NCBI RefSeq assembly: GCF_044324785.1
Contig: NZ_CP172127.1
Direction: 5' to 3' (one strand)
Origin: Escherichia coli
Lineage (GTDB): Bacteria; Pseudomonadota; Gammaproteobacteria; Enterobacterales; Enterobacteriaceae
Length of the DNA stretch: 64,000 nucleotides
In this document: in pieces, positions 1 through 64,000 of the stretch
How the letters are laid out: the number at the start of each line of letters is the position of its first letter
Numbering within the stretch: position 1 is the stretch's first letter
The notes under the pieces: model-generated
What the model saw: the letters and a program-made list of their open reading frames with translations, nothing else
The model's database searches: none
What the model was told of the DNA's origin: nothing
Position numbers and translations under genes: made by a program

Positions 1-797
1 CTATTCTGAACCCGTCATCACCTTTATAGCTAAGAGTATGACTTCGCCAGTGTTGATACTGTGGATAACGGTGATTAAGGAATTACTGTTAATGATCTGT
101 TCCTGCAGCTCACCTGATGAGTTTTGGTAGTAATACGTAAAAGAGTATGCCTCATGTCATTAAAAAGTCTTCCGGAGTGTTGTTTAACCCTGTACCTCTG
201 TTACTCATGTAGTACGTTGCGGAAAGCTACGTTAATTGTAATATCTGGTTATGGCGTTATGCCTTCAGTATTAAAAACATCTTTTACCGGAGAAACTGGG
301 AAGTGGAAAGGCTTTCGGGATAACGTCAGGCCATTATGACGATATTACGTTAATCACAGTACAAGATAACGAGAGGGTAATGGAATTTTAAACCAGAGTA
401 GTTCCACTGTTGTTCACTGGAAAAAGTGATTTCCCACGCGCGTTATAAGCTTACTCCAGAGGAGATGGAAGCCTTCAACTCTGCGGTCGATCACCGGCTG
501 GCAGAACTGACCATGAACAAACTTTACGATCGTGTTCCCGCTTCAGTCTGGAAATATGTTACCTGATAAATGTTTCTGATGAAGTACAGTCGTCACAATG
601 ACATCACTTCAGATATTATCTGCGCTGTGATTGACTGTCACGTATGCCGTTCTCTGTATGGTTCTGATACCCGGGTGTGGTCCCACTTTCTCTGTGGCGC
701 CCGGGGAGTTGTGAACCTGCACGTCTTCGTGTGATAACGTTTTCTTCAAAAATTACGCCAGCGCTTCTTCCTGTGTTACAGAACACGAGGAAGAAAC

Positions 798-1397
798 ATG
801 AAGACTTACAACACCAATCCCGGTTACGAAATGGATCCCCAGCTCCTGACACACTTTAACCAGCATCTGGATTCATTATTCGGGGTATATTCGAAACTGT
901 TACCGTTCAGAATGGATTTTGCTTACCGAAAAAACACCCTCAGCTACAGATGTGCCTGCAGGTACGCCATGTGCGCGGAGATACTGCGACTGATTAACGA
1001 AGTGGGAGAGAAACTGGTCGGGTATGCCTGGGTAATGGAATATACGGAACGTAAAGGGCTTCACATTCATTTTGTGGGCTATCTGAACGGTCAGAGCCAC
1101 AGGAGTTCGTATCTGGTATCCAGATTGATGGGAGATATCTGGAGGCGGGTTACCGGGGGGGATGGTTACTACCACTGGTGCCGGTTTAATAAAAATTATC
1201 CGGTAAACATTAACCACGTCATTCACTATTCAGATCACAAAGCGGTGAATGCCTTACGCTATGCCATCAGCTACCTGGCCAAACGAGAACAGAAAGAATG
1301 TGGCATCATCCTGAAATGCAGCGGGCTTCCTGAAAAAAGTAATCGGGGTCGACCGCGACTGGGCAGCCCCCTGCCGGAGACTTATTCTCTGGTGTAA
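798..1397 (+). CDS. YagK/YfjJ-family protein (inovirus Gp2-like), cryptic-prophage backbone gene
   Basis: 199-aa ORF; family resemblance including an H-x-H motif (GLHIHFVGY) and C-terminal RYAISYLAKREQ segment; paralog of ORF at 29921. Confidence 0.65.
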   Translation: MKTYNTNPGYEMDPQLLTHFNQHLDSLFGVYSKLLPFRMDFAYRKNTLSYRCACRYAMCAEILRLINEVGEKLVGYAWVMEYTERKGLHIHFVGYLNGQSHRSSYLVSRLMGDIWRRVTGGDGYYHWCRFNKNYPVNINHVIHYSDHKAVNALRYAISYLAKREQKECGIILKCSGLPEKSNRGRPRLGSPLPETYSLV

Positions 1398-1762
1398 GAC
1401 CCTGAACGACAACTACGGGCTGGCGCTAATTGTTACAGTCGGTTCCGGAGGCCACTTCAGGGACTCTGCGCATTTTTTACGACATGGCTATTCCGTATGA
1501 ACCATACGGAGATTTAACCATGGCACATTCTTTACCATTCCTTCCGGCAACCGATACAGCACATCCTCCGATGTCCATCCCTGCCTGCTGACAGTTTTTT
1601 ACGCCGGAGGGCCATTGTGTGACAACCACAGTGCTGTAACAGCAACCAGCCTGCTTTACCCAAACTCCAGTCCAGATTTTAACTGAACCGCCATTCACAC
1701 CCTGACCACACTGCCCGTACCGGGACAGCTGTTGCCTGCGTGTCGTCTGGCTGCTGAGGAAT

Positions 1763-2152
1763 ATGACGATGTACGCAAAATCCTTTATTGCATTTGATGG
1801 CAACGGGCGTCTGACGGGTGCCCGTACCGCACAGACTGCACCTTACGATCGCTACACTTGCCACCTTTGCGGCAGTGCGCTCAGATACCACCCGCAATAC
1901 GACACTGAGCGTCCCTGGTTTGAACACACTGACGACGGGCTGACGGAGCACGGTCAGCAGTGCCCTTATGTCAGACCGGAACGCAGGGAGATACAACTGA
2001 TTAAGCGTCTGCAGCAATTCGTACCGGATGCCTTACCCGTGGTGCGTAAAGCCAGCCGGCACTGCAGACAATGTCATCACGATTATTATGGGGAGCGGTA
2101 CTGCACGCACAGCCATACCGGGCACTTCAGTGAGGAGGGGGTGGCAGAATGA
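1763..2152 (+). CDS. Cys-rich putative zinc-ribbon protein (CxxCG...WFEH motif), unknown function
   Basis: 129-aa ORF; CHLCGS...PWFEH plus C-terminal CRQCHH..C..H cluster; stop overlaps start of the next paralogous ORF (ATGA at 2149-2152). Confidence 0.45.
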   Translation: MTMYAKSFIAFDGNGRLTGARTAQTAPYDRYTCHLCGSALRYHPQYDTERPWFEHTDDGLTEHGQQCPYVRPERREIQLIKRLQQFVPDALPVVRKASRHCRQCHHDYYGERYCTHSHTGHFSEEGVAE

Positions 2153-2574
2153 ACGGTATAAAAACGGGGCTGGGGATCACGCCGGGTGAACACATTATCA
2201 GTGCTGATTCTGCGCTCAGCAGAAATATCCGGCAGTGTTTCTGCCTTTCCTGTCATGGCCGGTTGATTTTGCAGACAGATGCTCAGGGGGCGTGGTTTGA
2301 GCACGATTTACATGTCCTGAGCGAGCAACAGAAGGCAGCCTGCGTGGTGCTGAATCCGGAAAAGTCCCACCCTTACATTGAGGATATGGAGATGTTTTTA
2401 TCGCCATTACCGGTCGTGCTGGAGTGGCATTGTGTGATGTGTGAGCAGTTTTTTCATGGGAAGAAATTCTGTGAGGCCTGTGGTACGGGGATTTATTGCA
2501 GAGCGGTATGTACGAAGTCTGTTTACAGCTACCAGCCAGACTTGTTTCAGGACTGCGGAGGTGCGAGTACTTAA
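2149..2574 (+). CDS. Cys-rich putative zinc-ribbon protein, paralog of the upstream ORF
   Basis: 141-aa ORF; CLSCHG...AWFEH motif and C-terminal CVMCEQ..CEACG..C cluster; 4-bp overlap with upstream gene suggests translational coupling. Confidence 0.45.
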   Translation: MNGIKTGLGITPGEHIISADSALSRNIRQCFCLSCHGRLILQTDAQGAWFEHDLHVLSEQQKAACVVLNPEKSHPYIEDMEMFLSPLPVVLEWHCVMCEQFFHGKKFCEACGTGIYCRAVCTKSVYSYQPDLFQDCGGAST

Positions 2575-2724
2575 TCCGAAATGCCCGACCTGCTCAGGGC
2601 GTTCAGAAGTATCGGAACCTGCATTTTATCTGGTGTTTCGCACCCACCCCGTTCGTGACACAAAGGCGCGACACCGGATATCCGCAGTCCTGCTTACCTG
2701 AATAAAACCCGGGGTATTGATTGT

Positions 2725-2781
2725 GTACTGTGGTGCGAAATCGCACCGTGATCGCGGATTCGCCGAATCCGCACTGTGGTG
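2725..2781. repeat. Two adjacent perfect hairpins flanked by a 9-bp direct repeat (ACTGTGGTG)
   Basis: GGTGCGAAATCGCACC (2732-2747) and GCGGATTCGCCGAATCCGC (2754-2772); ACTGTGGTG at 2727-2735 and 2773-2781. Confidence 0.5.
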
Positions 2782-3045
2782 TCAACCAACCATACGCGAG
2801 AGTCCTCTCCGTATTTATCAGTGCCTCAGGACGATTTCTGCATAGTTAATCCAGGGGGCTGCATTGTTTATTTCCCTGCTAATGGACGTGACATCCAGGA
2901 TATTCATGATCCTGATTTCCCTGAGCAGTATCAGCGCTTATTGGAGCGTCTGGATTATCAGACGATGCCCGGTACTAAAGCATCAGGCCAGCGTAACTCT
3001 GGCTACAGCGGTTTTTGACCTGTTGTAACTGTAAGGTGATTTATT

Positions 3046-3612
3046 ATGTATACAGAATCAAATGTTAAGCTTTCCTGTAACGCCCTCTGGCAAAAGTGTG
3101 TCCTTGCAACTCTGTATCGGGCTGCAGCCACACATCCTGAAATTAAATTATTACAATTTAAATTAATACCAGGGCAGGGTATTAATAAGGCCATTCCCTC
3201 TCTGATGGCTGATTTTACTGGTGAACTGCATAGACTCATTTCTGAATATTTGCAGTGTAAGCGACGTAAAGAGCAATCTGTTGAGCCCACCCCTTTATAT
3301 TATCTCTGGAGTAGGGAAGCTGTGGCTAACGATACCACTCCTTATCTTATGGTGCTGCTACTTAATAACGATGTCTGGTGTAAGAGTCGTGAGGTGGTGG
3401 TTCTCAGAAATCTGATTGAGCAGGCGTGGGGAAAAGTATTGGGTGAAGATAACTCCATTACACATCTGGTTGTGTATCCTGAAGTGCTGTCGTTGGTATT
3501 TGATGCAGCTAACACATACAACGCTGAGCCTGCTGTACTGGAACAGACGGCCCGGGCTTACATTGAATCACATGGTACCATTGAACGTCATCTTGGGTGT
3601 AGTGACTTTTAA
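3046..3612 (+). CDS. Gp2/YagK-like family paralog with degenerate H-x-H region
   Basis: 188-aa ORF; PYLMVLLLNNDVWCKS aligns with HYHVILLLNKDTWCSP of the ORF at 25669. Confidence 0.45.
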   Translation: MYTESNVKLSCNALWQKCVLATLYRAAATHPEIKLLQFKLIPGQGINKAIPSLMADFTGELHRLISEYLQCKRRKEQSVEPTPLYYLWSREAVANDTTPYLMVLLLNNDVWCKSREVVVLRNLIEQAWGKVLGEDNSITHLVVYPEVLSLVFDAANTYNAEPAVLEQTARAYIESHGTIERHLGCSDF

Positions 3613-3724
3613 CGTCAGGTGATGCATAAGGGCCTTTCGCTGAGAGGCCCTGTTTACACAATTAAATAAATCGAGCCCGACCAACAATTTTGATGTTAAC
3701 AGCAGGATTATTGAGGGGCAATCA

Positions 3725-3830
3725 ATGTGTTCTTCGGTAGCGATTACGGTAGTGAACGGACCTGCTGTCTGAATGGCATCGATCCGCAAGCGTATCGGCG
3801 CCATATTCTGAGCGTACTACTGAAATGGCT
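3725..3830 (+). pseudogene. IS66-family transposase C-terminal remnant
   Basis: Translation FFGSDYGSER..CCLNGIDPQAYRRHILSVLLKW matches the C-terminus of the IS66 transposase at 57024-57383 (FFGSDHGGERGALLYGLIGTCRLNGIDPEAYLRHILSVLPEW) with a frame disruption; approximate bounds. Confidence 0.5.
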
Positions 3831-3957
3831 AATGGCAGTAAAGAGAGACTTTACGTATATTTGCATAAAGCAGGATTTTACGACTAGTCAACATTCTTTA
3901 TAATTCTTCAGGTTCAGAGTATCTGACATATAGGGTTATGTATTGGGGAGACATTTA

Positions 3958-4659
3958 ATGTTTGGCCATCTGTTACGATACTTTAGTTTCTGTAAAAAAG
4001 ATTTATTAGTATTTCATCCTGAATCTGATTACTCAGATAATTTACATAAAGCCTTCTCTTTTACAAAAAGGCTAGGATTTAATGAAGAATGGAATGGGGT
4101 CACAAAAAACAAAGAATATGATTATCAGGATGTATTCAGTCATGTCTGTCTGCAGTCTGGTGTGACAGACTTTTCCGCTTCAGCAGGACAATGCTTAAAG
4201 TGGAGTCATTATTTTCAGCCATATTTTGAGAATATCCTTGAATGTCGGGTATGGGTTACCGTTGGACAACTCTGGAAACAGGAACGATTTATTTACAATC
4301 CGTCAGTTGCGGATTTTCAGCGCTGGTCTGAAAAAGGGATTCAGCCTGAAGATTTTAGACATCACTCGGGGTTTAACTTTCATGCGTGGTTGACGACGGA
4401 AAATGGTGTGATTGTGGATGTTTCCTTTATGAGTACGTTATCGCGGCGATTACCTGAACACCTGAGTGAAGTCAGTGGAAGTGTGATTATTGGCACGCCA
4501 GAGACGGTTCTTCCTGAGTATAAATATGTTCCCATGATTGTCGGTCAGAGGATTGTTGAGAAAATAGAAAAACGCTCTTTCATTGGTTTTCTGGCGCACG
4601 ACGATATTGATTTATATACAGTACCTGCAATCTTGGTTCCGGTATGGAAAGAATGTTAA
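3958..4659 (+). CDS. Hypothetical protein, no recognisable family; orphan cargo gene
   Basis: ORF 3943-4659; likely ATG at 3958 preceded by GGGGAG; AT-rich upstream region; flanked by IS66 and IS21 remnants. Confidence 0.5.
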   Translation: MFGHLLRYFSFCKKDLLVFHPESDYSDNLHKAFSFTKRLGFNEEWNGVTKNKEYDYQDVFSHVCLQSGVTDFSASAGQCLKWSHYFQPYFENILECRVWVTVGQLWKQERFIYNPSVADFQRWSEKGIQPEDFRHHSGFNFHAWLTTENGVIVDVSFMSTLSRRLPEHLSEVSGSVIIGTPETVLPEYKYVPMIVGQRIVEKIEKRSFIGFLAHDDIDLYTVPAILVPVWKEC

Positions 4660-4978
4660 AGCACGGAATAACACTATGCACTTACCGCTTTCCGGAACTC
4701 AGCTTGTTACCTGAGCGGTCAACAGAGCAGTCTTTCAGTGTCTGCACTTGGTTGCCACTAAACCGGAGTCATTTATCAGAAGTATATGTTCATGGAAGGA
4801 TATTGTCAGCGCCAGTGATATAAGACGGTAATGAGGATAGCCACCCCGCATGGGTTTCCTCAACACTGGTCACTGTGACAAGCGCACCATGATCGTCTTT
4901 GTATCGCTGATTGACTTTCGATAATAGAACATCTTCTGACATAAATTTTAGTACGGTAACAATTAACTAAATTTTCAT

Positions 4979-5245
4979 GTGGTAGCACTGAATCAGGAGA
5001 CTGCGTTTCCTGATGTGTGCTTCTGCAGCCGTTACCGGATACAGACTTCGATACCAGTTACTTCGACATCCGCCATGTGTCCTGGGACCCGCTATAACGA
5101 AGTTGGAGGTAATCAGTACAGCGTTCCCGAAATGCTGTGTGGTCAGCCAGTCTCGATACGAATATCGCTGAACGATGAGTTGCGGATCTACAGTAATGAG
5201 AAACTGGTGGCCTCACATCGCCTCTGCTCAGTGTCGTCTGGCTAG
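4979..5245 (+). pseudogene. Possible IS21-family IstA C-terminal fragment
   Basis: Segment YSVPEMLCGQPVSIRISLNDELRIYSNEKLVASHRL resembles IstA C-terminal region; weak, by eye. Confidence 0.3.
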
Positions 5246-5389
5246 CAGATAGTACCGGAACCTCACGCCCCGCTCTGGCAGCAGATCAGTCAGGTGGAAC
5301 ATCGACCACTGAGTGCCTATGAGGAGCTGTTGTGATGCATGTGTCAACGACGGATGAAAGTGGCTCTTCCGCAACCTGGGTGGAGATTT

Positions 5390-6816
5390 TCATGCCAGTG
5401 GACTCATTACCCTCTGCCTGAGTAGTTCAAATCCTGCTCGACCATACATCTGGCGTTTCAGCATCTTCAGGCGATTTACATGACCTTCGACAACACCATT
5501 ACTCCAGTGACTACTGATTGCCTCACATATAGCTGCAGCATCAGCTTCCATCCCCGCCGCCACGCGCCGAAATTCTGCTGAACCGCTTTCGTGGACTCGA
5601 GTGAACCAACTGCTTAGCTGTGATTTATTTTGGGTTTTCAGAATACGGTAGAACTCGAGTGCCAGTTGCTGCGCTATTTTCAGCTCAGGTTCTTTTTCAC
5701 ACATCAGACTAATAAATCGGGAAGCATAATTTTCTTCATCCCTGGTTATTCTCCAGGGCATCAACCAGCGGCTTACCCGGGACACTGAAGGAAGTCTGAC
5801 GGCAGTAGTAACCGGTGGGTTCCAGCCTTTACGCCATTTGGCAACCGCATCCCTGACGATGGTTTCACTGCCTGTAAATCCCCGGGCCACCATTTCCCGC
5901 CATATCCGGCTGGCGTTATAATTACCACTTTCTCGTTGCTCTTTTAACCACTCCCTCCATGGGTCCAGAAGCCCTCGCTTTGGCGGTCGGGTTGACATTT
6001 CAGGGAATGTTCCTGAACGCACCCAGCGACTGACTGTCACACGCGACAGGCCTGTAATACGGGATATTTCCCTGAAACTACATCCCTTGTTATGCAGGGC
6101 CATAACCTCTGTCCAACGCTGATGCCGTTTTTTGCGGGTTTGTTGTTTTAGGCGTTCCGGACGACGGAGCGATGCTGCAGGCACAGATGGTTCTGGATCA
6201 GGTGATTTCTTTGGTGACAACTCACTGGCAACAAGACGTATCAGAGGTATATGTCTATACATCATTCGTTCAGGCGCATCGCCAATATTTTTTAGCAGAT
6301 GCCATCGATCGGCCACCTGTCTGGCCTGAGGTGCACCTTCACGTGCTGCTGTCGCATAGACTCCACTGCGATCACGCGAGACAATCTGTATTTCCGGATA
6401 TTTTCTGAACCAGGTCGCCAGCGTACGCTGATCACGGCCGGGAAGCAGGACGAGGGGACGGTGAGTATCAAGATTGACGATTAACGTACCGTAACGGTGG
6501 CCCCGATGCCACGCCCACTCATCAATACCGACATGAGGCGAGCCTGACTGTTTCGTCTCCGGGGTATTGATAACCCTGCGAAGGAGAGTATCAGCACTGC
6601 AACGGAGACCCACTGCCGTTGCTGCCCGTTTCCCGGCCTCACCTCCGGCGATTAATCCCAGTTGACGTTGTAAATTTTGTAACGCCTGTGAAGACTGTTG
6701 GTGTGAACCGGCGAAGGGAGCAAGCGACTCGGCAAAAATTTTACGTGAACAAGCCGGGTTACGGCAGTACCAGTGGCGGACAGAAAATACAAGCCATAGC
6801 GTATGTCCTGAGCAGG
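5390..6816 (-). pseudogene. ISL3-family transposase, N-terminus interrupted by IS2
   Basis: C-terminal SNGVVEGHVNRLKMLKRQMYGRAGFELLRQRV signature; RHWYCRNPAC zinc knuckle and VGIDEWAWHRGHRYGTLIV DDE region; first 13 codons of track ORF 5390-6853 are encoded by the IS2 right end. Confidence 0.6.
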
Positions 6817-6827
6817 TGGATTTGCCC

Positions 6828-7733
6828 CTATATTTCCAGACACCTGTTATCACTTAACCCATTACTGGCCTGCTGCCGCAGATATTCCCGTGGCGAGCGA
6901 TAACCCAGTGCACTATGCGGATGCCATTCGTTATAATGCTCGAACGCCTCTGCAAGGTTCTTTGCTGCCGTTAACCCGTCTGGTTTAGGCATGATACTGA
7001 TGTAGTCACGCTTTATCGTTTTCACGAAGCTCTCTGCTATGCCGTTACTCTCCGGACTCCGCACCGCCGTGTTCTTCGGTTCAAGCCCCAACATCCGGGC
7101 AAACTGCCGTGTTTCATTAGCCCGGTAGCATGAACCATTATCCGTCAGCCACTCTACTGGAGACGCCGGAAGCTCGTTGCCGAAGCGGCGTTCCACCGCT
7201 CCTGGCATGACGTCCTGTACTGTTTCACTGTCGAAGCCGCCCGTAGTGACTGCCCAGTGCAGTGCCTCACGGTCACAGCAGTCCAGCGCGAACGTGACTC
7301 GCAGTTTTTCTCCGTTATCACAGCGGAACTCGAACCCGTCAGAGCACCATCGTTGATTGCTTTCTTTCACGGCCACTTTGCCAGTATGTGCCCGTTTCGA
7401 TGGCGGTACAGCGGTTTTTCGCTCAAGCAACAGCGCATTCTGGCGCATGATCCGGTAAACACGTTTGGCATTGATCGCAGGCATACCATCAAGTTCGGCC
7501 TGTCTGCGAAGCAGCGCCCATACCCGACGATAACCATACGTGGGCAGCTCTCCGATAACATGGTGTATACGGAGAAGCACATCCGTATCATCTGAGTGAC
7601 GGCTGCGGCGACCATCTTTCCAGTCATCGGTTCGTCTGAGAATTACGTGCAACTGCGCACGCGACACCCGGAGACAACGGCTGACTAAGCTTACTCCCCA
7701 TCCCCGGGCAATAAGGGCGCGTGCGCTATCCAC
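6828..7733 (-). CDS. insD: IS2 transposase OrfB (InsD)
   Basis: 301-aa ORF with rve-type DDE integrase core; recognised as IS2 InsD from memory. Confidence 0.9.
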
Positions 7734-8056
7734 TTTTTTGCACGCCCGTATTCAACGGCTTCTTTAAGGAGTTCATTTTCCATCGTTTTTTTGCCGAGCA
7801 GGCGCTGGAGTTCTTTAATCTGCTTCATGGCAGCAGCAAGTTCAGAGGCAGGAACGACCTGCTCTCCTGCGGCCACAGCAGTAAGACTTCCCTCCTGGTA
7901 TTGCTTGCGCCAGAGAAATAACTGGCTGGCTGCCACACCGTGTTGCCGGGCAACAAGGGAGACCGTCATTCCCGGTTCAAAACTCTGCTGAACAATAGCG
8001 ATCTTTTCCTGTGTAGTACGCCGTCTGCGTTTCTCCGGTCCTAAGACATCAATCAT
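7691..8056 (-). CDS. insC: IS2 OrfA (InsC)
   Basis: Starts [27 protein letters not shown] protein overlapping orfB as in IS2. Confidence 0.85.
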
Positions 8057-8613
8057 CTGCTCTCCAATGACTAGTCTAAAAACTAGTATTAAGACTATCA
8101 CTTATTTAAGTGATATTGGTTGTCTGGAGATTCATGGGGCCAGTCTAATGTGTATCCGGGATGGATGTTTACCAGAACCTTCTCTGTTCCAGTGTGTGGA
8201 GTTTTACAGAAGAGGCGACTGTATGCAACTCTTGCCCCGTAACTGTCTTTATTCGTTTCTCCACACTCTCCGGACATTGTAAATTCCAGATGTGTGGCAG
8301 TGTGTTTTTCGTAAATCGTACACAATGCATTTTTACACGGAGTTCAGCCAGTCGTATCACTGAGAGTTTTTTTCTGATTTGTACCACTCATGCAGCAGTG
8401 ATAAGGAGATATTTTCTCTGTCGGGCCAGCAGGGGCGGTGCCACCTGTTTAGTTTTCTTATGTTTGGTAAAAGAGAGGCTAAAATATATACAACAGGCGT
8501 ATGTAATGATTCATATTGTTAATCATTAACCAGTAAGAATTAATGTAGTGGATCGGTAATTCAGGACACCTCGAAATCCTGTTAATGTTAAAACAGTGAA
8601 AATGGGGTGATGC

Positions 8614-8931
8614 ATGAGCAAAACTCGTCGGACTAAACGCACCTTTTCCCCGGAGTTCAGGCTCGAAGCTATCGAGCAAGTAGTTAAATACCAGCGCGAT
8701 GTCAGAGAAGTCGCGCTGGCACTTGAGCTCAATCCTGACCATTTGCGTAAATGGATACGGTTGTATAAGCTGGAACTTCAGGGTATTGAGCCCGCTGGTA
8801 ATGCCATACCCCTGAACAGCGAGAAATTCAGCAGCTTAAAAGCGCAGATAAAGCGCCTTGAGATGGAAAAAGAAATACTAAAGCAGGCTGCCGTGCTGAT
8901 GAGCGAAATCCCCGGCAAGCTGTCGCGCTAA
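8614..8931 (+). CDS. IS3-family transposase OrfA (HTH plus leucine zipper), element truncated downstream
   Basis: 105-aa ORF MSKTRRTKRTFSPEFRLEAIEQV...LEMEKEILKQAAVLM; only the first codons of an orfB follow before the adjoining IS-like copy at about 9062. Confidence 0.65.
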   Translation: MSKTRRTKRTFSPEFRLEAIEQVVKYQRDVREVALALELNPDHLRKWIRLYKLELQGIEPAGNAIPLNSEKFSSLKAQIKRLEMEKEILKQAAVLMSEIPGKLSR

Positions 8932-9061
8932 TCACACTGCTGAAAGCAAAGCGGCCAGTGCGGATTATTTGTCATTTATTCGGTGTTCACCGTAGCGTTT
9001 ATTACGCGCAGGTGAAGCGTCCTGTTAATGTATCAGCGCCAATGATATAAGACAGTAATTA

Positions 9062-10688
9062 GGATTCGGACGATTTCCTGGACTGCTTTATTATGCCAGC
9101 CCGCATTGTTGGCGGTACATTTCAGGGATGACTGCACCCAGCGAAAATTTTATACGCCGCTCGTTATACCATCTGATGTAAGCATCCACATGCCGCATGA
9201 ATTTTTCAGGCGTGATACCCAATCATTTACGCCCATAATATATTTCAGTTTTCAGTCTGCCGAAAAAGCCTTCGCATGCAGCATTATCAGGCGAGCATCC
9301 TTTACGGGACATTGAGCGAATAAGGCCTGCTGTATTCACTCTTTCCAGCCAGGCCAGCGATAATGCCCACCTCTGTCACTGTGTATCACCGGTCGTTCGC
9401 CAGCATTTAACGTTTCGACAGCGTTATCCAGCATAGTGTTGACCAGTTCAGCATCGGGGCGTGTACTGAGAGACCAGCTCACAACTTTTCTGTCGAAGCA
9501 GTCCACCACCGGTGATAGCCAGACTTTTCCTGCAGGAAGCTGGAACTCCGTGATATCTGTCAGCCATTTCTGATTAGGTTGCTCCGCCTTAAAATCTCTG
9601 GCGATAAGGTTATCCGGAGAAGGTCCGATTTCTCCGCAATATGAGCTGTAGCGGCGATGACGGTTACGGCTGACGACAAGCTGTTCCTCCACCATAAGTC
9701 TGCGTACAACCTTTTCTGATAGCCGATCCCCCTCATGCCTGAGCATCGCATGCAGGCGACGATAGCCATAACACTGGTAATTACTGTTAAATATATCTGT
9801 CAGCATCGTACGTATCGTGGCGTATTTATCACTGGCTTTCAGTGCAGCCCGGTGATAAAAATAACTGCTACGGGCAAGGCCCAGAACATGCAGTAATTCT
9901 GTCAGGGGATATGTTTATCTCAGGGCATCAGTAATCTTTGTTTTTTCTCTGTTGTTCAGGTGACTGATGCTGATGCCCGGGTCTTTTTTTATTATTTCCT
10001 CCGCTTTTTTCAGAATATCCAGTTCCATCTGCCGGCGGCGTATTTCCTGATTCAGTCGGGCGACTTCCTCCCGCAACGCATCGCGTTCTGCCTCCAGGGA
10101 AGGGGCGTTATGTTTACGCATAGTCTGGTAAGCACTGTTGCCGATAATTTCATCTTTCCATTTATACAATACCGCGCGACTGACACCAATACGCCTGGCG
10201 ATTTCACTGGCTGATCCTTGTCGTGTACAGAGTACCATGACAGCCTGACGTTTGACTTCTGGTTCAAAGGACGCAACCGGATTGGTCTTACTGGTAAATA
10301 CACGTCGTCTGTCGGGGGAACGTTCATTAACCCAGCGAGCGAGCATATCGGTACAGGGATAACCCAGAGTCCTGCTGGTAAACGCCAGGCAGCAGCCGTG
10401 GTTAAGATAATGTTCAACGGCAACCTGTTTTTGCTCATCGGAGTAACGGTGCTTATGACGAATGGATTCTTTTGATCCGCCACCTGCTTCCCATGAACGG
10501 ATCCAACGCCGCAGATTTCTTTTCGAAGGGTAGCCCAGTTCGCGTACGACGGGGCCAGCTTCTTACCATATTTGAAATAAAGCTCAATGGTGCGAATTTT
10601 TTGTTCTTCAGTAAACATGTTTCATCTCCTGAGAGTCCAGGAAATCGTCCGCATCCCCTAACGGTCAAAAATCGTGGCGTTGATACAG
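9062..10688 (-). mobile_element. DDE (rve) IS-like element, copy 1, decayed; about 50-bp terminal inverted repeats
   Basis: Left end TGTATCAACGCCACGATTTTTGACCG (reverse complement at 10688); right IR lacks about 35 terminal bp; transposase carries a 1-bp frameshift after MFTEEQKIRTIELYFKYGKKLA, a TAA where copy 2 has CAA (Gln), and further shifts near the 3' end. Confidence 0.65.
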
Positions 10689-10868
10689 GGGAAATCCGTA
10701 GTTTTTGATGCCAGCCATAACGTGTTTGACTATAAAGTATTACGAAAGGACTTTAATGAGCCCCTGGAATAATTCATTAAAGTAATTTACTTCGCTATCC
10801 TTTTCCCAGTTACTCACAAAGAAAAATATTCATAAAATAATTCCCGGGCTGGCAGCCCGGGATGATTA

Positions 10869-12131
10869 CTATTTTAATGGATTGTTAATCTTTGCATATT
10901 CAAACGGGCTGATACATTGTTCTCTGTTCGCACCCAGAAAATCTGCCCACCACTGTAGCATCAGTCGACGTTCTTCCAGATGTTCTGCTTTATGGATATA
11001 TGCAGCACGTACACCATTACGCTCCTGATGGCTCATCTGACGTTCCACAGCATCGCGGGACCACAAACCTGATTCAATCAATGCACTGCACGCCATCGCC
11101 CGGAATCCATGACCACAGACTTCCTGGGTTGTGTCATATCCCATCACCCTCAGGGCTTTATTTACAGTATTTTCACTGATCGGTTTACGCGGGTCATGTG
11201 CTCCCGTAAAGATCAGACCATTTTCACCAGCCCATGTCTGTAGTTCTGTCAGTATGGCTACAGCCTGTTTGCTGAGTGGCACAAGATGTGGTGTTCGCAT
11301 CTTGGAGCCCCGGTGTGAGTATTTTACGCCTGGCAGAGGTTCGCGTTCGGCTGGAATAGTCCACATGGCATTGTCAATATCAATTTCAGACCAGCGGGAA
11401 TATCTGAGTTCACTGGAACGAATAAAAACCAGTAAATTCAGCATAACTGCCAGTCGGGTGACAGGCTGACCTTTATAACCGTCAATACGCGACAGAAGTT
11501 CAGGCAGGCGTGAAAGATCCAGAGCAGGGCGATGCTGGCGTTTTACCGTGGTCAATGCACCAGCCATATCCAGAGCCGGGTTATATCTGATGATGCCAGA
11601 CTGTACGGCATAACGCATTACAGCAGATATTCTTTGCTGCAGACGACTGGCGATTTCATAAATTTGTTTTGCTTCTGCAGCACGAACAGGGATAAGCAGG
11701 TCCGGGGTATTGAGTGTTGTGATATCCCGGTTGCCGATAAAGGGGAAAACGTGTGTCTCGAGGCTTTTGATTACTTTATCGCTGTGTGATTGTGCCCATT
11801 GTTTATTACTGGCATGCCAGCGTCGTGCAATATGTTCAAAAGAGAGTTGTAAATCAGGGACTACTTTTTTAGCTCTTTTTTGTTCGCAAGGGTCAATCCC
11901 CTCTGAAATCAGTTTTCGGGCCTCATCCCGTTTTGTACGAGCTTCGGAGAGAGAAACTTCTGGATATACACCAAGTGCCAGAGTCTTCTCCTTACCCAGA
12001 ATACGATAACGGAGACGCCAGTAACGGGAACCATTAGGATGAACCAGCAGGAACATGCCAGCCCCGTCAGTGAGTTTATAAGCCTTGTCAGTGTGCTTTG
12101 CAGCCCGGATTTTTGCGTCAGTCAGTGCCAT
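10869..12131 (-). CDS. P4-type tyrosine integrase (CP4-like island integrase)
   Basis: 420-aa ORF; N-terminal LTDAKIRAAK..GMFLLVHPNGSRYWRLRYR arm-binding domain and C-terminal catalytic region (HGFRAM...RAAY). Confidence 0.9.
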   Translation of the reverse strand: MALTDAKIRAAKHTDKAYKLTDGAGMFLLVHPNGSRYWRLRYRILGKEKTLALGVYPEVSLSEARTKRDEARKLISEGIDPCEQKRAKKVVPDLQLSFEHIARRWHASNKQWAQSHSDKVIKSLETHVFPFIGNRDITTLNTPDLLIPVRAAEAKQIYEIASRLQQRISAVMRYAVQSGIIRYNPALDMAGALTTVKRQHRPALDLSRLPELLSRIDGYKGQPVTRLAVMLNLLVFIRSSELRYSRWSEIDIDNAMWTIPAEREPLPGVKYSHRGSKMRTPHLVPLSKQAVAILTELQTWAGENGLIFTGAHDPRKPISENTVNKALRVMGYDTTQEVCGHGFRAMACSALIESGLWSRDAVERQMSHQERNGVRAAYIHKAEHLEERRLMLQWWADFLGANREQCISPFEYAKINNPLK

Positions 12132-12295
12132 AGTTCAGCCTTCTGAATGCGTTAAAGAGGGTACAAATTCTGTCGAACTGGGGTATACCCGCAATTATAC
12201 CCACACAATGGGGTTGATGTGGGGGGAATCTGGTTGAGTTCGGTAGAATTGATTTGGAGGCAGAACGCTTAAATTGTGGCGTTCTGAAACGAAAA

Positions 12296-12317
12296 ACGGA
12301 CCTCCGTGGAGGTCCGT
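12296..12317 (-). terminator. Rho-independent terminator hairpin downstream of the tRNA-Phe 3'-end copy
   Basis: Perfect palindrome ACGGACCTCCGTGGAGGTCCGT followed on the minus strand by TTTTCGTTTC. Confidence 0.5.
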
Positions 12318-12328
12318 TGATATGAATT

Positions 12329-12347
12329 TGGTGCCCGGACTCGGAAT
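12329..12347 (-). repeat. Copy of tRNA-Phe 3' end (att core) without tRNA body
   Basis: Minus-strand ATTCCGAGTCCGGGCACCA equals the last 19 nt of E. coli tRNA-Phe; upstream sequence does not match the tRNA body. Confidence 0.65.
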
Positions 12348-12594
12348 GAAACTGGTTGTATAACAAGTTGTTTTATATTGATTGTTTTGTGTTTGTTATT
12401 TTTGAGGCCACCAATGAGGCCCCCATGTGCAATTCGAATTCTTTTGACGCTATAATCCCTCTTTCTTGTGGTTTGTTGTAATCATTTTGTCTGGTTCGAT
12501 ATGCTGAATCGCGGAATCGAAGTGACAACAAAATACAGAGATTTATAAAATACCTGGCTACCTGTGTTAGGGAGCGTTAACGCACAGATTTTGT

Positions 12595-12921
12595 TTATGG
12601 CTGCCAGAAATGATCTGATGGTTTGTCGTCTGGCTCTGCAAGTACCCTGTTGATATCCCGGGAACCATGAACGATACGTTCGATACGAACTTCAGTATCC
12701 AGTACCCTGAACAGCAGAAGGTAACGACCATACGAACAACCTCTGATCCCAGCCCCTAACTCGGGTCTTTCTCTGTAGAGTACTGGCGATTCGGCTATCA
12801 ACAGACATTGTTGGTAAAGCTCTTCGGTAAAACTGATTGCACGGACAGGATTATCCTGAGCGATCCAGTCACCTATAGCTTCAAGATCGTGTTCTGCTAA
12901 TGGTGAAACAGTCAGTTTCAT
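12595..12921 (-). CDS. parE: ParE-family type II toxin
   Basis: 108-aa ORF; ParE/RelE-like sequence; overlaps upstream antitoxin by ATGA. Confidence 0.75.
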   Translation of the reverse strand: MKLTVSPLAEHDLEAIGDWIAQDNPVRAISFTEELYQQCLLIAESPVLYRERPELGAGIRGCSYGRYLLLFRVLDTEVRIERIVHGSRDINRVLAEPDDKPSDHFWQP

Positions 12922-13181
12922 ATTGGCTGTTCACCTTCTGCCATCTTTTTGTATTTGTGCGTCAGTCGCCCGAATACCTCTTCAGCACTTTTACTTTCAC
13001 CGCTGTTGATGCCTGCGGTCACGGCGCTCTGGAGTGATTCAAGCTTTATCTGCTGTTCCCGTTCTTCCAGAGCACGAAGTCCGGCACGAATGACTTCACT
13101 TGTATTGTTGTACCGACCACTTTCTATTTGTTCGCGGATAAACGTTTCAAAGTAAGGACTGAGGGATACACTGGTAGGCAT
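12918..13181 (-). CDS. parD: ParD-family (RHH) antitoxin
   Basis: 87-aa ORF; RHH-type segment NTSEVIRAGLRALEEREQQ; overlapping stop/start with parE. Confidence 0.75.
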   Translation of the reverse strand: MPTSVSLSPYFETFIREQIESGRYNNTSEVIRAGLRALEEREQQIKLESLQSAVTAGINSGESKSAEEVFGRLTHKYKKMAEGEQPI

Positions 13182-13252
13182 GGTTATTTTCTCGCCGATT
13201 GATCACTATCAATTAATAATAGTTAATATTCGTGAATTGTAAAATACCTCTT

Positions 13253-14122
13253 TTATGCCTTGCTGCTTTTGTTCACTGTGCTTGCCAGGGCTTCCGGGTA
13301 GTGTCTGGCAATAATATCATTAAGCCTGTCAACCAGCTCTGGTTTCCTGAACGTGATGTGCGCGGAGCCCTTCTTAAAGTATCTGATGCTGAACATCTCA
13401 TCTTCATAGTCCTCTTTACCCTGAACAGACTGGATGTGATCATCCAGATGAATGGTGATGTTTTCCCGGTTGTCGGGGATCGGTTTGCCGCTGAACAGGT
13501 GTAGCATTCTTTCCAGATCGGCAAGTCGATCTGCCTGTGGGCCGTTGTTCAGATGAAACCCCCACCGGTCCCACCTCACCAGGTTGTTGACGATAATTTT
13601 ACTGCCAAATTTGCAGGGGCAATTGGTTTTGTAATTCCAGCTCAGTCCCCTGAAGACGTTGATCACCCCTCGCTCAAACACCTCATCCTTATTCTGGTGC
13701 AGTTGTTCAAATGTGCTCAGAATGTTCGCTTCGCAGATTTCCGGAAAATTATCGTACTCCAGTGACCGGTACCATGTATCACGGGCTTGTGCATCCATTA
13801 ATGACAGCATCCCTGAACGTTGCATCAGGTCACGCCAGAGTTCGCGATCGAGATTCCGGGTGATGGCTTTCATTGCGGTTTCCGGTTTCTCCATCAGCCA
13901 GCAACCGCAGCGAAAATCCTGTTTCATGGCCCAGTCCCGGGCGGTTTTACCTCCAATACTTTCTGTCATTGCTGATATTTCAGCCAGTTGCCGGATAAGT
14001 GTGTCGATTTGCAGCAGTGTACTCTTTCGTACAGCCAGAATGTGGCGGATACTGGTTGAGCAAATAACGTCCGTATGCCCGGTGACCACTTCCGGACGGG
14101 AGGCTGTGATATCTGACATCAT
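13253..14122 (-). CDS. Hypothetical protein (DUF4942-like, as often found next to cbtA/cbeA)
   Basis: 289-aa ORF; family name recalled from context, not verified. Confidence 0.4.
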   Translation of the reverse strand: MMSDITASRPEVVTGHTDVICSTSIRHILAVRKSTLLQIDTLIRQLAEISAMTESIGGKTARDWAMKQDFRCGCWLMEKPETAMKAITRNLDRELWRDLMQRSGMLSLMDAQARDTWYRSLEYDNFPEICEANILSTFEQLHQNKDEVFERGVINVFRGLSWNYKTNCPCKFGSKIIVNNLVRWDRWGFHLNNGPQADRLADLERMLHLFSGKPIPDNRENITIHLDDHIQSVQGKEDYEDEMFSIRYFKKGSAHITFRKPELVDRLNDIIARHYPEALASTVNKSSKA

Positions 14123-14203
14123 CGTTTTTCCTTTTGGTTTATAAACGAAAACGCCAGCTGTATTCAGGCTGGCGTCAGGGGAATGAAGTATGGTGAGTGA
14201 TAT

Positions 14204-14401
14204 TCACCGGTTCTGGTGCAGAAGCTGCAGTTGGCGCAGGGTACGGATATCTTCCCTGGCCTGTTCAATGCAGGGCAGCAGTGCTGTCGAATCCGTTTTA
14301 TCCTCATCGTTGTCAAAGATAATTTCCGATTCGCAGTCAATATTGTCCTGCAGCCACGCAATCAGAATATCCAGCGCTGTTTCCGTGGTTAATGATTTCA
14401 T
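14204..14401 (-). CDS. Small acidic hypothetical protein (DUF957-like)
   Basis: Likely start MKSLTTETALDILIAWLQDN inside track ORF 14204-14446. Confidence 0.4.
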   Translation of the reverse strand: MKSLTTETALDILIAWLQDNIDCESEIIFDNDEDKTDSTALLPCIEQAREDIRTLRQLQLLHQNR

Positions 14402-14412
14402 GTTGTTCCAGG

Positions 14413-14901
14413 TTACCAGTTGAAAGTGGGTAAACCCGGCAGGCATTCAGCGCTGGCATCCAGATGAATGAGACTGACGCCATAACGTCGGGTAAGTGTG
14501 ACAACCAGACGGCGGAACGTTTTTGACAGGCCCAGGCGCTTAAGCCGCAAAACCGGGTATGACCACGCATCGGTACGTAACAGATATCCGCTACCTGTGA
14601 AATGAATCCATTCTGATTCGCCGGTGTCATTCGTCTGATGTGACAGCGAGTACAACCAGGCATTGTCCGTTTCCGTGATATGTGCGGTACTGCAGCGTAT
14701 GCCGGTAAGGGCCGCAGATGGTGGCGTGCGCTCTGCTGATGCCCGGTCAGATTCATCAACAACACGAAGGGAGTAACCGTTATCGCAGACCACGTTAATC
14801 AGTTCAGCGAGAGTAACACCATCGACGTCAACGACAATGCGCCCCATGTTCAGTGCCTGCACGTTAATGCTGTCGGCTTCCAGCGTCAGGGCCAGTTTCA
14901 T
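14413..14901 (-). CDS. Hypothetical protein downstream of cbtA (YeeW-region protein)
   Basis: 162-aa ORF immediately 3' of the toxin gene; position-based call. Confidence 0.45.
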   Translation of the reverse strand: MKLALTLEADSINVQALNMGRIVVDVDGVTLAELINVVCDNGYSLRVVDESDRASAERTPPSAALTGIRCSTAHITETDNAWLYSLSHQTNDTGESEWIHFTGSGYLLRTDAWSYPVLRLKRLGLSKTFRRLVVTLTRRYGVSLIHLDASAECLPGLPTFNW

Positions 14902-15275
14902 TGTTTCGCCCCCGGATGTTTACCCAGGGTAATGTTATTTACCGTTCTGTAATTTTCGCGGGCCATCAGGCCGGTTGCCCGGCGTGCCCGGAGGATATCA
15001 ATACTGTTTATTAACTGAGAACGGGTACAGGCGCTGAATCCCGGCTGGTCGGTACGTACCAGCGCGTATTTTTCAACGAGAAAGTTCACCGCATCACACA
15101 GTGAAATGCCCGCTTCAATATGCTGCTCAATCACACGTTCATCAGCGAACGGTGTGTCATTCAGCGCGAGGCCGTAGTGCTGGTCCAGTAACCGGGTGAG
15201 CAGTGTCTGCCAGATGGTGACGGGAGACGGGCAGCACGATGCCTCCCGTACATGCGTGTCGGGTAATGTTTTCAT
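14898..15275 (-). CDS. cbtA: CbtA/YeeV-family type IV toxin
   Basis: Start MKTLPDTHVREASCCPSPVTIWQTLLTRLLDQHYGL...; strong resemblance to YeeV/YkfI/YpjF. Confidence 0.8.
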   Translation of the reverse strand: MKTLPDTHVREASCCPSPVTIWQTLLTRLLDQHYGLALNDTPFADERVIEQHIEAGISLCDAVNFLVEKYALVRTDQPGFSACTRSQLINSIDILRARRATGLMARENYRTVNNITLGKHPGAKQ

Positions 15276-15364
15276 AATGAAGATTTTCCTGATATGCAGA
15301 GATAAAAAATGGGACAGTGGCGTGGTGAAAGCACCAGGCCGGAGCAGAAGGTTATTCTGGAGAG

Positions 15365-15733
15365 TTACTTTTTCGTTTCGGGCGTCGGATAAACAGCCAT
15401 ATAAACGTAGCCACAACTGCCGAGGGTGTCGGCTTCGCAGGTCAGCCCTTTTGCATACAGTGTCACGGTATGCTGATGGCGGGGATTCAGTTCACCGCTG
15501 GTGAGCATGAGTTCCAGTTGTTTCATCAGCAGCGGAAAGGCCTGGTCCAGGTGGTACGAATCCGCGTCGCTGAACCGCCCTCTAATACAGGCGCGGTCGG
15601 CAAGGTAATGCAACCGGTTGCCTTCCTGTACCAGACGGGCACCAAAACAGGGCGTCACGGTGCAGGGCAGTCCCCACCAGGTGCGGTCGTTATTGTCGTC
15701 GGGAAGCGTTGTCCCGGGGAGTGTGTCTGACAC
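15365..15733 (-). CDS. cbeA: CbeA/YeeU-family antitoxin
   Basis: MSDTLPGTTLPDDNNDRTWWGLPCTVTPCFGARLVQEGNRLHYLADRA... matches YeeU/YfjZ/YafW. Confidence 0.85.
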   Translation of the reverse strand: MSDTLPGTTLPDDNNDRTWWGLPCTVTPCFGARLVQEGNRLHYLADRACIRGRFSDADSYHLDQAFPLLMKQLELMLTSGELNPRHQHTVTLYAKGLTCEADTLGSCGYVYMAVYPTPETKK

Positions 15734-15812
15734 GATAAAATCCTCACAGAAAATTGGTTAAGAATGGTCCGGTGGTGGCGATAATTCTGCTCTTCTGAAT
15801 GCCCTTCCAGAC

Positions 15813-16034
15813 TCAGTTCAGGGTGACGCTCATCAGCCGGACATACGGACCAAAACTGTCCTTCCGGCGTTCTGCAAACACAGCCAGCACACCGGGAATA
15901 TCCTGTACTTCACGGCCGGTATATGTATCCGTGCTACCGTGTCAGCGGTATTTACCGGTACAGAACGGAAAAAGACGGGATGCAGGATGCTGACGGTGAA
16001 TACGCATGGCTTCACCACGGGTGATGATTTTCAT
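15813..16034 (-). pseudogene. YeeT/YpjJ-like (DUF987) gene with in-frame TGA at codon 31
   Basis: MKIITRGEAMRIHRQHPASRLFPFCTGKYR*HGSTDTYTGREVQDIPGVLAVFAERRKDSFGPYVRLMSVTLN; TGA at 15942-15944 where homologs have Trp. Confidence 0.7.
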
Positions 16035-16120
16035 GAGAATAGTCCTCCTGAATGTGAAAGTAAGAAACAGCTGAGAAAGAGAAACTGAAGTGATATGAAG
16101 GTGATTGTGACGGTGACGGG

Positions 16121-16597
16121 TTAAAGCAGACCGTGTTCCGCAAAGGAGAAAACCTGGCTGCCACCGATTATCAGATGGTCCGGTACCCGGATATCCACCA
16201 GGGCCAGTGCCTGTACCAGACGCTCGGTGATAAGGCGGTCTGCCTTGCTGGGGATGACTTCACCGGACGGGTGATTGTGCGCCAGCACCACGGCAGCGGC
16301 ATTGTGGTACAGGGCGCGTTTAATCACCTCCCGGGGATGGACTTCTGTGCGGTTGATGGTGCCAGTGAAGAGGGTTTCACCGGTAATCAGCTGATTCTGG
16401 TTATTCAGATACAGCACCCGGAATTCTTCACGCTCCAGTCCCGCCATGTTCAGAATCAGCCATTCCCGTGCCGCATGCGTGGAGGTGAAGGCCACGCCGG
16501 GTTCATGAAGATGGCGGTCCAGGGCTTTCAGGGCCCGCTGAATGAGGCTGCGCTCGCCGGGTGTCATCTCTCCGGGCAGAAAGGAAAGCTGCTGCAT
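16121..16597 (-). CDS. RadC-like JAB-domain protein (YeeS/YfjY family)
   Basis: HNHPSGEVIPSKADRLITERL JAB/MPN motif; track ORF 16121-16612, start probably MQQLSF. Confidence 0.8.
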   Translation of the reverse strand: MQQLSFLPGEMTPGERSLIQRALKALDRHLHEPGVAFTSTHAAREWLILNMAGLEREEFRVLYLNNQNQLITGETLFTGTINRTEVHPREVIKRALYHNAAAVVLAHNHPSGEVIPSKADRLITERLVQALALVDIRVPDHLIIGGSQVFSFAEHGLL

Positions 16598-16612
16598 TGT
16601 CCCTGCCTCCAT

Positions 16613-17098
16613 TCAGTCGATGATGCGCATAATGGCGCTGCATTCCGGATGCTGCAGGGCATAATCCCGCAGCCGGTAATAATGAACCGTCATGGCATAA
16701 TTCTCTGTACGACAGGCGTGATGGCTGTACGCCATCAGACAGGCGGCAATGCCGGCGGCTTCCGGGCTCATTTCAGCGCGGTTACCGTTCATGACGTTAA
16801 ACAGCACCCATGTTTCGTCATCATCGTCATCCGGTTCAGGTGCCATAAATGCGCCACCGTTGTTCAGGGTGTACAGATTCCAGATGCCCCCGCAGTAGTC
16901 TTCGCACAGACGGTCCATCCAGCCGAAGACACGGGGCTCCAGGGTCACCCACTGTGGAATGAGGCCAAAATGCTGCGGCCAGAAGCTGATGCGCTGTTCA
17001 TCAGGGACGGGAGTGGCAACCAGTTGAGACTGGTTATTCCCTGATGCAGTAGTTACGGAAACAGAAGGTGTGGTGGAGCTATGCGAAAAGGTTGTCAT
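16613..17098 (-). CDS. Antirestriction protein (ArdB/KlcA-like, YfjX/YafX family)
   Basis: 161-aa ORF with conserved core FWPQHFGLIPQWVTLEPRVFGWMDRLCEDYCGGIWNLYTL. Confidence 0.75.
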   Translation of the reverse strand: MTTFSHSSTTPSVSVTTASGNNQSQLVATPVPDEQRISFWPQHFGLIPQWVTLEPRVFGWMDRLCEDYCGGIWNLYTLNNGGAFMAPEPDDDDDETWVLFNVMNGNRAEMSPEAAGIAACLMAYSHHACRTENYAMTVHYYRLRDYALQHPECSAIMRIID

Positions 17099-17189
17099 GA
17101 GATGATTCCTTATAAAAAGTAAATGAATGGAAGAATGCCTGGGGACTGGTACAGACGTGAGTCAGGGCTGCACTTTCAGGGAAACAGCA

Positions 17190-18008
17190 TCAGCGCATGC
17201 TCTCCAGCAGCGTTTCTGCCATCACCCACAACGCCCGGTTGAGCTTAATGTCGGTATCGATGCTGTGAATGGCCCGGGTATGGATACGTTTTCCTCTGGC
17301 ACTGCGACCGGAAATCCCGCCTTTCAGCATATTTTCCTGGATGGTCTGATAAGCACTCCACAGGTCCTTACCGTAATCCTCCCGGCGTCGTGGCGTCAGA
17401 ATGTCGGTAGTGGTGACGGGCTGATGTTCATCACCATAACGGTAAGTCAGCGCCGCCTGTGCCAGCGCCTGGCGTGCCGGTGGCGGCAGGACCAGCGACT
17501 GCATGGCATCACGCTTTTCCTCAATCCGGTCAAACACGCCCACCACTTCGTAAGCACCTTCAATCACCCTGTCCACCACGTTTCCCCGGTGGGGCACCCG
17601 GACTTCTCCCAGCGACTGACCGCAGACCAAGCCATTGGTGCAGATGGCACGAAAATATCCGGGTAACATCTGATAGCTGGATGAACCGTCATGGGAGTTG
17701 AGCAGAATAATTTCAGGCACATGCTGACCGGTTATCTGTCCGGCCCGCCGCAGACGCAGCATATGTTTGGTATATTCCCGGCGGCTCTGGTCGCGCACAC
17801 GGGTCTGGCAGGCGAAGAACGGCTGAAAGCCTTCCCGCTGCAGATTTTCCAGGACGGTGATGGTGGGAATGTACGCATACCGTTCACTGCGGGAGGTGTG
17901 CCGGTCTTCTCCAAAAATACTCGGGACGTGGTACATCAGTTCTTCGCGTGTCAGTGGGCGCTCCCGACGGATCTGATTTACATGACCAAAACGACTGGCT
18001 AATTGCAT
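17190..18008 (-). CDS. DUF932-family protein (YfjQ/YafZ-like)
   Basis: 272-aa ORF in the position between the regulator block and the antirestriction gene; family recalled by eye. Confidence 0.6.
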   Translation of the reverse strand: MQLASRFGHVNQIRRERPLTREELMYHVPSIFGEDRHTSRSERYAYIPTITVLENLQREGFQPFFACQTRVRDQSRREYTKHMLRLRRAGQITGQHVPEIILLNSHDGSSSYQMLPGYFRAICTNGLVCGQSLGEVRVPHRGNVVDRVIEGAYEVVGVFDRIEEKRDAMQSLVLPPPARQALAQAALTYRYGDEHQPVTTTDILTPRRREDYGKDLWSAYQTIQENMLKGGISGRSARGKRIHTRAIHSIDTDIKLNRALWVMAETLLESMR

Positions 18009-18097
18009 ACTTTGCTCCTTATGAATGAATTAGCGGTATAAACGAAAAGGCCGCGTCTCCCGGAGAAGACGCGGCCTGATGGATGAAATGAAGACGT

Positions 18098-18331
18098 TTA
18101 TTGCCTGAGAATTCCCTCACTGGCGAGATACGAATTTAGCTGTTTTCCGGCATCAGGTTCAAAATTCCAGCACCGCCAGCGTAGCTGCCCTTCGGCATTG
18201 CGGATAACCAGCCGGAAATGCGTTCCCTGGTCATCTTCAATAAGCACATTGCGGTAAGCTGTTGTGACGGCAACCGCCTGTTCGCGTGAGAAAGGGCCTT
18301 CGGGCAATAAAACAGGGTGGCAGTCCGACAT
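18098..18331 (-). CDS. Small DUF905-like protein (YkfF-like)
   Basis: 77-aa [31 protein letters not shown]...WNFE pattern. Confidence 0.45.
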
Positions 18332-18336
18332 ACCGG

Positions 18337-19014
18337 CTATTTTCCGATAAATTCAACGCTGGCGCCGGTGGCATTACCGTCAGCACCAACCGTGACGGTC
18401 ACTTTGTCGTACGCACGGTCTTCAGGATTGAATACTTCAAACTCAACCTTATTGCCTTTTACTTCGTAAGAGCCAAAATCAGCGGTTTCTGTTGTTTCCT
18501 CGTCATATTCCCGGGCGTATGCCTGCCGGGCAGCCTGCAGGACGGAATCTTTATTAATAGTGGTCGTCTGTTTCGGGGAAAAACCGGCAAGTGATGTGAC
18601 AAATTTCGGACAGACCTTCAGCATATCACCGCGGGTGAATTCCATTCGTACACCAAATGCCTGTAAAACGGACACATCACGCTCTGCTATGGAGTGAACG
18701 GCTTTTTTGACCATTTCCGGCGCCTGTCCGATTTCCACCTCAACAGCCCTGAATCCCGTCTGCTGATTACACATTTGTGATGTGGGGATCAGGTTACCGT
18801 TAATACTGATACGGCTGCCCAGGAGCGTCTGTACGCCATTCGGGCATCCCTGCATCAGGCCGGTAATACCAATCGTGCCATTTTTCAGCATTACCAGCGC
18901 CTGACCATCTTCCGTCATGGTCTGACACCAGCCGTTTTTGACAGCCCAGTTGCCGGCGGAGGCGGAGAATGATGCCACAGTGAACAGCAGGGGAAAAAGA
19001 GCTCTGGTATTCAT
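18337..19014 (-). CDS. Secreted protein or lipoprotein, YafY/YfjS-like
   Basis: Start [20 protein letters not shown] is a signal peptide; track ORF 18337-19119. Confidence 0.5.
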
Positions 19015-19161
19015 GACTGACCTCTGAAATGAACGTACGGTGTTATTGATAATGATGGAAGGTATGCAGTGACTGTTCAGGGAATGACGTAGCCGTATAT
19101 TTAGTTTTCTGTTCAACATATTGTCTCCATACCTGTCGGGACGGCTTTGGCAGGCCGGCGA

Positions 19162-19842
19162 TCACAGGTTAAAGGTGTTGATAAGTTTATGGATGAAAGA
19201 GAAATGTGGCAGGGCGGAGATAAAACGCTCTTCAGCGACCAGACTGTGGATGTGGCCTCTCCGTTCAAACCGTTCTGATGTCAGGCTGACTGATTTGATA
19301 TCTGCCAGAGGAAAGACCTGCAGTTTTCCCTTCTGTAACGCGATCAGATACCAGCTACCGCTGTAATAAATGAGCCGGCAGGGCTCCAGTGACGGATACC
19401 ATCGCTCAGTCATCAGAGAGATGTGGATACACTGTCTTATTGCCAGGATGAGTTGCGAGAAACACTCGGGGAACGTTGCAGTGATATCCGGCGCCGGTAG
19501 CCAGATAAGGCAGGGAGAGGGCTCCTGGTTGTCGGTAAGACAGGTTATCAGTCGTCCGTTCCGGAGCGGAAGTATCCGTGCGATCCCGGTATTCTGTATA
19601 AAAGAAAGCATTTCAGGGATCGCACCCGGGCTGCTCTGTCGTCTGAGGCTGTACCTGCCATTTCTGTACTCTAAATCCAGGTGAACCAGACGCTGATGAA
19701 AATCGCGCTGTAAAGTACGTTCTGTAACGCCAAATTCATCTGACAGTGTTTTTAGTGACAGAGATTCTCCGGCCATCAGTCGGCTGATAATGAGTGATAA
19801 GCGAACCGCCAGGCGATCATGCCGGGAACGATTATCAGACAT
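19162..19842 (-). CDS. YfjR-like transcriptional regulator (HTH plus WYL-like)
   Basis: 226-aa ORF; N-terminal HTH LSLKTLSDEFGVTERTLQRDF. Confidence 0.6.
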   Translation of the reverse strand: MSDNRSRHDRLAVRLSLIISRLMAGESLSLKTLSDEFGVTERTLQRDFHQRLVHLDLEYRNGRYSLRRQSSPGAIPEMLSFIQNTGIARILPLRNGRLITCLTDNQEPSPCLIWLPAPDITATFPECFSQLILAIRQCIHISLMTERWYPSLEPCRLIYYSGSWYLIALQKGKLQVFPLADIKSVSLTSERFERRGHIHSLVAEERFISALPHFSFIHKLINTFNL

Positions 19843-20044
19843 AGATGTGCACTCCGTAAGAAAACATCTTTTATTTCATGATGTTATTATGCATCATGAT
19901 GTTGAAAGGATGTGTCGCATCCGGATAATCAGGAATAAAATGCAGCAGAAAAAATATTCTTTTAATTATCTGATTTTTAAGCATGATTTCATAAAAAGAA
20001 GAATGCTCGTTAATGCAGCGACACATCCTGTCGGCGTGAGTGTG

Positions 20045-20929
20045 TCAGAACAGACGCTCCCACAGTGTGATCAGCAGGTGGATAATGCGGTCCCGGGCTT
20101 TACGCAGAAGCTGTAACATCCAGGCCGGAAAACTGAAACGGGCAACGGCGACGTCAAAACTTTTCCCGATGGTTTCACCAAAAGTCTGTTGTGCGTGTTT
20201 CTGGGCCTGTTCAGAGCGGTTTTCTCCCCGGATATGTGAATACACCGCGCTGGTTGCCTGTGGTGGCAGTGCGTGGATCATCAGCGACACAAACGCCGGA
20301 AGGTTCCAGCCGACAGGTGCAGCAACGGAGAGTACCGGAAATGATGAAGGGAACAGGGTTGCCACCCGGGCTGTCACCGTCGCCAGTGAGAGCGACTGCT
20401 GACGGGACGGGCATTTTTCTGTGGCATTCCATTCTTCAGCAGGAAACACGCGATCGGCATGGCTGAGAACAAACAGAAAACGCGAGGGATCTGCGCCTTC
20501 ATTCAGTAAAAACTGATGCATGGCAATATCAGCAGCATACGCACGTTCATCAGCCCGCAGGATCCAGATAATCAGATCCAGTTCCGGTAGCAGCTGACGA
20601 TAAAGTGTCCGGTATTCCTGATCATGCTGCGGTGTTTCACCAATGCCGGGCAGATCGACCAGCGTCATTCTGCGTTCACCGAACTGCAGGGTAAGACGAT
20701 GAGCCTGGCGGGTGCAGCCGTTCAGAGGATGTGTGGCGCAGATACGGGACTGAAAAATGGCATTACACAGACTGCTTTTGCCTGTTCCGGATTTACCCAT
20801 AATGCCAATCACGGGCTCGTAATGAATAACACTGTGGAGATGTTCAAGGATTTTCTGGCGAATTTCTTCAGGAAGAAACGTCAGATGTGATTTCACTTGT
20901 GCGGAGAGGGAAGAATGGCTGAATGACAT
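20045..20929 (-). CDS. YeeP/YkfA/YfjP-family GTPase
   Basis: P-loop GIMGKSGTGKSS and DLPGIGE G3 motif. Confidence 0.8.
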   Translation of the reverse strand: MSFSHSSLSAQVKSHLTFLPEEIRQKILEHLHSVIHYEPVIGIMGKSGTGKSSLCNAIFQSRICATHPLNGCTRQAHRLTLQFGERRMTLVDLPGIGETPQHDQEYRTLYRQLLPELDLIIWILRADERAYAADIAMHQFLLNEGADPSRFLFVLSHADRVFPAEEWNATEKCPSRQQSLSLATVTARVATLFPSSFPVLSVAAPVGWNLPAFVSLMIHALPPQATSAVYSHIRGENRSEQAQKHAQQTFGETIGKSFDVAVARFSFPAWMLQLLRKARDRIIHLLITLWERLF

Positions 20930-21034
20930 ACCGTTATCCTGTTGATTTCGCTGAACCGGATCACACTAATCCGGCTTATCATTCAGGTAATATGGACGTG
21001 AAAAAATCTGGAGTGACAGAGTGCGGGAGGTGAG

Positions 21035-21997
21035 ATGACGGCACAACAAAGTGATGCGCTGCGTGAGATTGCTAATAAGGCCAGAGTTACCACCATTCTT
21101 CAGTGTAAGGCCTGGAAAGATACCCAGCGAATACTGAAGCGCAGCGGACTCGTGTGCAGAGAACGGTCAGAGCCGTTTGATCCGGAGAAACATTTTGACT
21201 GTTATACGGTGCGTTATCTGTACCTGCTTAACATAATGGCACTTGAGCTAAAGTCAGATACACGGATTAAGGTTGAGGTGGGGCAATGGTATCGCATGAC
21301 GGGTAAACGTTTATCACTTAATGTCCCGCCTTTTATGCTGATCCCGCGTAATATCCGGAGAAAAGTGGACGGATTCAGACAATCCAGACAATCAGAAGAT
21401 GAAGCAACCAAAAATCCGCCTCAACCGTTCACGGGCAGTTTGTATAAGGTTTTGAGCAGGGACAGCGATTCGGCTGAGCTGGACGCCTGGTTTGCTGAAC
21501 CGCCGCTGACACGGCAGGAAGTGTGGGAGGGGAGGCGTGTTACAGATTTTGATCCATGGGCGCTGTCTTCGTTTATTTGCCGTTCAGAATCCCCGACGTT
21601 TGAACTTTTTTACCAGGAATATAAGCGACTGGGATTAAAATCTCTTTTTGTATCAGGGGTAATGTTTGAACAGTTTTTAACAGGGCTAAGTTTCAGAAAA
21701 TATGGGGACTGGGTTGAATCTCAGTTACTGGAATCACTGGGAAATGTGATGTTTTTCATGCTGCTTTATGACATGGAAAATCTGGATAAGTTTATAAAAG
21801 AACTGATGGACATTAATGTTCAAAGTGAAGATTCGAAGGAAAAAGGGAAATCACGAAAAGAGAGAATGCTGGAGTATATCAACTCATATATCCGCAATGT
21901 TTATGGAAGATTCCTTTGTACGTCAAAAGAAAGGTACGAACAGCATAAACGCAAAAACAGCAGCAAAAAGAAAAACGGTTCTGGTGGAACTCATTAA
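21035..21997 (+). CDS. Hypothetical protein, no recognisable family; basic Lys/Ser-rich C-terminal tail
   Basis: 320-aa ORF; ATG at 21035 preceded by GGGAGG; stop overlaps stop of convergent ORF. Confidence 0.5.
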   Translation: MTAQQSDALREIANKARVTTILQCKAWKDTQRILKRSGLVCRERSEPFDPEKHFDCYTVRYLYLLNIMALELKSDTRIKVEVGQWYRMTGKRLSLNVPPFMLIPRNIRRKVDGFRQSRQSEDEATKNPPQPFTGSLYKVLSRDSDSAELDAWFAEPPLTRQEVWEGRRVTDFDPWALSSFICRSESPTFELFYQEYKRLGLKSLFVSGVMFEQFLTGLSFRKYGDWVESQLLESLGNVMFFMLLYDMENLDKFIKELMDINVQSEDSKEKGKSRKERMLEYINSYIRNVYGRFLCTSKERYEQHKRKNSSKKKNGSGGTH

Positions 21998-22863
21998 CGG
22001 GAATAATCCCCTGCTGTTTTCTGCATAAACAGACGATCAGCTGATAAGATGAGTTTATCCAGCATTTCAGCCTGCGTCAGATTATTCTTTTTTGCCATTT
22101 TCCGGAGTGCATTCCTGGCTTCCGGAGAAATCAGGGCACTTATCTGTACCCGGGAATCGGTTTTCTCATACCGGAACATTTTCTGGTATGAGCACTTCAT
22201 GCGCCTGAGAAAATCATTCTGCTGATAAACTAATTCTTTTAACTTTTGAGGTTCAGTACCGACAGAATAGATTTTCATGAAGACACGGCGCACATAAGCT
22301 ATTATGAACAGACGTGACTCCCCTGAAGCTTTAAATTCTGAAATATCAGGACAGTGACGTTCTTCGTCAGTGCAATGTTTTTGCAGATACGCCCATGCCC
22401 ATTTGATATGTATCCGCCGGGAACCAAGCCATGTCATGGGGTTCACTTTTTCAGCATATGACCATAAAAAATGAACGACATACAAGAAGTCAGATACATT
22501 TTCTGTCCCGGTTAGCCTTATAAGCTCCTGTAGCCATTTTCTCGTCACACGAATCCTTGCCTGATGATTAGCTGGAGCTGCTTCTGTGGCAAACAGTCTG
22601 GCATACAGACAGGAAGTTCCGTAATCTGCATATTGCTCACCTGAGAGTCGGACAATACTGTCAGGAACATGATATATAAACATCCATACCCAGAATGCGG
22701 CTACAGGGTCTTTTTGCACCCACTCCGGAACAACGTCTCTGCCTGCATTATCAGCATTAACAGAAGGTGATTTATCGTTATGTCGGTAATATTCATATTC
22801 CATCCGACTAAAAACATGATCAGATTCATCTGGTGAATGCACAGACATGAACTCCCTGGGCAT
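21994..22863 (-). CDS. Hypothetical protein with C-terminal RHH-like segment
   Basis: 289-aa ORF; C-terminal SPEARNALRKMAKKNNLTQAEMLDKLI; alternative start at Met6 (22848) preceded by AGGGAG. Confidence 0.5.
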   Translation of the reverse strand: MPREFMSVHSPDESDHVFSRMEYEYYRHNDKSPSVNADNAGRDVVPEWVQKDPVAAFWVWMFIYHVPDSIVRLSGEQYADYGTSCLYARLFATEAAPANHQARIRVTRKWLQELIRLTGTENVSDFLYVVHFLWSYAEKVNPMTWLGSRRIHIKWAWAYLQKHCTDEERHCPDISEFKASGESRLFIIAYVRRVFMKIYSVGTEPQKLKELVYQQNDFLRRMKCSYQKMFRYEKTDSRVQISALISPEARNALRKMAKKNNLTQAEMLDKLILSADRLFMQKTAGDYSR

Positions 22864-23810
22864 AAATGCACAACCAACTCTATAGAACTCTTTACCCCCC
22901 CTCTTATCACCTCTGTCAGTAAATTTCGCCTGAATCCCCTTTTATCCATACATCAGAAAAAATGCAATAACGTTCATGGACTCTTTTCTCTGATTTACAT
23001 AAAAACACAGAAAATTACAATGTGATTAATATCGCGTTTTTTTAAAAAATTATATTGACATCATGTTATTTCCTGTAGTTTGCAATAAAAAATTTTCTTA
23101 AAATATTTATATGAATATTTTTGATGCCTCAACATGCTGTCGTTATATAGAGTGTCTTCTCATCATTTATGGTTATTTCTCTCAATGCGCATACGCTCTG
23201 TCAGGGCATGTCTGTAGCTGCCATGATGGGGAATGAGAACTCAGCAAAAGGATTTTGGATGCAGTGAAGTTCTCCCGGAGACGGTTCTTCTGAGGTGGGG
23301 GTGGCATCATATCCTCTTACATAAGATGATGGCGTGCGCGGGAAAGCTTTCTTCTGTACTCAGGTTGTTGTTGGTTATCCCCGGTCGTCATTGTTTTCCT
23401 GACATTAAGATCCTGATTCCAGGATCTATAGCACAGTCGTTTCCTTGTGTGCTGTTATGCTTCTGCTCAGTTCAGAACAATTGCTTCATCCGGCATGGAG
23501 AATTCCGGTGAGTGAGGCAGTAAGAAATGACTGACATGAATGTTATATGTGAAGGGGCCGGAGAGACGTCATAATCAGTATGGCTGTCATTCTGGCTGGA
23601 AAATGCGATCACTTTCCGGGGTAAAAGACAACATGGAAGCTGACGAACGGGATGCTCCGGATGGTCTTTTCAGGGAGGCCTGGGTAAATAATTTCAGAGT
23701 AAATCTGTATGTTTTTTAAACAGTAAAGATCCATGCTGGCCGTGAAAAACTGAAATCAACACTCAGTCTGCATGGATGTCTGAAGATGTTGAGAATGTCG
23801 GGAATGGTAC

Positions 23811-23954
23811 TATACACGTATTTTACTAAGTATTTTTACTAAGCATTTCAGTAAGTGTTATACACGTATTTTCTACTAAGTGTTTTACCAGACATACACG
23901 TATTTTCATAAACACTTCTACAAGTGTTTTCGTTAAGCATTGCTATACACATCC
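23811..23954. repeat. Iteron-like direct repeats in a 1.6 kb AT-rich non-coding region
   Basis: TATACACGTATTTT at 23811 and 23859, ATACACGTATTTT at 23894, degenerate CTATACACATCC at 23943; interspersed ACTAAG and AAGTGTT motifs. Confidence 0.6.
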
Positions 23955-24468
23955 AGTTTAGTAAATCTTTACGTTAACTAAATCAGTTTAATGCTGCTGT
24001 AAAACCTTTCTGTTTAAGCAATCAATCTGCTATTCGATTTTACTGATGTTACGTTTAACCTTTCCTTAGATTTCGAGTTTCGACGTTAGCTTGAGAAAAG
24101 TATCTTTACGTAAAGCCCAGTGAATTAACTCAAATCCGATTGAGGTAACCTGATGCGATTTACTGTGAGTTTGCGATAACACTGTTAAATGGCTTATGGA
24201 TGATTTTGTAACGGCGAGATTGATAAGGTGATTAACTGGCCCTGGTGTTTTTTCTCAGCGTAAGGTGATTATCTTCATCATAAGGCTCTTTTCAGAAAAA
24301 GTGTGATGATTGGTTGTGGTGTTTTGATTCAGATGAGGATCTGCCAATGATTATGATGTATTGTAAGAAATAACGCCTTCAGAATGTTGGAGCATGCACT
24401 TACACAAACTGTTTTTCTAAAATTAAGGGAACAGTTTAAAGAGTATAAACTGTTCATCTTCTTCAGGA

Positions 24469-24999
24469 TTAAGCTACATTGTTGTTATGACTGACAGGAT
24501 TGTTTTCTTCCCCTGACTCTGGGCTTAACAGTCCCTGGCGTTGTAGATATTCACTGACTGACATTCCAGAACTACGGATCCTGTCAGAGATTTTACGAAA
24601 TTGATCCTTCCATTCTGCAGGTAATTTCTTAATTTGTCTGACTTTACAGGCTACACTGTACGGGGTTCGCCCTAGTTTCTCTGCCAGCCAGAAAAGGTGT
24701 TTACCAATTTCATCGTCCGGTACATCCTCCAGAACATCTCGCAATAAACTCTCGTCTGCCTCATTCCATGCCACACCAGCATTTGGGAAACGAGGATCGA
24801 TCTCTCTTTCCTTCTTCTCCTTCTTACTTTGCTCTTTTCGGGATGATACAGATACGACAGAACGTTCTTTTACCGCTGTAATTGCCATAACTGCATTGAG
24901 CAGAGATCTGCGCTCCACATCGTTCAGCATTTTTCCTTCACAGATCAAATCATTCAGGATGTCAATGACTAGATTCAGACTTTCTTCTGTTAGCTTCAT
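24469..24999 (-). CDS. Hypothetical protein, possible DNA-binding (helix-rich, acidic and basic patches)
   Basis: 176-aa ORF; ATG at 24999 with AAGG upstream; 10-bp perfect inverted repeat just 3' of the gene. Confidence 0.5.
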   Translation of the reverse strand: MKLTEESLNLVIDILNDLICEGKMLNDVERRSLLNAVMAITAVKERSVVSVSSRKEQSKKEKKEREIDPRFPNAGVAWNEADESLLRDVLEDVPDDEIGKHLFWLAEKLGRTPYSVACKVRQIKKLPAEWKDQFRKISDRIRSSGMSVSEYLQRQGLLSPESGEENNPVSHNNNVA

Positions 25000-25668
25000 A
25001 TTTCAGACCTTGAAGTATGTAGATAATCAGCACAATTACTAATGTGATAAATATCAGAAGATAATTTACAGGTAAACCGGAAAATACATCTGAAGAATAA
25101 AGGCCTCAGCTTAACGTTTCAGCCAGTTTGTGAGCTGATTGAGGTACGGCGATGACATTAACGGGAATTACTCCCCTATAGCTCTGAGCTTATTTTTCAC
25201 CCTGGCAACATATGGTGGCTACTGCGCATGGTTTTGGAGTAGATATCTTACTACTCGTAGAATTGTGCTTACTGGTCAGGCCAGCGCACAGGCATTCCGT
25301 GCAATCAATAGAACACTGGTTTTTTAGTCTTCCGTTACCCATCAGGATGTTAGTGCAGATTCCGGTGTATTCGATCAGTTGTTCGGCGAATCAGCGATCG
25401 ATCACGATGCGATTTCGTATGTTAGGGATGCTGGTATGATTACTCGCTGAAAAATAATGTGAAAAGGCAGTTTTTCTTTAGACATTTAGCTCATTCATGC
25501 TGTTGTTTTACGTTTTGCTGTCGTGTGCAGGATTATCTTTTCGTTACGGGACGATTCATTCCGTTTTAATCAGGAGCTATTGGCGTTGCTCATTGGTGGG
25601 ATGCCGTAAAGTTTTACCGCGGCGATTAATGATGTGAAGTCAATCCAAATCAACGGAGATCTCTCATC

Positions 25669-26400
25669 ATGAATCAACCAATACACAATGATTACTGGTT
25701 ATCCCGTTTTGAAAGTATTCTCAACAGTGCCCTGGTGCAACACCGTGCCGTCTCGTTAATCCGGGTGGATTTACGTTTCCCTGAGCATATGCCTGTCACC
25801 ATCATGGATCCCGATCCGGATTCAGCGGTGATTTCTCGTTTTTTCGAATCCCTGAAAGCCAAAATTCAGGCTTACCAGCGGAAAAAACGACGTACCAACA
25901 AGCGTGTGCGTGCAACCACCCTGCATTATTTCTGGTGTCGGGAGTTTGGCAAGGAAAAAGGCAGGAAACATTATCACGTGATATTACTGCTCAACAAAGA
26001 TACCTGGTGCTCGCCAGGGGATTTCACCGTTCCTTCTTCGCTGGCGACGCTGATCCAACTGGCATGGTGTAGCGCTCTGCATCTTGAGCCCTGGCAGGGT
26101 AATGGACTGGTTCATTTTTCCAGGCGGACGCCTTTCCGTAAACCGGCATCATCTGATGCTCGCCCTTCTTCCGATGATACGCCTTTGTCGGGTGGATGTT
26201 CTGAAACCAGGAAGGCTTCAGACAAAAAGCCGGGTGAAGCCGCTGTTCTCTGGATCAAGCGTGGTGATGTGGAAGCGATGCAGAAAGCCATGGAGAGAGC
26301 CCGTTATCTCGTGAAGTATGAGACGAAGCAGCATGACGGTTCTGGTCAACGTAATTATGGTTGCAGCCGTGGAGCGGGGCGTCTACTGGATGGCAGGTGA
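25669..26400 (+). CDS. Gp2/YagK-like family paralog (HYHV motif)
   Basis: 243-aa ORF; RKHYHVILLLNKDTWCSPGD; ACGGAGAT upstream of ATG. Confidence 0.5.
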   Translation: MNQPIHNDYWLSRFESILNSALVQHRAVSLIRVDLRFPEHMPVTIMDPDPDSAVISRFFESLKAKIQAYQRKKRRTNKRVRATTLHYFWCREFGKEKGRKHYHVILLLNKDTWCSPGDFTVPSSLATLIQLAWCSALHLEPWQGNGLVHFSRRTPFRKPASSDARPSSDDTPLSGGCSETRKASDKKPGEAAVLWIKRGDVEAMQKAMERARYLVKYETKQHDGSGQRNYGCSRGAGRLLDGR

Positions 26401-26726
26401 ACCCTGTAAAAAGGCATCCGGTGCCAGAGTATATGTCACAGTAAGGGCGTGGTTGACGCCCTTAGCTCGTTTTCTGAAAAAGTCGTCCTGAAGTCATGCA
26501 ATGTTTCCTGGTTTTCATGCATCCATCATTTGTCGCTGCGATGCCAGACTTCTGGATGCACACATGTTGTTTTACTTTTGTCAGCATCATAAATGCGCCG
26601 GGACTGGTGAATGGAGATAAGCCATTTTATTATCGACGTCAGCGAACATACTCACCATGCCGGTATGTTCCTGAACTGAACAATAAGTTTTGCGCTGATT
26701 ACAGTATGTGAAGGAGGTCCGTTACA

Positions 26727-28331
26727 ATGAATTCCGCTTATATGCAATCCTTGCAGACATCCCACCACTTCCCAGCTGATTTAACCTACAGATTATTTCC
26801 TAGTGAGCTTGCATATCTCATTGACGACTTATATGAAAGTACCCAACTTCCGCTGGAGCTCATTTTTAATACTGTACTGGCAACGCTCTCACTCTCCTGT
26901 CAGTCACTGGTTGACGTTGTTCATCCTCACACCAACATGCCGGAACCCTGCTCACTTTATCTGTTGGCAATCGCAGAGCCAGGCGCGGGAAAAACAACGA
27001 TAAACAGACTGGTGATGAACCCCTGTTACGAATTTGCCGATCGACTCATTCAACAATACGAAGAGAGAAACAAAGATTATAAGACTGAACTACAGATCTG
27101 GAATACCCGGCAGAAAGCGCTTGCTGCCAATTTAAGAAAGGCTGTTAACCGGGGGTATCCGGGGGAACAGGAAGAAGAGGCGCTGCGTAATCACGAAAGA
27201 AATAAACCGACACGTCCGGTTCGACCGAATTTTATCTATGAAGATGTTTCGCTTAAAGCGCTTGTGGAAGGGCTCAATGAACATCCTGAGGCAGGGGTTA
27301 TTTCTGACGAGGCGGTCACTTTTTTCAGAAGCTATCTGAAAAATTATCCGGGCCTGTTGAATAAAGCATGGAGTGGACAACCGTTTGATTTTGGACGGGC
27401 TGACGAGAAATACCATATCACGCCACGTCTGACATTTTCGTTAATGTCCCAGCCGGATGTCTTTACGAATTATATAAATAAAAATGACGTACTGGCGTGG
27501 GGAAGCGGATTTCTTTCCCGGTTTCTGTTCAGTCAGACCGGAAGTCCTTCCCGGGTACGGGATTATACGAGAGGCGAGTTCAGAACAAAACCAACCCTGG
27601 AGAAGTTTCATAAAAAGATTAACGGATTTCTGTTAAGCCATAACATTAATTCCCCCGGTATGAGCACCGAAAGGAAAACATTAAAACTTGCAAAGAAAGC
27701 GTTGGGGGAGTGGCAGGAAAACCAGATTAAGATTGAAAGAAAAGCGCTTGCAGGAGGGGAGTGGGAACACATCAGAGATATTGTTCTGAAAGCAGGTTCT
27801 AATATACTGAGGATAGCTGGAATATTCACCTGCTATTGCTATAAAGATGCTGAGGAAATTGAATCAATTGCGCTTTTTAAAGCTATGCATCTCATGGACT
27901 GGTATCTGGAGGAGGCGAGCACAATATTTTATCCCATGTCTGCACGATGCCAGTTTGAACAGGATGCCTGTGAACTGTATGCATGGATTATGACCCGAAT
28001 AAGGCAGAATAATTGGCGTGCTATCAGGAAAACAGACATTGAAAGATATGGTCCCAATCGTCTGAGAAGAGCAGAAAAACTTACACCTGTACTCAATCAG
28101 TTAATCGCTCAAAATTATTTCCGTATCATCAAGATGCGATCGCATCAGGCACTTTATGTTTCTGCTCTTGATAATAATGGTTACATCCTTCCTTTCGGCG
28201 CAATGTCTTACGAACCGTTTGATATTGTTCCACCCCAGTATAACCATAATGCGAAAACATATTCCGTTGTTATTCCACCGGCATTAATTCAGTCATTTAC
28301 ACCTGATTCCTCAGCTTACACCTTATTTTAA
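26727..28331 (+). CDS. YfjI-like P-loop protein (DUF3987-like), putative NTPase
   Basis: 534-aa ORF; Walker A AEPGAGKTT; strong SD GAAGGAGG. Confidence 0.6.
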   Translation: MNSAYMQSLQTSHHFPADLTYRLFPSELAYLIDDLYESTQLPLELIFNTVLATLSLSCQSLVDVVHPHTNMPEPCSLYLLAIAEPGAGKTTINRLVMNPCYEFADRLIQQYEERNKDYKTELQIWNTRQKALAANLRKAVNRGYPGEQEEEALRNHERNKPTRPVRPNFIYEDVSLKALVEGLNEHPEAGVISDEAVTFFRSYLKNYPGLLNKAWSGQPFDFGRADEKYHITPRLTFSLMSQPDVFTNYINKNDVLAWGSGFLSRFLFSQTGSPSRVRDYTRGEFRTKPTLEKFHKKINGFLLSHNINSPGMSTERKTLKLAKKALGEWQENQIKIERKALAGGEWEHIRDIVLKAGSNILRIAGIFTCYCYKDAEEIESIALFKAMHLMDWYLEEASTIFYPMSARCQFEQDACELYAWIMTRIRQNNWRAIRKTDIERYGPNRLRRAEKLTPVLNQLIAQNYFRIIKMRSHQALYVSALDNNGYILPFGAMSYEPFDIVPPQYNHNAKTYSVVIPPALIQSFTPDSSAYTLF

Positions 28332-28930
28332 AACAATTTTGTGAGTAGAAAACGAAAATCATAATCCTTCGAATGAAGGTTGATGATAAGGTGTGTTGCA
28401 TATCCTGCACCTGTGCAAATATTCACCAATTATTGGGTGTGAATGAAAATTTCTCTGAAAAAATCGCTATGGTAGCAACAGTAGCAGCACATACACTACA
28501 TCTGTGATTTGGTTTTGTTTTCATAATGACCTGCTGTCAGAGCTGATTGAATGCTGGGATGTGCGCACTGGTGGAAGAGTGGTTTTCGTTTCAGATATAA
28601 CGAAAGGCAATCGAAAGATTGTTTTAAACATGGATTAAAGCTAATCATTAACCATATTGTGTGAGTTTTTATATATAAGTTTGTTTGATTCTTGCCGTGA
28701 TGAGTGCTGGGGTATATGACGATGTCGCTCTCTTTCTGAATAACAAATTATTATTCGTCTGTTACTGATAAGGGATGCGATTCATGTTTTAATAGATGGT
28801 TGAAGAAAATTAATTTGATATTTTTTTTGTAAGGGAATGGAACTGTCCGGAATATGTTCAGAACGGCGGATTTCTCATTTCCATTCATTAAACATGGATA
28901 ATTTTAATTTAGGTTTATTACTATTATTAT

Positions 28931-29047
28931 ACTCACTCCCTTTTTGATATAATCTCTATTGTTATTTACTTCCTGTCTTTACTCACTCCCTTTTTCATAC
29001 AATCTCTATTGTTATTTACTTCCTGTCTTTACTCACTCTCTATCTTT
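28931..29047. repeat. Tandem 50-bp direct repeat: two copies plus a partial third
   Basis: 28931-28980 and 28981-29030 differ at 2 positions; partial third copy ACTCACTCTCTATCTTT. Confidence 0.7.
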
Positions 29048-29920
29048 ACGATTATATTCACTCTATCGTTACACATTCCATTAGTATTACTCTTGTTATC
29101 GTATTCATTCCATCCCTCAATCATATTTACTGTAACTCATATGATGTTCAGGTAAGTTATTCTCTACCATTCTACTGATGATATTCATCTGTTCTCATTT
29201 TCACTGAAACAGCAATTAATTTTAATCTTATCCATCATGAGCTGTATTTTCTTAACAATGGTTGTTTATCTGAAGTGTTTTAACTATTCTGATGAACATC
29301 AATTCTTTTGTCATTACTGATTAACCGAATGTTTACTTTTTGATAAGGTATCCATGATTCTGTAACGATTAACAGAGCTGGATAAACAATGGAATTGACA
29401 GGAGAGATTCCTGATTATGTTTGTTCTGGGTTGTATTATCTAAGATGCAGGATGAAAATCATGTCAGTGGTATTTTTTATTCTGCTATCGTGAGCCGTGA
29501 ATGTTCATGTCCTTAAGAACAGATTGAATGAGCGCATATAAGTTTATTGCATTGGCCTTGTACACAGTTTTTACAACCACTGAGAGCAAGTTTGTAGTTT
29601 ATGATGTGATTGGTCGCAATATGTTTCTTAACCTTCTGGACGTGGTGTTTTATCGCGTATTTACAGTATTTCGTGATGTTTTATTGAGTCTGTATTTTCT
29701 TTACTCCTCGTTTATCTCATCTCTTTAGCTAATACCATCAGATAATCCATTTCTTTCTGCATAATGCTGCGTATCGTTAATAACCCGTCGTATCCATTCT
29801 GCTACAGCATGCCTGATAAATACCATCTGTAAGTTATTACCGTTTTAGATCTGATTATGAGCGAAAGCATTAATTCGTTCACAGAGCTTAAAACATCATT
29901 AACTTTCAGGAGTCATCAAC

Positions 29921-30487
29921 ATGCCTAAATCTTACACACCAAACTGGTTTTTTACCGCTTTACTTGACAATCACATCAATCAAATGATGGCACGCTATTC
30001 CTGCCTGCGGGCCTTACGGATGGATTTCTTCTACAGGAAAGATACGCCTGATTTCTTACAACCTGATCATCGCTGGCTTGAATTGCAGTTGCGTATGCTG
30101 CTGGAGCAGGTGGAACAATTTGAAAATATCGTTGGTTTCTTCTGGGTGATTGAATGGACGGCTGATCATGGTTTTCATGCGCATGTGGTTTTCTGGATCG
30201 ATCGTCAGAGGGTTAAAAAAATATATCCCTTTGCGGAGCGGATAGCGGAATGCTGGCGGTCTATTACGCATAACAGCGGTTCGGCACACCGCTGTACATA
30301 TCAGCCGCATTATACATACAACATCAACATTCCTGTGCGCCACAACGATCCTGAAAGCATCGATAATATTCGCGGTGCCCTGCATTATCTGGCAAAAGAA
30401 GAGCAAAAAGACGGGCTGTGTGCCTACGGCTGCAATGAAGTTCCTGAACGTCCTGCTGCAGGGCGTCCTCGTAAGCCTCACTTCTGA
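29921..30487 (+). CDS. YagK/YfjJ-family protein (inovirus Gp2-like)
   Basis: 188-aa ORF; HGFHAHVVFWIDRQ H-x-H motif; paralog of ORF at 798. Confidence 0.65.
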   Translation: MPKSYTPNWFFTALLDNHINQMMARYSCLRALRMDFFYRKDTPDFLQPDHRWLELQLRMLLEQVEQFENIVGFFWVIEWTADHGFHAHVVFWIDRQRVKKIYPFAERIAECWRSITHNSGSAHRCTYQPHYTYNINIPVRHNDPESIDNIRGALHYLAKEEQKDGLCAYGCNEVPERPAAGRPRKPHF

Positions 30488-30744
30488 AGCTTAAATCCTG
30501 AGCTTCCTGTCCTGGAAACACTCCGTCGGTAAAAACTTACCGCCTTGCTTAATGATGTGAACTGAAGTCAACGGAGATCATTCACTCTGAACCACATCCG
30601 GTGTTCTGTCCCTTGTCGGTGACCTGATCTTCCCGTTCTGCCCCGGTTCTTCACTTATTCCATCAACCCCATCCGCAAACCATAACACGTCAGCTTATTC
30701 ACGGGCAGGACGCATTGTGGGCTGCGCATAACGGAGCATATCTT

Positions 30745-31305
30745 ATGAATGCTATCCCTTATTTCGACTATAGCCTGGCCCCCTTCTGGCCATCTTATCA
30801 GAACAAAGTCATCGGCGTCCTTGAGCGTGCGCTGCGTGAGCAGTCCGGCTCACGGATACGGCGGATCCTGCTTCGTCTGCCGTGTGAATATGACAATACC
30901 TTCAACAGCAGAACGACCTGGTTTGGTATGGATTTTATCGAAACCGTCAGTGCGCTGATGAATGCAACACCCGGACGTGACCTTTGCTGGCTCCTGACCC
31001 GTCATCCTGAAAAACCGGAATACCATGTGGTGCTGTGCGTCAGACAGGAGTATTTCGACGGCCCCGAACTGGATCGGTTGATTCTGGATGCCTGGAGTAA
31101 CGTGCTGGGTTTCGCGTCACCAGGTGAAGCAAAGCCGTACCAGAAGCAGATCACCCGGGATGTGGTACTGGATCGCCGGTCACCGGACTGCGAAGCCCTG
31201 TTTAAGGACCTTATCTGGGCGTTCAGTGATTTCGCCCGCGATCGCCGTGGAGTGCGCGATCCGGAAGCCCGTTGCCTCGCCGGTAATCCCGGTTGGCAGT
31301 GCTGA
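30745..31305 (+). CDS. Gp2/YagK-like family paralog
   Basis: Track ORF 30715-31305; PEYHVVLCVRQEYFDGPEL aligns to the H-x-H region of the 25669 paralog; start Met uncertain. Confidence 0.45.
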   Translation: MNAIPYFDYSLAPFWPSYQNKVIGVLERALREQSGSRIRRILLRLPCEYDNTFNSRTTWFGMDFIETVSALMNATPGRDLCWLLTRHPEKPEYHVVLCVRQEYFDGPELDRLILDAWSNVLGFASPGEAKPYQKQITRDVVLDRRSPDCEALFKDLIWAFSDFARDRRGVRDPEARCLAGNPGWQC

Positions 31306-31373
31306 AAGCAGCATTCCATCCCATACCTCGTATTACCCCATTCTTCATCAATCTCACAGAGGATATTCTGACC

Positions 31374-31607
31374 ATGTTGACCACAATAAGCCACGACAGC
31401 GTGTTGCTGCGTGCCGACGATCCCCTGATCGACATGAACTACATCACCAGTTTCACCGGCATGACCGATAAATGGTTTTACAGGCTGATCAGTGAAGGTC
31501 ATTTCCCTAAACCCATCAAACTGGGGCGCAGCAGCCGCTGGTACAAAAGTGAAGTGGAGCAGTGGATGCAGCAGCGAATTGAGGAATCACGAGGAGCAGC
31601 AGCATGA
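31374..31607 (+). CDS. alpA: AlpA-family transcriptional regulator / excisionase-like HTH protein
   Basis: Internal start of track ORF 31293-31607; MTDKWFYRLISEGHFPKPIKLGRSSRWYKSEVEQWMQQR matches the AlpA pattern. Confidence 0.7.
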   Translation: MLTTISHDSVLLRADDPLIDMNYITSFTGMTDKWFYRLISEGHFPKPIKLGRSSRWYKSEVEQWMQQRIEESRGAAA

Positions 31608-31696
31608 AACGTGTTGTAATGCCAGTACGCTGGCAATGTGCGAAATGCCGGCGCTGGTATTGTGGAAATCAGCCCTGTCCCTGGTGCTGGCGCTGA
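31604..31696 (+). CDS. Unannotated 30-aa Cys-rich putative zinc-ribbon peptide
   Basis: MKRVVMPVRWQCAKCRRWYCGNQPCPWCWR; ATG overlaps the alpA stop (ATGA); below the 60-aa ORF-track cutoff. Confidence 0.35.
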   Translation: MKRVVMPVRWQCAKCRRWYCGNQPCPWCWR

Positions 31697-31836
31697 CAAC
31701 TCCCGCTCATCTTTCTGCTGGCACCCTCTGGCCAGCCAACTGTTTGTCATCATTTCCTGACTGATTCGTCATTCCCTTCGTCCCGCCAGTCACTGGTGTT
31801 TGTATCGTACCGTGCCGGTGTCGATGTGCGCTTTCC

Positions 31837-32433
31837 GTGTGTCTGGTCTGCACCGGCTTAACAAAATTCAACGGGGATAAAATAGTGCAAATAACCGAAG
31901 CCTTACTTTCAGCGCCGGGGGAAATCCGGCGTTTTGTTCAGCAGGCGGTGGACCACTGGCCAAATCTGTTGGCATTTCACTTCACGCTCCATTCGGCAGA
32001 AGGAAACATCAACGGACAACAGATTCATGCATTCTGTACTTCCTTTTACCGACAGGTGCACGAGCGTATTACTGAACGTAATCACACGGCCAGTCCAGCA
32101 CCACCGGTGGTATTACGCTGGTTGCGGGAACAACATGGAGGAGCAACAATGCGATGCCTGTTGCTGCTCAGCCAGACGAGCATTTGCCATCCACGGGTCA
32201 GTGCCACGGTTGATGAAGAATGTTCGCAACGGGTGGATTTATTGCAACAGACATGGCGGGTGATAAGTGCTGACGGACAATGCCGGGTGGAAAGGTGTTT
32301 TCAGGCTGCCCGGGGTGATACATCCGGCCAGTATATTGCGTTAAAAACAGTTGCATTGTCTCTGGGGTTACCGGTTGTGACCGGTATTACCCATCGCCCG
32401 GTACAGCGCTGTACATTGATTACAGCTCAGTGA
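31837..32433 (+). CDS. Hypothetical protein, possibly a further divergent Gp2/YagK-like paralog
   Basis: 198-aa ORF; LLAFHFTLHS and MRCLLLLSQ segments loosely align with other paralogs; start may be GTG at 31885. Confidence 0.35.
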   Translation: MCLVCTGLTKFNGDKIVQITEALLSAPGEIRRFVQQAVDHWPNLLAFHFTLHSAEGNINGQQIHAFCTSFYRQVHERITERNHTASPAPPVVLRWLREQHGGATMRCLLLLSQTSICHPRVSATVDEECSQRVDLLQQTWRVISADGQCRVERCFQAARGDTSGQYIALKTVALSLGLPVVTGITHRPVQRCTLITAQ

Positions 32434-32450
32434 ACAGCGCTGTTGTGCAG

Positions 32451-32753
32451 TCAACGAGGTTTTCTGTCTTTTCGTCGGTCATTCAGCATCATTAAACGGG
32501 TCTCTGCCTCTTTCTGTTCCTGTGGTGTCACTTCCCCGCACGGCTGACCGTTCAGGTTGTAACGGGCGCCACCTGCTATTAACGCACGGTAATAGCGCGG
32601 AGACTGCACATAAGACGCCACTGCTGCATGTAATGTACCAGCGCCAAACGCCAGTTCTCGGATGGCGATATCCTGTATCAGGTCGTCAGGTATCCCCACT
32701 TTAAGTGGTTTTGTTTTTTTCCCGGTTGAATGACTCAGGCCAGAGTTCCACAA
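32451..32753 (-). CDS. Hypothetical protein
   Basis: 100-aa ORF; no family recognised; may be one frame-disrupted gene with 32768-32962. Confidence 0.3.
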   Translation of the reverse strand: MWNSGLSHSTGKKTKPLKVGIPDDLIQDIAIRELAFGAGTLHAAVASYVQSPRYYRALIAGGARYNLNGQPCGEVTPQEQKEAETRLMMLNDRRKDRKPR

Positions 32754-32767
32754 GACGAATAATGCGC

Positions 32768-32962
32768 TTACGGTTTTTGCTCTGGCGTTTTGTCATGTCG
32801 CCACGGTGTTTTATCAGCAGGTTTCTGTTTATCGTTCAACTGTGGTATCTGGTCACCGGCCTTCATTTTGTATGCTGTGTCCGTTTTATTCTGCAGCGGC
32901 GTTGCCGGTGATTTACTGAAAATACCCTGCGGTTTACGGTTAATGGTCAGAGTTACCATCAA
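32768..32962 (-). CDS. Hypothetical small protein
   Basis: 64-aa ORF directly upstream of 32451-32753 on the same strand. Confidence 0.25.
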   Translation of the reverse strand: MMVTLTINRKPQGIFSKSPATPLQNKTDTAYKMKAGDQIPQLNDKQKPADKTPWRHDKTPEQKP

Positions 32963-33554
32963 TTTTGTTACCTCGCGCTGTCAATGGAAGTAGTACCTCA
33001 TCCGATATCTGAAAATGTTTTCCGGTGGATGTTACAGCGAATTTCATGTAAGACATGTTGTTGTCGGTATTGTTCAGTACTGTGCGTTGTGAGCGTATTC
33101 GTTATCAGACAGAGGGGCAGGGAACAAACGTCAGAGGTTAAGGATATCCGGGAACAAATGGCGTAAACGGACATCTCAGTGCCTGAGAAACAGTACAGGT
33201 CAGGCCATCATGGCCTGCAAACAGAGCCCTGGCGACCCCGTGGCCGAAAACGAAACAATAACCCGCGCGCAGTGCGAGGAATCCGGATGTGAAGCAATCA
33301 GCAGGTAATATTAATGGCAGGACCAGCAGGTTCTTTAAACAAACGAACATGCTGTAATTGATATTTTGCTTATTGTATTTTCTTTTTAGTTATTAAATTA
33401 ATTTATTTACGAAAAATTTTCTGCAGATACAGGATGGGAATTCAGGGTGTCATCACGCCTTATGATGACACCCTTCCCCTGGTTGTGGAAAACCGAAGGA
33501 TATATCAGGTTCAGCAACAAAATCAGTGAGCTGAAAGATACCAGTCCCCCAGCT

Positions 33555-34574
33555 TCAGCAGCTTTCACGTAAACATAAACAGGGCTCAATGAATATCTGA
33601 TTGCTCCAGTTACCTTCTTTAATTCGTTCCAGCAAAACATTTCCTGCTTCCAGACCAATTTTCCTGTGAGGAACGGCCATTGTTGTTAATGATGGTTGGC
33701 AAACTTTGCTGACGTCACTGTCACCAAATCCTACTACGGCGAGCTCGTCTGGAACTTTGATCCGTCTTCGTTGACATTCATAGAGAACACCGCAGGCTAA
33801 CTCATCTGACACACATACCAGGGCATCCAGTTCCGGCCATGCGAGCAAAAATTCCGGTAGTTGTGATGCTCCGGTGGAAAAAACAGGTGGCAGAGCAGCG
33901 TTAATAACACGGTTGGGAGACATATGATGGCGTAACATAGCTTTATACCATCCCTGTAAATGCTGCTGAAAGATCCACTGTTCCTGGTTAGCGCATAGCA
34001 AACCGATATTCTGATAACCACGTTGTACCAGCATATCCGTCAGCTCGAACATTGCTGCAACATTATCAATACCAATGTTGATATCTATCGGATCAGTACG
34101 AATGGCACCGATTTCTATAACAGGAATCGAGGCATTTTTGAGCAAGTGACGCACGGTACTATTATGCTCAACACTAAGCAAAATTGCTGCAGCGATATTA
34201 GAAGCCAGCAGGGTTTCCAGCAGTTTTTCTTCTTGTTCCAGACGATGGCGTGACTCAGCCAGGATTATTTGATACCCCGCTGGTTGTAGCACATGTTGCA
34301 GCCCGGCAAACATTTCCGTGCATCCCGCTTCAGCCAGGTTTGGCACGACCATTGCGATCGTGTGTGAAGATGCCGATGCCAGTGCGCTTGCAGTGAGGTT
34401 GGGCATATACCCTAATTCATTAACTGCGGCTTCAATCTTCTCCCTCAATTTATCTGAAACTTGTTCGGGAGTGCGTAACGCTCTGGATACAGTCATTGTG
34501 CCAACTCCCGCGAGTTGCGCGACATCAGCAATAGTGACTTTACCTGTACTACGACGTTTTCGGGTTATTGCCAT
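33555..34574 (-). CDS. LacI/GalR-family transcriptional regulator
   Basis: N-terminal HTH VTIADVAQLAGVGTMTVSRALR followed by a periplasmic-binding-like sugar domain. Confidence 0.8.
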   Translation of the reverse strand: MAITRKRRSTGKVTIADVAQLAGVGTMTVSRALRTPEQVSDKLREKIEAAVNELGYMPNLTASALASASSHTIAMVVPNLAEAGCTEMFAGLQHVLQPAGYQIILAESRHRLEQEEKLLETLLASNIAAAILLSVEHNSTVRHLLKNASIPVIEIGAIRTDPIDINIGIDNVAAMFELTDMLVQRGYQNIGLLCANQEQWIFQQHLQGWYKAMLRHHMSPNRVINAALPPVFSTGASQLPEFLLAWPELDALVCVSDELACGVLYECQRRRIKVPDELAVVGFGDSDVSKVCQPSLTTMAVPHRKIGLEAGNVLLERIKEGNWSNQIFIEPCLCLRESC

Positions 34575-34706
34575 ACAAAATCCTGCTCAGCGACTACATA
34601 TGGAGATCTTTTATTACTTATCATCAACGGCTTCCTGCACTGCCAGTAGCAGAGTATACCTCTTAATATCTGCCATAAGTCTGGATTTAATCAGTGAAAT
34701 CTATTT

Positions 34707-34754
34707 TGATAGCGCTATCACAAATTCGAACAATACCTCCTGATAGCGCTATCT
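34707..34754. promoter_or_regulatory. Two LacI-type palindromic operator candidates in the divergent intergenic region
   Basis: Perfect palindrome TGATAGCGCTATCA at 34707-34720; near-copy TGATAGCGCTATCT at 34741-34754. Confidence 0.5.
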
Positions 34755-34825
34755 TTGTGATATTGATCGCAGATATACCGTCGTTACTTGAATACATTCT
34801 GGTCATATAAATAAGAAATTAGGGG

Positions 34826-35275
34826 GTGGGAGTGCTTAATATCTGGCTTTCTGATTCAACAATCGCATTACGAAAGAATGCCGCAACCTGGCAGCAGGCA
34901 TTAGATATCTGTGCCAGACCGTTACTGGATGCAGAGATAATTACGACGGATTATCTCAGTGCGATAAAGACACAACATGAAAAACTGGGGCCTTATTATG
35001 TCCTGGCACCCGGGCTGGCCATGCCGCATGCCCGACCAGAAGAAGGGGCAAAAGGATTAGGTTTATCATTATTAAAACTTGAAGAAGGTGTCAGTTTTCA
35101 TACAGAGGAATTTGATCCTGTAGATGTTATCATTTTACTTGCCGCACCAGACAAACACAGTCATATCGAAATGATATCTGCACTGGCTGAGTTATTCTCC
35201 AGCGAAAAAGATTTACATGAATTGCATCAGGCTCGCAATGTGGAGGAAATAAAAAAGATAATTTCACGGTTCTGA
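34826..35275 (+). CDS. PTS EIIA component (ascorbate/mannitol-type EIIA-2)
   Basis: 149-aa ORF; LAMPHARPE active-site region. Confidence 0.75.
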   Translation: MGVLNIWLSDSTIALRKNAATWQQALDICARPLLDAEIITTDYLSAIKTQHEKLGPYYVLAPGLAMPHARPEEGAKGLGLSLLKLEEGVSFHTEEFDPVDVIILLAAPDKHSHIEMISALAELFSSEKDLHELHQARNVEEIKKIISRF

Positions 35276-35353
35276 TTACATTATAAATTCAGTCTTTTCA
35301 CAACATTGCGCCGTTGCGTGATGGGACTTCTTCAACTTAAAATGGTGAATATA

Positions 35354-35626
35354 ATGAAAATTATGGCTATTTGTGGCTCAGGGCTTGGTAGTAGTTTTAT
35401 GGTCGAAATGAATATTAAAAAAGTTCTGAAAAAAATGGATATAGAGGCGGAAGTGGAACATTCCGATCTCTCATCAGCAACGCCAGGGGCTGCCGATTTA
35501 TTTGTGATGGCCAAAGATATTGCTGCCAGTGCCAGCGTACCGGAAAGTCAGTTGGTGGTTATCAACAACATCATTGATATTAATGAACTCGAAACGCAAC
35601 TGCGTAACTGGTTAGCAAAACAATAA
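35354..35626 (+). CDS. PTS EIIB component (UlaB/SgaB-like)
   Basis: MKIMAICGSGLGSSFM catalytic Cys motif; internal start of track ORF 35306-35626. Confidence 0.75.
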   Translation: MKIMAICGSGLGSSFMVEMNIKKVLKKMDIEAEVEHSDLSSATPGAADLFVMAKDIAASASVPESQLVVINNIIDINELETQLRNWLAKQ

Positions 35627-35642
35627 CCTTAATTGAAGCGAG

Positions 35643-37037
35643 GTGGATATGTTTATCCTTGAAACGCTGAATTTTGTTGTTGATATACTTAAAGTGCCCG
35701 CGATACTGGTCGGCTTGATTGCCTTAATTGGTCTGGTTGCCCAGAAAAAATCTTTTTCAGATGTTGTTAAAGGTACAATTAAAACTATTCTCGGCTTTAT
35801 TGTACTGGGCGGTGGTGCCACTGTTTTGGTTGGTTCGTTAAATCCTCTTGGGAGTATGTTTGAACATGCCTTTAATATTCAGGGCATCATTCCGAATAAT
35901 GAGGCTATTGTTTCTATTGCGCTGGAAAAATATGGCGCATCGACGGCCCTTATTATGGCATTTGGTATGGTGGCGAATATTATTGTTGCCCGCTTTACCC
36001 GCCTTAAATATATCTTCCTGACCGGACACCACACATTTTACATGGCCTGCATGATTGGTGTGATTCTGACAGTGGCTGGTTTTGAAGGTATATCACTGGT
36101 CTTTACCGGTTCTCTTATTCTGGGACTTGTGATGGCATTTTTCCCGGCATTAGCACAACGCTATATGAAGCGTATTACGGGGAATGATGACATTGCTTTT
36201 GGTCACTTTGGCACTCTGGGATATGTACTTTCTGGCTGGATTGGCAGCGTGTGCGGTAAAGGTTCCCGCTCCACCGAAGAGATGAATTTGCCCAAAAATC
36301 TGAGCTTCCTGCGCGACAGTTCCATCTCTATTTCTCTTACGATGATGGTGATTTATCTGATCATGGCGATCAGTGCTGGTCGTGAGTTCGTTGAAAGCCA
36401 GTTCAGTGGTGGTCAAAACTACCTTGTCTACGCCATCATAATGGCCATCACCTTCGCTGCTGGTGTATTTATTATTCTGCAAGGCGTGCGTTTAATCCTT
36501 GCTGAAATAGTTCCGGCATTTACCGGGTTTTCAGAAAAGCTGGTGCCGAATGCCCGTCCGGCCCTCGATTGCCCGGTTGTGTATCCGTATGCGCCAAACG
36601 CAGTGTTAGTTGGTTTCTTGTTTAGCTTTTTTGGCGGTCTGGTAGGGCTATTTTTGTTGGGACAGATGAAACTGGTGTTGATTCTTCCGGGTGTCGTTCC
36701 TCACTTTTTTACCGGGGCGGCTGCTGGCGTATTTGGTAACGCTACGGGGGGACGTCGTGGCGCAATGATTGGTGCTTTTGCGAATGGCTTATTGATTACC
36801 TTCCTGCCAGTACTGTTATTGCCGGTTCTTGGGGCGATAGGCTTTGCTAATACGACCTTTTCCGATGCAGATTTTGGTGCTGTCGGCATCGTCCTCGGAA
36901 ACCTGGCACGTTATCTCTCACCTTTTGCCATCACCGGACTTGTAGTAGCGCTATTTGTGCTGCTGGTTGCCTGGAACATTTTCGCCAGTAACAAAATCGC
37001 TGCCAAAGCGCAGAAGAAGAGTGGAGCCAAATCATGA
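35643..37037 (+). CDS. PTS EIIC permease (UlaA/SgaT family)
   Basis: 464-aa polytopic membrane protein immediately after EIIB. Confidence 0.8.
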   Translation: MDMFILETLNFVVDILKVPAILVGLIALIGLVAQKKSFSDVVKGTIKTILGFIVLGGGATVLVGSLNPLGSMFEHAFNIQGIIPNNEAIVSIALEKYGASTALIMAFGMVANIIVARFTRLKYIFLTGHHTFYMACMIGVILTVAGFEGISLVFTGSLILGLVMAFFPALAQRYMKRITGNDDIAFGHFGTLGYVLSGWIGSVCGKGSRSTEEMNLPKNLSFLRDSSISISLTMMVIYLIMAISAGREFVESQFSGGQNYLVYAIIMAITFAAGVFIILQGVRLILAEIVPAFTGFSEKLVPNARPALDCPVVYPYAPNAVLVGFLFSFFGGLVGLFLLGQMKLVLILPGVVPHFFTGAAAGVFGNATGGRRGAMIGAFANGLLITFLPVLLLPVLGAIGFANTTFSDADFGAVGIVLGNLARYLSPFAITGLVVALFVLLVAWNIFASNKIAAKAQKKSGAKS

Positions 37038-37864
37038 ATGTTAAAGAATTGACTCAATTTGCACGGGATATACGTATCCAGACGCTTAAATCATTAACTC
37101 ATCTCGGCTTCGGTCATTATGGTGGCAGCATGTCGGTTGTGGAAACGCTGGCAGTGCTTTATGGCGCTGTAATGAAAATTGATCCTGCTGCTCCCGACTG
37201 GCCTGAGCGTGACTATTTTATCCTGTCCAAAGGACATGCCGGACCTGCTCTCTACAGTACTCTGGCGCTGAAAGGCTACTTTCCACTGGAAGAATTAAGC
37301 ACCTTAAATCAGAACGGAACCCGCTTACCAAGTCATCCGGATCGGCTAAAAACGTGTGGTGTTGATAGCACCACAGGATCGCTGGGGCAGGGGATATCCA
37401 TTGCCGGAGGGATGGCGCTGTCGCATAAACTGGCGGGGCGCAAGAATCGGGTTTTTTGTATTGTCGGCGATGGCGAACTTAATGAAGGCCAATGTTGGGA
37501 AGCTTTCCAGTTTATCGCGCATCATCGTTTGAATAACCTCACTGTGTTTGTGGACTGGAACAAACAGCAGCTTGATGGTCAACTGGATGAAATTATTAAT
37601 CCATTTGATTTGGAAGGAAAATTCCGGGCTTTCGGTTTTGATGTCGTGACAGTGAAGGGCGATGATATTGAGGGCTTGTTGAATGTAGTTAAACCTGTCC
37701 TGCCAGCTGAGGCCAGACCGAGAGTGGTCATTCTCGATAGCATTAAAGGGCAGGGGGTGCCGTGTCTCGAGCAACTCAGTAATTCTCATCACTTACGCCT
37801 CACAGAAGAGATGAAGGGGACGCTAAACGAAACAATTCGCCAACTGGAGGCTATGCATGATTAA
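37034..37864 (+). CDS. Transketolase, N-terminal (TPP-binding) subunit
   Basis: GHAGPALY and CIVGDGELNEGQCWEA TPP-binding motifs; stop overlaps next gene. Confidence 0.85.
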   Translation: MNVKELTQFARDIRIQTLKSLTHLGFGHYGGSMSVVETLAVLYGAVMKIDPAAPDWPERDYFILSKGHAGPALYSTLALKGYFPLEELSTLNQNGTRLPSHPDRLKTCGVDSTTGSLGQGISIAGGMALSHKLAGRKNRVFCIVGDGELNEGQCWEAFQFIAHHRLNNLTVFVDWNKQQLDGQLDEIINPFDLEGKFRAFGFDVVTVKGDDIEGLLNVVKPVLPAEARPRVVILDSIKGQGVPCLEQLSNSHHLRLTEEMKGTLNETIRQLEAMHD

Positions 37865-38810
37865 TCTCGCACCGGCAGGACAAAAAGACAGCATTGAAAT
37901 GCGCAAAGTTTATGCAGATTTTATCGCGCAACAGAGTAAAAACGTCAGTTCTGTCATTGCTCTTGAGGCTGATTTAATGAGTTCCATGGCAATGGACAGC
38001 GTGGCGCAGGATTATCCAGATCACGTCATTAATTGCGGCATTATGGAAGCCAATGTTATCGGCACAGCTGCAGGGCTGGCCTTAACCGGGCGCAAGCCAT
38101 TCGTGCATACCTTTACCGCATTTGCCAGTCGTCGCTGTTTTGATCAACTCTTTATGTCGCTTGATTACCAGGGCGCTAACGTCAAAGTTATAGCTTCTGA
38201 TGCGGGTGTTGCTGCTTGCCACAATGGCGGAACACATATGTCATTTGAAGATATGGGAATTGTGCGCGGGCTGGCGCATTCGGTGGTGATGGAGATGACA
38301 GATGCCGTAATGTTCAGCGATATCTTGCGTCAACTCGTTGCACTGGAAGGATTTTATTGGATTCGTACCATTCGGAAGCAAGCAGCGAGTATTTACGCAC
38401 CAGGTACAACCTTTACAATTGGCAAAGGGCAGGTATTACGTGAAGGTACGGATGTCACCTTAATTGCTAATGGCATTATGGTGGTGGAAGCCCTGGAGGC
38501 CGCACGTCAACTTGAGCTGGCTGGGGTAAGTGTAGCGGTGATTGATATGTTTACGCTCAAACCCGTTGATCGGATGTTAATTAAAAATTATGCCGAAAAA
38601 ACAGGACGGATCGTAACATGTGAAAACCATAGTATTCATAATGGATTAGGTTCAGCGGTTGCTGAAGTGCTTGTAGAAACTTGTCCTGTGCCCATGCGTC
38701 GGGTGGGGGTTAAAGAGCGGTATGGCCAGGTTGGAGCTCAGGACTTTTTACAGAGAGAGTACGGGTTAACCGCGCAAGATATTGTGGCGGCAGCCAGAGA
38801 GCTATTGTAA
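37857..38810 (+). CDS. Transketolase, C-terminal subunit
   Basis: 317-aa ORF; transketolase pyrimidine-binding and C-terminal domains; 8-bp overlap with the N-terminal subunit gene. Confidence 0.85.
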   Translation: MINLAPAGQKDSIEMRKVYADFIAQQSKNVSSVIALEADLMSSMAMDSVAQDYPDHVINCGIMEANVIGTAAGLALTGRKPFVHTFTAFASRRCFDQLFMSLDYQGANVKVIASDAGVAACHNGGTHMSFEDMGIVRGLAHSVVMEMTDAVMFSDILRQLVALEGFYWIRTIRKQAASIYAPGTTFTIGKGQVLREGTDVTLIANGIMVVEALEAARQLELAGVSVAVIDMFTLKPVDRMLIKNYAEKTGRIVTCENHSIHNGLGSAVAEVLVETCPVPMRRVGVKERYGQVGAQDFLQREYGLTAQDIVAAARELL

Positions 38811-39080
38811 TTCATGGAGTTTGTTTACCATTCTGTTTTTCTTAAAAGTGAGTGTCTGTGCGGTCACTAAACTCGGTAATAAAGCAGTTCATTGCAGGAT
38901 AAGAAGCGTTTGGTTGTGTCGTTTTACCGTAAGAACCGACCGCCGTATGTAGCCATTAAGCCAGTATTGGTAACGTAGGTGCCCACCTTTTCAAACTGGT
39001 GGACGCCTGTTATGGAGCAAAAACATTATCCGCAGAACCCCGCAGATCATTTTCAAATGAGTTAAACTTCAAATGGTTAA

Positions 39081-39185
39081 ACTGGTTTTGCAACCAGGAG
39101 CCTCTGTTGCCCGTATTGCCCGGGAACACGATATCAATGATAACCTCCTGTTCAAATGGCTCAGACTCTGGCAGAACGTAAGGTA
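39081..39185 (+). pseudogene. IS66-family OrfA remnant
   Basis: LVLQPGASVARIAREHDINDNLLFKWLRLWQN matches the IS66 orfA at 58994-59419 (ASQPGACVAQIARENGVNDNVIFKWLRLWQNEG). Confidence 0.45.
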
Positions 39186-39272
39186 AAGGGAGATGAAAAA
39201 GGCAATAGCAGAACTGAGTGACAGTGAAACCATTCTGGCGTACAGGGTTGGATGGTGAAACTGATAAAAAAC

Positions 39273-39300
39273 CCCCTCTGAAATTCTGTCAGAGGGGCTA
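39273..39300 (-). terminator. Terminator-like GC hairpin with T-tract on the minus strand
   Basis: CCCCTCTGA..TCAGAGGGG stem; minus strand continues GTTTTTTATC. Confidence 0.35.
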
Positions 39301-40036
39301 GTCAATAAGGGAATAATATTCAACATGAAGATGTCTTCTGGGAATGTTTATATAGCAAATGCTTTCACTCCGGTAATTAATTTCCGTGATTAACTGCTTT
39401 CGATCAATAAAGGAATTGCAAAAGTGTGATCTTGTTCACGACATCGTGGATAATAATATGCCTGATGTCTGAATCCGGAAACAGTGCTCTGGCGGGTTTC
39501 ATGTGAAGTTGACGGATAAAAAATCCGCACGACCAGACAGACGTGCGGTTTACGAAATTCGTAACAAGAGGCTTTTCTACGGATCACGTGGTGCGTGCCA
39601 CGTGAAATTTTTGTAGCGCAAAATGTGTGATGTGTAAATACAAGGAAGGAAAAAAGTTAAATCGGTGGAAGTCCATACCTGCCACGTGTACGTCTGCATT
39701 CCTCGTTTTGAACAGAATTCTCACCAGACATCGTGAATTTCTCATTCAATCATCAGAGATATTAACCAGGATTTTTATTGTTTTGTGATATCAGCAGTGC
39801 AGGTATACAGACATTAAAGTAATCAGGTTTATTATAACCACCTTTACAAAGTTGTATGTGTTTATAATTTAAGGATTTTAATGCCAGTCGTTTTCTGCTG
39901 CTTAAATTGAGGTCGCATATTATACACAATAATATTCCTGGCATTATTAAATTAATAAAAGAGGATTCTTATCACTGTATTTTTGCTCCGCACTACCGTT
40001 CTGGCTGGTGAAGTAATAATACAGGAGAATAACAGA

Positions 40037-41233
<1,197 letters not shown>

Positions 41234-41294
41234 CAGGTCAGGATTTAGATATCTGTCCCGGGGGGAGTCCCCCGGGATATAATGAGGTACAGAG

Positions 41295-41750
41295 ATGCTG
41301 GATATAATCCTGGCGACGAGAGATATTTATTTTGAAAAAGCCCTGCGAGAGATATTTGGAACCGTAAGCAGTCGAATCAGATATATAGAAGATGCCATAT
41401 CAGACAGAAGAAGGGTGCAGTCAGGCAGGTCATTCAGATATTATTTTGTATTCTGTGATGATGAGTATACAGATATTGTTCGTATTCTTTTTACCGGAGA
41501 GGCCTGCTGTATTCTGAATAAGTCGATGCTGAATCTGAGAGCGGCCGGAGGTGTGTTGACGCTGGAAGAGCGCAGAGCGGTACTGAACCGGTATTACAGA
41601 GGTTTAAGTATTGCGGAGATTACAGAAGAGACGGGGCAGAATGACAAGACGGTATACGGTCATCTTCGTCGTGCACTGCAGCGGTCTGGATTCCGGAAGG
41701 GGCGTTTTATAAAGGGGAGAGAAGCGGCGGGGGATTCAGGTGTTGAATAA
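41295..41750 (+). CDS. Small LuxR-type HTH regulator, tentative
   Basis: C-terminal LTLEERRAVLNRYYRGLSIAEITEETGQNDKTVYGHLRRALQR; preceded by GC hairpin TCCCGGGGG..CCCCCGGGA. Confidence 0.4.
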   Translation: MLDIILATRDIYFEKALREIFGTVSSRIRYIEDAISDRRRVQSGRSFRYYFVFCDDEYTDIVRILFTGEACCILNKSMLNLRAAGGVLTLEERRAVLNRYYRGLSIAEITEETGQNDKTVYGHLRRALQRSGFRKGRFIKGREAAGDSGVE

Positions 41751-41862
41751 TGTATCTTATATTGTGATATCGGTGCTGCTGCTGTTATTTTTTGTTGTAT
41801 TTGTGACGAATGGTTAAGAATAAAACATGAGCTGGTGATTATCAGGACAGGTTGCTTGTATA

Positions 41863-52843: not shown

Positions 52844-54814
52844 ATGTATATGAATGTAATCAGAACTGTCATTTGTACATTAATTATAGTCCCGGTGGGA
52901 CTACAGGCAGCGACCAGTCATTCTTCTATGGCTAAAGATACAATCACCATTGTCGCGACAGGAAATCAGAACACGGTATTTGAAACGCCGTCGATGGTCA
53001 GTGTCGTCACGAATGACACACCGTGGAGTCAGAATGCGGTTACATCGGCCGGCATGCTGAAAGGTGTTGCCGGTCTCAGCCAGACTGGTGCAGGACGGAC
53101 CAATGGGCAGACCTTTAATCTACGCGGCTATGACAAAAGCGGGGTACTTGTTCTTGTTGACGGCGTCCGCCAACTCAGTGACATGGCAAAAAGCAGTGGC
53201 ACTTATCTGGATCCGGCTCTTGTCAAACGTATCGAAGTTGTCCGCGGGCCAAACTCCAGTCTGTACGGCAGTGGCGGGCTGGGAGGTGTAGTGGACTTCA
53301 GAACTGCCGATGCAGCAGATTTCCTTCCCCCCGGAGAGACAAACGGTTTAAGTCTGTGGGGAAATATTGCCAGTGGTGACCACAGCACAGGCTCGGGGCT
53401 CACCTGGTTCGGTAAAACCGGAAAAACAGATGCGCTCCTTTCTGTCATTATGCGTAAAAGAGGTAATATCTATCAAAGTGATGGTGAGCGCGCACCTAAC
53501 AAGGAAAAACCTGCAGCCCTGTTTGCGAAAGGCTCTGTCGGTATAACAGACAGTAACAAAGCAGGTGCCAGCTTGCGTCTCTACCGGAATAACACCACTG
53601 AACCGGGCAATCCCACTCAGACACATGGTGACAGCGGCCTGCGTGACAGAAAAACAGTACAAAATGACGTACAGTTCTGGTACCAGTACGCTCCTGTGGA
53701 TAACAGCCTCATCAATGTAAAGTCAACGTTATATCTCAGTGATATCACTATCAAGACAAACGGTCACAACAAAACGGCAGAATGGAGAAACAACAGAACC
53801 TCCGGTGTTAATGTTGTCAACAGGAGTCATACTCTGATTTTTCCGGGAGCCCATCAGTTAAGTTATGGCGCTGAATATTACCGTCAGCAGCAGAAGCCAG
53901 AAGGCTCTGCCACACTATATCCGGAAGGAAATATTGACTTTACATCGTTGTATTTCCAGGATGAAATGACAATGAAAAGCTACCCTGTTAACATTATCGT
54001 CGGTTCCCGCTATGACCGGTACAAGAGCTTCAATCCCCGTGCCGGAGAACTGAAAGCCGAACGCCTGTCCCCAAGGGCGGCGATTTCAGTCTCACCGACA
54101 GACTGGCTGATGATGTACGGCTCCATATCCTCTGCATTCCGAGCGCCCACAATGGCAGAAATGTACAGGGATGATGTACATTTTTACCGCAAGGGTAAAC
54201 CCAATTACTGGGTTCCTAACCTTAATCTGAAACCAGAAAATAACATCACCCGTGAGATTGGCGCAGGTATTCAACTGGATGGCCTGCTTACAGACAATGA
54301 CCGGCTGCAGTTAAAAGGCGGATATTTCGGAACGGATGCCAGAAACTATATTGCCACACGCGTGGATATGAAACGGATGCGTTCTTATTCTTATAATGTA
54401 TCCCGGGCCCGTATCTGGGGATGGGATATGCAGGGAAATTACCAGTCTGATTATGTTGACTGGGTGCTTTCTTATAACCGGACGGAAAGTATGGATGCCA
54501 GCAGCAGGGAATGGCTGGGCTCCGGCAATCCTGACACACTTATCAGTGACATCAGCATACCTGTTGGTCATAGAGGCGTTTATGCCGGATGGCGTGCTGA
54601 ACTTTCAGCATCAGCCACGCATGTGAAAAAAGGCGACTCCTATCAGGCTGGCTATGCCATACATTCCTTTTCACTGTCTTATAAGCCTGTAAGTGTTAAA
54701 GGCTTTGAGGCGTCAGTAACTCTGGATAATGCCTTCAACAAGCTTGCCATGAATGGCAAAGGTGTGCCGCTTTCAGGCCGAACTGTCAGTCTTTATACCC
54801 GTTATCAGTGGTAA
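52844..54814 (+). CDS. TonB-dependent outer-membrane haem/haemoglobin receptor (ChuA/ShuA-like)
   Basis: 656-aa ORF; signal peptide, plug-domain GYDKSGVLVLVDGVRQ, C-terminal beta-barrel ending YQW. Confidence 0.8.
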   Translation: MYMNVIRTVICTLIIVPVGLQAATSHSSMAKDTITIVATGNQNTVFETPSMVSVVTNDTPWSQNAVTSAGMLKGVAGLSQTGAGRTNGQTFNLRGYDKSGVLVLVDGVRQLSDMAKSSGTYLDPALVKRIEVVRGPNSSLYGSGGLGGVVDFRTADAADFLPPGETNGLSLWGNIASGDHSTGSGLTWFGKTGKTDALLSVIMRKRGNIYQSDGERAPNKEKPAALFAKGSVGITDSNKAGASLRLYRNNTTEPGNPTQTHGDSGLRDRKTVQNDVQFWYQYAPVDNSLINVKSTLYLSDITIKTNGHNKTAEWRNNRTSGVNVVNRSHTLIFPGAHQLSYGAEYYRQQQKPEGSATLYPEGNIDFTSLYFQDEMTMKSYPVNIIVGSRYDRYKSFNPRAGELKAERLSPRAAISVSPTDWLMMYGSISSAFRAPTMAEMYRDDVHFYRKGKPNYWVPNLNLKPENNITREIGAGIQLDGLLTDNDRLQLKGGYFGTDARNYIATRVDMKRMRSYSYNVSRARIWGWDMQGNYQSDYVDWVLSYNRTESMDASSREWLGSGNPDTLISDISIPVGHRGVYAGWRAELSASATHVKKGDSYQAGYAIHSFSLSYKPVSVKGFEASVTLDNAFNKLAMNGKGVPLSGRTVSLYTRYQW

Positions 54815-54832
54815 CCTCTCAGGAAATAAATC

Positions 54833-55624
54833 ATGATGAAAAATACAGGCTATATCTTAGCTCTTTGTCTGACAGCATCGGGGCATGTCCTGGCCCATGA
54901 TGTCTGGATTACCGGCAAACAGGCAGAGAACAACGTTATCGCAGAGATTGGTTATGGTCATAATTTCCCCTCAAAGGGCACGATTCCTGACAGAAGGGAT
55001 TTCTTTGAAACTCCCCGGCTTTATAACGGGAAAGAGACAATAACGCTGAAGCCAACATCCACGGATTATGTCTATAAAATTGAGTCTGCAGGCAACGGTA
55101 ATAGCTACGTTCTGTCAACGAAAATGAAACCGGGATACTGGTCGAGAACCTCGTCAGGATGGAAGCCTGTCAGCCGGGAGGGCAGAAATGATGTGGCATA
55201 CTGTGAGTTTGTGACTAAATATGCAAAATCTTTTATTCCTGGTGAACAGCAGATGCCAGCACAACTCTATCAGTATCCAATAGGGGATGAGCTTGAAATC
55301 ATTCCGTTATCCGATATCAGTCGTTTCGGTGAAGATGTGAAGCTGAAAGTTCTGTATAAAACTTCCCCGCTTGCCGGAGCCACTCTGGAGCTTGACTCTG
55401 TCAGTTATCTGAAATCATCCCGCCATACTCATGCGGCAGAGCATAAACATTCGGCTCATAAAGCAGAACTTACCTTTGTAAGTAATGAGGACGGTATCAT
55501 CACTGTACCCTCCCTTCATGTCGGGCAATGGCTAGCTAAAGTCAAAAATAAGAAAGTATTTCAGGACAAAAACCTGTGTGATGAAACTGTCGATGTGGCA
55601 ACCTTAAGCTTCTCCCGAAATTAA
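54833..55624 (+). CDS. Periplasmic DUF4198-like protein adjacent to the haem receptor
   Basis: 263-aa ORF; signal peptide followed by AHDVWI; 18 bp downstream of the receptor gene. Confidence 0.5.
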   Translation: MMKNTGYILALCLTASGHVLAHDVWITGKQAENNVIAEIGYGHNFPSKGTIPDRRDFFETPRLYNGKETITLKPTSTDYVYKIESAGNGNSYVLSTKMKPGYWSRTSSGWKPVSREGRNDVAYCEFVTKYAKSFIPGEQQMPAQLYQYPIGDELEIIPLSDISRFGEDVKLKVLYKTSPLAGATLELDSVSYLKSSRHTHAAEHKHSAHKAELTFVSNEDGIITVPSLHVGQWLAKVKNKKVFQDKNLCDETVDVATLSFSRN

Positions 55625-56038
55625 TAATACTATTCCTGCCCTGTAATTTACGGGCAGGGTATATCAACCGGAAATAGCCTACTGACATCCATGTATAAAG
55701 CCACATAATTATTTTGTTGATGTATCTTACCTAATACGTAAGCGTAAAGCCAATGCCGTCTGTAACTCCTGATCCTTGCAGACTAAATGTAAGCGCTCCT
55801 TCTGTGCCGTCTTGTGGTGGTTGTCCTGTCTGGCAACAATCGCGTCCATCTATTGATGGACACGAATGATGAATTCTCAGACAACAAAAGATATCACCGG
55901 CTTTCGCTCTTATTTTCCAGATGTATTGCGACTAATATTCGAAGAGCAATTATCTGTTCGGGCTATCGCACTGGAGCAGTTAGGCCTCAGTCATTCCACC
56001 GTTCATAATATCTTTCAACGGTTTAATGCCTCTGGCAT

Positions 56039-56111
56039 GTAAGCGTAAACCGACCGTTGTATTGACGCTTATTTATAGGGGAGAACTACGTTCCATGGCA
56101 GGAGTTCGTCA
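56039..56111 (-). repeat. Isolated 73-bp IS66-family terminal fragment
   Basis: GTAAGCGTAAACCGACCGTTGTATTGACGCTTATTTATAGGGGAGAACTACGTTCCATGGCAGGAGTTCGTCA, near-identical to the end of the IS66 copy at 56994. Confidence 0.55.
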
Positions 56112-56182
56112 GTAAGCGTACAGCCTGAACCGTCTGGTCAGAATCTGACGCATTAGACAAAGTGGTGTCCACAAAATAAGTA

Positions 56183-56584
56183 GTGGGAACCAAAGTGTCA
56201 GATATGCAGAAAAATGTGACTCCCGGCAGGCGAAAAGGCTGCCCTAATTATCCTCCCGAATTTAAACAGCTGCTCGTTGCTGCCTCCTGTGAACCCGGGA
56301 TATCCATCTCAAAACTTGCTCTTGAAAATGGCATTAACGCCAATCTGTTGTTCAAATGGCGACAACAATGGCGCGAGGGAAAGCTGCTATTACCTTCTTC
56401 AGAGAGCCCCCAGCTACTTCCTGTGACTCTCGATGCAGCTGCCGAACAGCCAGAATCGCTCGCAGAGGACCCGGAAACCCTCAGTATCAGCTGTGAGGTA
56501 ACGTTCCGGCACGGGACGCTCCGCTTCAATGGCAATGTCAGCGAAAAGCTCCTGACTCTGCTGATACAGGAACTGAAACGATGA
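56183..56584 (+). CDS. IS66-family OrfA
   Basis: 133-aa ORF; homologous to the orfA at 58994-59419. Confidence 0.7.
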   Translation: MGTKVSDMQKNVTPGRRKGCPNYPPEFKQLLVAASCEPGISISKLALENGINANLLFKWRQQWREGKLLLPSSESPQLLPVTLDAAAEQPESLAEDPETLSISCEVTFRHGTLRFNGNVSEKLLTLLIQELKR

Positions 56585-56928
56585 TCCCGTTACCTTCCGG
56601 GACCAAAATTTGGCTGGTTGCCGGTATCACCGATATGAGAAATGGCTTCAACGGCCTGGCTGCGAAAGTACAGACGGCGCTGAAAGACGATCCCATATCC
56701 GGCCATGTTTTCATTTTCCGGGGCCGCAGCGGCAGTCAGGTTAAACTGCTGTGGTCCACCGGTGACGGGCTGTGCCTCCTGACCAAGCGGCTGGAGCGTG
56801 GGCGCTTCGCCTGGCCGTCAGCCCGTGATGGCAAAGTGTTCCTTACGCAGGCGCAGCTGGCGATGCTGCTGGAAGGTATCGACTGGCGACAGCCTAAGCG
56901 GCTGCTGACCTCCCTGACCATGCTGTAA
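56581..56928 (+). CDS. IS66-family OrfB
   Basis: 115-aa ORF; LPSGTKIWLVAGITDMRNGFNGLA; homologous to orfB at 58647-58997. Confidence 0.75.
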   Translation: MIPLPSGTKIWLVAGITDMRNGFNGLAAKVQTALKDDPISGHVFIFRGRSGSQVKLLWSTGDGLCLLTKRLERGRFAWPSARDGKVFLTQAQLAMLLEGIDWRQPKRLLTSLTML

Positions 56929-57023
56929 ATCTCTTTATCCTGGTTGTCACAGAATAAGCCCGGTAAAATACGGGCTTATGAACGACATCTCTTGTAAGCG
57001 TCAACGGAGCACCGTATTGACGC

Positions 57024-58616
57024 TTATTTATTGGTGAGTACTACGTTCCATGGCAGGAGTTCGTCAACACAGTTGGAGGGCCATTCCGGCAGTACGCTCA
57101 GAATATGGCGCAGATACGCTTCCGGATCGATACCGTTCAGACGGCAGGTGCCGATCAGCCCGTACAGCAGTGCTCCACGCTCGCCGCCGTGATCGCTACC
57201 GAAGAACACGTAATTTTTCTTTCCGAGACAGACTGCACGAAGCGCTCTTTCCGCTGTGTTATTGTCCGCTTCTGCCAAACCATCATCACTGTAATAACAG
57301 AGGGCGTCCCACTGATTCAGTACATAGCTGAACGCTTCGCCCAGTCTGGATTTTTTCGACAGCGTGCCATTCTTCTCCACCATCCATTCATGCAGCGACG
57401 TCAGTAACGCTTTGCTTCGCTGCTGCCTGGCTGCAAGACGCTCTGACTCTGGTAATCCCCGTATTTCATCCTCGATGGCGTACAGTTCACTGATTCACTT
57501 CAGGGCTTCTTCTGCCGTCGCACTTTTGCTGCTGATGTATACATCGTGGATTTTTCGCCGGGCATGGGCCCAGCACGCAACTTCTGTCAGTGCACCACCT
57601 TCACGTTCTGCACTGAACAACCTGTCGTAACCTGTGAACGCATCCGCCTGCAGGATACCCCGGAAGGGGCGAAGGTGTTGCTCCGGGTGTTTCCCCTGCC
57701 GGTTCGGCGAGTACGCGAACCAGACCGCTGGAGGAGATGACGAACCCACATTGCGATCATCCCGGACATACGTCCAGATACGCCCTGTTTTCGCCTTTTT
57801 CTGACCCGGTGCCAGTACCTTTACCGGTGTGTCATCAGTGTGAACCTTGCGGGTGTTCATTACATAACGGTACAGGGCATCATTCACCGGTGTCATTAAC
57901 TGGCAGCACGCGTCAACCCAGTTGGAGAGTAAGGCCCGGCTCAGTTCGACACCCTGGCGGGCAAAGATTTCACTCTGACGATACAGTGGCAGATGTTCGC
58001 AGTATTTTCCCGTTAACACGCGGGCAAGTAATCCGGGGCCCGCGATACCACGCTCTATCGGGCGGGACGGCGCCGGTGCTTCAACAATACAGTCACATTT
58101 TGTACAGGCTTTTTTTACCCGTTCTGTGCGGATCACTTTCAGGGCACTGCTCACCAGTTCCAGCTGTTCAGCGCTGACTTCCCCCAGATAATCCAGCTCA
58201 CCGCCACACTCCGGGCAACAGCTTTCTTCTGGCTCCAGGCGGTGTATTTCACGGGGAAGGTGTGCCGGTAACGGACGACGATGGCGCGACTGTCGCAACT
58301 GGCGGGGAACCTGAGGATCGTCTTCCCGCCCACTGTAACGATCGCTGTCCTGTTCACGTTGTTTCAGCAGAGCCTCAGCCAGTTCAACTTCACGACGCAG
58401 TTTTTCAGAACGGGTACCGAACAGCATCCGGTGCAGTTTTTCTATCTGAGCCCGCAGATGTTCTATTTCCCGTTCATCTTCTTCGATCTTTTCTTCGGCA
58501 CGTGCCAGTGCAGAGCGCAGGAAGGCCTCCGTCTCTTCAACCAGACTCAGTTGCTGGTCTTTCTGACGGAGCTGGCTTTCCAGTTCTGCAATGCGAATGA
58601 GGTATTTCTGACTCAT
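57024..58616 (-). pseudogene. IS66-family transposase (OrfC) with in-frame TGA nonsense codon
   Basis: Track ORFs 57495-58616 and 57024-57383 share one frame; TGA at 57495-57497; reading through gives ...TAEEALK*ISELYAIEDEIRGL... Confidence 0.75.
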
Positions 58617-58646
58617 GGCCGTTTTTATAATGCGGCCAGGCGTTTT

Positions 58647-58997
58647 TTACAACATTGTCAGTGCGTTAAGGCGGAATGTTTTTGGCTGACGCCAGTCCAG
58701 CTTATCGAGGAGCATTGCCAGTTGCGAGCGGGTAATGGATACCTTGCCGTCACGTACCGCAGGCCAGATAAACTGGCCTTCCTCCAGGCGTTTGGTGAAC
58801 AGGCACAGACCATCAGCATCAGCCCAAAGAATTTTGACGGTGTCACCCCGTCGGCCACGGAAGATAAACAGGTGACCGGAGAAGGGATTATCATTCAGCA
58901 CATGTTGTACCTGTTCTCCCAGTCCGTTGAAGGATTTACGCATATCGGTAACGCCGGCAACGAGCCAGATACGGGTACCTGATGGGAGTGAGATCAT
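58647..58997 (-). CDS. IS66-family OrfB
   Basis: 116-aa ORF; LPSGTRIWLVAGVTDMRKSFNGLG. Confidence 0.8.
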   Translation of the reverse strand: MISLPSGTRIWLVAGVTDMRKSFNGLGEQVQHVLNDNPFSGHLFIFRGRRGDTVKILWADADGLCLFTKRLEEGQFIWPAVRDGKVSITRSQLAMLLDKLDWRQPKTFRLNALTML

Positions 58998-59419
58998 CTT
59001 CCCCTCCCGGTCAGTTCACGGATCAACACTGTGAGCAGCTCTGGCGATGGATTTTCCAGCGTCATGTTACCGTGACGGAATTCCACCTTGCAGGAACTGG
59101 CACTGACTCTGGTCTGAGTGGAAGTGGATAAAGACGGCGCAATGGCCGCCACAGGTTCTTTCTGCTCATCCGGCGTTATTTCTACAGGTAATAATTCAAC
59201 GCCAGTGTCAGAAGAGGTCGTTACCGGAAGACGCCGCGAAACACGCCCTTCGTTCTGCCAGAGCCTGAGCCATTTGAAAATAACATTATCATTGACGCCA
59301 TTTTCACGTGCAATCTGTGCAACACAAGCTCCAGGTTGTGATGCCAGTTCCACCATACGAAGTTTGAATTCATTCGAATAGTTTTTACGAGGTTCTTTTC
59401 GCCAGTCCTGTAATTCCAT
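58994..59419 (-). CDS. IS66-family OrfA
   Basis: 141-aa ORF; ASQPGACVAQIARENGVNDNVIFKWLRLWQ. Confidence 0.75.
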   Translation of the reverse strand: MELQDWRKEPRKNYSNEFKLRMVELASQPGACVAQIARENGVNDNVIFKWLRLWQNEGRVSRRLPVTTSSDTGVELLPVEITPDEQKEPVAAIAPSLSTSTQTRVSASSCKVEFRHGNMTLENPSPELLTVLIRELTGRGR

Positions 59420-59504
59420 ACTTAGATGTCCGTCTATATCAGATGGGCGTCTAAGTTACCAATTCTCGTCTGATGGCTACATACGGCGGTCAGTTTACGC
59501 TTAC

Positions 59505-60797
59505 CTTTATCCCGACAGACGACGTATATTTACCAGTAAGGCCAACCCGGTTGCGCCCTTTGAACCAGAAGTCAAACGTCAGGCTGTCATGGCACTCTGT
59601 ACACGACAAGTATCAGCCAGTGAAATCGCCAGGCGTATTGGTGTCAGTCGTGCGGTATTGTATAAATGGAAAGATAAAATTATCGGCAACAGTGCTTACC
59701 AGACTATGCGTAAACATAACGAACCTTCCCTGGAGGCAGAACGCGATGCGTTGCGGGAGGAAGTCGCCCGACTGAATCAGGAAATACGCCGCCGGCAGAT
59801 GGAGCTGGATATTCTGAAAAAGGCGGAGGAAATCATAAAAAAAGACCCGGGCATCAGTATCAGTCACCTGAACAACAGAGAGAAAACGAAGATCGCTGAT
59901 GCCCTGAGACAAACATATCCCCTGACAGAATTACTGCATGTTCTGGGCCTTGCCCGTAGCAGTTATTTTTATCACCGGGCTGCACTGAAAGCCGGTGATA
60001 AATACGCCACGATACGTACGATGCTGACAGATATATTTAACAGTAATTACCAGTGTTATGGCTATCGTCGCCTGCATGCGATGCTCAGGCATGAGGGGGG
60101 GCGGCTATCAGAAAAGGTTGTACGCAGACTTATGGTGGAAGAACAGCTTGTCGTCAGCCGTAACCGTCGTCGCCGCTACAGCTCATATTGCGGAGAAATC
60201 GGACCGGCTCCGGATAACCTTATCGCCAGAGATTTTAAGGCGGAGCAACCTAATCAGAAATGGCTGACAGATATCACGGAGTTCCACCTCCCTGCAGGTA
60301 AAGTCTGGCTATCATCGGTGGTGGACTGCTTCGATGGAAAAGTTGTGAGCTGGTCTCTCAGTACACGCCCCGATGCTGAACTGGTCAACACTATGCTGGA
60401 TAGCGCTGTCGAAACGTTAAATGCTGGCGAACGACCGGTGATACACAGTGACAGAGGTGGGCATTATCGCTGGTCAGGCTGGCTGGAAAGAGTGAATGCA
60501 GAAGGTCTTATTCGCTCAATGTCCCGCAAAGGATGTTCACCTGATAATGCGGCATGCGAAGGCTTTTTCGGCAGACTGAAAACGGAAATGTATCATGGGC
60601 GTAAATGGTCGGGCATCACGCCAGAAAAGTTCATGCAGCAAGTGGATACTTACATCAGATGGTATAACGAGCGGCGTATAAAATTATCGCCGGGTGCAGT
60701 CAGCCCCAAAATGTACCGCCAACAATGCGGGCTGGAATGATAAAGCAGTCCAGGAAATCGTCCGCATCCCCAGAACGGTCAAACATCGTGGCGTTGA
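59505..60797 (+). mobile_element. DDE (rve) IS-like element, copy 2, 5'-truncated by the IS66 insertion
   Basis: Begins mid-gene directly after the IS66 end at 59504; right inverted repeat ends ...CGTGGCGTTGACA at 60797. Confidence 0.65.
59589..60740 (+). pseudogene. Single-ORF HTH plus rve (DDE) transposase, N-terminally truncated
   Basis: 383-aa ORF; HTH SASEIARRIGVSRAVLYKWK, coiled coil, DDE core ...WLTDITEF..HSDRGGHYRW..; lacks the MFTEEQK N-terminal region seen in copy 1. Confidence 0.6.
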
Positions 60798-61631
60798 CAA
60801 CGGGTTCCTGAGTCCGGTGAAGCGCCGGTTACTGGAAAATGTTGTGTACGTCATAACAGAAACGGAGAGAAAAACGGCGATGCAAATCAGGCGGAGAAGG
60901 GTGTATCAGCGGTTACTGAAGGTTGACCCGCTGAAGTGCATCCTGTGCGGAGGTCAGATGCGGTTTACGGGGCTGAAGCGGGGCTACCGTCTGGCAGAGC
61001 TGGTCATGATGCATGAGCCACTGGCACGACAGCGGGTATACAGCTGAGAGCCGCAGAGGGGAAGTTGCGTCCATTTTTTGAGGAATGGAGCAAAAAATCA
61101 TCACAGATATAAAAAATCAATCAATGAAAGCCATTTAATTGCCGGTGCATTGTGGATGCAGTCCTCATGGTACGTAACCAGAGTTGAATAAACATCCATT
61201 TTTTTGTGTTTTTTTAACCTCCCCGGGTTTTTAATTCCTGTCGATTAAAAGTGTTAGATTATTTGGTTAAGAGTTCTCTCGTCCTATTTATTCAGGCGTT
61301 ATCACGGATATGCAGATCGCTAAGTCAGTTGTAAGAAAACCAGACAGTGCACATCATTATACCTAGGTCTTCTCTGGAAAAATACTTAGGAATAATTTAT
61401 GTAAAACAGGTTGTCGTCTTCATGATTTAAACGCAGTACATATATATACTCTATAATAAATACAGGGAGTATCACGAGACGTCTGGATAAGAGGAATAAC
61501 CAGAATAAATTGGTAAGGAATAAAGACACTTATTTCTATTGAGAAAAAACATTCATCCTGATGTGATTAGTATCAATGAAATAATGTGCTTGTATGGTTG
61601 ATAAAAAATGCATCACTAAAGAAAAAACAGT

Positions 61632-64000: not shown

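Follow-up and report, generated by a model that had tools for sequence, protein, structure and literature searches.

Paired predicted zinc-ribbon genes adjacent to the YagK/YfjJ gene in CP4-57/CP4-6-like islands of Enterobacterales

The window analyzed here, a stretch of 64,000 nucleotides from an Escherichia coli genome (RefSeq assembly GCF_044324785.1, contig NZ_CP172127.1), contains close to its left end two overlapping genes on the plus strand that encode small, cysteine-rich proteins. Gene A, the upstream paralog, occupies positions 1769..2152 (127 aa) or, if translation starts at the preceding ATG, 1763..2152 (129 aa), and is delineated by its open reading frame, RefSeq, Pfam and alignment with homologs; gene B, the downstream paralog of 141 aa, occupies 2149..2574 and is delineated by the same types of evidence. 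The start codon of gene B (ATG, 2149-2151) shares bases with the stop codon of gene A (TGA, 2150-2152); this ATGA overlap, as well as the length of B, had been recorded correctly in the initial annotation, which gave the longer form of 129 aa for A. For gene A, the start at 1769 is more likely than that at 1763 because a GAGG at 1756-1759 is better spaced for the former ATG and because the orthologs begin with MYAKSF; the second ATG is also the start used in RefSeq (WP_000270956.1). A strong Shine-Dalgarno-like sequence for gene B, GAGGAGGGG, can be read within the 3' end of gene A (plus strand, 2133..2141). The product of gene B is WP_001013324.1 in the RefSeq annotation of E. coli strain TUM9803, and window positions 1400-2900 match the respective stretch of that strain at 100%.

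The two proteins share 31% identity over 81 aa (BLASTP, E = 2e-9) and, judging from this match, are paralogs. Comparison of E. coli alleles yields dN/dS values of 0.06-0.12 for gene A and 0.15-0.24 for gene B; these low ratios show that both reading frames are subject to purifying selection and indicate that both are real genes. The open reading frames on the minus strand that run across the pair (1679-2017 and 2086-2304) were rejected as genes given the Pfam domains and the low dN/dS of the plus-strand frames. Gene B evolves faster than gene A, both among the E. coli alleles and across paired loci. Gene A is preceded on the same strand by a conserved non-coding leader (1590..1768), delineated in an alignment of seven E. 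coli alleles, in which hardly any variation is seen over the final ~85 nt (about 1686-1768) whereas the coding dS is 0.3-0.6, so that the leader is more conserved than the coding sequence. The leader includes the hairpin-capable sequence CTGCCCGTACCGGGACAG, with a folding z-score of only -1.7. Scans of window positions 1-6000 for Rfam families, repeats, promoters and terminators produced nothing tied to the pair.

The pair is located in a CP4-57/CP4-6-like island. Proceeding along the plus strand, the first gene of the arrangement is one for an Hha/YmoA-family small nucleoid-associated regulator (417..566 in the RefSeq annotation of the 99.96%-identical TUM9803 stretch; the open reading frame in the window spans 426-566). 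A gene of this family is also found upstream of the pair at the homologous loci L005, L029, L030 and L031 and is the usual left neighbor in E. coli islands. The next gene (plus strand, 798..1397) belongs to the YagK/YfjJ ('inovirus Gp2') family and is presumed, from Pfam and motif alignment, to encode a protein similar to rolling-circle Rep proteins or nickases. Its product matches the Pfam families REP_ORF2-G2P (E = 9.9e-5) and YagK_YfjJ_C (E = 4.3e-4), and an alignment of 15 homologs indicates that both an HUH-like motif (GLHIHF) and a Y-L-A-K tyrosine motif are intact. Genes A and B are followed by a second gene with a YagK/YfjJ domain (plus strand, 3046..3612), a paralog identified by its RefSeq name, PHROG matches and alignment, in which the HUH motif (TPYLMV) and the tyrosine motif are both lost; this paralog is probably catalytically inactive. 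Further along are an unassigned open reading frame of 238 aa, IS debris and, at the end of the island, a tyrosine integrase on the minus strand (10869..12131), as identified from the open reading frame and from the RefSeq annotation of the matching stretches of TUM9803 and F1022. The region between the module and the integrase consists of variable cargo and IS debris. Positions 1-12350 of the window are 99.96% identical to E. coli TUM9803, and identity with both TUM9803 and F1022 ends at 12350. An assignment of the whole window to a TUM9803-like stretch, with its right part as an SPI-7-type integrative and conjugative element, was rejected since the BLAST identity ends at that position.

According to the Pfam matches, A and B are members of two catalogued families, DUF7828 (PF25165) at the N-terminus and Zn_ribbon_11 (PF11682, formerly DUF3279) at the C-terminus. 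The DUF7828 matches are nearly full-length in both proteins (A, E = 2.8e-31, model positions 1-87 of 87; B, E = 3.7e-22, positions 2-86 of 87). The Zn_ribbon_11 match is strong and nearly complete in B (E = 3.8e-15, positions 1-36 of 37), where all four cysteines are present in a W-x-C-x2-C-x9-C-x2-C pattern, and partial in A (E = 1e-4, positions 7-32 of 37). The weakness of the latter match is accounted for by two changes in the window allele: the fourth ribbon cysteine is replaced by serine (CTHSHTG, compared to CTHCHTG in the 98.9%-identical CFT073 allele), and the near-invariant tryptophan preceding the first ribbon cysteine is replaced by arginine. The full ribbon is retained in the A alleles of loci L004, L028 and L029. 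Throughout the family, the ligand set of the N-terminal domain, C-x2-C...F-x-H...C, is invariant in alignments of 33 and 38 members; the respective residues are C32, C35, F50, H52 and C65 in B and, in the numbering of the 127-aa form, C31, C34, F51, H53 and C65 in A. In the C-terminal ribbon, which follows the family pattern C-x2-C-x9-C-x2-C, C95, C98 and C108 are invariant and C111 is present in ~90% of the 33 members. The residues that are invariant in this alignment just suffice for two zinc sites of four ligands each and leave no other invariant polar residue for a role in catalysis. The BLASTP match, the Pfam matches and the 33-member alignment together bear out the description of the two proteins in the initial annotation as paralogs with an N-terminal CxxC...WFEH motif and a C-terminal cysteine cluster. 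In the AlphaFold2 model of B, the N-terminal domain (pLDDT 80-88) is predicted to consist of strands, with a beta-hairpin after the CxxC, and a helix ending at the last ligand, and is connected by a disordered linker to the ribbon (pLDDT 63-74). The proteins are not basic, with a family median pI of 7.1 and a pI of 5.7 for B of the window.

The pair is already represented in RefSeq, as 'putative zinc ribbon protein', and in the two Pfam families, neither of which has an assigned function; in line with the initial annotation, no characterized family was matched, although the pair does belong to catalogued ones. Literature searches under the family names and accessions found no paper that mentions DUF7828/Zn_ribbon_11 proteins. 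The family is small and narrowly distributed: a family profile search yielded 269 matches among 1.84 billion cluster representatives, and all members with a named organism are from Enterobacterales, including Escherichia, Salmonella, Klebsiella, Enterobacter, Citrobacter, Serratia, Edwardsiella, Providencia, Pectobacterium, Budvicia and others. Among the matches listed, the proteins do not exceed 240 aa, and a search of a set of 5.8 billion proteins with a profile of the N-terminal domain retrieved only small DUF7828 proteins with or without the ribbon; no fusion to an enzymatic domain was found in the latter search or among the matches listed in the former. Some of the UniProt members are mislabeled 'DNA-directed RNA polymerase beta subunit/140 kD' or 'Competence protein'. 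The DNA of the pair is present in 3853 of the 5426 complete E. coli genomes (~71%), at 7927 places, and there are 30 matching plasmid records; no phage homologs of the pair were found. Scans against NCBIfam, PADLOC and PHROGs gave no match for A or B, and none of the defense families in PADLOC-DB v2 was assigned to A, B or the three neighboring proteins. The link to phage or plasmid exclusion that the initial annotation had put forward for testing thus failed to materialize in either the PADLOC or the phage homolog search.

The genomic context of these genes is conserved. Where enough upstream sequence is available, nearly all loci, from at least 8 genera and one type of plasmid, encode a YagK/YfjJ homolog upstream on the same strand. 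Outside the window, the common order is YagK/YfjJ, usually AlpA, the zinc-ribbon gene or genes and then variable cargo, and it is maintained at protein identities of ~30-35%. The same arrangement is observed in Escherichia, on a Klebsiella IncFIB/IncHI1B plasmid, in Superficieibacter, Hafnia, Yokenella, Serratia and Ewingella, and in metagenomic enterobacterial contigs. The alpA gene directly precedes the zinc-ribbon gene(s) in most of the loci outside E. coli; in the E. coli islands, it is not a direct neighbor, and ~365 nt lie between yagK and A. The cargo is diverse and includes the Kiwa protein KwaA, type I HsdR, SMEK/MC6/DUF2326 and TIR proteins, an ars operon and metabolic genes; an integrase is encoded beyond the cargo in L016 and L017, as it is in the window. 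The upstream YagK/YfjJ proteins retain the H-x-H and Y-L-x-K motifs and match REP_ORF2-G2P, whereas the downstream paralogs (3046-3612 in the window, and L008) have lost both; the arrangement with a second, downstream paralog also occurs on the Klebsiella IncFIB/IncHI1B plasmid. There are two exceptions to the association: locus L033, a 2.5-kb contig with three or four tandem zinc-ribbon copies and no YagK gene, and the CP4-6 and CP4-57 islands of E. coli K-12, in which yagK and yfjJ are present and the zinc-ribbon genes are not. Given that K-12 has kept yagK and yfjJ, the Rep-like gene is not strictly dependent on the zinc-ribbon genes. In addition, the pair is frequently disrupted, being broken by IS elements, deletions or frameshifts in L005, L006 and L031. 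Because the zinc-ribbon genes hold a fixed place by YagK/YfjJ while the cargo downstream varies, they behave, as far as gene order can tell, as part of the backbone, not the cargo, of integrase-AlpA-Gp2-like islands.

Pairing of A and B is common but not obligatory. In every adjacent pair examined, in several genera, A precedes B and the two genes overlap by 1, 4 or 13 nt; coupled expression of A and B is well supported. In a neighbor-joining tree, the upstream copies form one conserved clade (the 'MYAKSF' proteins), the downstream copies form a broader clade and single-copy genes fall into a third, deep clade; this layout suggests that A and B originate from one old duplication. In E. coli, partners of the B type found in the window (2675 places) and of a B' type (5022 places) together account for ~97% of the 7927 places. 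Between the B type of the window and the downstream copies at the other paired loci, identity is as low as 26-34%. The initial annotation had made the pairing of homologs a touchstone, and the outcome is mixed: overlapping pairs do exist in many lineages, but singletons without a second copy at E<=1 are found in the A clade (L032), the B clade (L023 and L024) and the deep clade (L016 and L026), and at L014 and L022 the copies are not adjacent. Furthermore, L035 contains an uncalled partial copy 5' of its B, the B gene of L019 has acquired one additional DUF7828 copy, and A/B chimeras are present in databases.

These data bear on the possible heterodimer that the initial annotation had linked to coupled translation. 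If A and B formed an obligate complex, with the complex as the functional unit, the kept order and overlap, the single ancient duplication with its two resulting clades, the presence of some B type beside A at ~97% of the E. coli loci and the extra DUF7828 copy in the B of L019 would all fit. However, A proteins that are 89% identical are partnered by B proteins that are only 32% identical; averaged over eight pairs, identity is 58% among the A proteins and 44% among the B proteins, with only a weak correlation between A and B divergence (r = 0.29). The singletons of both clades point in the same direction. An AlphaFold2 model of an A-(GGGGS)6-B fusion, built with 13 paired sequences, gave a pTM of 0.31 and no gain in domain confidence over B alone, although this is a weak test given the shallow alignment and the lack of PAE values. 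An obligate, co-evolving heterodimer is thus not supported, and a complex of A and B as the functional unit, although compatible with the other interpretations discussed below, appears doubtful.

The similarity of the N-terminal motif to the zinc finger of CoiA, on which the initial annotation had remarked, turned out to be faint, albeit recurrent. The CoiA nuclease resolves transformation D-loops in Gram-positive bacteria. It is a PD-(D/E)XK nuclease that processes D-loops, and its N-terminal domain, CoiA_N, is a putative zinc finger (bioRxiv 10.1101/2024.02.06.579203). The CoiA_N family (PF25164) matches 8 of the 33 aligned family members at E<=0.1, with the best E-value of 1.3e-3 and none at E<=0.001, and is absent even from the matches listed at E<=10 for A and B of the window; 7 of the 33 members also match DUF7830. 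These sub-threshold matches provide a weak but reproducible basis for the resemblance. A search with an approximate CoiA-like sequence yielded no candidates for a CoiA N-terminal profile, so that the link comes from the Pfam scan only. The resemblance consists in the motif order, with C-x2-C-G followed by a beta-hairpin, an aromatic-F-x-H motif and then a cysteine. Unlike CoiA, A, B and their relatives lack the PD-(D/E)XK nuclease core (PF06054) and CoiA_C, possess an additional C4 ribbon and are confined to enterobacterial mobile islands.

A parallel to the gene neighborhood is found in Pseudomonas, where the intY-alpA-'inovirus Gp2-like'-RadC islands I23, I44 and I55 are transduced by phages and carry defense-rich cargo while their core functions are undefined (PMC12595487). 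Like these islands, the enterobacterial ones combine a tyrosine integrase, an alpA gene beside a Gp2-like gene and variable, defense-rich cargo, and some of the annotated CP4-like islands also encode a RadC/JAB protein; unlike in the present islands, no zinc-ribbon genes are reported for those of Pseudomonas (PMC12595487).

Taking these observations together, we tentatively propose, with a probability of roughly 40%, that A and B function as accessory factors in the excision/replication (or mobilization) module of the island and are zinc-finger proteins without enzymatic activity. Each protein comprises two predicted, independent zinc sites joined by a flexible linker, namely, an N-terminal CCHC finger of the beta-hairpin-plus-helix type (DUF7828), with a distant likeness to the N-terminal finger of CoiA, and a C-terminal C4 zinc ribbon (Zn_ribbon_11). 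The pair would be expressed from the same strand as the gene for the HUH-type, Rep-like YagK/YfjJ protein and, outside E. coli, directly after alpA, with B translated from its own Shine-Dalgarno site in a manner coupled to the end of A. Their targets could be the DNA of the island, a DNA intermediate, the Rep-like protein or AlpA, or more than one of these; A would be the constant part of the system and B the part that can be exchanged. The role in excision or replication, the binding of nucleic acids or of Rep/AlpA and any contact between A and B are predictions that we infer from the features described above. This interpretation accommodates the purifying selection on both genes and their presence in most of the complete E. 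coli genomes, the two zinc sites in the absence of a catalytic domain or residue, the fixed synteny across genera, the HUH and tyrosine motifs of the upstream YagK/YfjJ proteins, the recurrent CoiA_N likeness and the conserved leader; moreover, islands with an integrase, alpA, a Gp2-like gene and RadC are a recognized mobile, defense-carrying class (PMC12595487). It sits less comfortably with the near-neutral pI of the proteins, the yagK and yfjJ genes that persist without zinc-ribbon neighbors in K-12, the frequent disruption of the pair, and the distance to yagK and the non-adjacent alpA in the E. coli islands. The Rep activity of YagK/YfjJ itself is only presumed, and fold searches were uninformative.

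The same near-neutral pI is no less suited to the binding of proteins than to that of DNA, which makes it relevant to a different possibility, namely, that A and B are zinc-finger transcription factors that would activate genes of the island or of a helper once AlpA has triggered induction. The P2 Ogr and P4 Delta proteins are small zinc-binding proteins of integrase-bearing elements, and Delta consists of two Ogr-like halves, to which the duplicated zinc-finger unit of the present pair can be likened by analogy; other small zinc ribbons that bind RNA polymerase are also potential counterparts. The location of small proteins with two zinc sites directly after alpA, in most of the loci outside E. 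coli, and the conserved leader upstream of A are consistent with such a role. Furthermore, in a search of PDB sequences, the family profile matched the RNA polymerase subunit Rpb9 over both zinc sites, albeit without significance (E = 0.08-0.11); apart from Rpb9, only non-significant rubredoxin-type matches were obtained, and the search with B alone gave no match. As in Rpb9/TFIIS-type double zinc ribbons, two zinc sites are separated by a linker of ~30 residues, but, unlike in those proteins, the last two ligands of the first site are a histidine and a distant cysteine, and fold searches detected no structural match to proteins of this type, so this likeness is an analogy only. The Ogr_Delta family of Pfam is missing both from the matches listed at E<=10 for A or B and from the families matched by the 33 members and, unlike Ogr and Delta, A and B are encoded behind a Rep-like gene and alpA rather than in a late operon. 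On balance, a function in transcription appears unlikely, somewhat more so than an obligate complex of A and B. Given that the genes lie at the border between the conserved backbone and cargo that often holds defense genes (KwaA, HsdR, SMEK/MC6/DUF2326, TIR), that B is the faster-evolving protein of the two and is exchanged among islands, and that related islands are transduced by phages and contain defense genes (PMC12595487), an accessory conflict module for phage defense, anti-defense or sensing of helper phages, with the variable B as the specificity component, also has to be considered. It is improbable, however, in view of the lack of PADLOC and PHROG matches, of phage homologs and of effector-like domains, and of the position of the genes, which stays fixed while the cargo beyond it changes, that is, backbone-like behavior. 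The least probable of these scenarios, and a very improbable one, is that these are remnant genes in decay, or an addiction pair resembling toxin-antitoxin systems, without a role in the island: the frequent disruption, the lost zinc ligand in A of the window, the K-12 islands without these genes and the superficially toxin-antitoxin-like layout of two small overlapping genes fit it, but dN/dS is well below 1 for both genes, they are retained across genera at ~30% identity, A and B are paralogs of each other, unlike toxin-antitoxin pairs, and no toxin-antitoxin family was matched in NCBIfam or PADLOC.

A more elaborate variant, which we regard as speculative and improbable, is that A and B are the specificity module of a switch in the life cycle of the island. 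In such a scheme, A would dock on YagK/YfjJ or AlpA while B would recognize a signal from a helper phage or the host, or a DNA intermediate, and the two proteins together would set the timing of excision, replication and packaging of the island. If so, the DUF7828/Zn_ribbon_11 proteins would be a new class of induction sensors of satellites or islands.

The sequence evidence points to no unusual biology. What is added here to the existing catalogue entries is the backbone context beside a Rep-like gene, the duplication history and the non-obligatory pairing. Most E. coli genomes contain CP4-57/CP4-6-like islands, frequently as several copies, with a cargo of adhesins, toxin-antitoxin pairs and phage defense genes, and the excision, replication and movement of these islands are poorly understood. 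The zinc-ribbon pair is among the few genes that are locked to the YagK/YfjJ (and usually AlpA) core across genera. Should A and B prove to be accessory factors that bind DNA or Rep, they would help to define the mechanism of replication or mobilization of a very common class of islands and might also illuminate the N-terminal finger of CoiA.

Finally, a search for related loci with a subset alignment identified 7 genomic loci; two of these are on contigs that probably come from E. coli and were binned into a Collinsella metagenome-assembled genome.

The zinc-ribbon family is subject to recombination, both between tandem paralogs and between island alleles, as shown by the existence of chimeric single proteins in the databases (P0074, P0072, P0067, and P0053). 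These combine an N-terminal domain from one type of paralog with the C-terminal part of another, in the combinations A/B, B'/B, and B/B', where B' is the alternative E. coli type of the downstream paralog. Outside E. coli, the copy number of the family is variable. In locus L019, the B protein (P0115, 238 aa; 6001-6717) contains an additional DUF7828 copy without a ribbon ahead of the full copy, and locus L033 carries three or four family ORFs in tandem (113-2248). In locus L035, a partial, uncalled copy (3603-4010) is located immediately upstream of the supposedly single gene; pairs are therefore undercounted by gene callers. In AFDB/UniProt, the name 'DNA-directed RNA polymerase, beta subunit/140 kD subunit' is attached to many members (e.g., F4T7M7, B7LG76, and A0A2C6DNN4 among the family entries), and a single member is called 'Competence protein'. 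For ~140-aa proteins that carry two zinc modules, such names seem to be annotation errors that have been propagated.

The window allele of gene A, the upstream member of the pair, is distinct in its C-terminal ribbon. The codons at 2107-2118 encode CTHS, with a serine in the position of the fourth zinc-ribbon cysteine, which is retained in all other A proteins examined, including the CFT073 allele that is 98.9% identical to the window A. The nearly invariant tryptophan ahead of the ribbon is replaced by arginine in both the window and the CFT073 proteins. The zinc site at the A C-terminus may be weakened in the window strain. Among the E. coli alleles, the non-coding leader of gene A (1590-1768) is more strongly conserved than the coding sequence. 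Its final ~85 nt are close to invariant, even in strains 55989 and 446, in which the sequence farther upstream is unrelated, and the leader contains a short, hairpin-capable sequence, CTGCCCGTACCGGGACAG. It may represent a promoter/operator, a structured 5'UTR, or a site for Rep/AlpA. At the other end of the pair, the final 45 nt of gene B (2530-2574) show a 100% match within the annotated type II secretion gene gspC of E. coli TUM12355, which may reflect an old recombination or deletion junction.

Downstream of B, there is a second YagK/YfjJ-domain gene (3046-3612) in which the HUH motif and the tyrosine motif have both been lost, whereas the upstream copy retains them. The pair in a Klebsiella IncFIB/IncHI1B plasmid (locus L008) is similarly flanked by an apparently active and an apparently inactive YagK/YfjJ copy. 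In that plasmid, the second YagK paralog is followed by a DUF2913 gene; in the window, it is followed by a 238-aa ORF (3943-4659), for which Pfam (with a cutoff as loose as E<=10), NCBIfam, PADLOC, and PHROGs all gave no match. The zinc-ribbon module is separated from the integrase by IS debris (5390-8101) that consists of an N-terminally truncated transposase ORF of the ISL3 family (ISEc38; 5390-6853) and an abutting IS3-family element with a two-ORF, programmed-frameshift transposase (6828-8101).

The identity of the window to TUM9803 and F1022 stops at 12350, and its end (12330-12350) falls within an att remnant resembling a tRNA 3' end (...TTCCGAGTCCGGGCACCA, minus strand). ARAGORN detected no tRNA in the whole window; at this spot, the RefSeq annotation of TUM9803 has a 78-nt 'tRNA-Ser', and that of F1022 has a tRNA-Phe. 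Past the junction, a second CP4-like island extends in tandem to about 33000. Strain 1223 likewise has this second island, and the annotation of its corresponding stretch lists ParDE, DUF4942, CbtA/YeeU, antirestriction, DUF932, and GTPase genes. In the window, the Gp2-family gene of this island (25669-26400) is followed by an ORF of 534 aa (26727-28331) that contains a P-loop-like GAGKT motif and in place of which strain 1223 has an annotated TIR-domain gene on the opposite strand.

The second island also encompasses a 30-aa, ribbon-only ORF, MKRVVMPVRWQCAKCRRWYCGNQPCPWCWR (31604-31696), directly after alpA (31293-31607), with the alpA stop and the ATG of the ORF overlapping as ATGA. This ORF matches the zinc-ribbon family profile over positions 88-117 (E 1e-4) and occupies the slot that in other islands is taken by A/B; it could be either a remnant or a minimal version. 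On its flanks are YagK-like genes, one with an intact HUH motif (29921-30487) and one without an HUH-like motif (31837-32433), along with an ORF that weakly matches the YagK profile (30715-31305).

What the first reader, a model, noticed from the sequence alone, without database searches (positions are those of the whole stretch)
3958..4659. AT-rich orphan gene flanked by IS66 and IS21 remnants
A 233-aa ORF with a good SD sits alone between an IS66 transposase remnant (3725-3830) and an IS21-like remnant (4979-5245), preceded by a markedly AT-rich promoter region. I find no recognisable motif. An IS-bracketed single gene of atypical composition is a common signature of recently acquired single-gene defence or effector cargo.
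Basis: partly seen in the sequence, partly recalled or inferred. Interest (0 to 1): 0.55.

Follow-up and report, generated by a model that had tools for sequence, protein, structure and literature searches.

The report
Unnamed cysteine-hydrolase gene on mobile islands
The lone AT-rich gene is real and conserved. It encodes a predicted cysteine enzyme (protease or deamidase type) from a protein family no database has named, which travels on genomic islands and conjugative plasmids, often beside anti-phage systems, so it is a reasonable but untested candidate immunity or conflict gene.

Summary
Window 3958-4659 (+) is an intact 233-aa gene with a good ribosome-binding site and a promoter-like site. 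Its GC is 39.5% against 47.3% for the window. It lies between an IS66 TnpC remnant (3727-3830) and an IS21 istA remnant (5022-5341). A frameshifted DUF4222 gene on the other strand also sits in the gap.

The gene is not an IS fragment. It equals RefSeq WP_000466879.1 and occurs in 66 of 5426 complete E. coli genomes. It is under purifying selection (dN/dS 0.07-0.18).

Relatives are stand-alone cargo of integrative islands, ICEs and conjugative plasmids. Six of about 12 close-subfamily contexts have a PADLOC-recognised defence gene within about 5 kb (Old, type III CBASS, a TIR protein, SIR2, restriction-modification with PrrC). One relative is fused to a HEPN domain.

Best reading: a stand-alone thiol hydrolase acting as a mobile-element conflict gene, most likely in defence. 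Function is untested.

The parts
3727..3830 (+). Remnant of the C-terminus of an IS66-family transposase (TnpC). It precedes the gene in every E. coli context examined.
   Evidence: BLASTP gives 44% identity to residues 458-500 of a 510-aa IS66 TnpC, E 7e-11. DNA matches to IS66-family transposase genes on plasmids. RefSeq marks it as a partial pseudogene.
3877..3904 (+). Sigma-70 promoter-like site TTTACG-16 nt-TATAAT in the 34% GC upstream region.
   Evidence: Consensus scan, 10 of 12 matches. Nearly identical between the two E. coli allele classes; one C/T difference, at window 3896, lies in the spacer. Consensus match only, not evidence of function.
3945..3951 (+). Shine-Dalgarno sequence GGGGAGA, 7 nt before the ATG.
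   Evidence: Read directly from the sequence. Identical in the other alleles.
3958..4659 (+). Intact 233-aa gene (identical to RefSeq WP_000466879.1), a predicted cytoplasmic Cys-His-Asp thiol hydrolase with a transglutaminase/papain-like fold.
4192..4194 (+). Codon of Cys79, the predicted nucleophile, in the motif S-A-G-Q-C-L-K-W.
   Evidence: Invariant in 77 of 77 family members. Sits at the N-terminus of helix 79-94 in the model.
4381..4383 (+). Codon of His142, the predicted general base, in the motif N-x-H-A-W-L-T.
   Evidence: Invariant in 77 of 77. First residue of strand 142-147.
4417..4419 (+). Codon of Asp154, the predicted third member of the triad.
   Evidence: Asp in 68 and Glu in 9 of 77 members. 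Lies on strand 152-154, next to the His strand.
4735..4942 (-). Convergent DUF4222 gene, a pseudogene in this window. It is a neighbour, not a functional partner.
   Evidence: RefSeq annotates DUF4222, intact in strains ZJ3920 and RM10042. An 11-nt deletion after window 4851. No homolog beside the Providencia copy.
4803..4838 (.). 36-nt match to IS21 terminal repeats, inside the DUF4222 region.
   Evidence: blastn gives 97% identity to sequences at both ends of an IS21 copy.
5022..5341 (+). 3' remnant of IS21-family istA (residues 288-390 of 390), frameshifted.
   Evidence: 92% nucleotide identity, and tblastn in two frames. RefSeq annotates a 'Mu transposase domain-containing protein' pseudogene.

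Best explanation
Window 3958-4659 encodes a functional, horizontally acquired, stand-alone enzyme. It is a soluble cytoplasmic thiol hydrolase of the transglutaminase/papain-like superfamily. Cys79 sits at the N-terminus of a helix, His142 and Asp154 on two adjacent strands, and a conserved N-terminal helical segment carries Tyr25, Phe/Leu29 and Ala32. It founds a family that no database has named. Family members ride as single-gene cargo in the variable regions of integrative islands, ICEs and conjugative plasmids. The most likely role is a conflict enzyme that covalently modifies a protein target by peptide or isopeptide cleavage or by glutamine deamidation, as its closest structural relatives do. 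The most likely direction is defence of the host and element against phages or competing elements. Shown: the gene is real, is under selection, has this fold and invariant triad, is mobile-element cargo, and recurs beside defence genes. Inferred: catalytic activity, the type of substrate, and the defence role.
For: Real gene: two E. coli allele classes differ by 11-13 synonymous and 4 non-synonymous changes (dN/dS 0.08-0.09), and between genera dN/dS is 0.07-0.18. It is annotated as a CDS in RefSeq. It is present in 66 of 5426 complete E. coli genomes, always on the chromosome.

Family: 387 clusters at E<=1e-3 and 114 at E<=1e-10. Cys79, His142, Trp144, Thr146, Gly103 and Pro192 are invariant, and position 154 is always Asp or Glu.

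Context of relatives: immediately downstream of a P2-Old-type nuclease, with PD-Lambda-1 nearby, in Kluyvera, Klebsiella aerogenes and Erwinia psidii. 43 nt downstream of a complete type III CBASS in two Pseudomonas genomes, with the shared DNA block ending 20 nt after the homolog. Next to a ThsB-like TIR protein, a PDC-S65 SIR2 protein and a type IIG restriction-modification enzyme. In E. coli strains ZJ3920 and CV839-06, about 1.6 kb (ZJ3920) and about 5.7 kb (CV839-06) upstream of hsdRMS; PrrC was confirmed in ZJ3920. One relative is fused to a HEPN domain.

Stand-alone: no conserved neighbour across contexts, and the adjacent DUF4222 gene is dead here while the ORF is intact.
Confidence: 0.4

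Rival explanations
1. Counter-defence or establishment factor of the mobile element. The hydrolase cleaves or deamidates a host protein (for example a defence or SOS component) to help the island, ICE or plasmid survive in a new host.
For: Distant family members are common on conjugative plasmids (159 records, 130 of them conjugative). Some lie in ICE arrays of small same-strand genes. ArdA lies 650 nt from the Providencia copy. An orphan N6/N4 methylase and DUF2958 lie near another copy.
Against: In IncI-gamma/K plasmids the gene follows nikB, on the opposite side of oriT from the ardA region; by standard IncI1 transfer polarity (my knowledge, not tested) that makes it one of the last regions to enter the recipient. 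The close subfamily sits inside chromosomal defence islands rather than near oriT. No match in phage genomes or PHROGs. The HEPN fusion is more typical of defence or toxin proteins.
Confidence: 0.2
2. A non-conflict enzyme carried as ordinary cargo. It would act on a small molecule or perform a housekeeping protein modification (amidase, acyltransferase, N-terminal amidohydrolase type) with no role in phage or plasmid conflict.
Against: There are no conserved metabolic neighbours. Its location is consistently in variable hot-spot regions beside defence or toxin-antitoxin genes. It is rare and patchy in E. coli (1.2% of genomes), as is typical of conflict genes.
Confidence: 0.15
3. Accessory or regulatory subunit of the neighbouring nuclease systems (Old, or CBASS with NucC), for example a protease that activates or restrains them.
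For: It is the last gene, in the same orientation, of the conserved Old block in three genera and of the CBASS block in two Pseudomonas genomes. In both cases the shared DNA ends just after it.
Against: The partners differ between contexts, and in E. coli there is no partner at all. In Erwinia psidii the homolog is broken into three ORF fragments while a full-length Old ORF is retained next to it. P2 Old and type III CBASS are complete systems without such a gene (established knowledge).
Confidence: 0.08
4. Secreted toxin or effector: a T3SS effector like SseI, a T6SS amidase, or an orphan contact-dependent inhibition (CDI) toxin.
For: The best structural match is the T3SS effector SseI, and PMT-C3 also matches. 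Some copies lie near T6SS genes or downstream of CdiA-type genes.
Against: There is no adjacent immunity gene, no PAAR, VgrG, Rhs or VENN-type delivery domain, and the gene has its own start codon and Shine-Dalgarno sequence. No hydrophobic signal peptide is visible at the N-terminus (by inspection). The family occurs in free-living genera (Duganella, Thiomicrorhabdus, cyanobacteria) and on plasmids with no adjacent secretion-system genes.
Confidence: 0.05
5. A spurious ORF or a fragment of an IS-encoded gene.
For: It is embedded in IS debris and is AT-rich.
Against: It has homologs in many genera, low dN/dS, a confident fold and an invariant catalytic triad. The IS66 similarity ends at 3830, 128 nt before the start codon.
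Confidence: 0.01

Closest known systems
SseI (SrfH) catalytic domain and Pasteurella multocida toxin C3 domain (Cys-His-Asp glutamine deamidases; PDB 4g29, 2ebf)
   Different: Only 12% identity over 110 aligned residues and no sequence-profile match. Cys-His spacing is 63 residues here. This protein has an extra conserved N-terminal helical segment and no T3SS translocation domain. The family occurs in bacteria and plasmids without such secretion systems. That SseI and PMT deamidate G-alpha proteins is from the literature and was not tested here.
Bacterial transglutaminase-like cysteine proteases and Transglut_core proteins (LapG 4fgo, TglA 9crn, PeiW 8jx4, protein glutaminase 2zk9/8z3i)
   Different: No Pfam Transglut_core or other clan match for any of 77 members. 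It appears to lack a signal peptide, so it would be cytoplasmic rather than periplasmic or secreted. It is a stand-alone 186-245 aa protein.
Single-gene anti-phage systems of defence islands (P2 Old, PD-Lambda-1, PDC-S65)
   Same: Same kind of genomic niche: variable cargo next to integrases, often directly adjacent to these very systems.
   Different: No homology to any PADLOC model. It is a thiol hydrolase rather than a nuclease or NADase. No phenotype is known.
Atu2299 (PDB 2hly), a structural-genomics protein of unknown function
   Different: 11% identity, and its function is also unknown, so it gives no functional lead.

Membership tests
Transglutaminase/papain-like cysteine hydrolase superfamily | Alpha/beta core with the nucleophilic Cys at the N-terminus of a helix packed on a beta-sheet | tested here: met
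Transglutaminase/papain-like cysteine hydrolase superfamily | Conserved Cys-His-Asp(Glu/Asn) triad in that linear order | tested here: met
   Cys79 77/77, His142 77/77, position 154 Asp 68 and Glu 9 of 77. The triad is also kept in the IncI plasmid relative and in the HEPN fusion.
Transglutaminase/papain-like cysteine hydrolase superfamily | Sequence-profile match to a named family of the clan (e.g. Pfam Transglut_core, Peptidase_C39, NLPC_P60) | tested here: not met
   No Pfam hit for the query even at E<=10, and none for 77 members at E<=0.001. No NCBIfam hit. No PDB sequence hit.
Transglutaminase/papain-like cysteine hydrolase superfamily | Thiol-dependent hydrolase or transferase activity | not testable with these tools
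   Needs purified protein and Cys79/His142 mutants.
SseI / PMT-C3 deamidase family | Recognisable sequence homology to the deamidase domain | tested here: not met
SseI / PMT-C3 deamidase family | Delivery module (T3SS N-terminal translocation domain or toxin receptor-binding/translocation domains) | tested here: not met
   The 233-aa protein is a single compact fold. The family occurs in non-T3SS taxa and on plasmids.
Known or candidate anti-phage defence systems (PADLOC-DB 2.0) | Match to a defence protein model | tested here: not met
   0 families for the query at E<=1, and 0 for 10 diverse relatives at E<=0.1.
Known or candidate anti-phage defence systems (PADLOC-DB 2.0) | Recurrent location next to known defence genes in different genomes | tested here: met
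   Old and PD-Lambda-1; type III CBASS and a ThsB-like TIR protein; PDC-S65 SIR2, type IIG restriction-modification, and PrrC with type I restriction-modification. That is 6 of about 12 contexts for the close subfamily. The sample is small and no background control was run.
Known or candidate anti-phage defence systems (PADLOC-DB 2.0) | Confers phage resistance when expressed | not testable with these tools
   Requires plaque assays.
IS66 / IS21 encoded genes | Homology of the ORF to a transposase or IS accessory protein | tested here: not met
   IS66 similarity is confined to 3727-3830 and IS21 similarity to 4803-4838 and 5022-5341. Homologs in other genera have no flanking IS.
Polymorphic toxin / T6SS / CDI effector-immunity pairs | Conserved adjacent immunity gene and N-terminal trafficking domain | tested here: not met
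   Clustering of neighbours across 12 loci finds no conserved partner. The downstream DUF4222 gene is a pseudogene here and is unrelated to the Providencia neighbour.

The most novel reading that the evidence does not exclude
The gene founds a new, widespread single-protein immune (or counter-immune) system of mobile elements. It would be a stand-alone SseI-like cysteine deamidase or protease that blocks phage or rival-plasmid propagation, or disarms host defence, by covalently modifying one specific protein target. That chemistry (a stand-alone thiol hydrolase or deamidase) matched none of the PADLOC models searched.
Probability: 0.3. Interest if true: 0.7.

Novelty: new variant of a known kind. 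Interest (0 to 1): 0.5.

Why it matters
If it proves active in conflict, this would add a thiol-hydrolase or deamidase mechanism to bacterial immunity or counter-immunity, carried by a 0.7-kb gene that is easy to test. The family also includes unannotated genes on clinically important plasmids: IncI-gamma/K plasmids of E. coli and Salmonella, and IncHI1B/FIB megaplasmids of Klebsiella pneumoniae. It gives a name and a testable prediction (Cys79/His142/Asp154) to at least 387 clusters now labelled 'hypothetical protein'. If it proves inert in such assays, it remains an ordinary piece of island cargo.

Tried and rejected
- **Database searches of the query:** Pfam, NCBIfam, PADLOC and PHROGs gave no significant match. 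The same was true for 77 or 10 relatives.
- **PDB sequence search with both profiles:** only chance-level hits.
- **tblastn against phage genomes and plasmids with the E. coli protein:** no match. Only the distant 190-aa subfamily is found on plasmids.
- **IMG/VR scan:** one hit, a 98% identical E. coli-type island called viral, which was uninformative.
- **A second 233-aa ORF at window 58281-58982:** checked as a possible paralog and found unrelated.
- **DUF4222 as a partner or antitoxin:** rejected. It is a pseudogene here and is not conserved in Providencia.
- **A role in the IncI conjugation backbone:** rejected. In canonical IncI1 pESBL, trbC directly follows nikB, so the gene is variable cargo there (PMC4288162). 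The I-complex TraDIS paper does not mention it in its main text.
- **Literature searches** for the accession, transglutaminase-like or papain-like proteins, or deamidases in phage defence: nothing relevant.
- **Active-site distances in the model:** could not be measured, because model coordinates are not exposed.
- **First genome-collection scan with the 77-sequence alignment:** failed because no sufficiently conserved stretch was available. It was repeated with the 9-sequence alignment.

Full report
**1. The observation**

Window 3958-4659 (+) is an open reading frame of 233 codons starting at ATG. A GGGGAG Shine-Dalgarno sequence lies 7 nt upstream, and a TTTACG-16-TATAAT promoter-like site is at 3877-3904. 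The ORF has 39.5% GC (GC3 35%) and the 127 nt upstream have 33.9%, against 47.3% for the window. Only 10% of 700-nt windows are as AT-rich.

On the left, 3727-3830 is a scrap of the C-terminus of an IS66 TnpC (44% identity to residues 458-500 of 510, E 7e-11). On the right, 5022-5341 is the frameshifted 3' end of an IS21-family istA (92% nucleotide identity). A 36-nt IS21 terminal-repeat match lies at 4803-4838.

It is intact in other strains but carries an 11-nt deletion here. The description is otherwise correct.

**2. It is a real gene, not IS debris**

The ORF is identical to RefSeq WP_000466879.1, annotated 'hypothetical protein'. It occurs in 66 of 5426 complete E. coli genomes, always on the chromosome, in two allele classes (>=99% and about 98% identity). 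The two classes differ by 11-13 synonymous and 4 non-synonymous changes (dN/dS 0.08-0.09). Comparisons with Kluyvera, Klebsiella aerogenes and Providencia orthologs (62-69% amino-acid identity) give dN/dS 0.07-0.18. The promoter-like site and ribosome-binding site are conserved between the allele classes.

**3. A sizeable family without a name**

A profile search of 1.84 billion representative proteins found 387 clusters at E<=1e-3 and 114 at E<=1e-10. Foldseek against AFDB50 found 147 matches at E<=1e-3. All but three of the 50 matches listed are 'uncharacterized protein'; the three exceptions carry evidently spurious names ('Tail protein from Bacteriophage', 'TmRNA'). They come from Proteobacteria, with occasional others such as a cyanobacterium. 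None of 77 aligned members hits any Pfam family. Neither the query nor 10 diverse relatives hit NCBIfam, PADLOC or PHROGs. Literature searches found no description.

**4. What the protein is**

In the 77-sequence alignment, Cys79, Gly103, His142, Trp144, Thr146 and Pro192 are invariant. Position 154 is Asp in 68 sequences and Glu in 9. Tyr25, Ala32 and Thr101 are nearly invariant.

With this alignment AlphaFold gives a confident model (pLDDT 93.4, pTM 0.89). Cys79 is the first residue of helix 79-94, His142 the first residue of strand 142-147, and Asp154 lies on the next strand, 152-154. This is the arrangement that defines the papain/transglutaminase-like fold.

- LapG, protein glutaminase, TglA, PMT-C3, PeiW, NTAQ1 and arylamine N-acetyltransferases

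The similarity is distant (10-17% identity), so it fixes the catalytic chemistry class but not the substrate. By inspection the N-terminus has no hydrophobic signal sequence, so I infer a cytoplasmic enzyme.

**5. Where the family lives**

In the window and its closest E. coli relatives, the gene sits in a CP4-type integrative island. Upstream are an integrase, an AlpA-like HTH gene, and inovirus-Gp2/YagK/YfjJ genes. Downstream is variable cargo:
- hsdRMS in strains ZJ3920 and CV839-06, with an AAA-ATPase gene between hsdM and hsdS that matches PADLOC PrrC in ZJ3920 at E 1.7e-136
- a two-partner secretion system in strain RM10042
- IS debris here

In other genera:
- **Kluyvera, K. aerogenes, Erwinia psidii:** directly downstream of a P2-Old-type nuclease (PADLOC Old, E 1.4e-77), with PD-Lambda-1 nearby and an integrase next door.
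- **Two Pseudomonas genomes:** 43 nt after NucC of a complete CapP/CapH type III CBASS. The shared DNA block ends 20 nt after the homolog.
- **Paraburkholderia:** beside a ThsB-like TIR protein.
- **Pseudomonas ICEs:** beside a PDC-S65 SIR2 protein.
- **Pluralibacter:** 3 kb from a type IIG restriction enzyme.
- **A conjugative element:** among Fic/VbhA and Phd modules.
- **Providencia and Collimonas:** downstream of CdiA-type genes.
- **A recombinase-in-trio element:** a relative fused to a C-terminal HEPN domain.

The shorter, more distant subfamily (about 190 aa) aligns to the family profile with hhalign probability 99.9% and E 3e-37, and keeps the triad. It is found on 159 plasmids, 130 of them conjugative. 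In IncI-gamma/K plasmids it lies 26 nt after nikB. In K. pneumoniae IncHI1B/FIB megaplasmids it lies between traG and a helicase. It also occurs in ICE arrays of small genes. Canonical IncI1 plasmids lack it (PMC4288162), so it is cargo rather than backbone.

The E. coli protein found no homolog in phage genomes by tblastn, and neither it nor 10 diverse relatives matched PHROGs at E<=0.01. No neighbour is conserved across contexts.

**6. Interpretation**

The best-supported reading is a stand-alone thiol hydrolase carried as conflict cargo by non-phage mobile elements.

Points in favour of a defence role:
- adjacency of the close subfamily to six different recognised defence systems
- the HEPN fusion
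- rarity and patchiness in E. coli

Points in favour of a counter-defence or establishment role:
- the plasmid and ICE locations
- ArdA and methylase neighbours

However, the position after nikB is on the opposite side of oriT from the ardA region; by standard IncI1 transfer polarity (my knowledge, not tested) it would enter the recipient late. That weakens the establishment idea.

Other readings are weaker:
- **Accessory role for Old or CBASS.** This is unlikely, because partners vary, E. coli has no partner, and in E. psidii the homolog is fragmented while the adjacent Old ORF is full-length.
- **Secreted effector or toxin.** This is unlikely, because there is no immunity gene or delivery domain.

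My confidence levels are:

| Claim | Confidence |
|---|---|
| Functional gene | about 0.97 |
| Cys-His-Asp enzyme of this fold | about 0.85 |
| Mobile-element conflict role of either direction | about 0.6 |
| Defence specifically | about 0.35-0.4 |

**7. Novelty and score**

The fold and chemistry are known. The family, its stand-alone architecture and its niche have not been described in any library or paper I could search. I rate it a new variant of a known kind, with moderate interest (0.5). It is a clean, cheap experimental candidate, but nothing in the evidence would astonish a specialist yet.

Noticed in passing
window 4735-4942 (minus strand): The DUF4222 gene convergent to the ORF is inactivated by an 11-nt deletion after position 4851, while the ORF and its promoter region remain intact. 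In strains ZJ3920 and RM10042 the DUF4222 gene is whole.
   Followed up: yes
window 4803-4838: A 36-nt stretch 97% identical to the terminal repeats at both ends of an IS21 copy lies inside the DUF4222 region, about 180 nt before the istA remnant. It may be a solo IS21 end.
   Followed up: partly
window 5390-8101: The ISEc38 (ISL3-family) transposase ORF is shorter here (487 aa) than in strain 746 (539 aa). It is abutted by IS3-family orfA/orfB genes (7691-8101 and 6828-7733), which suggests one IS inserted into another.
   Followed up: no
window 1-24000: The region appears to be two CP4-type islands in tandem. The first carries an Hha-like gene, inovirus-Gp2/YagK/YfjJ genes and two zinc-ribbon genes (1763-2574). 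A second integrase (10869-12131, minus strand) is followed by what the closest match (strain VTB96959v, 81% coverage, 97.2% identity) annotates as ParDE, CbtA/CbeA, RadC, an antirestriction gene, DUF932 and a YeeP-type GTPase. No complete E. coli genome in the collection matches this arrangement exactly.
   Followed up: partly
L013 5275-10656 and L014 5271-10656 (Pseudomonas): A 5.4-kb block is shared at 92.7% identity between two Pseudomonas genomes with unrelated flanks. It carries CapP, CapH, a CD-NTase, HORMA, TRIP13, NucC and the family homolog, and ends 20 nt after the homolog's stop codon. The homolog therefore travels with a type III CBASS as one unit.
   Followed up: partly
L037 9019-9591 (E. 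coli IncI-gamma/K plasmid Plm, NC_019097.1): A 190-aa family member (WP_000332081.1) sits 26 nt downstream of the relaxase gene nikB, followed by a bacteriocin-type ABC exporter, HlyD and CPBP genes. Canonical IncI1 plasmids have trbC at this position instead.
   Followed up: partly
L030 8001-9494 (protein P0162): In a relative of 497 aa, the thiol-hydrolase domain is fused to a C-terminal HEPN domain (Pfam E 7e-5). It lies just after three tandem tyrosine recombinases (a recombinase-in-trio element).
   Followed up: partly
L021 14410-21415 (E. coli ZJ3920): A classic hsdR-hsdS-prrC-hsdM locus (PADLOC PrrC, E 1.7e-136) lies 1.6 kb downstream of the gene in the less degraded version of the island.
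   Followed up: yes
L016 9995-10688 (Erwinia psidii): The ortholog is broken into three ORF fragments, while a full-length Old nuclease ORF is retained next to it. This is a natural loss that argues against an obligate Old-homolog pair.
   Followed up: partly

Follow-up and report, generated by a model that had tools for sequence, protein, structure and literature searches.

Insertion sequences of the IS21 family generate target duplications in the range of 4-8 bp. Their ends are about 55 bp long, carry two direct repeats each and a terminal CA, and IstA requires both repeats of each end in vitro (PMC10122671). In an intact element the outermost tip would be the terminal repeat where IstA is expected to bind and cleave, by analogy with IS5376. 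The two elements closest to the present locus, named IS21 and ISEc62 here after their PGAP labels, encode the istA transposase and the istB AAA+ helper; their reference copies show terminal TG..CA, long two-repeat ends, 4-bp duplications and abutted tandem copies. Other IS are known to target the terminal repeats of transposons, as IS4321/IS5075 do with Tn21-type inverted repeats, and IS1397 and ISKpn1, of the IS150 group, target REP/BIME units, which are short palindromic repeats.

We analysed a 64,000-nt stretch of Escherichia coli DNA (the window) holding two copies of a short segment identical to the left tips of these IS21-group elements. In contrast to the reference copies, only the outer 29 nt or so remain in the window, with neither a subterminal repeat nor contiguous istA/istB. 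With a probability of roughly 0.88, we regard the segment as the outer half, from the terminal TG onwards, of the left terminal inverted repeat (about 55 bp) carried by IS21-group elements, and its two copies as dead relics of two different elements. They are ordinary IS debris in an E. coli genomic island. Features are collected in Table 1.

Table 1. Features of the IS-rich stretch and of the second IS150-group copy (positions in the window)
Feature	Position	Strand	Basis
IS21-type left terminal inverted repeat, outer ~29 nt, solo relic (TGTCAGCGCCAGTGATATAAGACGGTAAT) (copy 1)	4804-4832	+	tip identity, alignment
Junction patch GAGGAT, IS tip/DUF4222 gene	4833-4838	.	crossover within AT/ATG..GGAT microhomology (alignment)
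Truncated DUF4222 gene and upstream region	4839-5021	-	PGAP pseudogene in 99.9% identical locus L001
IS21-type istA C-terminal fragment, frameshift and internal stop	5019-5341	+	PGAP 'Mu transposase domain' pseudogene
Truncated ISEc38 (ISL3 family) transposase gene	5390-6814	-	PGAP of 99.9% identical locus; ORF
IS2 copy (IS3 family, IS2 group) with inverted repeats	6825-8138	-	repeat pair, ORFs, PGAP
Unrelated IS3-family element, truncated (left end, orfA and start of orfB)	8541-9028	+	Pfam HTH_Tnp_1; PGAP pseudogene
ISEc62-type left-end tip (TG-TA-TCAGCGCCAATGATATAAGACAGTAAT), outer end of 1659-bp unit (copy 2)	9029-9059	+	identity, alignment, motif scan
Degenerate IS150-group IS3-family element	9060-10658	-	inverted repeats, Pfam, PGAP frameshift and internal stop
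Inner 25-bp inverted repeats of the IS150-group element	9060-9084 and 10634-10658		96% complementary
Pieces of the IS150-group element	orfA 10052-10618; orfB 9091-9806		
IS21-type right-end tip, outside-in TG-TA-TCAACGCCACGATTTTTGACCGTTA, other outer end of unit	10659-10687	-	motif scan, alignment
Second IS150-group copy, 5' end truncated by IS66-family unit	59511-60771	+	self-BLAST, ORFs, Pfam
IS21-type right-end tip capping the second copy (TGTCAACGCCACGATGTTTGACCGTTCT)	60772-60799	-	

A short segment occurs twice in the window

The window has two occurrences of the segment and no more, one at 4806-4838 (copy 1) and one at 9033-9065 (copy 2), both on the + strand; a repeat search of the window gave 33 nt, identical at 30 of 33 positions (91%). 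The preliminary description was thus right about a real repeat in two copies, while its length of 32 bp and its placing of the second copy at 9036-9067 needed correction. It had further located both copies at boundaries between IS-derived fragments. This applies to copy 2, which lies between the truncated IS3-family fragment and the IS unit to its right, but only loosely to copy 1, flanked by island DNA on the left and the DUF4222 fragment on the right, with the IS21 IstA fragment 187 nt downstream. The general idea was right in kind: the segment derives from an IS, lies at rearrangement junctions amid an IS graveyard and is no product of chance.

Shared descent does not coincide with the 33-mer. 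It starts 2 nt further left, at a terminal TG (4804 TGTCAGCGCC in copy 1; 9029 TG-TA-TCAGCGCC, with a 2-bp insertion, in copy 2), and ends at about 4832 and 9059 (...GTAAT). The last 5-6 nt (GAGGAT and TAGGAT) have a separate origin in each copy: by alignment, GAGGAT derives from the DUF4222 gene, where strains B1_2 and KTa008 read GCGGAT, and TAGGAT is the start, now degenerate, of the inverted repeat of the inner IS3-family element, canonically GGGGATG. Local BLAST of the two contexts revealed no similarity outside the shared segment.

The segment matches the tip of IS21-group elements

The left tip of the E. coli B36 copies (L023) labelled 'IS21-like element IS21 family' was matched by 4804-4832 at 29/29 nt, and the ISEc62 tip at 27/29; 9033-9060 matched positions 3-30 of the reconstructed ISEc62 at 28/28. 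The two elements are 86% identical overall. The tip, reading TGTCAGCGCCA.., is the end of IS21-group elements and is not located in IS3-family coding sequence. It is contiguous with istA/istB in L012, L014 and L023, and in L014 and L023/L025 its bearers are free of any IS3 insertion. Similarly, ISEc62 in plasmid NZ_LR882974.1 reads TGTCAGCGCCAATGATATAAGACAGTAAT, then TCACCATTTGGATTGTCCGCTCC, then istA/istB, and the ends of tandem ISEc62 copies abut as TTGACA-AA-TGTCAG, again without IS3 insert. The IS21-type copies of B36 have the G,G tip, a right end ..CGTGGCGTTGACA and the 4-bp target duplication GACG; 4-bp duplications in IS21-type reference loci comprise GACG, GCCT and ATAT. In Pfam searches IstA showed HTH and rve domains plus a C-terminal domain of Mu-transposase type, and IstB hit IstB_IS21 at 294 bits.

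Both window tips show the terminal 5'-TG / 3'-CA (4804 TGTCAG; 9029 TGTATCAG). On the other hand, a motif scan allowing up to 5 errors detected no L2/R2-type subterminal motif throughout the window, istB is absent from it, and no intact istA/istB adjoins either tip. With the subterminal motif missing, both copies would be relics and not functional ends, and the family assignment therefore rests on the 28-29 nt identity together with the context in other genomes. The promoter expected at IS21 tandem junctions was not called in our promoter scan, since its rule demands a T as the sixth base of the -10 hexamer and the hexamer of the tip is TATAAG.

Copy 2 belongs to a nested unit

The unit at 9029-10687 consists, in order, of an ISEc62-type left tip, an IS150-group IS3-family element and an IS21-type right tip (compare the B36 IS21-type right end, ..AACGGTCAAACATCGTGGCGTTGACA). 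It thus mixes tip types, and the same unexplained 2-bp TA insertion is present in both tips. We observed no target duplication around it (flanks TTAA / GGGG), and a 56-nt inverted match joins 9029-9084 to 10634-10687.

The inner element carries Pfam rve, HTH_21 and HTH_Tnp_1 domains. In an intact relative, the OrfB part shares 44% identity with IS150 InsK as against 26% with IS2 (InsD), and HTH and rve domains, the orfA/orfB frameshift organisation and 3-bp duplications are common to the IS150 group and this element; however, its OrfA part barely resembles InsJ and the window copy is a pseudogene. Most alignments with its relatives stop at window position 9062, where the tip begins, and the second copy of the window is 95% identical to 9062-10316. 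PGAP, cluster names and plasmid annotations give just 'IS3 family transposase' for it, and a full-text literature search with its end sequences returned unrelated primers only.

In reference loci, perfect inverted repeats of 25 bp delimit the inner element, which lies between 3-bp duplications within IS21-group ends (AAA in the ISEc62 right end; AAT at L026, in the left end of an IS21-type element). The duplications recorded were AAT, AAA and ATA, and the ends inferred from the junctions are GGGGATG..CATCCCC, not TG..CA. Its position, 27-29 nt away from the tip, is homologous in the left and the right ends of two IS21-group species, and both orientations occur. The predicted junction of IS3 element with subterminal repeat is present in 34 records from 31 genomes. 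Units of the 1659-bp type would begin with insertion of the IS3-family element 27-29 nt inside an IS21-group end, the istA/istB interior being lost afterwards by recombination or deletion.

Of the alternatives, the best surviving, though still improbable, assigns the 33-mer to the outer part of a long inverted repeat (about 53 bp) of the 1.66-kb IS150-group element itself, from which the 52-bp elements described below and the IS21 tips would derive. Indeed, at four sites the tips of 1.66-kb units have 4-bp duplications on their outer side, CACG (L007), CTAT (L002), ACTC (L012) and TATC (L055/L098), and in a metagenome sample the IS150-group element occurs most often in this form. But IS21-type elements likewise show 4-bp duplications, complete istA/istB elements end in exactly these tips without IS3 insert, the inner element creates its own 3-bp duplications inside the ends, whichever side and orientation it takes, and the IS3 body can have tip type A or B at either flank. 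An inverted repeat of 53 bp for the IS3-family element, deduced from the 56-nt inverted match and the outside duplications, was accordingly dropped, as NZ_LR882974.1 and L014 bear the same tips on istA/istB elements without IS3 insert. Also rejected was a reading of the outer 30 bp as halves of an IS1397-like palindromic host target: the 'palindrome' is made of two IS21 tips.

Copy 1 is a solo end joined to a DUF4222 gene

Copy 1 comprises a single end, with no paired flank for a target duplication, and can be compared to solo IS ends and to miniature, MITE-like deletion derivatives of IS. At the junction site KTa008, with an intact DUF4222 gene, reads CAGGGATGCGGATAGCC, and B1_2 shares the copy-1 junction (GTAATGCGGATAACC). 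In the window the C-terminal coding part of the DUF4222 gene is missing, and an 11-bp deletion is seen relative to B1_2 and KTa008. Homology to the DUF4222 segment, beginning at about 4852, was present in 1416 genomes. We sought an empty site for the 4804 insertion, and the left flank (4400-4803) was found in only 61 genomes, all with the junction. An IS21-type element would have lost everything beyond position 29/30, its stump becoming joined to the 3' part of the DUF4222 gene within the microhomology. Copy 1 may stem from a plain IS21 or from a nested tip plus IS3 unit, as both predict GTAAT followed by G.

The istA fragment at 5019-5341 is 80% identical in nucleotides to ISEc62 959-1280 and about 92% identical to istA of the element labelled 'IS21-like element IS21 family'. 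Its orientation is that of the tip at 4804. Shared orientation and type suggested a single element made of tip and fragment, but this is doubtful: B1_2 and KTa008 show that the DUF4222 stretch separating the two is native on its right side, and the same fragment was found at another locus with more sequence on its left.

Each copy is a left end, and both point the same way, 4.2 kb apart in a heavily rearranged region where an IS21-type istA fragment separates the two. One could therefore imagine a single IS21-group insertion in the island, later duplicated or split, with the three mismatches arising by subsequent mutation. We judge this very unlikely. Two of the three mismatches fall at the positions that separate IS21-type (G,G) from ISEc62-type (A,A) tips in every reference examined, so that the copies come from two different elements and not from one scattered IS. 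Furthermore, the TA insertion of copy 2 is missing from copy 1, and the copy-1 junction recurs in B1_2, whose island is arranged differently.

Less probable again is the original proposal that both copies are edges of one IS3-family orfB, broken and scattered by recombination. IS3-family fragments are many in the region, and copy 2 sits 26 nt past the stop of an IS3-family orfB-type ORF. Yet the segment is non-coding, lying outside this nearest ORF (stop at 9091-9093) and outside the inverted repeat 9060-9084, and the identical stretch of 28-29 nt makes up the left tip in IS21-family istA/istB elements without IS3 insertion; nor would scattering of one element give the same end twice, in one orientation and with diagnostic bases of two tip types. 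Finally, chance similarity of two AT-rich stretches, named at the outset as what would overturn the proposal, can be dismissed: zero matches to the 33-nt pattern were expected and none occurred in 100 dinucleotide-preserving shuffles, local BLAST of the pair within the window gave E = 7e-6, and each copy matches at 100% an IS tip present in thousands of genomes.

Distribution of tips, nested units and short derivatives

A tip-containing 35-mer was present in 3508 of 5426 E. coli genomes and the IS3-family body in 1577, showing that the tip exists independently of that IS. In the metagenome sample, 110 of 148 ends of the IS150-group element lay in an IS21-end context and about a quarter elsewhere. 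Metagenome contigs provided only about 10 distinct complete 1.66-kb units, most without target duplications, so that the unit as such is no more than a candidate mobile element. We also observed 52-bp elements, left tip plus right tip without interior, at several E. coli loci: one (L015) has a perfect 4-bp duplication, CAAA, and four (L009, L010, L016, L017) no clear duplication. A motif scan found none in the window. That IstA depends in vitro on both repeats of an end (PMC10122671) speaks against autonomous movement of these elements.

The homologous insertion position and the 110 metagenome ends suggest that the IS150-group element targets IS21 ends. Like IS4321/IS5075 and IS1397/ISKpn1, the inner element recurs within repeats, here at a homologous position in terminal ones; the difference lies in its target, an IS21-family end, and in a specificity deduced from occurrence. 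More tentatively, it might be a site-specific 'parasite' of IS21-group IS, entering either end between the terminal and subterminal IstA-binding repeats. Recombination between inserts could then delete istA/istB and leave the widespread 1.66-kb unit, perhaps moved in trans by IstA/IstB or a dead end, and the 4804 tip, which stops exactly at the IS150-group insertion site, would be the footprint of a lost insert. Our literature search yielded no description of an IS150-group element parasitising IS21-group ends; ISfinder may record one. If true, such targeting would provide a further example of one IS family aiming at and disabling the ends of another, and would explain why the tip is far commoner than either intact partner in E. 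coli genomes and plasmids.

Layered insertions in the island

For the window itself the gain is one of annotation only: relics of IS21-group ends account for two stubs of 29 nt that had no annotation and for both ends of the pseudogene listed as 'frameshifted IS3 transposase', and the island from 4.8 to 10.7 kb becomes readable as layered IS insertions and deletions. A short repeat beside an IS3-family gene may belong to another IS, and an apparent long inverted repeat can be a nested end pair from two families. Among the neighbouring elements, PGAP describes 6825-8138 as an IS3-family transposase with programmed frameshift, and the element at 8541-9028 is homologous to intact IS3-family copies from 8541-8544 up to 9028, being cut where the 9029 unit begins.

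A 33-nt repeat derived from the tips of IS21-group elements

The degenerate pattern reported in the preliminary description had exactly two matches in the 64-kb window, 4806-4838 (copy 1) and 9033-9065 (copy 2), both on the + strand, and none was expected by chance (100 shuffles). A repeat search of the window gave a 33-nt direct repeat with 91% identity and copies 4227 nt apart. Sensitive local BLAST aligned the two copies with E = 7e-6 and showed no similarity of their contexts past the segment. The repeat is therefore real and lies at two places as first described, although it measures 33 rather than 32 nt and the initial coordinates of copy 2 were off by three.

Sequence comparison identifies the 33-mer as what is left of the ends of known elements, namely IS21-type insertion sequences and ISEc62. 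On plasmid NZ_LR882974.1 the tip TGTCAGCGCCAATGATATAAGACAGTAAT is continuous with TCACCATTTGGATTGTCCGCTCC and then with istA/istB of an element labelled ISEc62 by PGAP, a name in use in plasmid papers; its right end, ..GGCGAAAAACGGCCAATAATCTTGGCGTTGACA, matches the other tip. Plasmid NZ_CP068153.1 carries two tandem ISEc62 copies without IS3 insert and with abutted ends (TTGACA-AA-TGTCAG). Copies annotated 'IS21-like element IS21 family' in E. coli B36 have the left tip TGTCAGCGCCAGTGATATAAGACGGTAAT and the right end ..AACGGTCAAACATCGTGGCGTTGACA and are bounded by the 4-bp duplication GACG. IstA and IstB contain the hallmark domains of the IS21 family, and the IS21-type and ISEc62 elements are 86% identical overall. 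Window 4804-4832 is identical to the IS21-type tip (29/29) and 9033-9060 to the ISEc62 tip (28/28).

IS21-family ends span ~55 bp, with two direct repeats and a terminal CA (PMC10122671), and of these two repeats the 33-mer therefore represents the outer one, at the left end. The proposed scattering of a single IS3-family orfB did not hold: the same tips bound istA/istB elements without IS3 insert, the segment is an end repeat rather than part of orfB, and the copies differ at three sites, two of which are precisely the G/A positions which separate IS21-type from ISEc62-type tips in every reference examined, against a single origin. The view of IS debris at rearrangement junctions was correct.

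No subterminal repeat motif was found anywhere in the window, so both copies are relics. IstA activity in vitro needs both repeats, a single one being insufficient (PMC10122671), and the 33-mer relics have no evident present function. With 29 nt, they are presumably too short to matter in homologous recombination. The only residual signal of the relic is a minus-strand promoter-like match (4781-4809) using the tip's terminal CTGACA as -35, with a TATACT -10 in the flank and a 17-nt spacer. It is directed away from the tip and antisense to ORF 3943-4659.

An IS150-group element nested in IS21-group ends

Window 9029-9084 is inverted-complementary to 10634-10687 and IS3-family OrfA/OrfB domains are encoded between them (the OrfB part of an intact relative is 44% identical to IS150 InsK vs 26% to IS2). 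Intact copies (loci L002 and L007) are 1660 bp long, with 4-bp duplications outside the same tips; a 510-aa fused transposase is encoded by that of L007 (2567-4099). On these grounds the first model was a long inverted repeat of IS3-family type with the 33-mer as its outer stretch. This model was rejected: the majority of the element's relatives align no further than window 9062, the 35-mer is present in 3508 of 5426 genomes vs 1577 for the IS3-family body, and tip types switch sides of the IS3 body among copies.

In the reference loci, the IS150-group element occupies a homologous site of left or right IS21-group ends, 27-29 nt in from the tip. It lies in both IS21-type and ISEc62-type ends, in either orientation, with 3-bp duplications (AAT, AAA, ATA). 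The ISEc62 right end reads GGCGAAAA, IS, AAAACGGCC, vs uninterrupted GGCGAAAAACGGCC, a 3-bp duplication; the IS21-type left end (locus L026) reads GGTAAT, IS, AATTCGCC, with AAT duplicated. IS21-type right ends are also occupied (L019, L026). A synthetic junction predicted from the nesting model gave single-alignment matches in 34 records from 31 genomes.

We also examined 120 metagenome loci retrieved by the inner inverted repeat alone. IS21-group end sequence abutted the element at that position in 110 of 148 ends; of the other 38, 28 came from one recurrent locus and several more were truncated tips. Together with the homologous 27-29-nt position and the 3-bp duplications, this suggests that the IS150-group element may be target-specific for IS21 ends. 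The order left tip-orfA side...orfB side-right tip was ~4x commoner than the flipped order seen at 9029-10687. The 1.66-kb unit may move as such: 4-bp duplications surround it at four sites, but the complete units of the metagenome sample mostly lacked them. Such duplications would equally persist after full-length insertion followed by internal deletion. For mobile-DNA specialists, the nesting is a modest curiosity.

Contexts of the two copies

Copy 2 is the outer end of the 1659-bp unit 9029-10687, which is mixed, with an ISEc62-type left tip and an IS21-type right tip. Both tips carry the same 2-bp TA insertion (TG-TA-TCA, 9029-9035 and 10681-10687), which none of the reference tips showed. 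The left neighbour is a truncated unrelated IS3-family element (8541-9028), and no target duplication surrounds the unit.

For copy 1, alignment with KTa008 (intact DUF4222, CAGGGATGCGGATAGCC) and B1_2 (a strain with the same junction, GTAATGCGGATAACC) showed that the IS-derived part stops at ..GTAAT (4832), where DUF4222 sequence begins; the window reads GTAATGAGGATAGCC, with an 11-bp deletion further along. The crossover is therefore placed in a short microhomology of a few bases. In copy 1, the terminal AGGAT of the 33-mer is thus not IS sequence. The DUF4222 partner site CAGGGATGCGGATAGCC (KTa008, locus L006; window 4833-4851) and the IS150-group element end GGGGATGCGGACG have 10 nt in common, GGGATGCGGA, and the relic ends exactly where this element inserts into IS21 ends. 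These two features hint that the junction may have arisen by loss of an IS150-group insert rather than by random deletion. An IS21-type istA C-terminal fragment (5019-5341; ~92% identical to IS21-type, 80% to ISEc62) follows 187 nt downstream of the tip and is oriented like it; the B1_2/KTa008 comparison gave no evidence joining the two into one element.

Genomic setting and other IS21-group ends

The region matches E. coli chromosomes at 99.9%, and annotation was taken from PGAP on the near-identical (99.9%) locus of strain TUM9803 (window = locus + 1299). The 4.8-10.7 kb region is an IS graveyard adjoining a P4-type integrase (10869-12131).

Features of the IS graveyard, nested IS150-group loci and 52-bp-type elements (window coordinates unless a locus is named)
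Feature	Position	Strand	Remark
DUF4222 pseudogene	4853-4942	-	PGAP, TUM9803 locus
'Mu transposase domain' pseudogene	5023-5335	+	PGAP, TUM9803 locus
Truncated ISEc38	5390-6814		PGAP, TUM9803 locus
IS2	6825-8138		PGAP, TUM9803 locus
Truncated transposase	8615-9033		PGAP, TUM9803 locus
Phosphoethanolamine-transferase fragment			Within graveyard; PGAP, TUM9803 locus
ISEc62-type left tip	9029-9059		
Degenerate IS150-group element	9060-10658		Own 25-bp inverted repeats at 9060-9084 and 10634-10658
Frameshifted IS3-family transposase	9092-10619	-	PGAP, TUM9803 locus
IS21-type right tip	10659-10687		
Second IS150-group copy	59511-60771		95% identical; capped by IS21-type right tip 60772-60799
Nested loci	9060-10658, 59511-60771; L012 41631-45362; L026 1393-5100; L019		
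52-bp-type elements	L009 2001-2051; L010 2001-2053; L015 1501-1552; L016; L017		

Beside the integrase, TUM9803 has a 78-nt tRNA-Ser (L001 11031-11108), called by PGAP and absent from ARAGORN calls. The window retains only its last ~19 nt (~12331-12349) and diverges thereafter; ARAGORN found no tRNA in the whole window, nor was there an Rfam match in 12100-12700. Such a remnant would fit a partial attachment-site repeat, as might be left by tandem islands, for instance. Self-BLAST of the window further revealed a 59-bp tandem duplication (97%, 28930-29038), a perfect 28-bp palindrome (42894-42921), a diverged IS2-like copy (51793-52651, 71-77% identical to IS2 at 6881-7895), dispersed repeats of 74-78 bp (87%; 56038-56111, 56993-57157 and 3753-3829) and an IS66-family unit (57495-59419) truncating the second IS150-group copy.

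Elsewhere, E. coli chromosomes carry 52-bp miniature elements made of the IS21-group left and right tips only. The L015 copy is flanked by CAAA, a perfect 4-bp duplication. Among 5426 E. coli genomes, 1772 gave a one-place match to the 52-nt query at a coverage of 80% or more. In a tandem ISEc62 (L014 1501-1556), ends abut as TTGACA-AA-TGTCAG and TTGACA stands 17 nt upstream of TATAAG, a pair to be compared with the promoter described at the IS21 tandem junction (PMC10122671). The tandem IS21-type pair of B36 (L023 3300-3330) has a first copy without its last ~60 nt, and in L007 (2475-2522) the right tip has a 24-bp tandem duplication.

Follow-up and report, generated by a model that had tools for sequence, protein, structure and literature searches.

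A complete copy of the insertion sequence IS2 (IS3 family, IS2 group) occupies positions 6817 to 8147, on the minus strand, of a 64,000-nucleotide stretch of Escherichia coli DNA (hereafter 'the window'). Its right end (IRR, 6817-6846, minus strand), which begins with TGGATTTGCCCC at position 6817, and its left end (IRL, 8118-8147, minus strand), which finishes with ...GGGGCCAGTCTA at position 8147, were placed by reading of the sequence and by an end search. They carry the terminal inverted repeats (TAGACTGGCC... and ...GGGGCAAATCCA) of the IS2 group, and the outer 12 base pairs are those of the K-12 element IS2A at both ends. The initial annotation had described an element of 1,331 bp with canonical ends; that length is correct, but the ends are better termed near-canonical than identical to the reference, because a single base differs in each: IS2 position 13 of the IRL (relative to the canonical 30-mer) and IS2 position 1305 of the IRR (a substitution relative to K-12, in an end that matches the IRR query exactly).

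Both genes of the element appear to be intact. The first, orfA (7691-8056, minus strand), encodes a 121-residue HTH protein that is identical to K-12 InsC (InsC1), and that matches the NCBIfam model 'IS2 repressor TnpA' across 121 of 121 residues (276 bits, against a cut-off of 229). The second, orfB (6828-7733, minus strand), was identified from the ORF list, from alignment and from NCBIfam, and encodes a 301-residue protein with an rve/DDE domain that matches 'IS2 transposase TnpB' throughout its length (301/301 residues; 703 bits, against a cut-off of 597). An A6G motif (AAAAAAG) for -1 frameshifting can be read in the orfA/orfB overlap at 7733-7739 (minus strand), and a programmed frameshift is annotated by PGAP for the IS2 transposase gene in TUM9803. 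Judged by its sequence, this IS2 copy is full-length and apparently functional. In a global alignment with K-12 IS2A (NC_000913, 381260-382590) it displays 95.6% identity over an equal length, with 59 substitutions (one of them in each inverted repeat) and no indels; the two elements thus share their 1,331-bp length, termini, OrfA protein, A6G site and a full-length OrfB, and differ at approximately 12 amino acids of OrfB and in the absence, at the window copy, of a 5-bp target-site duplication. The window holds this one copy of IS2; an IS2-like remnant (71-77%) is found at approximately 51.8-52.7 kb.

Immediately abutting the IRR of IS2 is a 5'-truncated remnant of ISEc38 (ISL3 family; 5362-6816, minus strand), which corresponds to the truncated ISL3 transposase gene recognized in the initial annotation and retains 1,455 of 1,722 bp. 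An intact ISEc38 (positions 3563-5284 of the IS2-free locus L001 of strain ST3) spans 1,722 bp, with 23-nt inverted repeats and a 539-residue transposase; the remnant keeps the IRR arm (5362-5384) and the transposase from codon 66 to its stop (5390-6816), and has lost its IRL, 267 promoter-proximal bp and codons 1-65. The truncated protein still matches the NCBIfam model transpos_ISL3 (330 bits, against a cut-off of 180, beginning at profile position 35) and the Pfam model DDE_Tnp_ISL3 (E=5e-35), and a domain search of it did not detect the Zn_ribbon_ISL3 domain, which spans residues 40-84 of the intact protein. PGAP names the gene 'ISL3-like element ISEc38 family transposase, incomplete, missing N-terminus', that is, a pseudogene. 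ISEc38 at this locus is therefore a remnant rather than a complete element, and is immobilized because one end and the zinc ribbon have been lost.

The same junction creates a mechanical open reading frame of 487 codons (5390-6853, minus strand, from the ORF list), in which a GTG within IS2 (6853-6851, corresponding to IS2 position 1295) is in frame with ISEc38 codons 66-539. The donation of a start codon by IS2 had been noted before and is upheld; the accompanying count of 13 codons is slightly high, since IS2 contributes 12 complete codons and the opening base of the codon that spans the junction. An in-frame TAA immediately precedes the GTG, which is simply the first codon after it. A consensus scan of positions 6600-7000 yielded no promoter-like site, which led to the rejection of an outward-facing hybrid promoter spanning the IRR/ISEc38 junction. 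While gene callers report the fusion frame in public assemblies, PGAP treats it as a pseudogene, and it is most likely a mechanical artefact and not a functional gene; the start codon that the shortened transposase gene gains from IS2 is a by-product of the deletion described below.

The base pairs that flank IS2 do not match. On the left, GCAGG (6812-6816), within ISEc38, is joined to the IRR terminus; on the right, ATGTG (8148-8152), in AT-rich non-coding island DNA, is joined to the IRL terminus; and the two differ at four of five positions. A renewed reading of the exact boundaries excluded the matching 5-bp repeats that might have been overlooked. No IS2 copy with the reciprocal flanks is found in the window. 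Four unrelated copies located elsewhere served as controls, and all four display perfect 5-bp duplications (CCTCC, ATGCC, ATTAC and ATGGC), which indicates that the missing duplication is real and is not an error of boundary placement.

Its cause is established by relatives that lack IS2 at this position. An IS2-free version of the island is found in seven complete E. coli genomes, including that of strain ST3, the L001 locus of which was used as the reference for deletion coordinates. This version has a complete ISEc38 and, following it, a PapX-like MarR-family gene. Window positions 4800-6816 align with L001 3001-5017, and positions 8148-9100 with L001 6177-7129, at 99.95-100% identity and without overlap, such that GCAGG lies at L001 5013-5017 and ATGTG at L001 6177-6181. 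The intervening 1,159 bp (L001 5018-6176) are absent from the window, with IS2 precisely in their place and both junctions coinciding exactly with its termini; the segment was not found elsewhere in the window. The locus exhibits features of an IS-mediated adjacent deletion, namely a retained IS with its terminus exactly at the novel joint and flanks that are collinear with a longer, IS-free reference. The lost DNA comprises the left end of ISEc38 (267 bp, including the IRL and 65 codons), the MarR gene and approximately 330 bp of AT-rich spacer, and the immediate ancestor, as shown by comparison with these alleles, carried an intact ISEc38, then the PapX-like MarR-family regulator gene and that spacer. 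IS2 therefore marks the loss of 1,159 bp from a decayed, junk-rich genomic island adjoining a tRNA-Ser attachment site, and its missing duplication is explained by that deletion, since such a duplication is a feature of an insertion event and not of the element. The earlier proposals that this was not a simple insertion, and that it reflected either a deletion brought about by IS2 or recombination of one IS2 copy with another, are borne out to the extent that an IS2-associated deletion is supported by ST3 and the six other IS2-free genomes.

Besides TUM9803 and NRZ14408, at least 24 further public contigs share the identical junctions, which argues for one old event. (Window positions 1-12350 match TUM9803; the best complete-genome match to the remainder displays 96% identity over 85%.) Between strains, three to five substitutions are found within the 1,331 bp of IS2, as compared with none or one in approximately 9 kb of flanking sequence, and this clustering is the pattern expected if gene conversion had occurred among IS2 copies. 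Genomes of the NRZ14408 type additionally contain a 140-bp fragment of the IRL end, joined at the exact IS2 terminus. A microhomology-mediated tandem duplication was considered as the source of this repeat and rejected: it predicts TCTAATGTGTAG at the new joint, whereas the joint reads TCTA|CCTGTGTAG and coincides precisely with the end of IS2. Shared SNPs suggest that the 140-bp duplication is probably a derived state.

The reading that we favor, with somewhat better than an even chance of being correct, is a single IS2 insertion followed by an adjacent deletion made by its own transposase. In its first step, IS2 would have inserted in ordinary fashion into the AT-rich spacer, generating a 5-bp duplication of ATGTG. 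In its second, the IS2 transposase would have deleted the DNA adjacent to the IRR, joining the IRR terminus to GCAGG within ISEc38 and removing the 1,159 bp together with one copy of the duplication. This deletion might have proceeded either by strand transfer from the IRR, the sole donor end in the first reaction step of IS2, or through a short-lived tandem IS2 dimer, the IRR-IRL junction of which attacked the same molecule. The IRR is known to be the only donor end in step I of IS2 transposition (PMC3299598), which fits a scenario in which the IRR bears the novel joint; that argument is limited to the one-ended route, because both ends act as donors in a minicircle or dimer junction. The position of ATGTG in AT-rich non-coding DNA and of GCAGG in coding DNA (the GC content within 50 bp being 0.41 at the right breakpoint versus 0.54 at the left) was counted in favor of an insertion first at ATGTG, and the exact-terminus junctions, along with the duplications at the control copies, were counted in favor of joints made by transposase. 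The mechanism has precedent in this family: IS dimers, those of IS2 included, yield deletions with one endpoint at the boundary of an inverted repeat (PMC9333248), and in the long-term evolution experiment another IS3-family element, IS150, produced 68 events, of which 14 were associated with deletions and lacked a duplication; all 14 were traced to insertion and subsequent adjacent deletion (PMC11708052).

The precursor alleles were sought directly. IS2 at ATGTG, with its duplication and the MarR gene, was found neither in 5,426 complete genomes nor in 10 sampled MarR-gene contexts, nor in a scan of JGI metagenomes that had no positive control for the presence of the island in that collection. 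The two precursor junctions (...GGTGGATATGTG joined to the IRR, and the IRL joined to GCAGGGTAGATG...) were likewise absent from the 5,426 complete E. coli genomes and from two scans of JGI metagenome contigs, the latter a weak test, again without a positive control. No allele with two IS2 copies bracketing the lost segment was present in the same 5,426 genomes, and no IS2 adjoined an intact MarR gene among the sampled contexts of the MarR gene or those of the exact IS2 OrfB variant. An exact-protein look-up of the 66-residue N-terminal fragment of ISEc38, which would be expected had IS2 inserted first at GCAGG, recovered only an unrelated nonsense allele, a result also counted in favor of ATGTG as the first site. 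Three contigs that end exactly at the 66-residue position were set aside: CFT073 displays a TCA-to-TAA nonsense change at codon 67 in an unrelated ISEc38-like pseudogene, and the contigs break at the fork that this SNP produces, which makes their match to the 66-residue endpoint a coincidence. Genomes in which IS2 and ISEc38 appeared to be linked (H11, H22 and similar) carry the two as unrelated neighboring insertions that lie at other loci and each have a duplication. Since no precursor allele was found, the order of events is inferred and not observed.

The end product of an insertion and adjacent deletion is identical to that of recombination between two direct IS2 copies, a point that weighs against the favored reading, as does the exchange of sequence by homologous recombination among the IS2 copies of these genomes that the clustered substitutions show. 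In this second account, to which we assign a real but clearly smaller likelihood, IS2 would have inserted twice in the same orientation (at GCAGG and at ATGTG, each with its own duplication), and RecA-dependent recombination would have removed one IS2 together with the 1,159 bp, yielding exactly the structure seen, with the left flank derived from one insertion and the right flank from the other. The IRL-end fragment of the NRZ14408 type, lying at an exact terminus, shows that the locus was struck by IS2 more than once; the concentration of substitutions in IS2 is what gene conversion among copies would give, although it speaks for conversion in general and not for this particular deletion; and recombination between IS copies is named among the common reasons for a missing duplication (PMC11708052). 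Such a history nonetheless requires two same-orientation insertions within 1.2 kb, in addition to the recombination itself, and neither a single-insertion junction, nor a two-copy allele, nor the 66-residue product was recovered in the genome, metagenome and protein searches described above. An improbable third account invokes one step, in which the ends of an IS2 minicircle attacked sites 1,159 bp apart, or IS2 entered the break of an unrelated deletion, such that a duplication never existed. This would account for the absent intermediates, and duplication-free moves coupled to rearrangements have been proposed for IS5 and IS481 (PMC11708052); such an event is, however, undocumented for IS2, the 14 IS150 cases were all two-step adjacent deletions, and the lack of intermediates is equally expected of an old event with an unsampled precursor lineage.

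That a simple insertion merely lost its duplication to point mutation, or that its boundaries were misplaced, is a general possibility that now has next to no credibility: the flanking 5-mers differ at four of five positions, and each retains its ancestral sequence, at sites that 1,159 bp separate in the IS2-free allele; both termini correspond base for base to those of K-12 IS2A and the same method recovers the duplications of the four control copies. The alignment to the IS2-free allele and the control copies together refute it. Nor does it seem at all likely that the junction is functional, with read-through from IS2 and the donated GTG giving rise to an N-terminally truncated ISEc38 transposase that might, for instance, inhibit other ISEc38 copies in trans. 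The frame does stay open for 487 codons, follows IS2 orfB immediately on that strand, and has the same sequence in at least 24 public contigs. Such sameness, however, reflects descent from a recent common ancestor; the GTG is simply the first codon after the TAA; the scan of positions 6600-7000 gave no promoter-like site; the zinc ribbon of the product is destroyed; and PGAP calls the gene a pseudogene. The more specific proposal, that read-through from orfB and the IS2 GTG would express an ISEc38 derivative without the zinc ribbon that multimerizes with, and inhibits, the full-length transposase of other copies, is every bit as improbable; if true, it would represent a natural trans-dominant inhibitor of transposition, made when one IS truncated another.

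The deletion is of an ordinary and already well-known kind associated with insertion sequences, it reveals no new mechanism or element, and it has little importance beyond annotation. It does provide a natural IS3-family case without a duplication, the history of which can be rebuilt to the base from sister genomes. From those sequences a probable order of states can be reconstructed, leading from a pre-ISEc38 allele, through the insertion of ISEc38 and then the arrival of IS2 with the 1,159-bp deletion, to the 140-bp duplication of an IS2 end in one sub-lineage. The locus also illustrates the inactivation of one IS by another and the wearing away of island cargo by such elements (in this case the PapX-like MarR regulator), and strains with this island allele could be recognized by its junction, used as a lineage marker.

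Comparison with known systems places the locus among several with closely similar outcomes. As in the 'IS-del' events of IS150 (PMC11708052), an IS3-family element is kept at the joint, the junction lies at the IS terminus, no duplication is present, and the size of the deletion falls within the range of tens of bp to tens of kb; the precursors of the IS150 events were seen at earlier time points, while the two-step history of IS2 in the window is inferred. Recombination between direct IS copies leaves the same product (a single IS with non-matching flanks and loss of the intervening DNA), but requires two earlier insertions, neither of which was found in the searched genomes. Transposition via tandem dimers or IR-IR junctions, as described for IS30, IS21, IS911 and IS2 (PMC9333248, and cited work on (IS2)2), likewise predicts a deletion that runs from the boundary of one inverted repeat, with one copy of the IS left between an old flank and a new one; the window differs from those systems in containing neither a dimer nor an IRR-IRL junction, although such a dimer would have been transient.

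When 5,426 complete E. coli genomes were searched by megablast with window positions 4800-9100, three records contained the whole arrangement (TUM9803 once, NRZ14408 twice), and seven genomes that lack IS2 matched both flanks at approximately 100% identity. When aligned to the IS2-free allele of strain ST3 (locus L001), window 4800-6816 and 8148-9100 corresponded to L001 3001-5017 and 6177-7129; since these two alignments have no bases in common, the window has IS2 in place of the 1,159 bp at L001 5018-6176 of the ST3 allele, with breakpoints GCAGG|GTAGA and GGTGGAT|ATGTG. The lost DNA comprised the left end of the ISL3-family element ISEc38 (267 bp), a MarR-family gene (166 aa, WP_001301088; Pfam MarR) whose region displays approximately 85% nucleotide identity to one annotated papX (rows H95-96 of a 2.7-kb query spanning both breakpoints), and an AT-rich spacer of approximately 330 bp. 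The segment was sought elsewhere in the window and not found, and inversion or translocation was excluded because both flanks are still collinear with the reference. Some form of IS2-associated deletion is close to certain; the 1,159 bp between the flanks of the ST3 allele and the comparison with IS2-free relatives bear out the initial annotation, which had denied a simple insertion and proposed either an IS2-mediated deletion or recombination between two IS2 copies.

The complete IS2 (6817-8147, genes on the minus strand) begins with its IRR end (TGGATTTGCCCC...) at 6817 and finishes with its IRL end (...GGGGCCAGTCTA) at 8147, both assigned to the minus strand, and is the only copy in the 64-kb window by sequence reading and searches for IS2 ends. 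Its earlier description as 1,331 bp with canonical ends was essentially right, yet it is a diverged isoform: alignment to K-12 IS2A, of equal length, gave 95.6% identity with 59 substitutions (one in each inverted repeat, at IS2 positions 13 and 1305) and no indels. The OrfA protein equals that of K-12 IS2A, OrfB is full length, IS2-specific NCBIfam models cover both proteins over their whole length, and the A6G frameshift motif lies at 7733-7739. Fragments at 51782-52660, inverted relative to this copy and 71-77% identical to IS2, are a diverged IS2-group remnant and no second IS2 copy.

Re-inspection of the exact boundaries agreed that the flanking 5-mers, GCAGG (6812-6816) and ATGTG (8148-8152), are unequal. 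The same script that returned perfect 5-bp duplications (CCTCC, ATGCC, ATTAC and ATGGC) at four unrelated IS2 copies, which served as a control for boundary calls, found none at any IS2 copy at this locus. Decay of a duplication and misplacement of the IS2 boundaries were both excluded, the window being the ST3 allele with that one replacement.

To the left of IS2, 1,455 bp of ISEc38 are kept (5362-6816). The intact element of strain ST3 (L001 3563-5284; 1,722 bp) is bounded by inverted repeats of 23 nt and encodes a transposase of 539 aa. Missing from the window copy are the IRL, the upstream region and the first 65 codons; the breakpoint halves the Zn_ribbon_ISL3 domain (aa 40-84), which is undetected in the window product. 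The 487-aa junction ORF (5390-6853 in the ORF list) starts with a GTG at IS2 position 1295, directly after an in-frame TAA; this codon falls within the 3' end of orfB, which is read in a different frame. The proposal that IS2 supplies an in-frame start was upheld, its contribution being 12 codons plus the first base of the codon that spans the joint (ACC, Thr), close to the 13 codons first counted, after which ISEc38 continues at codon 66. No sigma-70-like site was found at 6600-7000, and PGAP annotates the truncated gene as a pseudogene; we regard the IS2-donated start codon as incidental. In the 'ancestral' allele, ISEc38 itself lacks an 8-bp target duplication (ATGAAAGT versus TGATTTCA, at L001 3555-3562 and 5285-5292, the left flank equalling window 5354-5361), and an intact IS100 adjoins the MarR side at the identical base (L001 5284) in at least 20 other genomes; the ISEc38 boundary is thus likewise a rearrangement joint.

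The surrounding island is heavily decayed: it contains fragments of IS21/IS100, IS3-family elements, IS66 and ISEc38, and an integrase is located at approximately 10.9-12.1 kb. In TUM9803 the same island borders a tRNA-Ser gene, beyond which lies an ICE of the SPI-7/PFGI-1 type. The window is collinear with TUM9803 only up to 12350, inside that gene; as ARAGORN found no tRNA genes in the window, only a 3' att-like part is present (12330-12350), followed by a different island. No near-identical complete genome was found for the remaining ~52 kb, the best complete-genome match to 12.3-32 kb showing 96% identity over 85%. That region encodes a TonB-dependent heme/hemoglobin receptor (52844-54814, 656 aa; TIGR01785, 414 bits), with two IS66-type units downstream (56183-59419; oppositely oriented TnpA/TnpB pairs and a truncated IS66 transposase). 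Inverted IS3-family copies at 9044-10316 (a frameshifted pseudogene) and 59511-60787 (with a 383-aa ORF), 96% and 89% complementary over 972 and 309 nt, bracket approximately 49 kb, and could permit inversion of that segment.

The exact junction ORF occurs in 36 indexed blocks of public assemblies; 24 contigs carrying it were read, and the junctions were alike in every copy of the allele. All other carriers examined, as far as their contigs reach (two short ones stop before some of the positions), share the three IS2 substitutions 7092T, 7483G and 7965T and, at 8366, a T8 run. At these sites the window shows K-12-like bases and, like the IS2-free ST3 allele, T7; its allele therefore looks basal among carriers. 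All three substitutions fall inside IS2, which is 13% of the compared length, and none in approximately 9 kb of flanks; NRZ14408-type genomes differ further at window 7203-7204, also inside IS2, and the variant bases as a whole alternate between K-12-like and non-K-12 states. This clustering suggests sequence exchange between IS2 copies through gene conversion, or consensus or polishing artefacts from reads of other copies.

In NRZ14408-type genomes (L003 and L024), the IS2 terminus is directly followed by a further 140 bp that repeat the IRL end (window 8008-8147; L003 6349-6488 in NRZ14408), the joint reading ...CCAGTCTA|CCTGTGTAG...CCAGTCTA|ATGTG. Microhomology duplication or slippage was rejected, as the predicted joint differs from that observed; this mismatch, and a joint exactly at the IS2 terminus, mark a second IS2 transposition-type event at the locus, which looks like insertion of IS2 into itself followed by recombination. 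Shared SNPs suggest that this arrangement is derived from the window-type allele.

The final structure fits three routes: an insertion after which the transposase made an adjacent deletion, recombination between two IS2 copies in direct orientation, or an aberrant one-step insertion with deletion. With the 2.7-kb query, every hit at 80% coverage or more was an IS2-free allele; synthetic junctions of the expected precursors, searched in complete genomes and in metagenomes, recovered no precursor; and the sampled contexts of the MarR gene had IS100, ISEc38 or IS66 nearby and never IS2. An insertion of IS2 at GCAGG would leave a 66-aa fragment, and an exact protein look-up for it matched a coincidental nonsense allele: in the ISEc38-like pseudogene of CFT073/Nissle type, codon 67 is changed from TCA to TAA (L031 4288-4303, CFT073 1171780 region). 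This is the position of the IS2-ISEc38 join, and the allele briefly mimicked a precursor. In some genomes, IRR and IRL ends lie ~110-560 bp apart (hits H121, H122, H124 and H125 of the precursor-junction query against complete genomes, for example XL10-Gold 3130782-3130894), and these may represent miniature IS2 derivatives with internal deletions.

As no precursor was found, the choice among routes rests on prior knowledge. We favour, as somewhat probable, a first insertion of IS2 into the AT-rich spacer at ATGTG (GC 0.41, versus 0.54 at GCAGG), followed by a deletion that would have extended from the IRR side to GCAGG in ISEc38; the novel joint would then lie on the donor-active end, IRR being the sole donor end in the first step of copy-out-paste-in transposition by IS2 (PMC3299598). 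IS elements seem to have targeted this spacer repeatedly; in one genome (L014 1334-3669), IS66 occupies it between the MarR gene and an IS3-family remnant, near the right breakpoint of the window. Two-copy recombination, which gains some weight from signs that IS2 has acted here more than once and has undergone conversion, is rather unlikely, and the aberrant one-step event is improbable.

The allele already exists in public genomes, where it is annotated as a pseudogene junction, and it is a textbook IS-associated deletion of a kind already known. Tandem IS dimers, IS2 among those reported, yield deletions from the edge of the inverted repeat (PMC9333248). IS3-family elements generate adjacent deletions, and fusion of orfA and orfB raises their frequency in IS3; of the 68 IS150 events in the long-term evolution experiment, 14 came with a deletion and no duplication, and each of these went back to an insertion followed by an adjacent deletion (PMC11708052).

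Follow-up and report, generated by a model that had tools for sequence, protein, structure and literature searches.

A damaged insertion sequence (IS) near one end of a 64,000-nt stretch of Escherichia coli DNA (the window, analysed here as a whole), with a second copy of the same element near the other end, raises two questions. The first is whether these copies are the traces of an element that is still active in this genome. The second concerns expression: the helix-turn-helix (HTH) and DDE regions of the transposase lie in one continuous frame, unlike those of typical two-ORF IS3-family elements, and it has to be asked how members of such a lineage are expressed. The two copies and their surroundings bear on the first question. 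The second leads to intact relatives, in which a complete frameshift signal has been kept inside an uninterrupted transposase gene.

The two copies in the window

The sequence-only reading had placed an IS-like element with long terminal inverted repeats at 9062-10688. The element is real and lies on the minus strand, but alignment and termini put its limits at 9029-10687, which is what the annotation of this copy (copy 1) should read. Copy 1 is full length (1659 bp) and aligns from end to end with the intact 1660-bp copy on plasmid pB7A_99 of E. coli B7A, at 94.7% identity. Its left terminus is TGTATCAACGCC... at 10687 and its right terminus ...GGCGCTGATACA at 9029. The left (transposase-proximal) terminal inverted repeat, which starts with 5'-TG, covers 54 nt (10634-10687, minus strand). 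The right repeat, which had been described as shortened, is of full length, with 56 nt (9029-9084, minus strand) and a tip, TGTATCAGCGCC..., that mirrors the left tip at 10687. Its outer 12-13 nt and inner 23 nt match the left repeat around a diverged middle, and this anatomy (outer ~13 nt matching, middle diverged, inner 23 nt matching) is also that of the intact reference. Evidently, the inner 23-nt core had been taken for the whole repeat; this core (9062-9084 with 10634-10656), 96% complementary, is also the only part that the repeat finder reported. Compared with the reference, both tips of copy 1 carry an extra TA (TGTA-TCAACGCC against TG-TCAACGCC), and the same addition at both tips is hard to explain unless they are the true ends of the copy 1 lineage.

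The description of this IS as decayed was borne out. Translated in six frames and aligned with copy 2 and the intact copy, the transposase pseudogene of copy 1 (9091-10618, minus strand; ATG at 10618, stop at 9091-9093) shows four lesions. The first is the loss of one C from a C run near 10552 (10551-10553), a 1-bp deletion that shifts the frame after codon 22, and the second is a CAA>TAA nonsense codon (9917-9915). Both had already been noticed and both are real. Two more had been missed: a 4-bp deletion (CAGG) between positions 9353 and 9354, which causes a second frameshift, and a TGG>TGA nonsense codon (9225-9223). All four are given on the minus strand. Where the identical sequence occurs in other genomes, its PGAP annotation reads 'IS3 family transposase; frameshifted; internal stop'. 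The object in the window is thus an ordinary and already annotated pseudogenized IS, for which the coordinates are corrected here and the list of lesions is lengthened.

Copy 1 is not surrounded by a target-site duplication, with TAA on one side and GGG on the other. Exactly at its right terminus ends a fragment of a different IS3-type element (8614-9028, plus strand), consisting of orfA, which encodes a 105-aa OrfA with an HTH, and of the first ~30 codons of orfB; the rest of that element is not found on the other side of copy 1. The other flank (10683-12131) holds 90 bp left over from a phosphoethanolamine transferase gene and, after them, the gene for a 420-aa P4-type integrase. Since these flanks are unrelated to each other, the present junctions stem from later rearrangement.

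Copy 2 (59505-60797, plus strand) is truncated at its 5' end and has lost the left repeat and about 104 codons. It begins exactly at the GTAAGCG-type terminus of an IS66-family element, whose ...CGCTTAC ends at 59504, in agreement with the earlier statement that copy 2 is cut by IS66. This IS66-family element (56995-59504, minus strand) comprises tnpA, tnpB, and a broken tnpC between GTAAGCG termini. It lacks an 8-bp duplication, and the 5' part that copy 2 has lost does not turn up on its far side. What remains of the transposase gene is open in one frame from the truncation point, through the HTH/DDE junction, to the stop at 60738-60740. The continuous frame that had been described for copy 2 is therefore real, and it is also found in intact relatives. 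The right terminal inverted repeat of copy 2 (60747-60797, plus strand) ends with ...GGCGTTGACA, and no target duplication flanks the copy. Copy 2 shares 98% identity with intact plasmid copies, and its alignment with copy 1, which had been proposed as a check, gives 95% identity.

Other IS remnants surround copy 2. The tnpC gene of the adjoining IS66-family element is split, with only a 373-aa ORF, and the 3' end of another IS66-type tnpB lies immediately to the left of that element (56880-56930). Several IS66 copies appear to be nested or recombined in this region. On the right, an ORF with a zinc-ribbon-like N-terminus (60694-61047), annotated in other genomes as an IS91-family transposase fragment, starts inside the right repeat of copy 2 and runs rightward; this IS-IS junction is conserved in 148 genomes.

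The distribution of these sequences bears on the question of an active element. At least 24 other genomes, the majority with a single place, contain the stretch of copy 1 and its left-end flank at 100% identity, and copy 2 recurs together with its IS66 and IS91 junctions in the 148 genomes. More generally, 1577 of 5426 complete E. coli genomes match the element, with a median of one place per genome, and about 1000 plasmids of Escherichia, Shigella, Klebsiella, and Salmonella do so, mostly as fragments. Considering their 95% mutual identity and the genomes that share them, both copies are inherited island relics rather than recent insertions. The damage to both had led the sequence-only reading to deduce that an active source copy was likely elsewhere in the genome. 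That deduction finds no support: with 5% divergence between the copies, and with many genomes that share these very junctions, nothing calls for an active source copy in this one. Given that no target duplication flanks either copy, their insertion history is one that we infer. Neither copy can make transposase, and both are thus immobile relics carried with the genomic island, although copy 1, which keeps both ends, could at most be moved in trans. For the window itself they are of little importance, as inert scars at two points where a mosaic genomic island has been rearranged.

The island context varies among strains. In strain CREC-544, the copy 1 stretch lies just inside an island adjoining tRNA-Phe, where the P4-type integrase gene is next to the tRNA gene; ARAGORN found no tRNA in the 64-kb window. 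In strain AH50, toxin-antitoxin genes follow the matching stretch. These different contexts of the 10683-12131 region (integrase, tRNA-Phe, toxin-antitoxin) suggest tandem or rearranged islands. Parts of the window match strains Br_167_kylling and AH50 and are not colinear throughout.

Family membership and intact relatives

The reconstructed 510-aa protein carries the Pfam domains rve (PF00665, 2.8e-19), rve_2, and rve_3, as well as HTH_28 (residues 6-47), HTH_Tnp_1 (117-192), and HTH_21 (275-321). It scores 416.9 bits with the NCBIfam model transpos_IS3 (NF033516), whose cut-off is 160. Among the three subgroup references compared, residues 227-507 are 44% identical to InsK of IS150, 30% to InsF of IS3, and 24% to InsD of IS2. 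Leucine-rich heptads at about 176-207, read by eye, point to a leucine-zipper region. The TG...CA ends typical of the IS3 family are present, and the 3-4 bp duplication is found at the pB7A_99 copy (CCTT) and absent at both window copies. The IS3 trait that the element does not share is the OrfAB fusion made by programmed -1 frameshifting, as intact copies have a single ORF of ~510 aa. Both window copies very probably belong to the IS3 family, and within it to the IS150 group, in a form with a fused frame and an in-frame frameshift cassette; copy 1 would then be an inactivated full-length member. As for a curated element name, PGAP and other sources give only 'IS3 family transposase'.

A single-ORF transposase with an IS3-like rve core also characterizes the IS481 family, whose DDE transposases are related to those of IS3 and are made without frameshifting, and the protein does match the NCBIfam model transpos_IS481 weakly. 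This match reaches 74.7 bits against a cut-off of 224, far from the result with transpos_IS3. In addition, the 44% identity to InsK and a slippery site homologous to the frameshift site of IS150 speak against this family, whose members do not have the conserved cassette of slippery site and stem. Membership in IS481 is refuted by the family-model scores, and we give it practically no credence.

The IS150 group thus remains the preferred assignment. IS150 of E. coli K-12 (insJ/insK) shares with the element a multi-HTH N-terminal part, a leucine-rich coiled region, TG..CA ends, and 3-4 bp duplications. It also shares an A-rich slippery heptamer with a stem-loop at the homologous position, where ...LKK/AESLSSSHEKVKVLNELRQFYPL in IS150 corresponds to ...IIKK DPGISISHLNNREKTKIADALRQTYPL here. 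The element is longer (1660 versus 1443 bp), with ~53-nt repeats and ~115 extra N-terminal residues. The two also differ in decoding. IS150 has two overlapping ORFs and obtains its transposase only by -1 frameshifting at A_AAA_AAG, whereas one more A in the element clade allows the transposase to be read straight through, and a -1 shift would truncate it.

The best reference for the intact form is the pB7A_99 copy (locus L003). It is 1660 bp long and encodes one 510-aa ORF (WP_001297014.1) with no frameshift annotated, between TG..CA ends and imperfect inverted repeats of 53 nt that are 79% complementary. It is inserted in umuC, and when 1660 bp plus 4 bp are removed in silico, a 424-aa UmuC ORF is regained, proof of the ends of this copy and of its 4-bp duplication (CCTT). 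At two other full-length plasmid copies (L002 and L004), no clean target duplication was found, and only the pB7A_99 copy is a simple insertion. At the A run, the pB7A_99 copy has nine A (ATA AAA AAA AAC, 2194-2204 of L003), with Asn instead of Asp, and both window copies have seven A followed by G. The nine-A run should be more prone to transcriptional slippage.

Another feature of the ends is an outward-facing TTGACA at the right tip of copy 2 (60789-60797), which is CTGACA in the intact copy (L003 3150-3158). In a circularized element, this hexamer and the GATTAT of the left repeat would be 16-17 nt apart and could, as read by eye, form a junction promoter of the IS3 type. The outward-facing TTGACA is compatible with such a promoter and proves nothing.

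Beyond E. coli, single ORFs of 505-515 aa are found in relatives down to 56% identity, in Dickeya, Salmonella, Enterobacter, Rahnella, Pantoea, Pseudomonas, Cupriavidus, Burkholderia, Alkalilimnicola, and others. There are 44 distinct intact single ORFs, and fused elements occur as multiple identical copies within genomes. The clade-specific pattern described below also matches loci from Peptoniphilus, Hungateiclostridiaceae, and Oscillospiraceae and from Chitinophagaceae and Spirochaeta metagenome bins (L048, L049, L073, L097, and L099), which reflects either wide horizontal spread or binning contamination.

A frameshift cassette conserved within the fused frame

The frames are fused exactly at two invariant lysines (K211 and K212), at the position homologous to the IS150 frameshift site. 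In copy 1, the codons ATA AAA AAA G form an in-frame slippery heptamer, A_AAA_AAA (9984-9990, minus strand). It is followed by a frameshift-type stem-loop (9923-9978, minus strand) with a 5' arm at 9978-9968, a 3' arm at 9933-9923, and one C-A mismatch; a TGA in the -1 frame lies inside the 3' arm. The corresponding cassette of copy 2 (59837-59904, plus strand) is intact, with the heptamer at 59837-59843 and arms at 59849-59859 and 59894-59904. This is the layout of a dnaX-type cassette, with a zero-frame X_XXY_YYZ heptamer, a stem-loop 5-9 nt downstream, and a nearby -1 stop. Shifting to -1 at A_AAA_AAA and A_AAA_AAG has been proven in IS600, IS150, IS911, and IS2 (PMC4066793).

Conservation of the cassette was examined in two samples. 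In 11 of 11 divergent homologues, the K211/K212 codons and the one before them read (A/T)TA AAA AA(A/G), an in-frame A_AAA_AAR. For the wider sample, one genome per species was scanned for the peptide pattern NREKTx(L/V/I)xDA(L/F)(R/K), which specifies neither the heptamer nor the 5' stem arm and so avoids circularity, and at least 119 usable loci were obtained. Among the 119 loci listed, 85 have an in-frame A_AAA_AAR, 11 (~9%) have one A fewer (A6G instead of A7G), and 23 fall into other classes (longer runs, indels, substitutions, truncations). Codon choice is also unusual at this site. The codon before the lysines is NTA in 43 of the 44 intact ORFs, compared with 9.6% of the Leu/Ile/Val codons elsewhere in the same ORFs. 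Similarly, the first lysine is encoded by AAA in 43 and the second in 42 of the 44, whereas AAA makes up 33% of the lysine codons elsewhere in these ORFs.

The stem has 11 bp, formed by GGGCAUCAGCG with CGCUGAUGCCC, starts after a 5-nt spacer behind the heptamer, and encloses ~34 nt. In 112 sequences among the matches listed, 96.8% of 1232 cells are paired, a level reached by none of 500 shuffles, and controls in which the arms were slid gave 52% at most. A set of 13 sequences gives the same picture, and the stem is also predicted when sequences are folded singly (z-scores of -2.3 to -4.0). Of the 119 loci listed, 114 have the TGA in the -1 frame. Part of the stem and the -1 stop overlap conserved codons (G-I/V-S/D, x-D-A), and protein constraint thus explains some of this conservation. 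It cannot explain the covariation at pair 19-69, which is AU in 55, GC in 45, and GU in 9 of the loci among the matches listed, since here the synonymous third base of an Asp codon (GAT/GAC) tracks the first base of an Ile/Val codon (ATC/GTC) 45 nt upstream. No Rfam family matches the stem-loop. The element is not among the conserved-heptamer clusters of Sharma et al. 2014 (PMC4066793), and no relevant report of a single-ORF IS3 element with an in-frame signal came out of a search of the literature, which does not prove novelty.

A rival explanation would be that this is a classical two-ORF element that needs -1 frameshifting, and that the long single ORFs are either recent hyperactive mutants with an extra A or homopolymer errors of sequencing. 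Indeed, the entire frameshift cassette is conserved, and in the 11 A6G loci among the 119 listed the layout is that of a classical IS3 element with A_AAA_AAG: the upstream frame (orfA) runs for 8 more codons to a conserved CTGA, and orfB, with the catalytic part, is in the -1 frame. At least five of these loci are otherwise intact, and the orfA stop of the A6G form is kept as a +1 frame stop of the fused form in 109 of the 119 loci listed. Against this explanation, the fused form is the majority state, found in more than 80 species, down to 56% protein identity and as 44 intact distinct ORFs, and its multiple identical copies within genomes also argue against it. The A6G loci do not form an old clade. 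They are scattered at the tips beside A7G relatives, with 99.3% identity in one pair (L035 and L053) and 95.4% in another (L062 and L056), and look like recurrent derivatives. The two-ORF reading is therefore rejected, and we consider it very improbable. This also settles in favour of the sequence-only reading the point on which it had said it could fail, namely a match to a classic two-ORF IS3 element with a required frameshift: intact relatives have single ORFs. When stand-alone OrfA proteins were sought with the N-terminal 212 aa as query, most of the matches were fragments of decayed copies, and the few proteins of 220-230 aa among them are variants of A-run length.

The fused frame, then, is the prevailing state of this clade, and the slippery site within it is occasionally lost. 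About 10 of the loci listed have no A run (e.g. CTT AGG AAA G), and in two of them (L078 and L112) the ORF is intact, which indicates that the heptamer is dispensable at least for a time. At L029, L030, L044, L061, L080, and L114, as well as at these two, AGG AAA or a similar sequence replaces the A run and the stem is kept. In such lineages, the fused frame seems to have become fixed in the absence of a slippery site.

Possible roles of the cassette

Active members of the clade, of ~1660 bp with TG...CA ends, ~53-nt imperfect repeats, and a 4-bp duplication, presumably transpose by the copy-out/paste-in pathway of their family. Standard decoding would give the whole transposase of ~510 aa in one frame, with two HTH regions, the leucine-zipper region, and the DDE/rve core. 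A fraction of the ribosomes, or transcripts slipped on the A run, would enter the -1 frame and yield an OrfA-like DNA-binding protein of ~230 aa, with the HTH regions and the zipper and without the catalytic core. That the cassette makes such a truncated regulator in the fused form is a real possibility, which we put somewhat short of even. The arrangement would resemble that of E. coli dnaX (tau/gamma), in which the zero frame gives the full-length product and A_AAA_AAR with a stem-loop leads into a soon-ending -1 frame and a shorter protein. The proteins are unrelated, and frameshifting in the element is predicted from the conservation of its cassette only. IS1447-type IS3 elements of Firmicutes (PMC6211511) offer another parallel, with a run of 7-9 A, a non-standard mode of expression, and slippage in two directions that gives several products. 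They differ in that IS1447 needs +1 transcriptional slippage to make its transposase (PMC6211511), whereas the element needs no recoding for it.

Alternatively, the heptamer and stem may have no recoding role, acting only through a pause for N-terminal folding or cis binding, or being kept by protein constraint alone. A pause at the stem may help the nascent transposase to bind its own ends in cis, and in IS911 the pausing associated with the frameshift signal promotes the cis preference of the transposase (PMC5009743). Both stem arms also lie in conserved codons. A pause, however, requires the stem and not the slippery heptamer, yet the rare NTA and the AAA AAA codons are kept at synonymous sites, and the covariation between GAT/GAC and ATC/GTC cannot be due to the protein. 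We regard an absence of any recoding role as unlikely.

Besides the truncated regulator, selection could act mainly through switching between A7 and A6, since an element that loses one A would acquire the classical layout, with its dependence on -1 frameshifting; as the main source of selection on the cassette, this appears more doubtful still. The probability that is left by the regulator, the pause, and the switch goes to none of these roles.

A broader proposal combines regulator and switch. The clade, found in Beta-, Gamma-, and Alphaproteobacteria and in some Firmicutes, may have inverted the usual IS3 logic: ordinary decoding would give the transposase, a -1 shift or slippage would give an OrfA-like regulator, and the gain or loss of one A would switch between a high (fused) and a low (frameshift-dependent) state. 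We offer this as a speculative idea, with the chances rather against it. If true, activity would be under the control of a switch that is built into the element, reversible, and so far undescribed.

At the level of the family, the question is how IS3 elements restrain themselves, to which the usual answer is a low rate of frameshifting. In this clade, the frames have been fused for long evolutionary periods while the frameshift signal has stayed under selection. The signal must therefore do something besides giving access to orfB, for which a truncated regulator, a translational pause for cis binding, and switching by homopolymer length are the candidates. As such, this is a modestly interesting variant of the control of IS3 expression.

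Follow-up and report, generated by a model that had tools for sequence, protein, structure and literature searches.

A 19-nt tRNA-Phe fragment as the probable border between two tandem genomic islands in Escherichia coli

Why should the last nucleotides of a tRNA gene stand directly in front of an integrase gene when the tRNA itself is nowhere to be seen? The question is raised by a 64,000-nucleotide stretch of an E. coli genome, here called the window, in which the sequence ATTCCGAGTCCGGGCACCA occurs as a single exact match at 12329..12347 on the minus strand. It is the final 19 nt of E. coli tRNA-Phe, as seen in loci L009, L011 and L013, and on the minus strand the reading order is ...caaccagtttc, then ATTCCGAGTCCGGGCACCA, then aattcatatcAACGGACCTCCacggGGAGGTCCGTTtttcg... 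A first-pass annotation of this DNA had proposed that the last 19 nt of tRNA-Phe are present here without the body of the tRNA, and both parts of that proposal were borne out. The match runs exactly from 12347 to 12329, and because the 90 nt upstream of it share no more than about 20% identity with the tRNA context, the junction holds a fragment and no tRNA body. ARAGORN called zero tRNA genes anywhere in the 64-kb window, and an Rfam scan of positions 10500-13500 found no tRNA, its sole match being a chance snoRNA (E = 0.74), so that neither program placed an intact tRNA-Phe body beside the repeat.

A second copy of the 19-mer, with up to 3 mismatches permitted, was not found in the whole window, where shuffled sequences gave a chance expectation of 0.02 matches. 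A further copy is thus absent from the window and present in relatives, intact tRNA-Phe genes lying upstream of the same island end in VTB96959v and NB4833. The predicted partner of the repeat is found in VTB96959v, where an intact pheV lies 73 kb upstream of a 100%-identical junction. The 19-mer has the same orientation as pheV in both relatives, which is the orientation by which Islander recognises a displaced fragment. Judged by its sequence, the 19-mer is a displaced tRNA-Phe fragment, the putative attR core of one island (island A) and at the same time its border with a second (island B).

On the downstream side, island B opens with a left arm (12132..12328, minus strand) that includes the upstream region of the integrase gene and is 100% identical to its counterparts behind the intact pheV of strain Z30 and behind the end of an integrative and conjugative element (ICE) in TUM9803. 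Within this arm lies an intrinsic terminator of tRNA-Phe (12295..12318, minus strand), in which a hairpin with a 10-bp stem and a 4-nt loop, read from 12318 to 12295, is followed by a T-run; its minimum free energy is -20.9 kcal/mol (z = -3.3), and equally good folds were obtained in 0 of 200 shuffles. The terminator sequence is identical to the one behind the intact pheV of Z30 and the pheU of C600; NB4833 has a different terminator at its native pheV. Because it is present behind an intact pheV or pheU wherever island B or a remnant of it occurs, the hairpin is best read as a tRNA terminator that was probably carried in by island B's own arm. In the tandem arrangement the terminator is orphaned, with a tRNA fragment rather than a gene in front of it, and it could incidentally block read-through from parDE into the integrase gene.

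That gene, intB (10869..12131, minus strand), is intact and encodes a tyrosine integrase of 420 aa with the Pfam domains Arm-DNA-bind_3 (PF13356), Phage_int_M (PF22022) and Phage_integrase (PF00589). Over 97% of its length the protein is 54.4% identical to the Int protein of phage P4 (E = 9e-150), and by this 54% identity and its domain layout it is placed, as a predicted protein, in the P4 family; the description of a terminator followed by a P4-type integrase gene therefore stands. A terminator-like hairpin follows immediately past intB (10842..10862, minus strand). Judging by coordinates transferred from locus L001, intB is succeeded directly by 90 nt that remain of a phosphoethanolamine transferase gene, and these by an IS3-family element with a frameshift (window 9091-10772); the transferase gene is complete in other strains, and island B has therefore been eroded here by IS insertion.

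On the upstream side of the 19-mer lies the right, or distal, arm of island A, which extends from parE to the core (12348..12594, minus strand), is about 90% identical to the arms in NB4833 and E16, and was found in about 1180 E. coli records. The final gene of island A is parE, encoding a toxin (12595..12921, minus strand; Pfam ParE_toxin, 9e-18), and is preceded by the gene for the antitoxin ParD (12918..13181, minus strand), which matches NCBIfam TIGR02606 at 5e-28 and exceeds the curated cut-off. Then come a DUF4942 gene (13253..14122, minus strand), known from the annotation of near-identical matches and the usual distal gene of CP4-type islands, and a cbtA/cbeA pair encoding a type IV toxin-antitoxin system (14901..15733, minus strand), identified with Pfam at E-values of 4e-62 for CbtA_toxin and 2e-54 for CbeA_antitoxin; an NCBIfam search of the CbtA, CbeA and DUF4942 open reading frames gave zero matches. 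The suggestion that ParDE and CbtA/CbeA represent the distal end of a separate island holds, as the same module closes a pheV-anchored island in NB4833 and VTB96959v.

Each of the two att arms also contains one pair of direct repeats of 10-11 nt with 12-nt spacing: a tandem 11-nt repeat at 12403-12425 in the arm of island A (TGAGGCCACCA/TGAGGCCCCCA) and a tandem 10-nt repeat at 12184-12205 in the arm of island B (TATACCCGCA/TATACCCACA). These repeats are candidate arm-type integrase sites. A similar GGGGGC-rich motif is present in the arm on the intA side of the VTB96959v island.

The nature of the junction was then judged from other genomes, for which the 19-mer and its flanks were extracted from nine E. 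coli loci. Across these loci the similarity to the window changes partner exactly at both edges of the 19-mer. In NB4833, a 90%-identical arm of island A leads into the 19-mer, after which come ctaattcttaagaacccgcccacaaggcgggttttt and yghD; this side is taken as the island-free pheV flank, yghD being the gene that flanks the site in both NB4833 and VTB96959v. NB4833 therefore presents island A alone, in the order yqgA, intact pheV, intA, about 109 kb, ParDE, arm, 19-mer, native pheV flank and yghD, and the integrase beside its pheV is WP_001218742, of 394 aa. In E16, the arm of island A and the 19-mer are followed by a pheU-type remnant and cadC. The opposite state, island B alone, is seen in Z30, where yqgA and pheV are followed by the same terminator and integrase. 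A tRNA-Phe gene bordering directly on the integrase was found in 23 of 40 sampled records, evenly spaced among 5421 matching records, so that by this sample terminator and integrase stand directly behind an intact tRNA-Phe gene in about half of the E. coli genomes.

The variant of the right flank in the window matches the pheV-linked form (Z30, VTB96959v) and not the pheU form of K-12, and for this reason pheV is favoured as the tRNA gene that was displaced. In C600, which is of the K-12 type, pheU is followed by the same 114 nt including the terminator, a 160-nt C-terminal integrase remnant and cadC. The C600 remnant (L009 3005-3380, between pheU and cadC) looks like an internally deleted and decayed element of the island B type. 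In TUM9803 (NZ_CP135671.1), a SPI-7-like ICE ends in a 52-nt copy of the tRNA-Phe 3′ end, behind which stand the same terminator and intB, and since the end of the ICE adjoins terminator and intB, a different element is in tandem with island B there. The corresponding interval, L003 17946-18023, is annotated as a "tRNA-Ser" by PGAP and is actually a fusion of ICE-end DNA with the last 52 nt of tRNA-Phe, i.e., the attR of the SPI-7-like ICE, in which ARAGORN calls no tRNA; the annotated gene is probably a pseudo-tRNA that was named wrongly.

With at least 80% coverage required of a 601-nt query that has the 19-mer at its centre, the complete junction was detected in 219 of the 5426 complete E. 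coli genomes (about 4%). VTB96959v, in which the 601-base query is matched with 100% identity, shows the tandem, in the order yqgA, pheV, intA (394 aa), 73 kb, ParDE, 19-mer, intB and island B, with 73,144 bp from the 3′ end of the tRNA to the end of the internal repeat. Its island A carries raffinose genes, a type I restriction-modification system, CdiA, microcin H47 genes and the CP4-type distal module. All four states are thus found in nature: A alone, B alone, A followed by B, and the ICE followed by B. Each island has an integrase of its own, intB within the window and intA (WP_001218742) beside pheV in the relatives, beyond the window; the two are paralogues with 42% identity, which is consistent with two distinct elements sharing one common target. 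An intact proximal tRNA would likewise lie outside the window; in the relatives with the same island end it is found 73 kb (VTB96959v) and 109 kb (NB4833) upstream.

The far end of island B is less regular. A closing repeat was not found between positions 1 and 12328 of the window, and the end of island B lies outside it. In VTB96959v (L014), the 30 kb that end at yghD contain no copy of the Phe 3′ end, even when up to 3 mismatches are permitted. Island B is separated there from yghD by a group 2 capsule (kps) cluster (L014 8500-27750), and the tRNA-Phe repeat is absent on both sides of this cluster. The distal island B thus looks degenerate at its far end, and as no closing repeat precedes yghD, it may be immobile or fixed in VTB96959v. 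The circle junction of island A was sought with a synthetic attP-type query, composed of its right arm, core and left arm, and was matched at 80% coverage or more in 0 of 5426 complete genomes.

How could such a structure arise? An element that integrates into a tRNA gene brings the gene's 3′ end along as a copy in its attP, so that integration regenerates the gene while the original 3′ fragment moves to the far end of the inserted element (PMC4383910). Because a core remains at either end after every integration, a next element can enter at one or the other and build a tandem array (PMC7192596). At the present locus, site-specific integration into a tRNA-Phe gene, most likely pheV, would have displaced its 3′ fragment. 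Island A would be the large CP4/P4-type element responsible, its 394-aa integrase lying beside the regenerated tRNA past the right edge of the window, and island B would start immediately after the 19-mer with a left arm that holds the tRNA terminator and the intact P4-type integrase gene. If both islands share the 3′ segment of tRNA-Phe as their target, tandem accretion would follow, and the internal core would be a hybrid att site with an arm of A on its 5′ side and an arm of B on its 3′ side. Island B may have arrived first, with A entering the regenerated tRNA afterwards, or A may have come first, with B entering its attR; either order yields the same structure. That the junction was made by integrase-mediated recombination is what we infer from its anatomy; the anatomy itself, the exact breakpoints and the separate occurrence of the halves are plain observations. 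Very probably, then, the 19-mer represents the core of island A's attR, with island B beginning directly after it, and the array reads tRNA, A, core, B. The original reading of two tandem islands with the repeat as their boundary is supported in this way, as each half occurs separately and breaks off exactly at the edges of the repeat.

Other histories have to be set against the tandem array. The ParDE and integrase segments could belong to a single composite island that moves as one unit, within which the 19-mer is an inert scar; the identical junction in 219 genomes could indeed mean that the pair was inherited or transferred as a block, and the island B of VTB96959v has no distal repeat. 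Yet the halves are found singly at tRNA-Phe elsewhere, each with its own integrase, and they also have other partners, B standing behind the ICE in TUM9803 and A bordering on the pheU remnant in E16, which makes the composite island improbable. Still less probable is that a local tRNA-Phe gene lost its 5′ 57 nt through a deletion or IS insertion, without any integration. The region is rich in IS elements, and the pheU of K-12 shows that deletions happen in this arm, but the comparative breakpoints contradict this account: what precedes the 19-mer is an island arm, conserved and with the same breakpoint beside three different downstream contexts, and the relatives have an intact pheV at the other end of the island. 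That the 19 nt match tRNA-Phe by chance is refuted by the 0.02 matches expected in shuffles even at 3 mismatches and by a position that coincides with a conserved att junction.

The window ends (64000) inside an autotransporter gene, so that intA and the intact tRNA would be beyond view; four IMG/VR contigs with the exact 41-mer of the window end contain no junction, tRNA or Phe repeat and have a different context. For positions 12300-37000, the best match among complete genomes has 96.5% identity over 86% of the length, and positions 39100-64000 match islands that TUM9754 and strain 104 carry at selC, with 99.8-99.9% identity. This last portion carries an autotransporter, IS66 copies, a TonB-dependent receptor, UgpB, a phytase-like esterase, PTS genes, ManNAc-6-P epimerase genes and a YadA-like adhesin. 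As the source of the selC-like cargo, a rearrangement of selC and pheV islands by inversion or deletion was considered and rejected, the same cargo being present at pheV in NB4833, at pheU in GPEC172 and at selC in TUM9754. The occurrence of closely related cargo also at pheV (NB4833) and pheU (GPEC172) indicates that CP4-type islands are mosaics whose modules have probably been exchanged between islands at different tRNA genes. Since 39100-64000 matches selC islands and the tRNA-proximal end is outside the window, the left island boundary assumed for the source genome is taken from the relatives. The integrase at pheV, WP_001218742 (L013 46386-47567), and that at selC, WP_001218900 (L004 6496-7677), are 63% identical overall, and their final ~75 residues are almost identical; these near-identical C-termini suggest that recombination may have taken place inside integrase genes.

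Satellite phage P4 integrates at leuX, and its integrase has the same three-domain layout as IntB; short tandem repeats are found upstream of intB, as in the attP of P4. Unlike P4, the element described here targets tRNA-Phe, and no P4 replication or capsid-size genes were seen beside intB. In the ICE/CIME accretion of Streptococcus thermophilus, two elements are arranged in tandem around one att core and can yield alternative excision products; the shared att core is similar here, although no conjugation module was found in either island. The E. coli pheV and pheU islands (PAI V536, PAI-CFT073-pheV/pheU and the LEE/OI-122 mosaics), which occupy a well-known island hotspot (review PMC7545054), share with the present islands the target tRNA, a P4-family integrase beside it, mosaic CP4-type cargo and, distally, CbtA/CbeA; in relatives, the kps cluster and yghD are likewise found downstream. 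The cargo described here consists of PTS and transketolase genes, a TonB-dependent receptor, autotransporters and ParDE, and apparently represents none of these named islands. A further comparison is with the tandem tRNA island arrays catalogued with Islander and TIGER (Hudson et al. 2015, PMC4383910; Mageeney et al. 2020, PMC7192596), from which the locus differs in nothing of type: there is, as seen in the relatives, an intact tRNA at one end, a displaced 3′ fragment between the elements and one tyrosine integrase for each, and the internal copy of the core forms the boundary. Unlike a full Islander array, the window displays the internal boundary only, and in at least one relative the distal island is without a closing repeat. 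Apart from this missing distal fragment, the structure agrees with what Islander defines as a tandem array.

The junction is therefore real and was correctly interpreted, but it is ordinary, since tandem occupancy of tRNA genes is textbook knowledge and this exact junction is already present in hundreds of public genomes. It is doubtful, though conceivable, that the hybrid att site may still recombine, with A, B or A and B together excising as alternatives. If this were true, the array would be a platform for accretion and cis-mobilisation that reshuffles CP4-type modules among pheV, pheU and selC. A separate and likewise doubtful idea is that the terminator now insulates intB from transcripts running on from parDE. 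The value of the locus is limited to annotation and to tracing how mosaic islands are assembled, with no new biology beyond those uses. For these purposes, it supplies an exact boundary that is useful in annotating two mobile islands at the tRNA-Phe hotspot of E. coli, and an example of a P4-type island that apparently brings along its own terminator for the tRNA being regenerated.

Follow-up and report, generated by a model that had tools for sequence, protein, structure and literature searches.

Two well-known toxin–antitoxin pairs at the tRNA-Phe end of an Escherichia coli genomic island

Toxin–antitoxin (TA) pairs of the CbtA type located near the att sites of P4-like elements have already been described (PMC5371832). 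The mechanisms of CbtA and CbeA come from the K-12 proteins, in which residue F65 of CbtA serves as the FtsZ contact (PMC5624674), and the cbeA–cbtA spacer of K-12 is likewise documented (PMC5371832). In the toxins YkfI and YpjF, residue 15 is naturally a cysteine; both proteins are toxic, and MreB binding is retained in YpjF (PMC5624674). In E. coli, DUF5983 has been reported to recur as a partner downstream of CbtA (PMC10790755). As for the ParE family, its targets have been covered previously, gyrase inhibition is not shared by all ParE proteins, and the ParESO/CopASO pair of the P4-like prophage CP4So provides a precedent for a stabilizing role (PMC8706911).

In the present work, a stretch of E. 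coli DNA of 64,000 nucleotides (hereinafter, the window) was analyzed, and a ParDE pair and a CbtA/CbeA pair were found at the tRNA-Phe end of a genomic island. The region under study lies on the minus strand, its limits coincide with the parE stop (12595) and the cbeA start (15733), and all seven genes from parE to cbeA are intact. These TA pairs are real but ordinary. Both families have already been characterized, and the arrangement is not new: hundreds of E. coli genomes carry it with annotation. Its importance beyond correct annotation is slight.

Toxin–antitoxin pairs and the genes between them

The parE gene (12595–12921, minus strand) encodes a type II toxin of 108 aa, which matched the PF05016 family with a score of 65.3 bits (cutoff 23; E-value 7.9e-18). 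All six of its matches in the PDB were ParE toxins or plasmid-stabilization ParE proteins, with the best match to 6x0a (2.8e-13) and others to 7ycs, 3kxe and 5ceg, and its score against the RelE/StbE NCBIfam model (24.3) was below the cutoff of 27.9. The same product, WP_000779483.1, is annotated at homologous loci in strains VTB96959v, 1223 and MS8345, and the translation from the window is identical to the copy of strain 1223. The parD gene (13181–12918 as read, minus strand) precedes parE and encodes an antitoxin of 87 aa of the ribbon-helix-helix ParD family. It was recognized by PF03693 (62.9 bits, cutoff 21; 3.9e-17) and TIGR02606 (96.9 bits, cutoff 46.2), and residues 3–64 aligned to the ParD antitoxin structures 7b22, 3kxe_C and 8c24. 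The parD stop and the parE start overlap in ATGA.

A consensus scan of the 71-nt gap upstream of parD revealed a promoter-like site, TTTACA-16 nt-TATTAT (13216–13243, minus strand), which matches the consensus at 10 of 12 positions; this is weak evidence, and across the region promoter-like sites were no more frequent than in shuffled sequences. Just downstream of this site there is an imperfect palindrome, TTGATAGTGATCAA, which, judging by its sequence and position, could possibly be an operator for ParD. A search with a repeat tool upstream of parD, cbtA and cbeA returned no inverted-repeat operators, including at the palindrome. By homology with characterized proteins, ParE most likely poisons DNA gyrase, and ParD would neutralize it by direct binding, as in type II systems, and would repress its own operon via the ribbon-helix-helix domain.

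The second pair comprises cbeA (15365–15733, minus strand; 122 aa, GTG start) and, directly downstream, cbtA (14898–15275, minus strand; 125 aa). CbeA matched PF06154 with 183 bits (cutoff 27; 1.8e-54) and is 91% identical to CbeA of K-12 (111 of 122 residues), and a GAGGA ribosome-binding site is located 8 nt before its GTG codon. CbtA matched PF06755 with 208 bits (cutoff 25; 3e-62), with 87% identity to the K-12 toxin (108 of 124 residues). The spacer between the two genes is 89 nt, compared with 88 nt in K-12. An alternative reading of cbtA as an ORF of 172 aa starting at 15416 was rejected, and the ATG at 15275 was taken as the true start. In the encoded toxin, F65 is kept, and residue 15 is a cysteine, so that the MreB contact R15 of K-12 is absent; this substitution is not disqualifying, since YkfI and YpjF, which have the same residue, are toxic. 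By analogy with the K-12 proteins, CbtA would be expected to block cell division and elongation through binding to FtsZ and MreB, and CbeA, as a type IV antitoxin, would counteract it not through contact with the toxin but by bundling FtsZ/MreB filaments. Thus, the family models, the identity to the K-12 proteins and the PDB relatives bear out the earlier note, which had assigned one pair to ParDE and the other to CbtA/CbeA.

The genes between the pairs had been described as three small unassigned genes, which proved inaccurate: all three belong to conserved domain families. The gene for DUF5983 (14413–14901, minus strand; 162 aa, PF25638 and PF19419) is the full-length form of K-12 yeeW, and its product is 67% identical to the 64-aa YeeW protein of K-12. 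Its start overlaps the cbtA stop in ATGA, and for this reason the two genes are probably co-transcribed. The adjacent DUF957 gene (14204–14401, minus strand; 65 aa) gave no Pfam match in the current library; the homologous ORF is annotated as DUF957 in E. coli with a near-identical translation, and it is syntenic across genera. The DUF4942 gene (13253–14122, minus strand; 289 aa, PF13708, 1.1e-67) closes the backbone of this family of islands. The only functional lead for its product is a match to the N-terminal part of PHROG 6263, named 'DNA methyltransferase'. PDB sequence searches with the DUF4942 and DUF5983 proteins gave no match. AlphaFold 2 models of these two proteins were weak (pLDDT 58.9 and 67.1, respectively), and Foldseek found nothing in the PDB at E ≤ 0.001. 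The neighboring yeeT gene contains a nonsense codon and is a pseudogene.

The att site and the island junction

The sequence ATTCCGAGTCCGGGCACCA, found at 12347–12329 on the minus strand, represents the last 19 nt of tRNA-Phe (pheU/pheV). The site was located through an exact 18-mer match, and no match to the tRNA-Phe 3' end was obtained in any of 100 shuffles. The parE stop is 248 nt inside this att copy, and the island ends with a non-coding terminal segment of about 170 nt (12348–12519). On the other side of the att site, a stretch of about 115 nt is almost identical to the downstream flank of pheU in K-12, including the terminator hairpin, and the homology to E. coli TUM9803 and other strains ends exactly at 12350. 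A partial tRNA 3' end and a homology break, the features of the end junction of a tRNA-integrated P4/CP4-like island, are thus both present, and the att site at 12329–12347 is the end of the island carrying the TA pairs. The earlier note had placed the pairs just inside an att repeat. Their position about 250 nt inside the tRNA-Phe att site agrees with this; the repeat does not, as this is the sole att copy in the window.

Within the 64-kb window, neither a second att copy nor any tRNA gene was found; the matching full tRNA gene and the cognate integrase at the other end of the island are both outside it. Toward its far end, the window is colinear with a selC island, whose integrase and tRNA-Sec gene are expected beyond the window end, and the island appears to be composite, with a selC-like far part. 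A scan of positions 10000–20000 against Rfam revealed no RNA family.

Two other candidate features of the island were considered. Beyond the pheU flank, the junction is adjoined by a P4-type integrase gene (10869–12131), which was rejected as the integrase of the TA-carrying island because of how the att site is oriented, the pheU flank and the loss of homology at 12350. It belongs to a second, tandem island and is the counterpart of the yjdQ pseudogene position in K-12. An exact direct repeat of 25 nt (10634–10658 and 60747–60771, 50 kb apart) was also rejected as the island att site; when read directly, the two copies proved to be ends of two oppositely oriented IS3-family elements.

Backbone genes and the terminal cassette

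A comparison of related islands showed a backbone with the order antirestriction gene, radC, yeeT, cbeA, cbtA, DUF5983, DUF957 and DUF4942. The same block was found upstream of DUF4942 in 12 loci of Escherichia albertii, Mixta, Yersinia, Hafnia, Citrobacter, Edwardsiella, Lelliottia and others, and in seven of them DUF4942 is located 100–250 nt from a tRNA gene. ParDE was found downstream of DUF4942 in none of 30 loci from other species. The GC content of ParDE is 44.3% versus 51.9% for the backbone. The homologous pheU island of strain GPEC172 is otherwise similar but has no ParDE, and in islands at other tRNA genes the slot is empty. In ST131, the same slot, with the same flanking 170 nt, contains AbiEi/AbiEii. 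The closest relatives of ParDE outside E. coli are encoded by Salmonella and Pantoea plasmids (72–76% nucleotide identity). These data indicate that CbtA/CbeA is part of a backbone block conserved across Enterobacterales, and that ParDE is a separately acquired, lower-GC, swappable terminal cassette that has a promoter-like site of its own and lies between the last backbone gene and the att site.

The two pairs are therefore independent operons and not a coordinated stack. The description of stacked modules holds to the extent that both pairs are intact, belong to different TA types and are at most 3.1 kb apart; a backbone component and a swappable cassette do not amount to a joint unit. The pairs would lie side by side because the island end is where cargo can be accepted, not because they form a designed two-part system.

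The full stack of 3.4 kb was found, with annotation, in 455 of 5426 complete E. coli genomes (~8%). ParDE was present in 471 E. coli genomes, 455 of which have the whole stack, and AbiEi/AbiEii occupied the same slot in 653 genomes. According to the alignment, the terminal segment of about 170 nt is common to the ParDE-bearing and AbiE-bearing island ends; it was detected in 1114–1117 E. coli genomes, which is close to the total of 471 ParDE and 653 AbiE carriers. The ParDE alleles are 97–100% identical, and the counts probably reflect one acquisition in related genomes, so they are no proof of selection for stacking. In the phage collection, neither TA module was present, with the exception of one record of a 3.2-kb fragment.

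Possible roles and comparison with known systems

Taken together, the locus is best read as two independent intact TA operons at the att-proximal end of a tRNA-Phe (pheU-type) CP4/P4-like island, whose likeliest effect would be addiction, that is, retention of the island; we assign this reading a probability of roughly 0.55. After excision, the longer-lived toxins would poison cells that had lost the island, and this would bias the population toward island retention. If the island does not excise, its stabilization matters little.

The same features can be explained if both pairs are selfish hitchhikers that bring no benefit to the island or the host and persist at the att side because they are hard to delete and this region tolerates insertions. 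We regard this as doubtful, though deserving real weight. It agrees with the persistence of most DUF4942-terminated islands without any cassette, with the near-identity of the ParDE alleles, as expected after one recent acquisition spread by descent, with the plasmid-borne relatives, which suggest that ParDE began as a plasmid addiction module, and with regional decay, of which the yeeT pseudogene next door is a sign. Nevertheless, no reading frame of the pairs is disrupted, and distant strains share an identical ParE protein; moreover, this explanation is hard to separate from addiction because addiction is itself a selfish mechanism. One or both modules could also be inactive remnants, with a disabled toxin or silent genes, which seems very improbable. 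The R15C substitution weakens MreB binding in K-12 CbtA (PMC5624674), CbtA of the window has a cysteine at this position, and the yeeT nonsense codon shows that decay is close by. On the other hand, each of the four frames is complete and has a plausible start, CbtA retains F65, YkfI and YpjF are toxic with Cys15 (PMC5624674) and the family scores are far above the cutoffs.

It is unlikely, in our estimation, that the terminal cassette (ParDE or AbiE), and possibly CbtA/CbeA, acts mainly in anti-phage abortive infection, with the island end as a small defense slot. Under such a scenario, infection would disturb the antitoxin, and the freed toxin would kill or arrest the cell before phage release. 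The support for it is circumstantial and comes from the alternative cassette: the slot with identical flanks holds AbiEi/AbiEii in the 653 genomes mentioned above, and AbiE is a characterized abortive-infection TA system (PMC3985639). In addition, other DUF4942-terminated islands carry an OmpA-like three-gene set, a WYL-domain protein or an SPFH pair downstream. Against this, ParDE, CbtA/CbeA and the three DUF proteins matched none of 5027 PADLOC models (a search of PADLOC-DB v2 with the 10 proteins encoded in 12595–18008 gave no family at E ≤ 0.01), and a literature search found no phage-defense report for this ParDE or CbtA/CbeA. The AbiEii gene is frameshifted in the ST131 example, and a slot with just two alleles in E. 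coli differs from the highly diverse known defense hotspots.

A broader proposal, which we consider quite improbable, is that the tRNA-Phe island end is a two-state site with interchangeable ParDE and AbiE, where ParDE would be a guard triggered by infection or excision, and that cbeA-cbtA-DUF5983-DUF957-DUF4942 is perhaps one multi-gene system. Such a guard would be a new role for ParDE in E. coli. The occurrence of ParDE, AbiE or an empty slot provides a natural contrast, which can be used for testing stabilization, the preferred reading, against phage defense.

Among the known systems, AbiEi/AbiEii of the pheV island (ST131, Nissle and others) resembles ParDE as a two-gene TA system in the slot between DUF4942 and the tRNA-Phe att site, with the flank of ~170 nt. 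Their proteins are unrelated (AbiE has a nucleotidyltransferase toxin and a DUF6088 antitoxin), the AbiE cassette is 1.4 kb versus 0.8 kb and AbiE is a known abortive-infection system. ParESO/CopASO of CP4So in Shewanella oneidensis is also a ParE-family pair on a P4-like element and was reported to maintain the element after excision (PMC8706911); its antitoxin is named CopA, not ParD, the genus is different and the two pairs are likened by description. Caulobacter ParDE1 (3KXE), Mesorhizobium ParDE3 (6X0A), Vibrio ParD2 (7B22/7R5A) and RK2 ParDE belong to the same ParE and ParD families and share the overlapping operon with the antitoxin first. The pair of the window, however, is only distantly similar to them (E-values from 1e-13 to 1e-3) and is located on a chromosomal island.

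The CbtA/CbeA (YeeV/YeeU) pair of CP4-44 in K-12 is organized like that of the window: the antitoxin gene comes first, the spacer is 88–89 nt, yeeW/DUF5983 overlaps the toxin stop, radC (yeeS) and yeeT are upstream and the pair is near the att end of a P4-like element (PMC5371832). The loci differ in the length of the DUF5983 protein (162 aa versus the truncated 64-aa YeeW of K-12), in toxin residue 15 (Cys versus Arg) and in the nonsense codon in yeeT of the window. DUF957, DUF4942 and ParDE follow in the window, and none of them is annotated downstream of yeeW in CP4-44. YkfI/YafW (CP4-6) and YpjF/YfjZ (CP4-57) are also of the CbtA and CbeA families, have Cys15 and adjoin P4-like att sites (PMC5624674, PMC5371832). 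In these two systems the spacer is 20 nt and the toxins are 58–62% identical to CbtA (PMC5624674, PMC5371832), whereas the pair of the window is of the CP4-44 type.

Gene content of the interval and its toxin–antitoxin proteins

The interval 12595–15733 contains seven genes, all on the minus strand. Gene calling returned exactly the limits given in the earlier note, and its identification of a type II ParDE pair and a type IV CbtA/CbeA pair was confirmed by Pfam and NCBIfam matches. The genes encode the ParE toxin (12595–12921; PF05016, 65.3 bits), the ParD antitoxin (12918–13181; PF03693; TIGR02606, 96.9 bits against a cutoff of 46.2), a 289-aa DUF4942 protein (13253–14122; Pfam/NCBIfam), a 65-aa protein (14204–14401) whose near-identical E. 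coli homolog is annotated as DUF957, a DUF5983 protein (14413–14901; Pfam/NCBIfam), the CbtA toxin (125 aa; PF06755, 208 bits) and the CbeA antitoxin (15365–15733; PF06154, 183 bits). The start of cbtA was placed at the ATG at 15275 by the Pfam match and alignment with K-12, and a longer ORF from 15416 was rejected. ATGA overlaps join the parD stop to the parE start and the cbtA stop to the DUF5983 start. A repeat search revealed no clear operator repeats upstream of parD, cbtA or cbeA, and an Rfam scan of 10000–20000 returned nothing.

Sequence-based membership tests assigned all four toxin–antitoxin proteins to their families. The closest solved structures to ParE were ParE toxins only (6x0a, 2.8e-13, then 7ycs, 3kxe and 5ceg), and its score with the RelE/StbE model was under the cutoff; the ribbon-helix-helix region of ParD aligned with the ParD structures 7b22, 3kxe_C and 8c24. 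CbtA and CbeA share 87% and 91% identity with their K-12 counterparts, and the cbeA–cbtA spacer is 89 nt compared with 88 nt in K-12 (PMC5371832). CbtA retains F65, an FtsZ-contact residue. Its residue 15 is Cys, whereas that of K-12 CbtA is Arg; Cys15 also occurs in YkfI and YpjF, both toxic nonetheless (PMC5624674). In addition, DUF5983 is full-length here, while K-12 yeeW is truncated.

Judging by family, DNA gyrase is most likely the target that ParE poisons, although this does not hold for every ParE member (PMC8706911), and ParD would neutralise ParE by binding it and would repress its own operon via the ribbon-helix-helix domain. CbtA would block division and elongation by binding independently to FtsZ and to MreB, and CbeA would protect by bundling FtsZ/MreB filaments, not by toxin binding (PMC5624674).

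Between cbeA and radC lies a yeeT/DUF987 homolog (15813–16034, minus strand), which is a pseudogene in the window: codon 31 (15942–15944) is changed from TGG to TGA. K-12 and strain VTB96959v carry intact homologs.

Island junction and flanking elements

No tRNA genes were found in the 64-kb window. The last 19 nt of tRNA-Phe, which mark the att, are present once, at 12347–12329 on the minus strand; shuffled sequences gave zero matches to the tRNA-Phe 3'-end query. Leftwards of the att, about 115 nt match the downstream flank of K-12 pheU almost exactly, terminator hairpin included. Position 12347/12348 is the true island junction, because in genomes 99.7–100% identical over 1–12350 the homology ends exactly at 12350. 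The ParE stop is located 248 nt from the junction, on the island side.

Immediately outside the junction, the native pheU flank (12215–12328) precedes an intact 420-aa P4-type integrase (10869–12131, minus strand), whose gene stands first in a second tandem island, riddled with IS elements, and occupies the position of the yjdQ pseudogene in K-12. In strain TUM9803, by contrast, this integrase lies directly next to an SPI-7-type integrative element. A 25-nt exact direct repeat (10634–10658 and 60747–60771, 50,113 nt apart) was rejected as an att, its copies being the ends of two IS3-family elements. These elements, in opposite orientation, bracket most of the island, and the whole segment could be inverted or deleted through them.

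The far end of the island falls beyond the window. The region 29104–64000 is colinear with the selC (tRNA-Sec) island of E. coli TUM9754, with 97.7–99.99% identity over these right-hand 35 kb, and the integrase and tRNA-Sec of that island would sit about 4 kb further on. Since the left end carries a pheU att and the right part matches a selC island, sequence comparison suggests that the island is probably composite or recombinant. A third, degenerate toxin–antitoxin remnant is present at 50718–50968 (plus strand), where a PemK/MazF-family toxin frame is interrupted by a stop codon, leaving ORFs of 44 and 35 aa; the annotation of TUM9754 lists the intact part as a MazF-family toxin.

Conserved backbone and exchangeable cassette

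A search for DUF4942 relatives in one genome per species yielded 30 loci. The order antirestriction, RadC, CbeA, CbtA, DUF5983, DUF957, DUF4942 was kept in 12 of them (Escherichia albertii, Mixta, Yersinia, Hafnia, Citrobacter, Edwardsiella, Lelliottia, Tenebrionibacter and others), and five further loci had variant arrangements. DUF4942 is followed by a tRNA gene after 100–250 nt in seven loci, which marks it as the terminal backbone gene; it is also last, without extra cargo, in the E. coli serX and selC islands. In Serratia and Yersinia frederiksenii (L014 4276–5885, L015 4276–5885, L027 4836–5868), DUF4942 is preceded by DUF5983, CbtA and CbeA in that order, with the toxin before the antitoxin, the reverse of E. 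coli, and without DUF957.

DUF4942 matches positions 82–291 of a PHROG family of 548 residues that bears the name 'DNA methyltransferase', its gene shares a 200-nt stretch with two Escherichia podophages, and the protein may correspond to an accessory domain of phage methyltransferases. Fold searches with low-confidence predicted models of DUF4942 and DUF5983 gave no matches, and neither protein had a hit in PDB sequence searches.

By these comparisons ParDE (12520 to about 13295) is an added cassette, because it is absent from all 30 DUF4942 loci, from the serX and selC islands and from the pheU island of strain GPEC172, which is otherwise similar and has its att about 115 nt from DUF4942. 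The GC content of the cassette is 44.3% compared with 51.9% in the backbone, and the cassette has a promoter-like site of its own upstream of parD. Outside E. coli, the sequences most closely related to the cassette lie on plasmids of Salmonella and Pantoea (72–76% nucleotide identity).

In ST131 and many other strains, an AbiEi/AbiEii pair fills the slot held here by ParDE, between the same terminal segment of about 170 nt and DUF4942, whose last ~14 codons differ between the two versions. This two-state slot, from DUF4942 to the tRNA-Phe att, spans 12348–13295 in the window (ParDE) and 5001–6596 in comparison locus L006. Among 5426 complete E. coli genomes, the ParDE cassette was found in 471, the AbiE cassette in 653, the shared terminal segment in 1114–1117 and the whole 3.4-kb ParDE-to-CbeA stack in 455. 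Given the relatedness of these genomes and an allele identity of 97–100%, the counts show a common and inherited arrangement and are not evidence of repeated stacking. Varied cargo was also observed downstream of DUF4942 in other genera (L017 3268–6114, L036 3229–6125, L018 7609–8508), namely a coiled-coil membrane protein, an OmpA-domain protein and an unknown protein in Hafnia, two SPFH/Band-7 proteins in Citrobacter and a WYL-domain protein in Lelliottia, which may be defence-like modules.

Possible role of the pairs and comparison with known systems

Retention of the island by addiction is the favoured role of the two pairs. In the P4-like prophage CP4So, a ParE-family pair was reported to maintain the element once it has excised (PMC8706911), and the typical location of CbtA-type pairs is near att sites of P4-like elements (PMC5371832). 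A role in phage defence would fit the AbiE allele in the same slot; however, no protein of the locus matched any PADLOC model, and both modules were missing from the phage collection. The pairs could also be purely selfish hitchhikers, which on sequence alone would be indistinguishable from addiction.

The exact proteins and their arrangement have already been annotated in RefSeq genomes. Only the slot with two alleles, ParDE or AbiE, at tRNA-Phe island ends is mildly new.
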